Position numbers and translations under genes: made by a program
Assembly (NCBI GenBank): GCA_944327425.1
Contig: CALVHJ010000001.1
Location: 1-32,637, forward strand
DNA: 32,637 nt
DNA from: an uncultured Bacilli bacterium
Lineage (GTDB): Bacteria; Bacillota_I; Bacilli_A; RF39; UBA660
Reading direction: 5' to 3'
Notes under the pieces: model-generated
Told to the model about the DNA's origin: nothing
What the model saw: the letters and a program-made list of their open reading frames with translations, nothing else
Databases searched by the model: none
Part shown: one piece after another, positions 1 to 32,637 of the stretch
Layout: each line of letters begins with the position of its first letter
Numbering within the stretch: the first letter of the stretch is position 1

Positions 1-1
1 A

Positions 2-973
2 TATGATTGGTATGATAATGATATAACTGAAGAGAGTAATTGTGGTGCAGTATATTATGATTCCAATTATGAAATATATTACACTATGATAGAGGAAGTA
101 GGAAGTGGTACATATAGCGAAATCCCTGGCAAAACGGGTATATACGAGGGTGAAGACGATGATGGAACGACTTACTATTGGAGAGGAAATGTAGATAATA
201 ACTGGGTATCGTTCGCGGGATTCTATTGGAGAATCGTTAGGATTAACGGAAACGGAAGTATAAGACTTATCTATAGTGGTAATTCCACTAGTGGACCAGT
301 AACAATAGGCGAAGATACTCAAATAGGAACAAGTGCATTTAATAGTTCAAATGATGATAATGCCTATGTAGGATTTATGTATGGAAGTATAGGTGCAAGT
401 AGCTATGCTGAGACTCATGCTAATGTCAATAATAGTACCATATTAAATACATTAAATACATGGTATTTAAATAATATTCAAAATGCCGGATATTCATCAT
501 ATATAGATGTAGACTCTGGATTCTGTAATGATCGAACATTATATAATGGAACAGGAATTGGAACAACATATACTGTATATGCATCAGTTGAAAGAATATG
601 GACAACATATCAACCAACATTTAAATGTCAATCTAGTAATGATTTATTCACAACTAGTAATTCAAGTAATGGAAATAGAGCATTAACATATCCGATAGGA
701 CTTATTACAGCAGATGAAGAAGTGTATGGTGGCTTTTCAGTTAATGGAGGAACAACAAGCAATTATCTTTATACAGGAGAGGTTTATTGGACAATGTCTC
801 CGTATGGCTTTAACACAGGCTATGTTAGCGTGTTATCCGTGTGGTCGCCTGGCACCCTCTACAACGTCGGCGTGACTGGCACGTTCGGAGTGCGTCCTGT
901 CATCAATATATCACCTAATGTTAGAATAACTGGTTCAGGTACAATACAAGACCCTTATGTAGTGCAAACTTAA
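2..973 (+). CDS. Lectin-like surface protein, 5' end cut by the window edge; paralogue of 19215..20504
   Basis: The frame of ORF 86..973 stays open back to nt 2. Blocks shared with the paralogue: DGTTYY, FAGFYWRI(V/I)R(I/V)NG.GSIRLIY, IGTS.FNSS, YVGFMY, GFCNDRT, YPIGLITADE, YWTM(S/T)P, G(V/I)RPVIN. The C-terminal YW..SP...GVRPV layout recalls DUF1566/DUF6273-type C-type-lectin-fold modules (from memory, not searched). Confidence 0.7.
   Translation, partial: YDWYDNDITEESNCGAVYYDSNYEIYYTMIEEVGSGTYSEIPGKTGIYEGEDDDGTTYYWRGNVDNNWVSFAGFYWRIVRINGNGSIRLIYSGNSTSGPVTIGEDTQIGTSAFNSSNDDNAYVGFMYGSIGASSYAETHANVNNSTILNTLNTWYLNNIQNAGYSSYIDVDSGFCNDRTLYNGTGIGTTYTVYASVERIWTTYQPTFKCQSSNDLFTTSNSSNGNRALTYPIGLITADEEVYGGFSVNGGTTSNYLYTGEVYWTMSPYGFNTGYVSVLSVWSPGTLYNVGVTGTFGVRPVINISPNVRITGSGTIQDPYVVQT
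818..904 (+). other. Adenine-depleted GC-rich codon patch; candidate DGR variable region
   Basis: Counted by hand: A=11, T=24, G=27, C=25 in 87 nt. 19 of 29 codons lack adenine and 14 of 29 end in C. Arg is CGT here but AGA/AGG/CGA elsewhere in the ORF. No template repeat or RT lies in the window. Confidence 0.4.
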
Positions 974-1028
974 TTACTTGCCTATGCCACTTTATCCTTT
1001 ACGTGTAGGCAAGATATATATTTACTTT

Positions 1029-1051
1029 GGAGTAGTTTATCTGCTCCTTTT
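1029..1051 (+). terminator. Rho-independent terminator after the lectin-like gene
   Basis: GGAGTAG-tttat-CTGCTCC stem (7 bp, one G.U pair) followed by TTTT. Confidence 0.5.
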
Positions 1052-1078
1052 AAATTATTTAAAAACATAACTGTTAAG

Positions 1079-2053
1079 TTATGCTTTATTAATAAGAAAA
1101 TCTACTAATATATTAGGATCTTTATGATTAATTGCTATATCATAAATAATATTTATAATTGGCATTTTAATCTTTCTATTTTTTGTTAATCCTTTAATAG
1201 AGAGTAGGGTATAATAACCTTCTGTTGTATTATTATTTAAATATTCATTTATTTCTTCTTCACTTTTTCTTTCACCAAGTAATTTCCCAAATCTATAGTT
1301 TCTACTCTTAGGTGAAGATGCTGTAAGCATTAAATCACCAATCCCTGCAAAAGACATAATTGTTTTAGGGTTACATTCCATTTTTTCCAGTAATTCTTTA
1401 ATATCATGCATTGATTCAGTAATTAAGAAAGCTCTAGTTGATTCACTAAAACCTAAACCATCAAGCATACCTGATGCTATAGCTATAACATTTTTAATAC
1501 TACCACAAATTTGTGTACCATATAAATCTCTATTCTCTCTTAATTTAACTCTTTTATTACATAAAGCTAAACTAGTAAATTTAAAAGCTTTTTTAGTTGT
1601 AACAGAAGCAGATAAAGCCGCTGGTTCATTATTAATTAAATCTACAGCAAAAGTAGGACCAGATATTACACATATATGTTTAGCTTTCAATTCACTTCTA
1701 ACTATATCAGATAAAAATGAATAAGTATCATTTTCTATTCCTTTTGATGCTATACATAATGGTATTAACGGATTATAATATTTTTTCATATTACTACATG
1801 TTACTCTAACATATTTAGCCGATGTTGCTAAAACTACTAATTCAACGTTTTCTAACGCTTTTTTTAAATCACAAGTAATCTTAATACCCTTAGGTATTTT
1901 TGCTTCTGTAATCGGCTTTAAATCATGAAATTCCTTAAAATGTTTAGCCAGATTCTCATTTTCTGTCCACATTATTACTTTATGACCATTACTAGCCATA
2001 ATAAGACTTAAAGAAACACCATAAATTCCTGTTCCAATAACACCAATATTCAT
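1079..2053 (-). CDS. gpsA: NAD(P)H-dependent glycerol-3-phosphate dehydrogenase
   Basis: N-terminal Rossmann motif IGVIGTGIYG. GSIKNVIAIASGMLDGLGF and GIGDLMLT blocks match the GpsA family. The start overlaps the rarA stop (TAATG). Confidence 0.75.
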   Translation of the reverse strand: MNIGVIGTGIYGVSLSLIMASNGHKVIMWTENENLAKHFKEFHDLKPITEAKIPKGIKITCDLKKALENVELVVLATSAKYVRVTCSNMKKYYNPLIPLCIASKGIENDTYSFLSDIVRSELKAKHICVISGPTFAVDLINNEPAALSASVTTKKAFKFTSLALCNKRVKLRENRDLYGTQICGSIKNVIAIASGMLDGLGFSESTRAFLITESMHDIKELLEKMECNPKTIMSFAGIGDLMLTASSPKSRNYRFGKLLGERKSEEEINEYLNNNTTEGYYTLLSIKGLTKNRKIKMPIINIIYDIAINHKDPNILVDFLINKA

Positions 2054-3249
2054 TATTCACTCCTCATTTCATCATATAATTTATTTATATTAGTTTCATA
2101 TTTATTATTCTTTTTTATATAATATTTTTTATTCTTTAATTTATCAGGCATATACTCTTGTTTAACATAATCATTTTTATAATTATGGGGATAAACATAA
2201 AGAGGGGACCCATCAATAATATGTTTAGGAATACTACCAGCAAGTCCTTTATTAATATCATTTATCGCTGCATCAATTCCTAAATAAGTACTATTACTCT
2301 TAGGGGATAAAGCCATTTCCGTAACCACTTGCCCCAAAGGTATTCTCGCCTCTGGTAATCCAACCAATTCCGCCGCATGTATAGCTGCCATAACCTTAGG
2401 ACCAATCCCCGGATTAGCAAGTCCTATATCTTCATAAGCAATAACACTCATTCTCCTATATATACTATCTAAATCACCTGCTACAATAAGCCTAGCTAAA
2501 TAATGTAGAGCTGCATCAACATCACTTCCTCTAATAGACTTTTGAAAAGCACTCAAAACTTGATAATGCCCATCTTCATCTTTATCATGAAAAAACACCG
2601 GCTTATTATTAATTTTTTTTACTTCTTCAATTGTTACATTATGATTATCTGTTGCATAATAGGCAACTTCCAAGGTATTTAATGCCGATCTAAAATCACC
2701 TGATGAAAGAGTAGCAATATATTTTAAAGTTTCCTCATCAATTTTTAAATCCGGTAAATACTCATAAGCTTTCTTCATACCCAAAACAATATCATTAACA
2801 CTTAATTCTTTTAATTCATATATCACACATCTACTTCTAATCGCCGGATTAATTTTATGATAGGGATTAGAAGTTGTAAGTCCTATTAAAATAATTAAAC
2901 CTGATTCAATATGAGGTAATAATATATCTTGTTTATCTTTATTCATCCGATGAATCTCATCAATAACTAATATCATTTCTCCATACATTTTAGCTTCCTC
3001 TATCGCTATATCAAAATCAGCTTTATTATTTGTTGTCGCATTTAAAAACTTAGATCGAATATTAAGTTCTTTAATTAAAGCATTAGCAATACTTGTCTTT
3101 CCAATTCCTGGTTTTCCATATAAAATCATCGAAAAAATTTTGCCATTTCTAACCAAATTAGTTAAAACTTTACCTTCACCGATTAAATGCTTTTGTCCTA
3201 CAACTTCATCTAGTGTTTTAGGCCTTAATTTATTTGCTAGTAATTCCAT
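2053..3249 (-). CDS. rarA: Replication-associated recombination protein A (MgsA/RarA AAA+ ATPase), copy 1
   Basis: Walker A GKPGIGKTS, Walker B VIDEIHR, and MgsA lid block HYQVLSAFQKSIRGSDVDAALHYLARL. The track start at 3258 is GTG. The ATG at 3249 lies 5 nt after AGGTGA and gives MELLANKLRP. Confidence 0.8.
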   Translation of the reverse strand: MELLANKLRPKTLDEVVGQKHLIGEGKVLTNLVRNGKIFSMILYGKPGIGKTSIANALIKELNIRSKFLNATTNNKADFDIAIEEAKMYGEMILVIDEIHRMNKDKQDILLPHIESGLIILIGLTTSNPYHKINPAIRSRCVIYELKELSVNDIVLGMKKAYEYLPDLKIDEETLKYIATLSSGDFRSALNTLEVAYYATDNHNVTIEEVKKINNKPVFFHDKDEDGHYQVLSAFQKSIRGSDVDAALHYLARLIVAGDLDSIYRRMSVIAYEDIGLANPGIGPKVMAAIHAAELVGLPEARIPLGQVVTEMALSPKSNSTYLGIDAAINDINKGLAGSIPKHIIDGSPLYVYPHNYKNDYVKQEYMPDKLKNKKYYIKKNNKYETNINKLYDEMRSE

Positions 3250-3361
3250 ATTCTTCACCTGTAATTTAATTATATCATTTTTTTCCTAATAATAGTATAA
3301 GATACAATTGTACGTATGTCAATATTTATTTTTTTGTGATATAATTATTATAGGTGATAAT

Positions 3362-4279
3362 ATGAATTGTAAAGAATTAGAAGAAGTATATAAAACTAAT
3401 CATGAATTAGCTCAATATATTAATGAATATTTAAATACAGAGTATAACACTAGCAAAAACACCATAACTTCATATGCTACAGATATTTGTTTATTAGCCA
3501 AATACTATCCCCATAAAAACATTAAAAATTTAAAAAAAGAAGATATCCAAGAATATTTACGTCTTCAAAATAAATCTAGCAAAACCAAAGCTCGTTATTT
3601 AACATCTATCAATAATTATTATAAATATTTAATTTATAATAACGTCATAAATATAAATCCTTGTGATGGTATTAAAATGCCTAAACTAGAAAAAAAATTA
3701 CCTGATTATTTAACTATCGAAGAAGTAAATAATCTCTTAGATATTCGCTCTAGTTCTGCATATGATTTACGGAATAAAGCTATGCTTGAAGTATTATATG
3801 CTACCGGTATGCGTATAAGCGAATTATGTAATTTAACAATGAGTAATTTATTTTTAGAAGATGCACTTATTAAAGTATTTGGTAAAGGTAGCAAAGAAAG
3901 ATTAGTACCTATTAATGATATAGCTATTAATGCTTTAGAAGAATACTTAAAATTTGGTCGTAATGAACTTTTAGGAACTAAAGACAGTGAATATGTTTTT
4001 ATTAGTTCTAGACACACTAAAATAACTAGACAAGCTTTCTTTAAATACCTAAAAAAATTATGCGTAGAAAAGGGAATAAAAAAGAATATAAGCCCTCACA
4101 TTCTAAGACATTCCTTTGCTACTCATCTTCTTAATAATGGAGCTGATTTAAGAGTTGTCCAAGAACTTTTAGGTCACAGTGATATATCTACAACTCAAAT
4201 ATATACCCACTTATCTAATGAAAAACTAGAGCAAGAATACGATAAACATCCTTTAATGCACGAAAAAAGCCACCATTAA
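3362..4279 (+). CDS. Tyrosine recombinase, XerC/XerD family
   Basis: C-terminal catalytic block HILRHSFATHLLNNGADLRVVQELLGHSDISTTQIYTH and N-terminal SAM-like core-binding region. The track start at 3308 is TTG. The ATG at 3362 follows AGGTGA. Confidence 0.8.
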   Translation: MNCKELEEVYKTNHELAQYINEYLNTEYNTSKNTITSYATDICLLAKYYPHKNIKNLKKEDIQEYLRLQNKSSKTKARYLTSINNYYKYLIYNNVININPCDGIKMPKLEKKLPDYLTIEEVNNLLDIRSSSAYDLRNKAMLEVLYATGMRISELCNLTMSNLFLEDALIKVFGKGSKERLVPINDIAINALEEYLKFGRNELLGTKDSEYVFISSRHTKITRQAFFKYLKKLCVEKGIKKNISPHILRHSFATHLLNNGADLRVVQELLGHSDISTTQIYTHLSNEKLEQEYDKHPLMHEKSHH

Positions 4280-4293
4280 GTCGTGGCTTTTTT
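4263..4293. terminator. Bidirectional rho-independent terminator
   Basis: AAAAAAGCCAC-cattaagtc-GTGGCTTTTTT. The A-run and T-run flank the stem, so it can act for xer (+) and for the small minus-strand ORF. Confidence 0.6.
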
Positions 4294-4294
4294 A

Positions 4295-4414
4295 CTAGCG
4301 AGATTCTCTATTAGCTTTAGAACTTCTTTCGCTTCTAGAGTTTCTAGATTCGCTTCTTGAATTTCTACAATTCTTACTATTTCTAGAGTTTTTATTTTCT
4401 CTATTATTTTTCAT
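4295..4414 (-). CDS. 39-aa highly basic Arg/Ser/Asn-rich peptide (not in the ORF track)
   Basis: ATG lies 8 nt after GGGAGGG. Translation: MKNNRENKNSRNSKNCRNSRSESRNSRSERSSKANRESR, ending at TAG TAA. It lies between the helicase stop and the terminator at 4263..4293. Confidence 0.35.
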   Translation of the reverse strand: MKNNRENKNSRNSKNCRNSRSESRNSRSERSSKANRESR

Positions 4415-4486
4415 TATTTTCCCTCCCACTATTATTATGGTTAAAGATACCTAATTCATTCTTAAATAATGATGGTAATAATTGGC

Positions 4487-7400
4487 TTATATCTTAGAAG
4501 ATAACCCTTTATTAGTAGGATGCAAAACCGGGTACTTTCCTTTAGTTTGAAACAAATATTCCTTATCGATTAAATAATATATTATTTGTTCAAGATATTT
4601 TGTACTAATATTATGATATAAACCAAAATAAGGGGATAAATCTAAACCATTTTCTCTTATTTTTTTAGAGTTAGATCCTCTAAATATTTGAATATATGTC
4701 GTAACGCCAAAAAATTTCTTTTCACTTACTTGATTAATACAATTTAAAATATTTTGGATCATAGAGGCTTCATTATCTAAGAATGTATCTATATATTCTT
4801 TTTTAGGACTGTGTTCCACCATATTTTCTTGATAATTGTAATGATGCATCCGATAATAATTTCTTTTAGAAATAAATTTAGCACAACCACTACGATTAGG
4901 CTTATAATTTGTACATCCCAAAAAGAAAGTGTGTAAATTACGATTTTCTTTTACTATTAAATAGCCATCCTGACACATATTACATTTTAGAATTGCCATT
5001 TTCTCGCCTTTTAAATTATTTGTCATAAACCCACATAATTCTGGTTCGTTTGTACAAATATAAAGCACCATTCCCAAACCATATTTATATCTTCTTTGAA
5101 GGGGATACCCACAAATAGGGCAAGTATATTTTTTATCATTTCTAACTTCATCATTCCAATTACCTTTTAAAACAATGTTTTTATAATCATTTTTAAGTTC
5201 CAAAAGAAATTCTGAAGGATTTGCCTCAGGGGCTATAAAGAAAACTCTATTTTTAGTTCGTGTCATAGCTACATAAAATAATCTTCTTTCCTCTGCATAT
5301 AAAATTCCTTCATCTTTTTTTATGACAAAATCTAAAACTGGATCATCTTCAATTTTTGATGGAAAACCATACATTTCATTTTTTCCATTTATAACAATTA
5401 CATTATCATACCCTAATCCCTTTGAAGAATGAACAGTCATAAAAGTAATATTTAAATAGGGGTATTTTAGTGATTTTAACTTACCTTTACTACTGTATTC
5501 AAACAATCCTGTTTTCTCTAAATGATCAGCATCAAAGCCAAACCTACCTAACACTAATATTTTTTCATCTCTAAAATTCTTATGTTCTTCTTGATCATAT
5601 TTTTTAATATCATCTAAAGCATATTCTAAGGCTTTTGCTATATTATAATTTCTACCAGCCTTATTATTATCATAAGTTTTCTTATAAGAGCTATCATATG
5701 TATAGATTATTACAGGATCTTTAATAGTTTTAGGTGATTTTAGAGTTTTTTTAATTTGATTATGATTTTTTTGAACAAAATTACCAGCAATATCAATTAT
5801 TTCTTGACTATTACGATAAGTGTTTTCAATTTTTAATAATTCCCCATATCCCATTTTTTCTTTAAACTTCGTAAATAATTCAATATCTGAACCACTAAAA
5901 GCATAAATAGACTGCCAATCATCTCCAACTGTCATAATTTTCGCCTCGGTAATGTCACTCAAAGCTTTAGTTAAATCAAAACGTTGCTTAGATATATCTT
6001 GATATTCATCGACAATAATATATTTAAAACCTAAATAATTTTTCTTCTCTTTAGCTTCTTTTAAAAGTTTAGCGGACTCATTTATCATATCACAAAAATC
6101 TATCATATTATTTTCTTTTAAATATTTTTGATATTCTAAATAACAGCTACTACATATCTTTAAAAACAATTGTGTCCGAACATTTTTAGTTTTACGACTC
6201 ATTTTATCAAAATCACTATAAATATATCCGTTTACTTTAAAATTAGAGATAAATCGACATATCAAAGAAATAAGTTTGCGTATATATCTATTTTCTTCGG
6301 TAGCTAAAAGATGTTCCATTACTTCCTTATCATCTTTTCTTTTCAAAACAAACCCATTTTTAATTAATAAATCCTCAAGATGTTCTATAATCGATTTACC
6401 ATCATTATATTTAGAAAAAGTATAAATTAAATTGGTATGATGAATATTATGAAGTCTTATTTTATCATTAATACATTTTTTATATTGTTCTAACTTTTCT
6501 GAGGCAAAAAAAGAACTGTTTCCATTTTCGCTAATTCCAAAATGTTCTAAATAAAAGGTAAGGTTATTTTGTTTAATAATAAAATCCGGTGTATAAGGTT
6601 TATTACTATTTTTAAGTTTATAAGGATATACTGGCTCATATTGATAATCGATATTATGTAAATAAAGATAATTAGCAATTATAACTTCTTCTCTAGATCT
6701 TACAAGTTCATTGGCAATAGTAATATTTCGATTAGTTCGCTTATTAATTATTTCTTTATGATAATCATTTAATTCACTTTTTAAAGTAGAGTAGGGGTTG
6801 TTAAGACTCTGGAAGAACGCTACAAGATCATCATCATTCATATAATCAACATCAAAATAAGAGGCAAAAAACAATATAATAGTTCTTAACAATGACTCAT
6901 TTTTAATTATTTTTTCTTTAAAATAGTCTCCTATAACATAATAAATTTTAGCTTCACTTACAACGGTAGGTTCTTTTGGACTATCCTTTTTTAATATAGA
7001 ATAACCTGTTGCATGAAAAGTAGTAATAGGGCAATTTATATTAAGAGCTTTATTTATTTTTTCTTTTAATTCTAAAACAGCTTTATTAGTAAAAGATATA
7101 ATTAATATTTCCTCAGGTTTAATTTTCTTTTTTTCAATTAAATATTTAACTTTAGCAGCAATAGTAGTAGTTTTACCGGCTCCTGCACCAGCAATAACTA
7201 AAGTATAATCTTCATCACTCAAAACAACTTTTCTTTGCTCGTTATCTAAAATAATATTAGGATCAACATCTTTAAGTATTTCATCTAAATAAGTTTTATT
7301 TGTATTTAGCATTTTTCTAATATAATCATTATTTCTGTTAGTCATTAAACTTTCAATATTAGCATAAACATTAATAAACTTAAAAGCATCATCTACCAAA

Positions 7401-7579
7401 ATATTATTTTTATGACAATATTCAGTCAAAATATCCTTATTTTTTAGAAAAACTAACTCTTCATATGTTTTTCTAAATTTATTTAAAAGATTTAAATATT
7501 TTTTATGGGATACGTAATCCGGAATATCTACTAATGTTTTTTGTTCTCTTATAAATCTTAATATTTCCTCTTTATCCAT
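4487..7579 (-). CDS. Helicase IV (HelD)-like UvrD-family SF1 helicase with nuclease-like insert, two Zn-ribbons and a C-terminal winged helix
   Basis: SF1 motifs AGAGAGKTTT, DEYQD, GDDWQSIY, YRNS, VHSSKG and YVAMTRT. The insert is REEVIIANYL...YTPDFII...YLEHFG. Cys clusters are CPICG...CTNEPELCG and CNMCQ...CTNYKPNRSGC. The tail resembles a RecQ-type wHTH. Confidence 0.8.
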   Translation of the reverse strand: MDKEEILRFIREQKTLVDIPDYVSHKKYLNLLNKFRKTYEELVFLKNKDILTEYCHKNNILVDDAFKFINVYANIESLMTNRNNDYIRKMLNTNKTYLDEILKDVDPNIILDNEQRKVVLSDEDYTLVIAGAGAGKTTTIAAKVKYLIEKKKIKPEEILIISFTNKAVLELKEKINKALNINCPITTFHATGYSILKKDSPKEPTVVSEAKIYYVIGDYFKEKIIKNESLLRTIILFFASYFDVDYMNDDDLVAFFQSLNNPYSTLKSELNDYHKEIINKRTNRNITIANELVRSREEVIIANYLYLHNIDYQYEPVYPYKLKNSNKPYTPDFIIKQNNLTFYLEHFGISENGNSSFFASEKLEQYKKCINDKIRLHNIHHTNLIYTFSKYNDGKSIIEHLEDLLIKNGFVLKRKDDKEVMEHLLATEENRYIRKLISLICRFISNFKVNGYIYSDFDKMSRKTKNVRTQLFLKICSSCYLEYQKYLKENNMIDFCDMINESAKLLKEAKEKKNYLGFKYIIVDEYQDISKQRFDLTKALSDITEAKIMTVGDDWQSIYAFSGSDIELFTKFKEKMGYGELLKIENTYRNSQEIIDIAGNFVQKNHNQIKKTLKSPKTIKDPVIIYTYDSSYKKTYDNNKAGRNYNIAKALEYALDDIKKYDQEEHKNFRDEKILVLGRFGFDADHLEKTGLFEYSSKGKLKSLKYPYLNITFMTVHSSKGLGYDNVIVINGKNEMYGFPSKIEDDPVLDFVIKKDEGILYAEERRLFYVAMTRTKNRVFFIAPEANPSEFLLELKNDYKNIVLKGNWNDEVRNDKKYTCPICGYPLQRRYKYGLGMVLYICTNEPELCGFMTNNLKGEKMAILKCNMCQDGYLIVKENRNLHTFFLGCTNYKPNRSGCAKFISKRNYYRMHHYNYQENMVEHSPKKEYIDTFLDNEASMIQNILNCINQVSEKKFFGVTTYIQIFRGSNSKKIRENGLDLSPYFGLYHNISTKYLEQIIYYLIDKEYLFQTKGKYPVLHPTNKGLSSKI

Positions 7580-7640
7580 AACTCTTCACCCCTAAAATTT
7601 GCTATTAATATAACATATAATTGATAGATTTGCAAATAAT

Positions 7641-7655
7641 TGTTAAATTTTAACA
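7641..7655. promoter_or_regulatory. Perfect 7-1-7 palindrome, candidate Fur-family (Zur-like) operator upstream of zupT
   Basis: TGTTAAA-T-TTTAACA lies about 22 nt upstream of the zupT ATG and overlaps a possible TTGATA-N17-TAAATT promoter. Fur, PerR and Zur boxes have 7-1-7 architecture. Confidence 0.35.
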
Positions 7656-7676
7656 TAAGATTTAATGGGTGATAAT

Positions 7677-8429
7677 ATGCAGTTAGCTATATCCTTACTT
7701 ATTTCTACTATTGCGGGCTTATCAACTATGCTAGGGGCTTTAGTAATATTTTTTAAATTTAAAGAAAATAATATTAACAAGTTTATAACCTTTTCCTTAG
7801 CATTTTCTTTAGCTATAATGATAGGAATTAGTATAACTGATTTAATACCCGAATCTACATATAAGCTTCTTTTAAATTATGGAATAGAAAAGGGGATAAT
7901 TTATTCCTTAATTACTTTTATTTTAGGAATAATAACCATTAAATATTTACATCAGTTAATGAATAAAACAGAACAAAAAAATGATTTATATAAACTCGGA
8001 ATATTAAATATGTTAGCTTTAATTTTACATAATTTCCCAGAAGGAATAGCTACTTTTATGAGTTCCTATAAAGACACAGAACTAGGCATTAAACTAGCTA
8101 TTGCCATTGCTTTTCACAATATTCCTGAAGGAATATCTATAGCCGTTCCCATTTATTATGCTACCAAGTCTAAAAAAAGTGCCATAATAAAAACGTTTCT
8201 ATCAGGCATTGCTGAACCCATAGGAGCCTGTTTTGCCTACATATTCTTAAGTAAATATATAACAGACACTTTAATTAGTATCATTCTTTTATTAGTTGGC
8301 GGTATAATGATAACTCTTGCCATAGAAATAATATTACCTAAAGCTAAAAAATATAATTTAAATAAATATTTATATCTAGGATTACTAATAGGAACAGTAC
8401 TTATTTTATTTAACTATTTTTGCTTTTAA
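7677..8429 (+). CDS. zupT: ZIP-family zinc transporter ZupT
   Basis: Multi-pass membrane protein with the paired ZIP motifs HNFPEGIATF and HNIPEGISIAVP. The ATG at 7677 follows GGGTGA. Confidence 0.75.
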   Translation: MQLAISLLISTIAGLSTMLGALVIFFKFKENNINKFITFSLAFSLAIMIGISITDLIPESTYKLLLNYGIEKGIIYSLITFILGIITIKYLHQLMNKTEQKNDLYKLGILNMLALILHNFPEGIATFMSSYKDTELGIKLAIAIAFHNIPEGISIAVPIYYATKSKKSAIIKTFLSGIAEPIGACFAYIFLSKYITDTLISIILLLVGGIMITLAIEIILPKAKKYNLNKYLYLGLLIGTVLILFNYFCF

Positions 8430-9015
8430 TAGTAATATCATTTAATGTTTTATTAATTCTATTAATTACATATTGTTTATCATTAGGATAACAAGTATAA
8501 AAAGTAAGCATAGGAATATTGCAATCCTGTAAAATTTTCTTAACTTTTAAATCACGATCTCTTCTTTTAAAAGTATTATGTGTTTTATCATTTAATTCAA
8601 TTAATAATAATAAATTATAATTTTTATCTAAAATTGCAAAATCTATATTTCTAAACAATTCATTATGGTATTTACCAGTATTTTTTTGAATAACCGCAGC
8701 CAAATTAAGCTGTGGAATAATAATGTAATTTTCCTCTAATTCTCGAAACTTCGAAAAAAACTGAAACTCTGCAGGCGTCATTATATTTTTTGTGCTATAT
8801 TTTGCTATATTTGATTCTAAAAGAGAAGGGGATGGATTATTTTCTTTATTTTTAGCAATATCTTTAGATAATTTGTATCTAATAAAGGAAAGAATTATAA
8901 TACAAATTATAAAAGTCAAAAATTCATCTTTATATATATCAAAATTAAATAAACAATAAAATGCAGTTAAACCTAAAATAACTATTAGAAAATTACATAT
9001 ATCTTTTTTCACCAT
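8410..9015 (-). CDS. Membrane-anchored DUF2726-like (PD-(D/E)xK nuclease-fold) protein
   Basis: Two N-terminal hydrophobic segments, then MTPAEFQFF...IIPQLNLAAV...IDFAILDKN...LIELND..H, which resembles DUF2726. The ATG at 9015 follows AGGTGGTG. The 3' end overlaps the zupT 3' end. Confidence 0.55.
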   Translation of the reverse strand: MVKKDICNFLIVILGLTAFYCLFNFDIYKDEFLTFIICIIILSFIRYKLSKDIAKNKENNPSPSLLESNIAKYSTKNIMTPAEFQFFSKFRELEENYIIIPQLNLAAVIQKNTGKYHNELFRNIDFAILDKNYNLLLLIELNDKTHNTFKRRDRDLKVKKILQDCNIPMLTFYTCYPNDKQYVINRINKTLNDITIKSKNS

Positions 9016-9384
9016 TAAACACCACCTAAAACTCATTATATTATAATATATAAAAAGTTTAATTGCAAATCAAAAGAATGAAGTTAACATAATATATATT
9101 TAGCGAACTAAATTATTTAGAAGTTTTATAGTTAAATTTTTATAGCATAATACCATTAAACATTAATTAAAACGTTTTAAACCATGTTACGATTTAAGCC
9201 TAAATCAAACAAAATAAAATTAAAAATTCTTTTAATATCTTAGTATTTAATATAATTTAAAATTATAACCTTATTTTTATAATTAAATAAGGTTAAATAC
9301 ACGCGTATATATCATATTTAATATATATAATAAGGTTATATATTATATATTTATTTAAATTAAAAACGACTTATTAAAAGTCAT

Positions 9385-10188
9385 TTATTTTAAATCACTC
9401 GAATACCAATAGTAATTTCCATCATTATCTAATTTAAATACATGTTTATAGACAGAGCCATATTTATAAATAAATTCTGAATCAATCTCTAAATCGTCAT
9501 TATTTTTTAGATCATCAGAGCATTCAGTTATTTCATCACTATTTGTATTAGAAGGGTAACACTTGTTATCTGATAGTCGTAAATAATAATCAGTTATAAC
9601 AATATCATTATTTAATTTTTCTACCGCTTTATCAATTAATCTATATACAGTGGCTTCTGGCATTAAAGAAAACACGAAAGTCTCAGCATTACCACAATAA
9701 TAATATTCCCCATCTAAATAACAAGCATCACTATCATTTATATAAAAACTTTTGTCATCTGGTATTTCTTCTCCATAAATCTTCTCGTAAGATTTAGCTA
9801 AATCACTAGCAGCAATAATTTGATAATCACAATCCTCATCCCCTTCTTCTGCTGCTAAAGTTGTCCCCTGTCCTACCATACACAATGAAATATCATTGTC
9901 ATTTTTAGAACTAACAGCAGCAGTTGAAAGAGAAATACTGTTTTCATCTAAGGCATAGTATGCCATACAAAGTTTATTTTCATTTTTTATCGTATCATAA
10001 TTTACTTCTGTTCCACTATAAGAATTTAAGCCTCCGCAGTGATATATATCAACTTCTCCTAAATAACTATATAACTCCTTTATTTGTGTACTTTGAGTAT
10101 CAAGATTTTTATCACCCAAAAAGATAATTAACAAAATTATAATAAGCACAAATAAAACACCAATGCCACCTATTATTTGTTTTTTCAT
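9385..10188 (-). CDS. Hypothetical N-terminally anchored, Cys-containing extracytoplasmic protein
   Basis: 267-aa ORF with the single TM segment IGGIGVLFVLIIILLIIFL and an acidic D/E/Y-rich ectodomain. The start lies 2 nt after the stop of the upstream HTH gene. Confidence 0.5.
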   Translation of the reverse strand: MKKQIIGGIGVLFVLIIILLIIFLGDKNLDTQSTQIKELYSYLGEVDIYHCGGLNSYSGTEVNYDTIKNENKLCMAYYALDENSISLSTAAVSSKNDNDISLCMVGQGTTLAAEEGDEDCDYQIIAASDLAKSYEKIYGEEIPDDKSFYINDSDACYLDGEYYYCGNAETFVFSLMPEATVYRLIDKAVEKLNNDIVITDYYLRLSDNKCYPSNTNSDEITECSDDLKNNDDLEIDSEFIYKYGSVYKHVFKLDNDGNYYWYSSDLK

Positions 10189-10190
10189 TT

Positions 10191-10967
10191 TTATACTTTT
10201 CTCGTTTCTATCTCAGCTATTTTTTCTAAAACTTCAGCAGCATTTTCTTCCGTCATAGAATCATAACCAAGTTCTCTTAAAGCTTGTATTTTAATAGTAT
10301 TTAACTGTTGTGTACGGCTTAATTTTTCTTCATTTTTCTGTTCTATTTCTTGAACAAAACGCTTATGACTATCTCTAAGCTTACTTCTACTTGCTCCACC
10401 ATTATTATAAAGGGTTAAAGCTGAAAACAAAATTCCTTCAAAAATAAATTGTTTTTCTTCATCAAAAGCATATTCATCTGGTTTAATAAAACCAGTAGTT
10501 TTAGACATATATCCTAAAATATATTTAATCTCCGGTACATTATCAACCGACTGCAACATATGATAAAAATAATTTATAATGTTATAATTTTCACTCTTCT
10601 TATTTTCATCTAATAATTTTTCTTTTAATAGATAGTTAATATCAACAAGTAAAGTTTGACTATTTTTATCTAAACCATTCATATCAAAATAGCTATCCAT
10701 ATCATTAGTGTTTTTAACTCCTTGATTTAAACGATTTTCTACAGCCATTAAATAATCCGTTGTTATTTTAATACTTTTAATACCATCTTCTGTTCCATCT
10801 TCAATATCAAGCAATTTAAATAATAATATCTTCTTTTCTTTAGGCCATTTATTTAAGTCTTCTAACTCTAAATAATTATAAACCATTTGTCTTGATACAT
10901 TCAAATATTTAGCAAGTCTAACTTTAGAAATACCTAATTCTTGTAATAATTCATTTAAACTATTCAT
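10191..10967 (-). CDS. HTH-domain protein (XRE-like N-terminus) of unknown function
   Basis: N-terminal LQELGISKVRLAKYLNVSRQMVYNYL helix-turn-helix. An AAGGAG RBS precedes the ATG. Confidence 0.55.
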   Translation of the reverse strand: MNSLNELLQELGISKVRLAKYLNVSRQMVYNYLELEDLNKWPKEKKILLFKLLDIEDGTEDGIKSIKITTDYLMAVENRLNQGVKNTNDMDSYFDMNGLDKNSQTLLVDINYLLKEKLLDENKKSENYNIINYFYHMLQSVDNVPEIKYILGYMSKTTGFIKPDEYAFDEEKQFIFEGILFSALTLYNNGGASRSKLRDSHKRFVQEIEQKNEEKLSRTQQLNTIKIQALRELGYDSMTEENAAEVLEKIAEIETRKV

Positions 10968-11040
10968 AACTATCTCCTTTTTACTTTACACCTTAATTAT
11001 AAATTACTTAACACTTATATGTCAAGTATTAGTTAAGAAT

Positions 11041-12144
11041 CTAGGCTAAATACCATAATTTTTCGCTATTTTTATAAACGTCTTTTATAAATCCACAGCC
11101 CAAACATTTATCTTTATCATAAAAAACACATGCTTGACCCGGAGTAACTGCCTTACATCCCTTAGGATATTTAATTTTTATTTCATTTTCGGAAATACTT
11201 TCAATTTCAATAGGAACATCTTCACCTCTGTATCTAAATTTCGCCATTAATTTGTTTGGTAACTTTTCAATCAAATTAATATTATCTAAAGTACAAGCAT
11301 CACTATATAAATACTCACTATCACCATAAGCTATATACAAAATATTTTTAGCAACATTTTTACCACAAACATAATGTCTCATTTGTTCTCCACTTAACCC
11401 AACATTTCTTCTTTGGCCAATAGTATAGTTCATCAAACCAGTATGTCTACCAACCACTTTTTTCGTTTTTACATCGACAATATCCCCTGGGTTAGGTTTT
11501 AAATAATTTTTAATAAAATCTTGATAATGTCTTTCCCCTATAAAACAAATTCCGGTTGAATCTTTCTTTTTAGCAACATTTAATCCGGCTTTAAGAGCTA
11601 TTTCTCTTACTTCTGGTTTTGTATATTCTCCCAGTGGAAAAAGCACGTTTTCTAATTGCTCTTTGCTAATATCAGCTAAAAAATAAGACTGATCTTTATT
11701 TAAATCTTTTGCTTTATATAAAGAGCCATTAATATTTCTAGCATAATGCCCTGTAGCTATATATGAAGCACCTAATTTTAAAGCTTCTTTTTTAAATAAG
11801 TCAAATTTAATAAACTTATTACAAAGCATATCCGGATTAGGAGTTCTCCCCTTTTTTAATTCTTCTAAAAAATATGTAAAGACATAATCCCAATATTCTT
11901 TAATAAAATCAACCCGATGGAGTTTTATACCTAAAATCCTACAAGTTTCTAAAGCATCATTATAATCTTGTTCTTGAGGACATATTGCTTCATTCAAATT
12001 AGGATTACCTAAGATATCATTATTTACCATTGAATCCCAATTTCTCATAAACAAACCTTCAACTAAATATCCTTCCTTTTTAAGTAAAAGAGCTGCTACG
12101 GCTGAATCAACACCACCACTAATACCAACTATAACTTTCTTCAT
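11041..12144 (-). CDS. mnmA: tRNA-specific 2-thiouridylase MnmA
   Basis: PP-loop SGGVDSAVAA, plus the NPDMLCN and DQSYFL blocks. The track start at 12153 is GTG. The ATGs at 12150 and 12144 are more likely starts. Confidence 0.85.
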   Translation of the reverse strand: MKKVIVGISGGVDSAVAALLLKKEGYLVEGLFMRNWDSMVNNDILGNPNLNEAICPQEQDYNDALETCRILGIKLHRVDFIKEYWDYVFTYFLEELKKGRTPNPDMLCNKFIKFDLFKKEALKLGASYIATGHYARNINGSLYKAKDLNKDQSYFLADISKEQLENVLFPLGEYTKPEVREIALKAGLNVAKKKDSTGICFIGERHYQDFIKNYLKPNPGDIVDVKTKKVVGRHTGLMNYTIGQRRNVGLSGEQMRHYVCGKNVAKNILYIAYGDSEYLYSDACTLDNINLIEKLPNKLMAKFRYRGEDVPIEIESISENEIKIKYPKGCKAVTPGQACVFYDKDKCLGCGFIKDVYKNSEKLWYLA

Positions 12145-12213
12145 AAACATCACACTATTATTTTACTCTATTTCTTCTAAAAAGTCCAATAATTCCGTAT
12201 GTAACTTTATCTT

Positions 12214-14304
12214 TTATGGAGGACATGTATTTATTTTTAATTTATTGTTTTTCACTTTAAAAACAATAGTCCCATGATAGTCAGTCCGATAAATAATTGC
12301 CTCGTCTAAATTGTCTAACACTTCCTTATTTGGATGTCCATATCTATTATTTTTACCCACTGATATAACCCCATATTTAGGGCTAATATTGGTAATAAAA
12401 TTTTTACTTGAACTTGTCTTACTCCCATGATGTCCAACCTTCAAAATACTAATATCATCAAGCTTATATTTATCTAATAAATCACTTTCTACATTAATTC
12501 CGGCATCCCCCATTAATAACAATTTAATATTATCAAGTTTAACATAGATTACATTAGAATTATCATTTTCGTTATCATACATTTTATAATTTAAAAAATA
12601 GATTTCATTATCTCCAATATTTAGGCTATCAATATTTTGATAATACTTAATTTTCTTTTTTTCTAACACTTTAATAAGATTTAATTCTAAATCGTTATAA
12701 TTATCATGATTAAATATAACTTTATCTACCTTAAATTTATTTACTAATAGAGTTCCTTCTCCTATATGATCAAAATCTCCATGAGTTACAATTAATAGAT
12801 CAAGTTTATTTATTCCTAAACTTTTTAAAAAAGTAATTATGTTATTAATATTCTTAAACTCTTTATCACGAATTCGCCACTCTTCTTTTTCATAGGAAAC
12901 TTTACCACCAGTATCAACCATTATCGCATAACTTCTGTTATTACCAACAATTAAGCTAGCATCTCCCTGCCCTACATCCAAAAAATAAATATAATTATTA
13001 TTATCTAAATAGGGTAATGTTTTATAAATAAATATTATCATAAATATAACTAATAAATATTTCCAACTTTTTTTATAAACAAGATAAATAGCTAGATAAT
13101 AAAAAATGATAAACAACATATTTACTTTAGGAACGATCATCATAATACTAAGTTTATCTAACCACTCATTAAGACTCTCTAAAACATTAACTCCGAATGC
13201 TAATAAAAAATCAAGAAAGGGAAAGACAAAAGTAAGTATCGTAAGCGGAAATAAAATAACACTAACCAAAGGAACAATAATAATATTATTTATTACCGTT
13301 AAAAGGTTAATCTCATAAAAATTATACAATGTTATAGGCATACTAAAAAGAAAAGCTATAAAACTAACTTTTATTAATTTCATAATATAATTACCAACTA
13401 TTTTTTTACTAAATAATATTAATCCTAAACTAGTAGTAAATGAATAAACAAATCCCAGATCATAGACATAAAAAGGATTAATTATAATTAATACTAAAAA
13501 CACTAAATATAACACTATAATCGTATCTAATTTTAAACTAAGCCTCTTATTTATTAAAAGAAATACAAAAAGCAAACTTCCTCTAACTACTGAAGCACTA
13601 AAACCAATCATAAAGACATAAAACCCCAAAAATAAAACAACAATTATATCACAAATAATTTCTTTTACTTTCATTTTCTGTAAAAATTTATTTAAAATTA
13701 ACACTAATAAACTAATATTAGAACTAGAAACCGCAAATAAATGCGTTACTCCATTCTTTTGATAAGTTTGATAAACATCATTATCTATATAATCAGTTTC
13801 ACCTAAAACAAAGGCATATAAATAACTATTAGCTCCCTCAATTTCCTCTATTTTATTAATAAATTTATTTTTAATTTTATTCATAAGGGACACTTCATTT
13901 ATAATAGATAAATCGCTTGCTTGAAAAGTAACATAAATTTTATTATTATATAAATATTTTTTATAATTAAACGTATTAGGAATAGTATTATTATAAGGAA
14001 TACTATATTTTCCTTCAAGTTTAATTTTAGCTCCTATAGCTATTTGCAAACTAACACGATTTTTCTCTTCTAATGAAGTAAAATAATATGTAGCAACAAC
14101 TTTCTCTATAGATTTTATAGTTAAACTAAGCTTATCACCATCTATTGAATAATTTAAAATTTCCCCTTCTAAAAAAATACTATTTATATCTATATTTGTT
14201 TTATAAGTAATAAGCTTAGTAAAAACTAAAACATACAAGCAAACAAAAATTAAAGTTATTCCTATAAAATATTTAGACTGTAATATAATCTTTAATTTGG
14301 GCAA
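12214..14304 (-). CDS. comEC: DNA internalization competence protein ComEC/Rec2
   Basis: N-terminal OB-like region, a polytopic competence domain, and a C-terminal metallo-beta-lactamase domain (DVGQGDA, HGDFDHIGE, VGHHGS). TTG start. Overlaps comEA by 32 nt. Confidence 0.85.
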   Translation of the reverse strand: MPKLKIILQSKYFIGITLIFVCLYVLVFTKLITYKTNIDINSIFLEGEILNYSIDGDKLSLTIKSIEKVVATYYFTSLEEKNRVSLQIAIGAKIKLEGKYSIPYNNTIPNTFNYKKYLYNNKIYVTFQASDLSIINEVSLMNKIKNKFINKIEEIEGANSYLYAFVLGETDYIDNDVYQTYQKNGVTHLFAVSSSNISLLVLILNKFLQKMKVKEIICDIIVVLFLGFYVFMIGFSASVVRGSLLFVFLLINKRLSLKLDTIIVLYLVFLVLIIINPFYVYDLGFVYSFTTSLGLILFSKKIVGNYIMKLIKVSFIAFLFSMPITLYNFYEINLLTVINNIIIVPLVSVILFPLTILTFVFPFLDFLLAFGVNVLESLNEWLDKLSIMMIVPKVNMLFIIFYYLAIYLVYKKSWKYLLVIFMIIFIYKTLPYLDNNNYIYFLDVGQGDASLIVGNNRSYAIMVDTGGKVSYEKEEWRIRDKEFKNINNIITFLKSLGINKLDLLIVTHGDFDHIGEGTLLVNKFKVDKVIFNHDNYNDLELNLIKVLEKKKIKYYQNIDSLNIGDNEIYFLNYKMYDNENDNSNVIYVKLDNIKLLLMGDAGINVESDLLDKYKLDDISILKVGHHGSKTSSSKNFITNISPKYGVISVGKNNRYGHPNKEVLDNLDEAIIYRTDYHGTIVFKVKNNKLKINTCPP

Positions 14305-14992
14305 AAACTGAATCTCCTATACCACTAACATTTAAAATATCTTCAATCTTCTTAAATTCACTTACATTATTTCGATAATCGATTATTGCTTGGGCTTTAG
14401 CCTCTCCTATTCCCGATAGTTCCATCAAGCTTGTCTTATCAGCAGTATTTATATTAATTAAGCTATTATTATTTTGATTAGTTGTATCACTCGTATTATT
14501 TACATTATTTTCACTTATAATAATACTTTCTTTATTTTCTGTACACTGTGTAATTGTATAGCTAGGAACTTCACAAACATTACTACTAGTATTATCTTCT
14601 TTAGTCATTTCTTTTGTTTTATAAACATAAATAACCATCTCATCACTTACTTTTTTACTTAAATTCAAATTATTTTGATAAGCATCTTTTGTAAAACCTC
14701 CTGCTAAAGCAATTACATCATTTACAATACTGCCTAAACTAACCTGATAAACACCCGGATTATTAACTGCTCCTTTAATATCAACATTAATTATCGCCTC
14801 ACTTATATCTTGTTCTTCATCATCATCTTCTTGCAATATACTCTCATTACTTAAAGATAAATCACTTTCTAAAACATTATCATTAGTCTGCCGTAATATA
14901 GCATAAATAGCTAACCCCATACTAACAACTAATAAAAAACCAATAATAATATCTTTAAGATACTTTTTTAATATAAACAATATATTTTCCAT
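14273..14992 (-). CDS. comEA: Competence protein ComEA (SLBB plus helix-hairpin-helix DNA receptor)
   Basis: N-terminal TM, then GAVNNPGVYQV (SLBB). The C-terminus has tandem HhH motifs: INTADKTSLMELSGIGEAKAQAIIDYR and ILNVSGIGDSVFAQIKDYI. A strong AGGAAAGGAG RBS precedes the start. Confidence 0.8.
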   Translation of the reverse strand: MENILFILKKYLKDIIIGFLLVVSMGLAIYAILRQTNDNVLESDLSLSNESILQEDDDEEQDISEAIINVDIKGAVNNPGVYQVSLGSIVNDVIALAGGFTKDAYQNNLNLSKKVSDEMVIYVYKTKEMTKEDNTSSNVCEVPSYTITQCTENKESIIISENNVNNTSDTTNQNNNSLININTADKTSLMELSGIGEAKAQAIIDYRNNVSEFKKIEDILNVSGIGDSVFAQIKDYITV

Positions 14993-15035
14993 ATATCAAT
15001 CTCCTTTCCTAGTTTGCATTATAACAAATTAATTT

Positions 15036-15070
15036 TAAAAAAGCAAAAGACAGATTTTAAACAATCTGTC
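15036..15070 (-). terminator. Rho-independent terminator of the 15134..15532 gene
   Basis: GACAGATT-ttaaac-AATCTGTC 8-bp stem, followed by a T-rich run on the minus strand. Confidence 0.55.
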
Positions 15071-15133
15071 CCTAAAACACTTTAATTTATACCATCATTT
15101 ATTTAATTTGAACCCTCATTTTATCAAAATGAC

Positions 15134-15532
15134 CTATCTTTTTGCCCTTTTAAACAAAATTGAAAAAATTATTAAAATTAACAAAAAACACCCGCTAGCA
15201 ATACTTGGAGCTACATAGGAAGGCATCTTAGTATCACTTTTTAGTTCTAAAGAAGCAAAATAATCTTCAAAATCACTTACTTCATCACTTTCCATTTTAT
15301 AAACCTCTAAATAATAACTCATCATTTCTTCATCATTATAAACAGTAATAACAACCTCTTCTTTATCATCAACTAAATTATTATTAAAAATAGATATTTG
15401 ATCATCTGAATCTATTTCATACTCTAATTCTAACCTTTCTGCTAAAGAAGTCATATTAACGGTATATCTAGTATTTAAAGGATCAAATTTTAAAGATAAT
15501 TCTCCATTTAAAATTGTAAGTTTTTTTAACAT
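15134..15532 (-). CDS. Hypothetical acidic protein with a C-terminal membrane anchor
   Basis: The ATG at 15532 follows AGGTGA (the track start at 15541 is GTG). The C-terminus APSIASGCFLLILIIFSILFKRAKR is a tail anchor. The N-terminus LTILNGELSLKFDPLNTRYTV faintly resembles cadherin-like beta-sandwich repeats. Confidence 0.5.
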   Translation of the reverse strand: MLKKLTILNGELSLKFDPLNTRYTVNMTSLAERLELEYEIDSDDQISIFNNNLVDDKEEVVITVYNDEEMMSYYLEVYKMESDEVSDFEDYFASLELKSDTKMPSYVAPSIASGCFLLILIIFSILFKRAKR

Positions 15533-15554
15533 ACCATTCACCTAAAATTATTTT

Positions 15555-15580
15555 AAACAAAAAAAGCAAGTTTATGCTTT
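15555..15580 (-). terminator. Hairpin terminator or attenuator after hemW
   Basis: AAAGCA-agttta-TGCTTT stem directly after the hemW stop, followed by a T-run on the minus strand. Confidence 0.4.
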
Positions 15581-15581
15581 C

Positions 15582-16673
15582 TTATATTAGTTTTATCAAT
15601 ATCTCATTCATTACATACAACTTTTTAGGATTTATATACACATATCCATCTTTATAAATTAAATCGCCACTTTTTATTAAAGGTTTAATCGGAAATATAT
15701 TTTGCATATTTTCTTCAAACTTATCAAAAAAATGTTCTAAATTTATTCCTTCTAATTTTCTAAATCCTAAAATAAGTTCATTTTCCATATTATCAACTTT
15801 ACTCATTAAAGACTTACTACTAACAAAATTCCCTTTTATATATTCCGTCAAACTTTTAGTATTCTCATAACGTATTGCCTCAACAAAACCACTAGCCGAA
15901 ACTCCAAATCCATAATATTCTTCATTATTCCAATATGTCAAATTATGTTTAGACACATACCCTTTACGAGCAAAATTCGATACTTCATAGTGAATATACC
16001 CATTCTTCTTAAGCGTTTTACAAATTATATCATATAATTTAAAGTCTCGTTCTTCTTCAATTGGCTTTATTTTATTTAATCCTACTAAAGTATTTTTTTC
16101 AATAATCAAACTATAAGTACTAATATGTTCTACTTTTAATTTTAATATTTTATTTAAGTCTTTTTTTAACATACTCTCTGTTTCGGAAGGAATAGCATAC
16201 ATTAAATCTACATTAATATTTTTAAATCCAATTTCTCTTAACAACCTAATTTTCTTTTTAGCATCTTTAAAATCACTAGTTCTTTTCATAAAATCTAATT
16301 TTTCCGGATCAAAAGATTCAATCCCAATACTAATTCTATTTACGCCTTGATGATAAAGAAACCTAAATTTTTCTTCTTCGATATCACACAAATTACACTC
16401 AAAACTAAATTCAATATTATCACTTTTATGAAATTTAGCTAATATTCTAAAAAGCAGCTTTAATTCTTCTATTGTTAAACAGCTAGGAGTTCCACCACCA
16501 ACATATAAAGTTTCTATTTCTTCTCCCATATAAGAATTATCTATTTCTTCTTCTAATCTCTCTAAATAAGGCTTAACCCAATCATGATTATAAACAACTT
16601 TACAAAAATCACAATAAGAACAAATATTATTACAAAAAGGAATATGAATATATACCGATTTAATCTTCTCCAT
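15582..16673 (-). CDS. hemW: Radical SAM heme chaperone HemW (HemN-like, oxygen-independent coproporphyrinogen oxidase family)
   Basis: CxxxCxxC radical-SAM motif in YIHIPFCNNICSYCDF, plus a HemN_C-like tail. Confidence 0.8.
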   Translation of the reverse strand: MEKIKSVYIHIPFCNNICSYCDFCKVVYNHDWVKPYLERLEEEIDNSYMGEEIETLYVGGGTPSCLTIEELKLLFRILAKFHKSDNIEFSFECNLCDIEEEKFRFLYHQGVNRISIGIESFDPEKLDFMKRTSDFKDAKKKIRLLREIGFKNINVDLMYAIPSETESMLKKDLNKILKLKVEHISTYSLIIEKNTLVGLNKIKPIEEERDFKLYDIICKTLKKNGYIHYEVSNFARKGYVSKHNLTYWNNEEYYGFGVSASGFVEAIRYENTKSLTEYIKGNFVSSKSLMSKVDNMENELILGFRKLEGINLEHFFDKFEENMQNIFPIKPLIKSGDLIYKDGYVYINPKKLYVMNEILIKLI

Positions 16674-17260
16674 TATCTACCTCTAAATTCATTAGTTTTC
16701 AAAGCTCCATTTTGATTCCCTAAAATTCTTCTCTGTACTAATAATTCCTTGATTTTTTGGGTAATTTCCGAACTAAAAATATTATACTTTTCATGTTCAC
16801 TTAAACAATCATACACATAGTCTCTTGTAACAGTTTCTTTATCTAAATTACTATTATTATAGATATTAGCAATTTCTTCTAAAGATAAATTAGGATTTTC
16901 TAATAATAACTGCGTAAATATTAAAATATGTTTTATTTTTCTTTTTATATTATTATCATCTTGGGCTTTTATGGAACCAACAAACCTACCCGCTTCATCT
17001 TTTAAAGCTTGATTATTCTGAAAACTTTTTAAGCCACCTTTTTTTCTTGCTTCCAACTTTTTAAACGCTAGGATATCTTTAATTTGTTTATATGTATCTA
17101 ATCCAAACAAATTAATAACTAAAGGATCATTTAAATATCTATTAATACTAGATCTTGACATTCCTTCTAATTGGGGAAGCAATGAAAGATCTTTTAAAGA
17201 CATATTTGGATTCTTTAAAAAAGTTTCAACAACTAAGTACACTTTTTCTTCTTTTTTCAT
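16673..17260 (-). CDS. Tandem HTH protein, two SpoIIID-like modules
   Basis: Two internal repeats: VETFLKNPNMSLKDLS...SRSSINRYLND...YKQIKDIL...RKKGG and TQLLLENPNLSLEEIA...TRDYVYDCLSE...TQKIKELL. The ATG abuts the lepA stop, and the stop overlaps the hemW ATG (TAATG). Confidence 0.45.
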   Translation of the reverse strand: MKKEEKVYLVVETFLKNPNMSLKDLSLLPQLEGMSRSSINRYLNDPLVINLFGLDTYKQIKDILAFKKLEARKKGGLKSFQNNQALKDEAGRFVGSIKAQDDNNIKRKIKHILIFTQLLLENPNLSLEEIANIYNNSNLDKETVTRDYVYDCLSEHEKYNIFSSEITQKIKELLVQRRILGNQNGALKTNEFRGR

Positions 17261-19060
17261 TTATTCTTCCTCCCCACTTAAAACAGCTAGAAAAACTTCT
17301 CCTGGAACTTCAACCGATCCAACCATCTTCATCCTTTTTTTACCTTCCTTTTGCTTTTCAAGAAGTTTACGTTTTCTTGATACATCACCACCATAGCATT
17401 TAGCTAATACATTCTTACGCATAGCACTAATTGTCTCTCTCGCTATAACTTTCGAACCTATACTAGCCTGCACAGGTGTTTCAAACATCTGTCTTGGTAT
17501 TAATTCTTTTAGTTTTTTAACAACCCTTCTTCCCCTGTCATAAGCAAAATCTTTATGAACAATAACACTTAAAGCATCGACAACTTTACCATTTAATAAA
17601 ATATCCATTTTAACTAAATTTGACTCTTGATAACCACTAATCTCATAATCAAATGAAGCATAACCCTTTGTATAACTTTTAAGTTTATCAAAAAAGTCAT
17701 ACACTATTTCCGATAAAGGAATATTATAATGAATATTTACCCTAGCCTCGTCTATATATTCCATACTCCTATAAATACCTCTTTTATTTTGACACAACTC
17801 CATAATTGAGCCAATATACTCACTAGGAACAATTATATTCGTATATATAAATGGTTCTTTAATCCATGAAATATTAGCCTTATCAGGCATTTTATTAGGA
17901 GAATCAATTTTTATAATTTCTCCATTTGTTAATTTAACTTCATAAATAACACTAGGACTAGTAGCAATAATATCAATTCCAAATTCCCTTGTTACTCTAG
18001 TCATAATAACATCCATATGCAGCAACCCCAAAAAGCCAGTACGAAAGCCAAAACCTAAAGCATCACTAGTCTCTGCCTCAAAACTTAAAGCGGCATCATT
18101 AAGCTTTAATTTATTTAATGCCTCTTTTAAATCTTCAAATCTATTTGGTTCTACCGGAAATAATCCAGAATATACCATTGGCTTCATAGGTTTATATCCT
18201 TTAATTGGTTCCTCTGCTGGATTATTTGCTAAAGTAATAGTATCTCCAACTTGAACTTTTGTTATCTCTTTAATACTAGCACAAACAAAACCAACTTCGC
18301 CAACATTTAAAACTTGTCTTTTCTCTTCTTTAGGCGTAGATACCCCTAGTTCTACAATTGTAAAATCAGACTCACTTTGCATTAATTTAATATGATCTCC
18401 TACCCGTAAAGAACCATCAACCACTTTAACTAAAGCTATAACTCCTCTGTAAGCATCATATTTACTATCAAATATTAAAGCTCGTACTTTATCATCACCG
18501 CTATCTTTAGGCGGTTTTATTCTTTTAATAACTTCCTCTATTAGCTTAGGTACACCTTCTCCCGTTTTCCCACTACACAAAACAATATCACTTTCTTGAA
18601 AACCAAATACCCGTTTTAATTCTTCCGTAACTTTGGGAATATTAGCATTAGGTAAATCAATCTTATTAATAACAGGTATAATAGTTAAATCTTGTTCTAA
18701 AGCAAGATAGAGATTAGCAATGGTTTGTGCCTCTATTCCTTGAGCTGCATCTACTACCAATATTGCCCCTTCACAAGCAGCTAAACTACGTGATACTTCA
18801 TAAGAAAAATCAACATGACCAGGAGTATCAATTAAGTTTAAAATATATTCTTCACCATTATACTTGGTATGGAGTTCCACGGCATTTAACTTAATGGTAA
18901 TACCCCGTTCTCTTTCTAGATCCATACTATCCAAAAGTTGATCCTTCATCTCTCTAGAATCAACTGCACCTGTATATTCTAAAATACGATCAGCAAGAGT
19001 ACTTTTACCATGATCAATATGAGCAATAATTGCAAAATTACGAATGTTTTTTGTTTTCAT
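17261..19060 (-). CDS. lepA: Translation elongation factor 4 (LepA)
   Basis: GTPase G1-G4 motifs [14 protein letters not shown] and NKID, plus the LepA C-terminal domain. The track start at 19072 is TTG. The ATG at 19060 gives the canonical [21 protein letters not shown]. Confidence 0.9.
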
Positions 19061-19121
19061 ATTTAACACCAATACTATTTTATCAAAACATGAGTTTAAA
19101 GTCCAGAATTAAATCTCAGTG

Positions 19122-19150
19122 AAAAAAAATGCCACAAGTGGCAAAAATTT
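19122..19150 (-). terminator. Rho-independent terminator after the lectin-like paralogue
   Basis: TGCCAC-AA-GTGGCA palindrome flanked by an A8 run and a following T-run. Confidence 0.6.
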
Positions 19151-19214
19151 TCAGTGGCAAAAAATATATTTTGCATTATTCAAAAGTATTTTAAACAAGG
19201 CATGACTACATGAT

Positions 19215-20504
19215 CTACAATAATACAAACGGATCCGAAATTGTTCCTGTTCCCGTAAATTCTGTTGTAGCTTTTAAATTTATTACAGGTCTAATGCCAG
19301 ATGTATAATAAACTCCCGCCGAACTTAGTCCATCATCAGGACTTCCAGCAGAATATAAGCGAAATACTGACTGATTTGAAGATGGTGTCATCGTCCAATA
19401 AGTACTACCAGTATATAAATAAAAGGCTGTATTATTAGTATATTCATATCCACCTGCATACACTATTTCATCGGCTGTTATTAAACCAATAGGATATTTT
19501 AAGGCTTTATTTCCTTTATTACTTGATGAGGTTGTGAACAAATCAAGATCATTATTACATTTAAATGATGGACTATCATTTACTGATATTCTTATATAAG
19601 CTCCATAATAAGTACGTGTCGTTCCAGTCCCACCTTCTCCGTTACTACTCGAATAACTTGTACTGGGCGTTCTATCATTACAGAATCCCGCATTTATATC
19701 AATATTATCTTCATATGATAATAAATTATTTTCATACCAATTATCTAACTCTTCCTTAATAGTACTACTTGTTCCTACCCCATGCACACTTCCTTCAGTA
19801 TACATGAATCCTACATATTCATTTATATTAGATGAGCTATTAAAAGTGCTTGTTCCTATTTGTCCATTTCCATCTGGAGTTGTCCCTTGATAAATTAAAC
19901 GAATTGATCCATCTCCGTTAACCCTTATTATTCGCCAATAGAATCCGGCAAAATATACCCAATTATCAGTTGGATTTCCTGCAAAGTAATATGTTGTGCC
20001 GTCATTATCGCTAGCCTCAAAAACTATACTGGTAGTCTCGGTTGAATAAATTGTACTAAAATCGGTACGAGTACTATGACTATAGTTTTTAATTGCATCT
20101 GCTAATAAAGGCTTAGATTCATCAAAATATAAATAACATTTACTCTTTTTTTGTAAATTAGCTATAACATGTTCACCATTGTCATTTGTATATAATCTAG
20201 CATTATTATCTTTATTAATTCCATCTACTGTACAATAGCTTTCGCTTTCATTTATTACATACCCACTACTAGGCATAACATCTATACTTACATATTCTCC
20301 CGCTTCATTTTCTTGATACATAGCTAGTACTTTTAGATCATAGACTTTATAGTTTACAGTACTATTAACAATTGGCACACTAGCTGTACTCCTATACTTT
20401 GCTCTCGTAAAATTTAAAACTACTGCACTAATAATTAGTACTGCAAAAACTCCAAAAATAATATTTCTCTTTAAATTATTTTTCTTTAATACCTCGAATT
20501 TCAT
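19215..20504 (-). CDS. Full-length lectin-like surface protein with N-terminal signal anchor; paralogue of 2..973
   Basis: AGGAG RBS. TM segment IIFGVFAVLIISAVVLNF. Shares all conserved blocks with ORF 2..973. Its C-terminal module uses ordinary AT-rich codons. Confidence 0.7.
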   Translation of the reverse strand: MKFEVLKKNNLKRNIIFGVFAVLIISAVVLNFTRAKYRSTASVPIVNSTVNYKVYDLKVLAMYQENEAGEYVSIDVMPSSGYVINESESYCTVDGINKDNNARLYTNDNGEHVIANLQKKSKCYLYFDESKPLLADAIKNYSHSTRTDFSTIYSTETTSIVFEASDNDGTTYYFAGNPTDNWVYFAGFYWRIIRVNGDGSIRLIYQGTTPDGNGQIGTSTFNSSSNINEYVGFMYTEGSVHGVGTSSTIKEELDNWYENNLLSYEDNIDINAGFCNDRTPSTSYSSSNGEGGTGTTRTYYGAYIRISVNDSPSFKCNNDLDLFTTSSSNKGNKALKYPIGLITADEIVYAGGYEYTNNTAFYLYTGSTYWTMTPSSNQSVFRLYSAGSPDDGLSSAGVYYTSGIRPVINLKATTEFTGTGTISDPFVLL

Positions 20505-20682
20505 AACTTATCCACTCCTGTGAAGGTCTACTTCATTTACTACAACAAATAAAGCGAATATAATGGTACTTATTGGATACCTTATATTAATAGTATTATA
20601 GCAACACCAATTGTACTTTGTCAAGGTACATTTTAAATCTAAATAGTTTTTTTATAGTAACCTTAATACAGGAGGTAAAAAA

Positions 20683-20904
20683 ATGATGAAATTAATAGCC
20701 AACGACTATGAACCCCATGAAACTTTTAAAATATTAAGAGAATGGACTGGCTTAACTCAAGAAGAATTAGCCAAAGAACTAAATCGTCGTAGTAGACACG
20801 GAATTAAAAATATAGAAACAGGCAACGCCAGATTCTACTATGAAACAATTCTAGAAATATGTAAGAAACATAATATTAAAATAATATTTGAAAAAGATAA
20901 CTAA
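20683..20904 (+). CDS. Small XRE-family HTH regulator (73 aa)
   Basis: AGGAGG RBS. LREWTGLTQEELAKELNRRSRHGIKNIETG helix-turn-helix. Divergent from the lectin-like paralogue. Confidence 0.6.
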   Translation: MMKLIANDYEPHETFKILREWTGLTQEELAKELNRRSRHGIKNIETGNARFYYETILEICKKHNIKIIFEKDN

Positions 20905-20910
20905 ATCGCT

Positions 20911-21657
20911 CTAGTTATCCTTTTCTTTTCTCTTTCTTTTTAATTCTCTACTTTTTTCCTTAGCTTCCTCTCGCCATTTCTTCATCATTTCAAAAACATT
21001 ATTATCCAAATCCGGAAAAGCCTTTAAAAGTCTATTAGGAAAAGCTTTAAATCCTTCTATGCTTTCTTTTAATCTTTTTTCAAATATAACTGGTATTTTA
21101 GCAATCTTCTCATTTTTTAACTCTTCTACAATAATAATTCTATTTCGCAAATTATAGGCAATAATTACGGAATAAATAACATCAAGTACAAAAATGACTG
21201 TAAATATAATTGCTAAAACCCTCCAAAATCCAAAACTAAACAAACTAAATAAAAAGTAAAAACCTGGTGTTACAGCATATATAATAAGTAACGATAATAT
21301 CCCAAAAGCAAAAGAGTTTTGTAAACATATTCTCCCATTAATATTATACTTACGGCTGCTATAATCCCACCATTTATTATGAAATATTTTCTCAAGTAAG
21401 AAAGATGTAAAATATTCAAGAGCACTAGTTATAATAACCCCAAAAACAAAAACTACAACCGGATCTTCATAATATCTAAGTAAACAAAATAAAATAAGCA
21501 ATGCTCCAAATCCATAAATAGGTATTACTGGTCCACATAAAAAGCCTCTATTTACAAACTTTCTTGATCCTAAATAACACCAAAACACTTCTAATAAATA
21601 GCCAATAAAAGAACTAAAATAAAATATTAAACTCCCATAAACCAATATTTCCTGCAT
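20911..21657 (-). CDS. Polytopic membrane protein, putative 'ABC-transporter type IV' (PF06541-like) family
   Basis: GYLLEVFWC...NRGFLCGPVIPIYGFG and HNKWWDYS...NINGRICL blocks, as remembered for PF06541. Lys/Arg/Glu-rich C-terminal tail. Confidence 0.55.
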   Translation of the reverse strand: MQEILVYGSLIFYFSSFIGYLLEVFWCYLGSRKFVNRGFLCGPVIPIYGFGALLILFCLLRYYEDPVVVFVFGVIITSALEYFTSFLLEKIFHNKWWDYSSRKYNINGRICLQNSFAFGILSLLIIYAVTPGFYFLFSLFSFGFWRVLAIIFTVIFVLDVIYSVIIAYNLRNRIIIVEELKNEKIAKIPVIFEKRLKESIEGFKAFPNRLLKAFPDLDNNVFEMMKKWREEAKEKSRELKRKRKEKDN

Positions 21658-21772
21658 ATATTACCTCCTGCATTTATTATACAGCTAAAACAATTATAAC
21701 ACTTTTAAAATAATTTGTACATATTATGAATTTTATATCATATAATCTAGTAAGTTTAGAAAGGATAATGTT

Positions 21773-22267
21773 ATGATAAATAAACAAAATTTATGGTTCA
21801 TCTCTCTTTTTTCTTTAATCATGGTTTTAAGTATTTACTATCTTACTATGTCTAATGATACTTTATCAACCCTTAATGTTAATAGTAACACTGATGAAGC
21901 TACCGATATCGTAATATCAGAAGAAAATGATACTTTAGTAGCTTTAAAAGTAGCTGATGAAGAAGAATTACTTGCTAAAATGGAAGAATTAGAAAATATT
22001 TTATTAAGTGATATAGCAACATTACAAGAAAAAAACGATGCTTATGAAAAATTACAAAGTTTAAATAAAACCGAAAGTGAAAAAGAAACAATAGTTAAGT
22101 TAATTAAAGAAGAATATAAACTTGATAGTGTTGTAAAAATTGAAAACACAAATATTACCATTACCATTGCCAGTACTAAACATGATGCTACATTAGCCAA
22201 TAACATTATTAGAAGCGTTCAAGCTCTTTATGATAACAACATGTATATTACTGTTAAGTTTAGTTAA
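21773..22267 (+). CDS. SpoIIIAH-like protein (orphan; no spoIIIAA-AG upstream)
   Basis: NKQNLWFISLFSLIMVLSIYY matches the B. subtilis SpoIIIAH N-terminus KKQTVWLLTMLSLVVVLSVYY. The C-terminal EKNDAYEKL...NITITIASTKHDATLANNIIRSV parallels EKSEAYDKM...INITVKSDKHSKSKATAIIDLV. Confidence 0.6.
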   Translation: MINKQNLWFISLFSLIMVLSIYYLTMSNDTLSTLNVNSNTDEATDIVISEENDTLVALKVADEEELLAKMEELENILLSDIATLQEKNDAYEKLQSLNKTESEKETIVKLIKEEYKLDSVVKIENTNITITIASTKHDATLANNIIRSVQALYDNNMYITVKFS

Positions 22268-22283
22268 TTAGGCATTCTATTTA

Positions 22284-22311
22284 ACCATTTCCTAGGAAAA
22301 CTCATAAAATA
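22284..22311 (+). promoter_or_regulatory. Possible sigma-K-type promoter (AC-N17-CATAAAATA) upstream of gerE
   Basis: Matches the loose AC-16/17-CATAnnnTA consensus about 37 nt upstream of the gerE ATG. This is a low-information motif in AT-rich DNA. Confidence 0.2.
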
Positions 22312-22347
22312 CACTAGAAACATAATAGAAATGAGTGAGAATTTCCT

Positions 22348-22554
22348 ATGAAAAGAAGTATTTTAACCAACCGTGAAAAAGAAGTATTCGAATTATTAGT
22401 ATTAAACAAATCAACTAAAGAAATAGCCGATAAACTAAAGATTAGTGAAAAAACGGTAAGAAATCATGTGTCTAATACTATCCAAAAACTAGGAGTCAAA
22501 GGAAGATCGGGAGCAATCGTTGAATTAATAAAATTAGGTGAAATAACAATTTAA
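22348..22554 (+). CDS. gerE: LuxR/GerE-family sporulation transcription factor GerE
   Basis: LTNREKEVFELLVLNKSTKEIADKLKISEKTVRNHVSNTIQKLGVKGRSGAIVELIKLGE is near-collinear with B. subtilis GerE. Confidence 0.75.
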   Translation: MKRSILTNREKEVFELLVLNKSTKEIADKLKISEKTVRNHVSNTIQKLGVKGRSGAIVELIKLGEITI

Positions 22555-22575
22555 TCTCCATTTGGAGATTTTTTA
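22554..22575 (+). terminator. Rho-independent terminator after gerE
   Basis: TCTCC-attt-GGAGA stem followed by TTTTTT. Confidence 0.55.
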
Positions 22576-22635
22576 AATGATTTAGAAATAAGTACTAAAC
22601 TAAATATTTTAACATATATTTTTATTGGTGATATT

Positions 22636-23577
22636 ATGCTTAAAAAATCAGCTTTAAGAAGAATAATGGTATCTACTTTAGCTCTTATAATAGTTAGTAT
22701 TTTATACTTTTTTCCCCAAGAAAATGAACTAAGTCCCATAAAACAAGAGGTAGAATATATAAGTGTTGATGCAACCCCTATTTATCTAATAAATCCTGAT
22801 AATTATGTTGTAAGAACAAATATTGCAACTACTAGTACTGATCCCTTATCTTTAGCTAAAGAACTAATAACATCTCTTACTAAAGGTAGTCAAAAAAAAG
22901 AATATATATCTTCTCATTTTACCCAAATTATTCCCGAAAATACCAAAATATTAGATATTTCTTTAGATGAAGACTTGTTAAAAGTAGATTTTTCCAAAGA
23001 ATTATTAAACATATCTAAAGATAACGAAGAAAAACTAATAGAATCATTAATTTATACTCTAACTGAAATTAAAGAAATAGAAAAGATTATGATTTTTGTT
23101 GAAGGCACAAAATTAGAAACTCTTCCTAAGAGCAATATTAAACTTCCTAACATTTTAGATAGAAACTATGGAATTAACAAAGTATATGATATAACTAGCC
23201 TAAAAGATTTAACTAAAACAACCATTTACTATATTGGTAAATTTGAAGATCTAGTCTATTATGTACCTGTAACAAAAATAGATAATAATCATAATGATAA
23301 AATTGAAATAATTATTGATGAATTAAAATCTAGTCCAATTTATGAGACTAATTTAATGAGCTATTTAGCTAGTTCCGTAGAACTTGAAAGTTACGAAGAA
23401 TTAGAAAATCAAATAATTCTAAGTTTTAATAATGCTATCTTTGATGATTTTAATGCCCAAAATATTTTAGAAGAAGTTAAATATTCTATTTCTTTATCTA
23501 TTGGGGATACTTTACATGTAGATGAAATTATTTTTAAAGTTAATGATGAAATAATTGAAACATTTAAAGAAAATTAA
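22636..23577 (+). CDS. GerM-like (two GerMN-type domains) sporulation/germination protein
   Basis: N-terminal anchor MVSTLALIIVSILYFF, then two repeats of about 130 aa with the GerMN-like pattern (PIYLIN...YVVR; TIYYIGKF...YYVPVT). Confidence 0.5.
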   Translation: MLKKSALRRIMVSTLALIIVSILYFFPQENELSPIKQEVEYISVDATPIYLINPDNYVVRTNIATTSTDPLSLAKELITSLTKGSQKKEYISSHFTQIIPENTKILDISLDEDLLKVDFSKELLNISKDNEEKLIESLIYTLTEIKEIEKIMIFVEGTKLETLPKSNIKLPNILDRNYGINKVYDITSLKDLTKTTIYYIGKFEDLVYYVPVTKIDNNHNDKIEIIIDELKSSPIYETNLMSYLASSVELESYEELENQIILSFNNAIFDDFNAQNILEEVKYSISLSIGDTLHVDEIIFKVNDEIIETFKEN

Positions 23578-23597
23578 AATATCATCTTAAATATTAA

Positions 23598-23621
23598 AAC
23601 TGTAAGATCATTCTTACAGTT
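23598..23621. terminator. Bidirectional terminator between gerM-like and the ABC remnant
   Basis: AACTGTAAGA-tcat-TCTTACAGTT, a perfect 10-bp stem. Confidence 0.6.
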
Positions 23622-24691
23622 AATTTTGAAATTGCGAATTATATAGTTCCGCATAAGTTCCCTTTTTCTTAAGTAATTCTTCATGTGTACCTATTTCAAC
23701 TATATTACCTTCCTTCATAACTAGTATTTAATCAGCATTTTTAATAGTTGAAAGACGATGAGCAATAATAAATGATGTTCTACCCTCTGTTAATTTATCC
23801 ATTGCTTCTTGAACTAATTCTTCAGTACGAGTATCAACACTACTTGTTGCTTCATCTAAAATTAAGAAAGGAGCATCTTTTATCATACCTCGAGCAATTG
23901 TTAAAAGTTGTTTTTGACCTGTCGAAATACTTTCTGAATCACTTATTTCATAATTTAGTCCACCAGGAAGTGATTTAACAAAATGATAAACCCCTACCGT
24001 TTTTAAAGCATTAATTACTTCTTCGTCACTAACATTTTCTTTATTATATATGATATTTTCTTTAATAGTACCATTAAATAACCAAGTATCTAGTAAAACC
24101 ATTATAAATAGATCATGAATATTTTTCCGAGTTAAATTTTTAGTAAACACTCCATCAATCAAAATATCCCCCTCATTTATATCATAAAACTTCATAAGCA
24201 AATTAACTAAAGTCGTTTTACCAACACCCGTAGGTCCTACTATTGCTATTTTTTCACCCGATTTAACTTTTAAAGAAAAATCCTTGATAATTATTTTATC
24301 ATCATTATAACCAAATTTCACATGATCAAAAGTAATATTACCATTAATTGCTTGTATTGCTCCTACTATACAAACAGCTAAATAGCCAAAATTACCAATA
24401 AAGCTCATAATAGGTTGCATAAGTCCTGATAAAAACTGACTCTTTAAATTAGCGTTATAAACAGCAGTATCAAGTAGCTGCTCCTAAAGAACCAGCAGCA
24501 CATAGTAGCATATATCCGCCATTTTCTAAAATTCCACTTAAAGAATTTGTGCCACTTTGAATTATAGTTGTAATATTAGCCATATAATCCGGCAACTTTA
24601 AATCTAAATATACTTGAAAAACAATAAGTAATGTACTTACTAGTATAAGTGCATAATCCTTCTTCGTTAAGTTTTTTAATAATTTAAACAT
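23620..24691 (-). pseudogene. ABC multidrug-type exporter (fused TMD-NBD), decayed by internal deletion plus in-frame stop
   Basis: The N-terminal 73 aa (TM1-2) end at TGA. Reading resumes out of frame at ...SQFLSGLMQPIMSFIGN (TM6) followed by the NBD (GPTGVGKTT, ISTGQKQ, LILDEATS). An in-frame TAA at 23728 precedes ILVMKEGNIVEIGTHEELL...SQFQN. Confidence 0.7.
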
Positions 24692-24692
24692 T

Positions 24693-25135
24693 TTATTCTC
24701 CCTTCTTTTTCATATTATCTTGCATTTTGTTTAAAATATTTATAAATTGTGCTAACTCATCATCAGAAATACCAGCAACTAGCTCATCGTTAATAGCCTG
24801 AAAATTCTTCTCTAACTCCTCTAGTCTCTCTAAACTAGTATTAGTTAAATTATTCTTTTTACCCGAGCATTATCAGGAACACTCACTCTTTTAATCACTT
24901 TAGCTTTTTCCATAGTTAATAAAACCTCAGAAATTGTGGCTTTACTAACATTAAAATTATTTTCTAAATCTTTTTGACATATAACCTCATTTTTATTTTC
25001 TAACAAAAATTTCAATATTTTAGCTTGTAAAGGACTTGGTGGTCTTTTTATAGCTTGATGCTTAGCTTCTTGAAATAGTTTTTTAGCTATTTTTATATCC
25101 AATTTTTTTAATTCATCAATTACCTGTGGCCTCAT
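24693..25135 (-). pseudogene. MarR-family regulator with a -1 frameshift in an A-run
   Basis: The frame ends ...VPDNARVKRII*. Adding one A to the A5 run (plus-strand T5 at 24856..24860) restores ...ARVKKNNLTNTSLERLEELEKNF...MQDNMKKKGE*, which ends 1 nt before the ABC ATG. Confidence 0.65.
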
Positions 25136-25174
25136 TATTTCCTCCTTTTGTTAGCTACCTAACTAATTTACATG

Positions 25175-25211
25175 TAAAAAAACACTATTCTAGTCTCGTT
25201 AAATTAGTGTT
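25175..25211 (-). terminator. Rho-independent terminator after rarA copy 2
   Basis: AACACTA-N17-TAGTGTT stem followed by T6 on the minus strand. Confidence 0.5.
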
Positions 25212-25253
25212 TGAAAAAATGGTTCTTTTGTTTATGAATATTACTCAAAATCT

Positions 25254-26576
25254 TTATCCCTGTCTATGCTTTTTCTTCCATTCTTTTATCTGTTCTAATC
25301 TTTGTTTAAAACGAATCTCATTACCTTGTTCTCCCGGCTCATAATACGTTTTTCCAGCCAAAGAAGGTGGCAAACACTCCATCGTAGTTAATTTATCTTG
25401 TGCATCATGAGCATAAATATAACCTTTTCCATAATCAAGGTCTTCCATTAATTTTGTCGGAGCATTTCTAATAACAAGAGGTACAGGTTCAGCGAGCATT
25501 TTTTTAGCATCCGCACTAGCCCTTTGATAGGCAACATCACAAGTATTAGATTTTGGAGCTAAAGACATATAAATAACCGCCTCAGCTAAATGTACGTTAC
25601 ACTCTGGCATACCAATAAAATGACAAGCCTGATAAACATTAATTGCTACATTCAAAGCATTAGTATCCGCAAGTCCTATATCTTCCGAAGCAAACCTCGT
25701 AATTCTTCTTGCAATATATATTGGATCTTCTCCTGCTTCTAACATCCTTGCTAACCAATATACTGCCGCATCAGGATCACTATTACGCATAGACTTATGT
25801 AAAGCTGAAATAATATTATAATGCTCTTCTCCATTTTTATCATATAATAATGTTTTCTTTGTCAAACATTCTAAAATATTTTCTTTAGTAACTGTAACAA
25901 TTCCTTCTTTTTCTAAAGCATTAGTTATAATCATATCTAAAGTAGTAAGGGCTGATCTAGCATCCCCATTGGCAAAATTAGCAATTACCTTTAAATCATC
26001 TAGAGAAATATTAACTTTTGCTTTGCCAAAGCCTCTTTCATCACTTATAGCCCTTTTTAATAACACTAAAATATCATCACTTGCTAATTCCTTTAAAACA
26101 AACACTCTACATCTAGAAAGTAAAGCACTATTTATTTCAAAAGAAGGATTTTCAGTTGTCGCCCCAATTAAAACTATAGACCCCTTTTCTACAAATGGTA
26201 AAAATGCATCTTGTTGAGCTTTATTAAAACGATGAATTTCATCTACAAACACTATTGTTTTAATCCCCAATTTTTTATTTTGATCTGCTTCTTCCATCAC
26301 CATTTTAATTTCTTTAATCCCCGAAGTAACAGCCGAAAACGTAATAAATTTTGATTTAGTTTCATGAGCAATAATCCGTGCTAAAGTTGTTTTTCCAACT
26401 CCCGGTGGACCCCAAAAAATCATCGAAGAAATACGATCCGCTAAAATCATTTTTCTAAGAAGTTTATTAACTCCAATTAAATGCTTTTGTCCTACAAATT
26501 CATTTAAATTTCTTGGTCGCATCCGCGATGCTAAAGGTTCATTTGTTGGTATATCAAATAGTGATTCTTGTTCCAT
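25254..26576 (-). CDS. rarA: Replication-associated recombination protein A (MgsA/RarA), copy 2, divergent from copy 1
   Basis: LASRMRPRNLNEFVGQKHL, Walker A GPPGVGKTT, Walker B FVDEIHRFNK, and the lid block HYNIISALHKSMRNSDPDAAVYWLARML. Visibly higher GC than its neighbours. Confidence 0.85.
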   Translation of the reverse strand: MEQESLFDIPTNEPLASRMRPRNLNEFVGQKHLIGVNKLLRKMILADRISSMIFWGPPGVGKTTLARIIAHETKSKFITFSAVTSGIKEIKMVMEEADQNKKLGIKTIVFVDEIHRFNKAQQDAFLPFVEKGSIVLIGATTENPSFEINSALLSRCRVFVLKELASDDILVLLKRAISDERGFGKAKVNISLDDLKVIANFANGDARSALTTLDMIITNALEKEGIVTVTKENILECLTKKTLLYDKNGEEHYNIISALHKSMRNSDPDAAVYWLARMLEAGEDPIYIARRITRFASEDIGLADTNALNVAINVYQACHFIGMPECNVHLAEAVIYMSLAPKSNTCDVAYQRASADAKKMLAEPVPLVIRNAPTKLMEDLDYGKGYIYAHDAQDKLTTMECLPPSLAGKTYYEPGEQGNEIRFKQRLEQIKEWKKKHRQG

Positions 26577-26647
26577 ATCAATAACCTCTCTTCACTATTA
26601 TTATACGCTTGTTCGCCCAAAAAGTCTACCTATTTTACTCAATTTAT

Positions 26648-27037
26648 CTATCTTGATAAATCTTTATCATAATCTAAAATTCGATTATCTATTTGTTCTA
26701 ATTCGAGTTCTATTAAAACCATAATAACATTTTTAAGCCGCTTTAATTCTTCTTTTTTACTAATTCTATCTACTAACTCTTTTAAAAGAATAGCTATACT
26801 TCCTCCTTGGAAAACTATAAGAATACTAGCTATTATTCCTTTTAATGAATCAAAATCAGCAAAACTACTTAAATACCCAATTAATAGTGCATTTAAACTA
26901 CTCATTAAAACTGGTTTAATCACCTCAATATTTGCTATATCATGATTAAGAGTATCTATCTTCGTAATTAGATATCTACGTTCATTATCTGTCAAACTAA
27001 TAACCCCCTTTTGTATAAAGCAAACATATTCTAACAC
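26648..27037 (-). CDS. Hypothetical small membrane protein
   Basis: Two hydrophobic segments (VLMSSLNALLIGYLSSF, IIASILIVFQGGSIAILL). The track start is GTG. A TTG at 26995 behind AAGGGGG is a more plausible start. Confidence 0.4.
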   Translation of the reverse strand: MLEYVCFIQKGVISLTDNERRYLITKIDTLNHDIANIEVIKPVLMSSLNALLIGYLSSFADFDSLKGIIASILIVFQGGSIAILLKELVDRISKKEELKRLKNVIMVLIELELEQIDNRILDYDKDLSR

Positions 27038-27057
27038 AAGCTAAAGCCTAAGTCAAA

Positions 27058-27869
27058 TTATTTAAAACTAATGAATATTTTAAACAAATTTTTATGATAA
27101 CTAGCCTTAATAGTCCCTCCATTTAATTCCACTAATTGTTTAGCTATTGCTAACCCTAATCCCGCTCTTTTTTTACCATTTTCAACCGTATAATATCGAT
27201 CAAATATTTTTTCTAATAACACTCTATCCATGTATTTAGTATGATTAGAAAAAGTAATTAAACCTAAATTATTCATCGATCTAATTAAATAATCTCCATA
27301 TTTTAAAGCATTAGAAATAATATTTTCAAAAATTCTAATTAAAGAAAACTGATCAAGCCTACGAACTATTTTTTCTTCGCATATCGTAATTTTAGGAGTT
27401 ATATTCTTCTTTTTAATACTTTCATAAAAACTACTAATAACTTCTTCTAAAATATCATTTATACATACTTTAGCAAGTCTTTTTCTTTGATCATCTTCAA
27501 TTGCTTGAGAAAAAGAAAATAACTCTTCTATTAAAATAGTTAACTCTTCTTCTTTTTTTTGGATAATATTTAGATAATTTAGACTCTTTCTATCTGTAAT
27601 TCTTTCTTCTATTAATTCTGAAAATCCCCGTATTCCTGCTAAAGGTGTTCTTAAATCATGAGATATATTAGCAATAGTACATCTTAATTCTTGATTGCCT
27701 TTTGATACATTCTTTTTTCTTTTTTTAAATCCTCTAAACTTTTATTTAAAGATATAATTAATAATATAAGTCTTCGTGAAGCAAAAGATGATGTTATAAT
27801 TTGATTAGTATCTTCTTTTAAAATATAATTTAAAGGTATCAGGATAAGTCGAATTATCTGGCAAATCAA
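27058..27869 (-). pseudogene. Orphan sensor histidine kinase, N-terminally truncated and frameshifted before the H-box
   Basis: The frame from 27741 down to 27058 encodes ELRCTIANISHDLRTPLAGIRG (H-box), IFENIISNALKYG (N-box) and GLGLAIAKQLVELNGG (G2). The upstream part ...LEDLKKEKRMYQKAIKN* is in another frame, with the shift near 27690..27700. No response regulator is adjacent. Confidence 0.65.
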
Positions 27870-28161
27870 GAAAAAATAATACTTTTGTCATTTCGTATTC
27901 CCCTGATAATTTTTCCATTTCCAACATTTCACAAAAGCATAAAATAGCAAATGTATTAATTTTATAAACACAAATAGGGGTGAGTTCGATCTTGGTCGCA
28001 CCAGTTTTTTCATACATTTCTCTTTTTGCTGCTTCTTACCAAGATTCTCCTTTCTCTATATGTCTTCCCGGAATTTCTCATCCCTTTCTTCTTTTATTAT
28101 AGCAGAACACAAATTTTTCTTGATAACGTCTTACACATACTACTCTTGTATATAAAGCCAC
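27805..28161 (-). pseudogene. YtkD-like NUDIX hydrolase with two in-frame stops
   Basis: Reads KFVFCYNKRRKG[TGA]EIPGRHIEKGESW[TAA]EAAKREMYEKTGA..., which is a NUDIX box GX5EX7REUXEEXGU. PGG is changed to PGR. The C-terminus overlaps the kinase remnant. Confidence 0.6.
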
Positions 28162-28172
28162 ATCACAATAAA

Positions 28173-28259
28173 TTATAATATTTTAGATTCACTTATTTCT
28201 GTCGACAATACTTCTTCAAATTTAGCACATAATTCTTCTAAATAATCTTTTCTAGCCAG
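28173..28259 (-). pseudogene. ADP-ribosylglycohydrolase remnant, distal (3') piece left of the IS21 insertion
   Basis: Encodes (LA)RKDYLEELCAKFEEVLSTEISESKIL*. It joins in frame with 30432..30525 once IS21 and one GCCAG copy are removed. Confidence 0.6.
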
Positions 28260-28286
28260 TGTTAGTGCTAATATAAAAATGTAGGA
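28260..28286 (+). repeat. IS21 left inverted repeat
   Basis: TGTTAGTGCTAATATAAAAATGTAGGA. A second ATAAAAATGTAGG copy lies about 25 nt inward. Confidence 0.8.
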
Positions 28287-28384
28287 AAATGATTAAATAA
28301 AAATGTAGGTTTTCCAACATAGATATATTAGCACTTTTTAAATAATAAAAAATATGATACAACTCTAATAAGGAGTTGAAATAA

Positions 28385-29587
28385 ATGAATGAATTAAGAA
28401 AGGAATTGGTAATATTGAGAGAATTAGAAATAAAACCGAATTATGCTGAATTAGCAAGAAAATATAATTGTGATTATAGAACTGTAAAGAAATATAATGA
28501 TGGTTATGAAGGTAAACCATCAACTAGAGAAAGAAAATCACACCTTGATAAATATAAAGAAGAAATAGTTGAAAAAATTAATAAGAGTGGTGCAACAAAA
28601 AAATCTGTGTATGAATTTATGAAAGATAAATATTCAAATGTAGGAAGTTATTCAAATTTTGGATATTATATTAGAAAGCATAAATTAATGAGTAAAAATA
28701 TAAACAATAAACCACATCCCAGATATGAAACAGAATATGGACAGCAAATGCAGTTTGATTGGAAAGAAGATATAAAACTAACGAATAGATATGGAGAAAT
28801 ATTTGAATTCAATATTTTTTCTGCAACACTATCAGCAAGTAGATTACATAACTTCGTATACAGCAAAACTAGAACTCGAGAGGATGTAGAACGATGTTTA
28901 GTGATCTGTTTTGAAAGAATGCAAGGAATGCCAAAAGAACTGCTTACAGATAATATGAGTAGTATAGTAAATACTAAGAGTAAGAAATTTGTAAGTGAGT
29001 TTATTACCTTCTGCAAGGATATGGAAATAAAGCCTAAAAAGTGTAAAATAAGTTCACCAGAAACTAAAGGGAAAGTTGAATCATCAAATAGATTTATAAA
29101 TTGGTTAATTCCTTATGATGGAGAATTTGATACAGAAGAAGAATTAATTCAAATAATAGAAAAAATAAATAAAAAGGTAAATCAAGAAGTTAATAGTACC
29201 ACTGGTGCTACTCCATTATTTCTTTTTGAAAAAGAAAAAGAATATTTACTTCCTTTGCCTAATAAAGAATTATTAGAAAGATATAAAAATGATACCAAAT
29301 TATGCAAAGTATCAAATGGCTTTCTAATAAGTTATAAGGGAAGTCAATATTCTGTTCCACCAAAGTTTATTAATAAAACTGTAAAAGTACGAGAATTAAA
29401 TAATAAACTTTATATATATTATAACGAAGAATTAATTGCGAGTCACGACCTAAGTGTGAAAAAAATAAATTATATAGAAGAACATTATAAAGAAGGCTTA
29501 TTATGTACAATAAATAATAAAAATGAAACAGAAATAGAAACAATTGCAAAAAACAATTTAGAATTATTAAATAAATTAACTAATTAG
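28385..29587 (+). CDS. istA: IS21-family transposase IstA
   Basis: N-terminal HTH, then a DDE core (QFDWKE, LTDNMSSIV, PETKGKVESSNRFI). AAGGAG RBS. Confidence 0.85.
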   Translation: MNELRKELVILRELEIKPNYAELARKYNCDYRTVKKYNDGYEGKPSTRERKSHLDKYKEEIVEKINKSGATKKSVYEFMKDKYSNVGSYSNFGYYIRKHKLMSKNINNKPHPRYETEYGQQMQFDWKEDIKLTNRYGEIFEFNIFSATLSASRLHNFVYSKTRTREDVERCLVICFERMQGMPKELLTDNMSSIVNTKSKKFVSEFITFCKDMEIKPKKCKISSPETKGKVESSNRFINWLIPYDGEFDTEEELIQIIEKINKKVNQEVNSTTGATPLFLFEKEKEYLLPLPNKELLERYKNDTKLCKVSNGFLISYKGSQYSVPPKFINKTVKVRELNNKLYIYYNEELIASHDLSVKKINYIEEHYKEGLLCTINNKNETEIETIAKNNLELLNKLTN

Positions 29588-29602
29588 AAAGAGGTAAAGA
29601 AT

Positions 29603-30364
29603 ATGAATAACTATGTAAAACTGTTAAATAATTTAGAAAAATTAAAACTTATTAAAACTAAGGAAAATTTAGATAATTATATAGATTTAATAAATGATAA
29701 TAAAAAGACTTTGGTTGATGCATTATATGAATTAACTAATCAAGAATTGGAATTTAAAAATACTAAAGCAATTACTGCTTTAGTAAGAATGGCCGGATTT
29801 CCATATTATAAAACATTTGAAGATTTTGATTTTTCTTTTCAACCAACAATAAATAAAGAAGAAATTTTGGATTTTAAAAATTTACGTTTTATAGAAAACA
29901 AAGAAAATATATTATTTGTAGGATCTCCAGGTGTAGGTAAAACACATTTAGCCACATCAATAGGAATACAAGCAGCAAGCAATAGACATAGCACTTATTT
30001 TATTAGTTGTCATGATTTAATAACTAATTTAAAAAAAGCTAATTATGAAAATAGATTAGCAGATAAAATAAAAAATTATGAAAAGTATAGCGTGTTTATT
30101 ATTGATGAAGTAGGATATTTACCTATAGATATAGAAGGTGCTAATTTACTATTTCAATTAATAAATAAAAGATACGAAAAGCACACAACCATAATAACTA
30201 CAAATAAACCATTTGGTCAATGGGGAGAATTATTTGGAGATAATATGATAGCAAATGCAATTTTAGATCGATTAGTTCATCATTCTCACATTATAAACAT
30301 TACTGGTAAATCCTATAGAACAAAAAATTTAATTGTTGATTCTGAGAATGATAATTGTAACTAA
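29603..30364 (+). CDS. istB: IS21-family helper ATPase IstB
   Basis: Walker A GSPGVGKTHLA, Walker B FIIDEVGY, and the DRLVHHSHII tail typical of IstB. Confidence 0.85.
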   Translation: MNNYVKLLNNLEKLKLIKTKENLDNYIDLINDNKKTLVDALYELTNQELEFKNTKAITALVRMAGFPYYKTFEDFDFSFQPTINKEEILDFKNLRFIENKENILFVGSPGVGKTHLATSIGIQAASNRHSTYFISCHDLITNLKKANYENRLADKIKNYEKYSVFIIDEVGYLPIDIEGANLLFQLINKRYEKHTTIITTNKPFGQWGELFGDNMIANAILDRLVHHSHIINITGKSYRTKNLIVDSENDNCN

Positions 30365-30404
30365 ATAAAAATGTTGGTTTTCCTACATTCTTATATTGTC
30401 ATAA

Positions 30405-30431
30405 TCCTACATTTTTATATTGACATTAACA
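30405..30431 (+). repeat. IS21 right inverted repeat
   Basis: TCCTACATTTTTATATTGACATTAACA. A second copy, CCTACATTCTTATATTGTCAT, lies at about 30382..30402. Confidence 0.8.
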
Positions 30432-30525
30432 GCCAGTTTATTTATCCATTTTTCTGGAATAGCATCATACCCAAATATAATTCCTGCCATTCCCCCAGTA
30501 ATGGCACCTACACTGTATCTCCACC
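30432..30525 (-). pseudogene. ADP-ribosylglycohydrolase remnant, proximal piece right of IS21
   Basis: GGDT is followed after a frameshift by SVGAITGGMAGIIFGYDAIPEKWINKLA, the conserved C-terminal metal-binding and IPxxW block of the family. Everything N-terminal is missing, and the tRNA terminator abuts it. Confidence 0.55.
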
Positions 30526-30540
30526 TAAATTTATAGCTCT

Positions 30541-30563
30541 CAAAAAAAAGCCCGCAAAGGCTT
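30541..30563 (-). terminator. Rho-independent terminator of tRNA-Arg
   Basis: On the minus strand: AAGCC-tttgcg-GGCTT followed by T8. Confidence 0.6.
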
Positions 30564-30573
30564 AAATCTCAAA

Positions 30574-30650
30574 TGGTGACTCCGGCGTGATTCGAACACG
30601 CGACCGATCGCTTAGAAGGCGATTGCTCTATCCAGCTGAGCTACGGAGTC
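30574..30650 (-). tRNA. tRNA-Arg (anticodon UCU), CCA encoded
   Basis: The reverse complement is GACTCCGTAGCTCAGCTGGATAGAGCAATCGCCTTCTAAGCGATCGGTCGCGTGTTCGAATCACGCCGGAGTCACCA. It folds as a cloverleaf with a 7-bp acceptor stem, anticodon loop CUUCUAA and T-loop GTTCGAATC. Confidence 0.9.
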
Positions 30651-30670
30651 ATAACTACTAGCTGTTATTG

Positions 30671-30699
30671 ATTATAACTTATTTTTTACTATTTTGCAA
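30671..30699 (-). promoter_or_regulatory. Sigma-A-type promoter of tRNA-Arg
   Basis: On the minus strand: TTGCAA-N17-TATAAT. The -10 element ends 20 nt upstream of the tRNA 5' end. Confidence 0.55.
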
Positions 30700-30997
30700 G
30701 AGGAAATTATCTACCATTAATTTTAAATTTAAGTTCCCATTTAAAATACGATGGGAATTTAGTCATAAAAACTATATTTCTCAATAATTAGATGTATGGT
30801 TATTGTTTTGTTAAAGACTATAAATAAGAAAATGGCTACTTTGTCAAGGGCTCGAAGAGTTCATTTTACCCTTTACTAAGTAGCTATTTTCTTATACACT
30901 TATCTTACAAAACAATTATTTGATTTTTCTTTCTTTTTGTCTTATTATATTCTCCGTTGGTTTATTTGTCATTTATTAGAAAGCGAGGTCATTTAAA

Positions 30998-32203
30998 ATG
31001 ACAAATTATCAGCATCTTAATAAAGAACAACGTTCTACTATTGAATATTTAATTAATTTAAATAAATCTTTTACTTTTATTGGGAAGTCTATCCAAGTAG
31101 ATAGAACTACTATTTCTAAAGAAATTAAAAGAAATCGATACATTAAAAGTAATTTTTATGATCCTTTTGATCAAAAAGGTATTACTAGTGCAATAGAACA
31201 CTGCAATAAACTACTTAAACCTCCTTATGTTTGTAATCATTGTTCTAATAAGCAATATTGTAATAAACATAAATTATACTACAATGCAAATATTGCTCAA
31301 GAACATTATGATTTTCTTTTATCTGATTCTAGAAAAGGAATTGATGCTTCTCCAGAGGTTATTGAAGAAATTGAAAATTCAATTGTTCCTTTAATTAAAG
31401 ACAAAAAACAAAGTGTAAATCAGGTTTATGCTCATCATAATGACATTTTATATTTTTGCAAAACTACTTTTTATAAATATATCGATCTTGGTGTTTTATC
31501 TTTATGTAATTTAGATCTTCCTAAAAAAGTGAAATATAAACAAAGGAAAATGAATAAAGATACTGACTATAAAAGAAAACTGGCTTTACTTAAAGGTAGG
31601 ACTTATGAAAACTTTTTAAATTTTACAAATAAACATCCAAATATGAATGTTAATGAAATGGATACTGTTGAAGGATCTCAAGGTGGAAAAGTTTTTTTTA
31701 CTATTTTAATTCGAGACACTAAATTTATGTTTATTCGTTTATTAGACAAAAAGAATGTCGATTGTGTTAATAAAGAAATAGATGATTTGAAGAAGAAGTT
31801 AGGAATTAATTTATTCTCTAGAGTATTTCGTATTGTTTTAACAGATAATGGTTCTGAATTTTTAGATCCTTTACATATTGAAATAGATTATGATACTGGC
31901 AAGAAAACTTGTAATGTATTTTATTGTCAACCTTATAGTTCTTATCAAAAACCAAATATAGAACGAAATCATGAATATATTAGAAGAGTATTTCCAAAAG
32001 GAGTATCTTTTAATGATTTAACCAAAGAACAAGTACAAAGATTAGAAACAACTATCAACAACATTCCACGAAATAAGTTTGATGGTAAAACTCCTTATGA
32101 ACTTACCTTAAAAAAATATCCTGAATTAATTAAGAAATTAAATTATCAACATATCAATCCAGATGATGTCAGTTTAACAATAGAAAGTATTTTAGGTAAG
32201 TAA
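30998..32203 (+). CDS. IS30-family DDE transposase
   Basis: N-terminal HTH (LNKEQRSTIEYL...DRTTISKEIKRN). Catalytic blocks MDTVEG, LTDNGSEF and QKPNIERNHEYIRRVFPKG. Confidence 0.85.
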   Translation: MTNYQHLNKEQRSTIEYLINLNKSFTFIGKSIQVDRTTISKEIKRNRYIKSNFYDPFDQKGITSAIEHCNKLLKPPYVCNHCSNKQYCNKHKLYYNANIAQEHYDFLLSDSRKGIDASPEVIEEIENSIVPLIKDKKQSVNQVYAHHNDILYFCKTTFYKYIDLGVLSLCNLDLPKKVKYKQRKMNKDTDYKRKLALLKGRTYENFLNFTNKHPNMNVNEMDTVEGSQGGKVFFTILIRDTKFMFIRLLDKKNVDCVNKEIDDLKKKLGINLFSRVFRIVLTDNGSEFLDPLHIEIDYDTGKKTCNVFYCQPYSSYQKPNIERNHEYIRRVFPKGVSFNDLTKEQVQRLETTINNIPRNKFDGKTPYELTLKKYPELIKKLNYQHINPDDVSLTIESILGK

Positions 32204-32204
32204 T

Positions 32205-32372
32205 ATGAATGCACAATATTTTTTAGTTATACATGATTTAACCATTCAATTATCCTATTATATTAGACATCCATATTTAGATACAGATAAAGCTGAAGAA
32301 ATGATTTCTACTACTTTAGATTTACTAAATACTTTAGAACTTTATCTTGATGATCAATCTAATAATCAATGA
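32205..32372 (+). CDS. 55-aa acidic ORF inside IS30, start 1 nt after the transposase stop (not in the ORF track)
   Basis: MNAQYFLVIHDLTIQLSYYIRHPYLDTDKAEEMISTTLDLLNTLELYLDDQSNNQ*. It lies inside the IS30 inverted repeats. No family was recognised. Confidence 0.3.
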   Translation: MNAQYFLVIHDLTIQLSYYIRHPYLDTDKAEEMISTTLDLLNTLELYLDDQSNNQ

Positions 32373-32637
32373 AAAAACAGAAGAACACCATCTTCCGTTT
32401 CTTCATTGGCAAATAAACCAACATTATAACCATCTAAATACATGTACGGGAACTTAGTCGTGAAAAGGCTAAAAATCGTACACTTTTTCACGTGCCATAA
32501 ATTCCTTACGAGAAATATATTATTACAAAATCAAAAAAATATCAAGTTTTTTTGTCCAAAAAATCCCGAAAAAACGGGAAATAACTCATAACATTTTATT
32601 TCTCATCATTTTCGGGAACTTACTTTTAAATTTAATC

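What the first reader, a model, noticed from the sequence alone, without database searches (positions are those of the whole stretch)
797..1013. Adenine-depleted, GC-rich codon patch at the C-terminus of a lectin-like surface protein: candidate DGR variable region
Seen directly: nt 818-904 (29 codons, GYVSVLSVWSPGTLYNVGVTGTFGVRPVI) hold only 11 A in 87 nt, with 52 G+C. The surrounding gene and window are strongly AT-rich. 19 of 29 codons contain no adenine and 14 of 29 end in C (GGC ACC CTC TAC AAC GTC GGC run). Arg is CGT here, while all seven other Arg codons in this ORF are AGA, AGG or CGA. Val is GTG, GTC or GTT and never GTA. The patch lies exactly between the family-conserved YWTMSP and GVRPVI motifs. 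Established knowledge: DGRs mutate only template adenines. Their VR/TR pairs therefore avoid adenine at scaffold codons and carry AAC-derived NNC codons at variable sites, and the VR sits at the extreme C-terminus of C-type-lectin-fold targets. Inference: this is a DGR target VR. The paralogue at 19215..20504 encodes the same module with ordinary codons (att aga cct gta ata aat for IRPVIN), so protein constraints alone do not explain the composition. Caveats: no RT, Avd or template repeat is in this window. The gene is cut by the left window edge, so any cassette would lie upstream or elsewhere. A gene-conversion or HGT tract from a high-GC homologue is the alternative explanation. An 8-bp hairpin (CTTGCCTA-N21-TAGGCAAG, 977..1013) follows the stop codon.
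Basis: partly seen in the sequence, partly recalled or inferred. Interest (0 to 1): 0.8.

Follow-up and report, generated by a model that had tools for sequence, protein, structure and literature searches.

The report
DGR-written variable region, template absent
The G+C-rich, adenine-poor patch at the end of this gut-bacterial surface-protein gene has the sequence signature of a diversity-generating retroelement (a reverse-transcriptase system that rewrites one short stretch of a gene), but its template and enzyme are not in this stretch of genome and the patch is identical in all four assemblies available.

Summary
Nt 818-904 hold 11 A and 52 G+C in a 27% G+C window, and this is the only such stretch in 32.6 kb. 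GC3 is 72% in the patch against 18% in the rest of the ORF.

The gene encodes a 700-aa secreted protein of a very large paralogous family in uncultured gut Bacilli ('Mycoplasma sp. CAG:776'-like). Its C-terminal domain is DUF6273-like (C-type-lectin-like), a known DGR target domain.

About half of 64 family copies carry the same kind of patch at the same place. In four related loci the patch has a cognate AAC-rich template repeat with adenine-only mismatches (21/22, 16/17, 13/13), next to a bAvd-like gene and a reverse transcriptase.

The window's patch (core 795-897) has the length and scaffold of one template class. It keeps 38/43 conserved non-A template positions and differs at 7/11 conserved A positions (p=0.001).

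So it is a DGR variable region by origin. No cognate template, spacer RNA or RT lies in the window plus 5.4 kb, or in the collections I could scan. The patch is invariant across four assemblies, whereas control targets vary only in their VR. It is either served from elsewhere or stranded.

New member of a known kind. Related loci show arrays of 8-11 alternative templates, which may be new.

The parts
2..973 (+). 3' 972 nt (323 codons plus stop) of the target gene. The full gene encodes 700 aa, and its start lies about 1.13 kb left of the window.
   Evidence: ORF and translation. Full-length identical gene in L001:11081-13183(-), P0001. In homologues the N-terminal part matches Peptidase_M73/camelysin-like (10/22 members).
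197..910 (+). DUF6273-like (C-type-lectin-like) domain
   Evidence: AlphaFold model of nt 197-970: pLDDT 92.9, pTM 0.92. Foldseek finds phage DUF6273-domain proteins at E 3e-6 to 8e-4. The longer model hits the T. ramosa IgA protease (9qa6) at E 1.6e-4; its N-terminal domain is DUF6273 (PMC12402451). Pfam DUF6273 is hit by 5/22 family members at E<=0.01, but not by this protein itself.
795..897 (+). Variable-region core: the stretch homologous to template repeats of the 'GTCTCCGTAT...GGTGTGCGYCC' class
   Evidence: Unique G+C-rich, A-poor composition. Same length (31 codons) and same scaffold codons as TR units such as L087+3608. Of positions conserved in the TR class, 38/43 non-A positions are kept and 7/11 A positions are changed, Fisher p=0.001. 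On the model it spans the last beta-hairpins, residues ~200-234 of model me6ed19270834, with pLDDT above 90.
785..802 (+). YWTMSP motif. Family-conserved; the 5' boundary of template homology falls inside it.
   Evidence: Nearly invariant columns in alignments A1 and A2. TR homology in relatives starts at (AT)GTCTCCG.
887..904 (+). GVRPVI motif. Family-conserved; the 3' boundary of template homology falls at GTGCGTCC, nt 890-897.
   Evidence: Invariant P, V, I, N columns. TR/VR homology ends at GTGCGYCC(A) in relatives.
977..1013 (+). Hairpin after the stop codon; probably part of a terminator shared with the convergent gpsA gene, not a DGR element
   Evidence: RNA fold -14.8 kcal/mol, z=-2.06. 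A terminator-like hairpin with a T-run follows at 1029-1047. The hairpin is conserved in the L004 allele, and verified DGR targets also end with ordinary terminator hairpins.
19215..20504 (-). Paralogue of the same family (429 aa) whose equivalent segment has ordinary A+T-rich composition
   Evidence: Translation. Pfam DUF6273 E=0.018. Segment G+C 0.39, A 0.24.

Best explanation
The patch is a variable region (VR) laid down by a diversity-generating retroelement.

How this works in sister genomes, shown here: an RNA carrying a ~100-nt AAC-rich template repeat (TR) plus a structured spacer is copied by a DGR-type reverse transcriptase encoded next to a bAvd-like gene. Template adenines are miscopied, and the cDNA replaces the matching stretch at the C-terminal end of a DUF6273-like (C-lectin-like) domain of a secreted protein. 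Scaffold codons avoid adenine and are G+C-rich. Variable codons come from AAC or AAT. This gives exactly the composition seen at 795-897.

Inferred: the window's VR was written this way from a template of the 'GTCTCCGTAT...GTGCGYCC' class.

Not shown: where that template and the RT are now. They are not within the window or 5.4 kb to its left. The VR is identical in four assemblies.

I therefore read it as a VR that is currently static. It is either a remote target of a cassette elsewhere in the genome or, slightly more likely, a recently stranded VR that has not yet decayed to genomic A+T richness.
For: - Composition is unique in the window.
- 32 of 64 distinct family copies have a G+C-rich, A-poor patch at the same place, forming a continuum from G+C 0.64 down to 0.28.
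- Cognate TRs with adenine-specific mismatches occur in four related loci. L068: 21/22 mismatches at template A. L015: 16/17. L060: all core mismatches at A (in one search the non-A mismatches lie in the non-homologous 5' flank). L118: 13/13.
- RVT_1 reverse transcriptases score above the Pfam cut-off and bAvd-like genes lie beside them.
- The L118 target is 47% identical to this protein over the domain.
- The window VR matches the scaffold of a TR class, with mismatches concentrated at conserved template adenines: 7/11 against 5/43, p=0.001. It has the same 31-codon length as TR units such as L087+3608.
- Fold matches DUF6273 phage proteins, a published DGR target domain whose VR maps to its C-terminus (PMC11792537, PMC10743442).
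- One TR fits VRs on three contigs of one MAG, with 17-20 of 23-26 mismatches at template A. This is compatible with remote targets. Remote targets are acknowledged in the literature (PMC8144416).
Against: - No TR-like copy in the window or in L001, by blastn-short, by a 'same-or-A' scan, and by covariance model R1 (best E 1.7).
- No RT or Avd by tblastn or Pfam in the window.
- No cognate TR among about 45 TR units from relatives; the best has 13 non-A mismatches.
- Degenerate template patterns found nothing in JGI metagenomes or IMG/VR.
- The protein is identical in four assemblies, and its 90% cluster has one member. Two control targets differ between near-clonal assemblies at 6 and 14 residues, all inside the VR.
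- 5/43 scaffold positions differ from the class consensus, against 0-2 in four sister VRs. Two or three of these changes are towards A/T.
- In most verified relatives the TR lies within about 0.5 kb of the VR.
Confidence: 0.85

Rival explanations
1. It is an actively diversifying remote target. A TR array with bAvd and RT sits elsewhere in this genome and still rewrites 795-897 in trans. The four assemblies simply sample one clone.
For: Composition is as extreme as in VRs with intact cassettes. One TR fits VRs on three contigs in MAG BRZ_DI__bin68. TR-spacer units are often dispersed far from any RT. Window, L002 and L003 are nearly clonal: 0-2 SNPs, and none in the first 4.7 kb against L001.
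Against: Control targets vary in the VR even between assemblies identical elsewhere. No variant of this protein exists in the 5.8-billion-cluster collection. The multi-contig example shows 6-7 non-A mismatches per VR, and its Avd gene is cut by a transposase, so it may itself be decaying.
Confidence: 0.35
2. It is a relic. The VR was written by a DGR that has since been lost from, or silenced in, this lineage, and it is now evolving like ordinary coding sequence.
For: No local TR or RT. Invariance across four assemblies. The family shows a continuum of patches fading to genomic composition, as expected from decay. 5/43 scaffold departures, partly towards A/T. The paralogue in the same window has lost or never had the patch.
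Against: G+C 0.55-0.60 and 15% A remain close to values in serviced VRs. The scaffold departures may only reflect a different template variant; TGG and CGT variants exist among the TRs.
Confidence: 0.5
3. It has a non-DGR origin: a gene-conversion or horizontally acquired tract from a high-GC homologue, or local selection on codons or mRNA structure.
For: No TR in the window. A sharp compositional island can in principle come from foreign DNA.
Against: The same scaffold occurs in dozens of paralogues and in non-coding template units of equally low-GC genomes. The boundaries coincide with TR homology boundaries. Mismatches to the template class are biased to adenines. All homologues found are from low-GC gut Bacilli.
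Confidence: 0.03

Closest known systems
DGR target proteins with a DUF6273 domain (Faecalibacterium prophages Lelie, CP11, Roos, Pioen; 'tentaclin'-associated targets of gut phages)
   Same: The variable region maps to the C-terminal end of a DUF6273 domain that resembles a C-type lectin, and the VR forms surface beta-hairpins (PMC11792537, PMC10743442). The window's domain matches phage DUF6273 proteins by fold, and its VR lies on the last beta-hairpins.
   Different: Here the protein is chromosomal and cellular, with a camelysin/TasA-like N-terminal region. It belongs to a family with many paralogues per genome. Its sequence is only marginally recognised by the Pfam model. No cassette is adjacent.
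Bordetella phage BPP-1 DGR (Mtd, TR, Avd, bRT) and Treponema denticola TvpA
   Same: Adenine-specific mutagenic retrohoming into a C-terminal VR of a lectin-fold ligand-binding protein. AAC-type template codons. The bAvd-like plus RT gene pair is present in relatives.
   Different: No detectable sequence or Foldseek match to Mtd or TvpA. The relatives' cassettes hold arrays of several different templates, each with its own spacer. No IMH or cruciform was identified next to the window's VR.
DUF1566 / Legionella Lcl C-terminal domain type DGR targets (e.g. LdtA)
   Same: Similar motif logic: YW..S ... variable stretch ... vRpV at the domain end. Lcl-C (8q4e) is the top but non-significant PDB hit for the trimmed domain. 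Phage DUF1566 proteins appear among weak BFVD hits.
   Different: The similarity is not significant (E 0.4). The domain is about 240 aa with large insertions.
DGRs acting on remote targets
   Same: The VR has no RT or TR nearby. In a related MAG one TR fits VRs on three contigs. The literature notes that such targets are missed by surveys (PMC8144416).
   Different: For the window the remote cassette is hypothetical, because the rest of the genome could not be read.
N-terminal DUF6273 domain of the Thomasclavelia ramosa IgA protease ThomasA (PDB 9qa6)
   Same: The only significant solved-structure neighbour (E 1.6e-4). Also a secreted protein of a gut Bacillota organism (PMC12402451).
   Different: Attached to an M64 peptidase, not to a camelysin-like region. 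Not known to be diversified. The alignment is poor (TM 0.32, 12% identity).

Membership tests
DGR variable region (target of mutagenic retrohoming) | A cognate template repeat in the same genome that differs from the VR almost only where the template has adenine | not testable with these tools
   None in the window or 5.4 kb to the left. None in JGI metagenomes or IMG/VR by degenerate pattern. None among about 45 TR units of relatives. The rest of this genome is not available; the species is absent from genome contigs (best hit 57%).
DGR variable region (target of mutagenic retrohoming) | Adenine-biased mismatches relative to the template | tested here: inconclusive
   Tested only against the consensus of a TR class from other genomes: 7/11 conserved A positions differ against 5/43 conserved non-A positions, Fisher p=0.001. 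This is suggestive but is not a cognate pair.
DGR variable region (target of mutagenic retrohoming) | DGR-type reverse transcriptase (and usually Avd) in the locus or genome | tested here: not met
   No RT or Avd in the window or L001 by tblastn with three RTs and two Avds, or by Pfam. Both are present next to homologous targets in L068, L049, L015, L060, L118 and L119. The genome-wide test was not possible.
DGR variable region (target of mutagenic retrohoming) | VR at the C-terminal end of a C-type-lectin-like ligand-binding domain | tested here: met
   Confident model (pLDDT 92.9). Fold matches to DUF6273 phage proteins. DUF6273 is described as C-lectin-like with a C-terminal VR. C-type lectins are enriched among the weak PDB hits.
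DGR variable region (target of mutagenic retrohoming) | Hypervariability confined to the VR among closely related strains or reads | tested here: not met
   Identical in the window, L001, L002 and L003; the 90% cluster has a single sequence. Controls: the L015 target cluster differs at 6 residues and the L060 target cluster at 14 residues, all within the VR. Read-level data are not available.
DGR variable region (target of mutagenic retrohoming) | Homology to VRs with a demonstrated cognate TR | tested here: met
   Same family, same position, same scaffold as VRs in L068, L015, L060 and L118.
Pfam DUF6273 (PF19789) | Score above the gathering threshold for the model | tested here: not met
   No hit for the window protein. 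The paralogue scores 15.3 bits against a cut-off of 23.5. 5/22 family members hit at E<=0.01, and some homologues carry a precomputed PF19789 hit. Membership rests on fold, so this is a remote relative.

The most novel reading that the evidence does not exclude
The window's VR is one of many paralogous targets of a DGR lineage that keeps libraries of alternative templates. These are tandem arrays of 8-11 different TR-spacer units beside one RT (L060, L118), plus dispersed 'orphan' units. One enzyme could then swap whole VR scaffolds, of different lengths, as well as mutagenise them, in cis and in trans. The VR at 795-897 would have been written from one such unit located elsewhere in the genome. 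I found no description of TR arrays in the searchable literature; only two-TR cases are reported (PMC6642488).
Probability: 0.35. Interest if true: 0.7.

Novelty: new member of a known kind. Interest (0 to 1): 0.5.

Why it matters
It assigns a mechanism, DGR retrohoming, to a hypervariable C-terminal module of a huge, unannotated surface-protein family in uncultured low-GC gut Bacilli. That family has more than 1,500 homologues and many copies per genome.

It also gives a practical marker. A G+C-rich, adenine-poor island in a 27% G+C genome flags present or past DGR targets even when the cassette lies on another contig, which metagenome surveys miss.

The family shows every stage from serviced to faded VRs, so it could be used to study the birth and decay of DGR targets.

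The multi-template arrays in sister genomes, if confirmed, would widen what a DGR can do.

Tried and rejected
- **Template in the window or left extension.** Repeat finder, blastn-short (word 7), a position-wise 'same base or A' scan, and a covariance model of the TR spacer all found nothing.
- **Collection scans for a template.** I used rigorous degenerate patterns (A stays A; G, C, T become R, M, W). The first pattern wrongly included VR-specific 3' bases. The corrected pattern also found nothing in JGI metagenomes or IMG/VR.
- **Scan with the conserved TR-end/spacer junction.** This returned 33 loci and about 34 unique TRs. None is cognate.
- **RT family search, to find the cassette of this species.** More than 4,700 homologues, too many to trace. 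One look-up gave a related cassette (L118) but with a different TR class.
- **Walking out of the window.** The right end is a transposase gene that occurs in unrelated contexts.
- **Hairpin at 977-1013 as a DGR cruciform.** Rejected. It lies about 80 nt beyond the VR, after the stop codon, and looks like a terminator.
- **The other low-A stretch at 20904-20993.** It is only the T/C-rich strand of a Lys/Glu-rich gene end and is not G+C-rich.
- **Sequence-level PDB and NCBIfam searches.** Empty.
- **High-GC donor hypothesis.** Rejected, as set out under the rival explanations.

Full report
**1. The observation**

The window is 27.0% G+C. Nt 818-904 contain 11 A, 27 G, 25 C and 24 T.

Only 0.015% of all 87-nt windows reach A<=11 or G+C>=52. 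The only cluster of windows with G+C>=48 is 794-924. The 200-nt profile rises to 0.47 there, against 0.2-0.33 around it.

In codon terms:
- 19/29 codons lack adenine, against 20% in the other 294 codons.
- 14/29 end in C, against 10%.
- GC3 is 72% against 18%.
- Arg is CGT only here.
- GTA is absent here although it is the commonest Val codon elsewhere.

**2. The gene**

The ORF runs off the left edge. An almost identical contig (L001) gives the full 700-aa product (P0001). On the far side it is flanked by an HTH gene, a ThiF-family gene and a DUF87 gene, and downstream by a convergent gpsA.

The window itself is ordinary chromosome: mgsA, a Xer-type recombinase, a UvrD/PcrA-like helicase, mnmA, comEC, comEA, lepA, spoIIIAH-like and GerM-like genes, plus IS elements at the right end.

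The protein has more than 1,500 homologues. All come from uncultured gut 'Bacilli/Tenericutes/Mycoplasma sp. CAG:776'-type MAGs, often with eight or more copies per MAG. N-terminal parts match camelysin/Peptidase_M73 in 10/22 members.

The C-terminal 240 aa give a confident AlphaFold model (pLDDT 92.9). Its significant structural neighbours are phage DUF6273-domain proteins, at E 3e-6 to 8e-4. The longer model also hits the Thomasclavelia ramosa IgA protease, at E 1.6e-4. The N-terminal domain of that protease is DUF6273 (PMC12402451).

C-type lectins and the Legionella Lcl/DUF1566 domain fill the non-significant part of the PDB lists.

Published work places DGR variable regions at the C-terminus of DUF6273 and describes the domain as C-lectin-like (PMC11792537, PMC10743442).

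At sequence level the Pfam model is met only marginally.

**3. The patch is a family feature**

In 64 distinct family copies I measured the segment between YW[TS]x[ST] and xRPVI. Values run continuously from G+C 0.64 / A 0.08 down to G+C 0.28 / A 0.34. The flanking background is 0.30-0.35 / 0.40.

Half of the copies have G+C>=0.45. The window's copy (0.55 / 0.17) sits in the upper third. Its paralogue at 19215-20504 (0.39 / 0.24) sits in the faded part.

The syntenic allele in a sister strain (L004, P0002; 77% identical, mosaic) also has a G+C-rich patch, but of a different sequence and one codon longer.

**4. Relatives have the full DGR machinery**

A 'same base or A' scan of every patch against all fetched loci found template repeats just downstream of the genes. 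Four loci carry complete cassettes.

| Locus | VR/TR mismatches at template A | Neighbouring genes |
|---|---|---|
| L068 | 21 of 22 | 114-aa Avd-like ORF; RVT_1 RT (45.7 bits, cut-off 29.6) |
| L015 | 16 of 17 | bAvd hit (28.4 bits, below the 40-bit cut-off); RT (59.3 bits) |
| L060 | all core mismatches | Avd-like ORF and RT, plus a TR array |
| L118 | 13 of 13 | bAvd, RT, small ORF, target, TR array |

The L118 target is 47% identical to the window protein over the domain.

As a population control, the 90% clusters of the L015 and L060 targets each contain sequences that differ at 6 and 14 residues respectively. All of these lie inside the VR and none outside it for the pair P0121/P0122.

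This family is therefore a genuine DGR target family.

**5. The window's patch carries the template signature**

Template homology in the nearest class starts at (AT)GTCTCCGTAT and ends at GGxGTGCGYCC. In the window this corresponds to 795-897.

Units of this class occur in nine places in the GTDB-derived loci, and a scan of JGI metagenomes found them in 33 stretches.

TR units such as L087+3608 have the same 31-codon length as the window's patch. They share every scaffold codon: TTT, AAC, GTG, GTG, TCG, GGC, CTC, AAC, GTG, ACG, GTG.

I compared the patch with the consensus of 20 unique in-register TRs. The window keeps 38 of 43 positions that are conserved and not A. It differs at 7 of 11 positions that are conserved A (Fisher p=0.001).

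This is what retrohoming from a sibling template would give. It rules out a foreign high-GC donor, because the scaffold is native to these 27-30% G+C genomes.

**6. What is missing**

The following were all searched and found empty:
- No second copy, TR-like stretch or spacer RNA in the window or in the 5.4 kb to its left.
- No RT or Avd.
- None of about 45 TR units from relatives is cognate; the best has 13 non-A mismatches.
- Degenerate patterns that any cognate TR must satisfy found nothing in JGI metagenomes or IMG/VR.

The species is not among the GTDB representatives, where the best hit is 57%. The rest of the genome could not be reached.

The VR, and the whole protein, is identical in the window and in three ENA assemblies from different samples. 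Two of the three are near-clonal with the window. L001 differs by 43 SNPs, all between 4697 and 10341. The protein's 90% cluster holds one sequence.

Five of 43 scaffold positions depart from the class consensus, against 0-2 in four sister VRs. All five are at third codon positions, and two or three are changes towards A/T. This may be early decay, or simply a different template variant.

**7. Interpretation**

*Shown:* the patch is real. It sits on the terminal beta-hairpins of a DUF6273-like domain. Homologous patches are written by DGRs. The window's patch has the class scaffold and adenine-biased departures.

*Inferred:* it was written by mutagenic retrohoming (about 0.85-0.9).

*Open:* whether it is still serviced.
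- For remote service: one TR in MAG BRZ_DI__bin68 fits VRs on three contigs, and many TR-spacer units lie far from any RT.
- Against: those three VRs carry 6-7 non-A mismatches each, and the Avd gene there is truncated next to a Mutator-family transposase. The window's VR is also frozen where controls vary.

I lean slightly to 'stranded or dormant' (about 0.5) over 'active remote target' (about 0.35).

The hairpin at 977-1013 lies after the stop codon and is followed by a terminator-like hairpin. It is conserved with the L004 allele. It is best read as a terminator for the convergent genes, not as a DGR cruciform.

**8. Comparison with the known, and novelty**

A DGR VR at the C-terminus of a DUF6273 or C-lectin-like domain is a known kind. 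The window adds a new member, in a cellular multigene family of uncultured gut Bacilli and without a local cassette.

The unexpected things are in the relatives:
- Tandem arrays of about 8 (L060) and about 11 (L118, L119) different TR-spacer units beside a single RT. The resident VR matches one unit.
- Dispersed or short-tandem 'orphan' units with a conserved, strongly covarying spacer RNA. 20 of 35 predicted pairs show compensatory changes. A covariance model built from them also weakly detects the L060 array units.

In the searchable literature I found only DGRs with two TRs (PMC6642488) and no description of arrays. That search is limited.

**9. Verdict**

Interest is moderate for the window's feature itself and higher for the template arrays it led to.

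Noticed in passing
L060:11017-13517 (array), with target 8837-10849, Avd-like ORF 13526-13921 and RT 13890-15032: Tandem array of 7.5-8 units of 334 nt. Each unit is a different template repeat (different length and scaffold) plus a conserved spacer, between the target gene and Avd/RT. The resident VR matches one unit (~11578-11705), with all core mismatches at template adenines. I found no description of such TR arrays in the searchable literature.
   Followed up: partly
L118:14041-18100 (and L119); cassette bAvd 9685-10032, RT 10001-11191, ORF 11206-11583, target 11662-13692: About 11 G+C-rich TR units at 350-400-nt spacing in a 4.7-kb stretch with no called genes, after a homologous target. 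The VR (13505-13616) matches the unit at 14440 with 13/13 mismatches at template A. Some other units are adenine-poor, as if they had themselves been mutagenised. The RT (P0144) is seen on 72 contigs.
   Followed up: partly
L052:2354-2506, L054:8285-8437, L057:8019-8171, L073 (four copies), L078:3120-3272, L012:7284-7441; L085-L117: Stand-alone TR-spacer units in intergenic DNA next to housekeeping genes (gltX, efp, a PBP gene), sometimes in short tandems (L099 x3; L087, L092 and L115 x2), with no RT within the fetched flanks. The spacer is a structured RNA: 20/35 predicted pairs show compensatory changes. A 5' 'GGGTTAATCT' looks complementary to a 3' 'AGATTAATCC', which would enclose the TR.
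   Followed up: partly
L009:9208-9327 (TR), with VRs at L009:8929, L016:4686 and L043:7460 (all MAG BRZ_DI__bin68): One TR fits VRs on three contigs (17-20 of 23-26 mismatches at A, 6-7 elsewhere). The Avd gene after the TR is cut to 60 aa and followed by a Mutator-family transposase gene (9700-10206). The cassette looks broken and the VRs look as if they are starting to decay.
   Followed up: partly
L068:5452-5820, L049:~6064-6348, L015:12701-12943, L118:11206-11583: A small ORF (~120 aa) with a MutS domain I-like N-terminus (Pfam E 1e-7) recurs inside these DGR cassettes (pairwise E 3e-9). It may be an accessory gene.
   Followed up: partly
L004:1717-3813 compared with window 2-973 / L001: The syntenic allele in a sister strain is identical for the first ~660 nt and in the 3' flank but 57-95% identical in between. 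Its VR has a different sequence and is one codon longer. This is a mosaic allele, presumably from recombination among paralogues.
   Followed up: partly
window 4697-10341: All 43 differences between the window and L001 (12 kb aligned) fall in this 5.6-kb stretch; there are none in 1-4696. This looks like a recombination tract between otherwise near-clonal strains.
   Followed up: no
window 28260-30431: IS21-type element: IstA-like (rve, Mu-transposase C-terminal domain) 28385-29587 and IstB 29603-30364, bounded by 61-nt inverted repeats (28260-28320 / 30371-30431).
   Followed up: partly
window 30998-32203: 401-aa protein with an N-terminal HTH_38 domain. The identical protein occurs in three unrelated contig contexts, so it is probably a transposase. 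This may explain why assemblies break here.
   Followed up: partly
window 2053-3258(-) and 25254-26576(-): Two MgsA-type AAA+ ATPase paralogues in one 32-kb window (about 75% identical DNA stretches, repeats D6 and D7).
   Followed up: no
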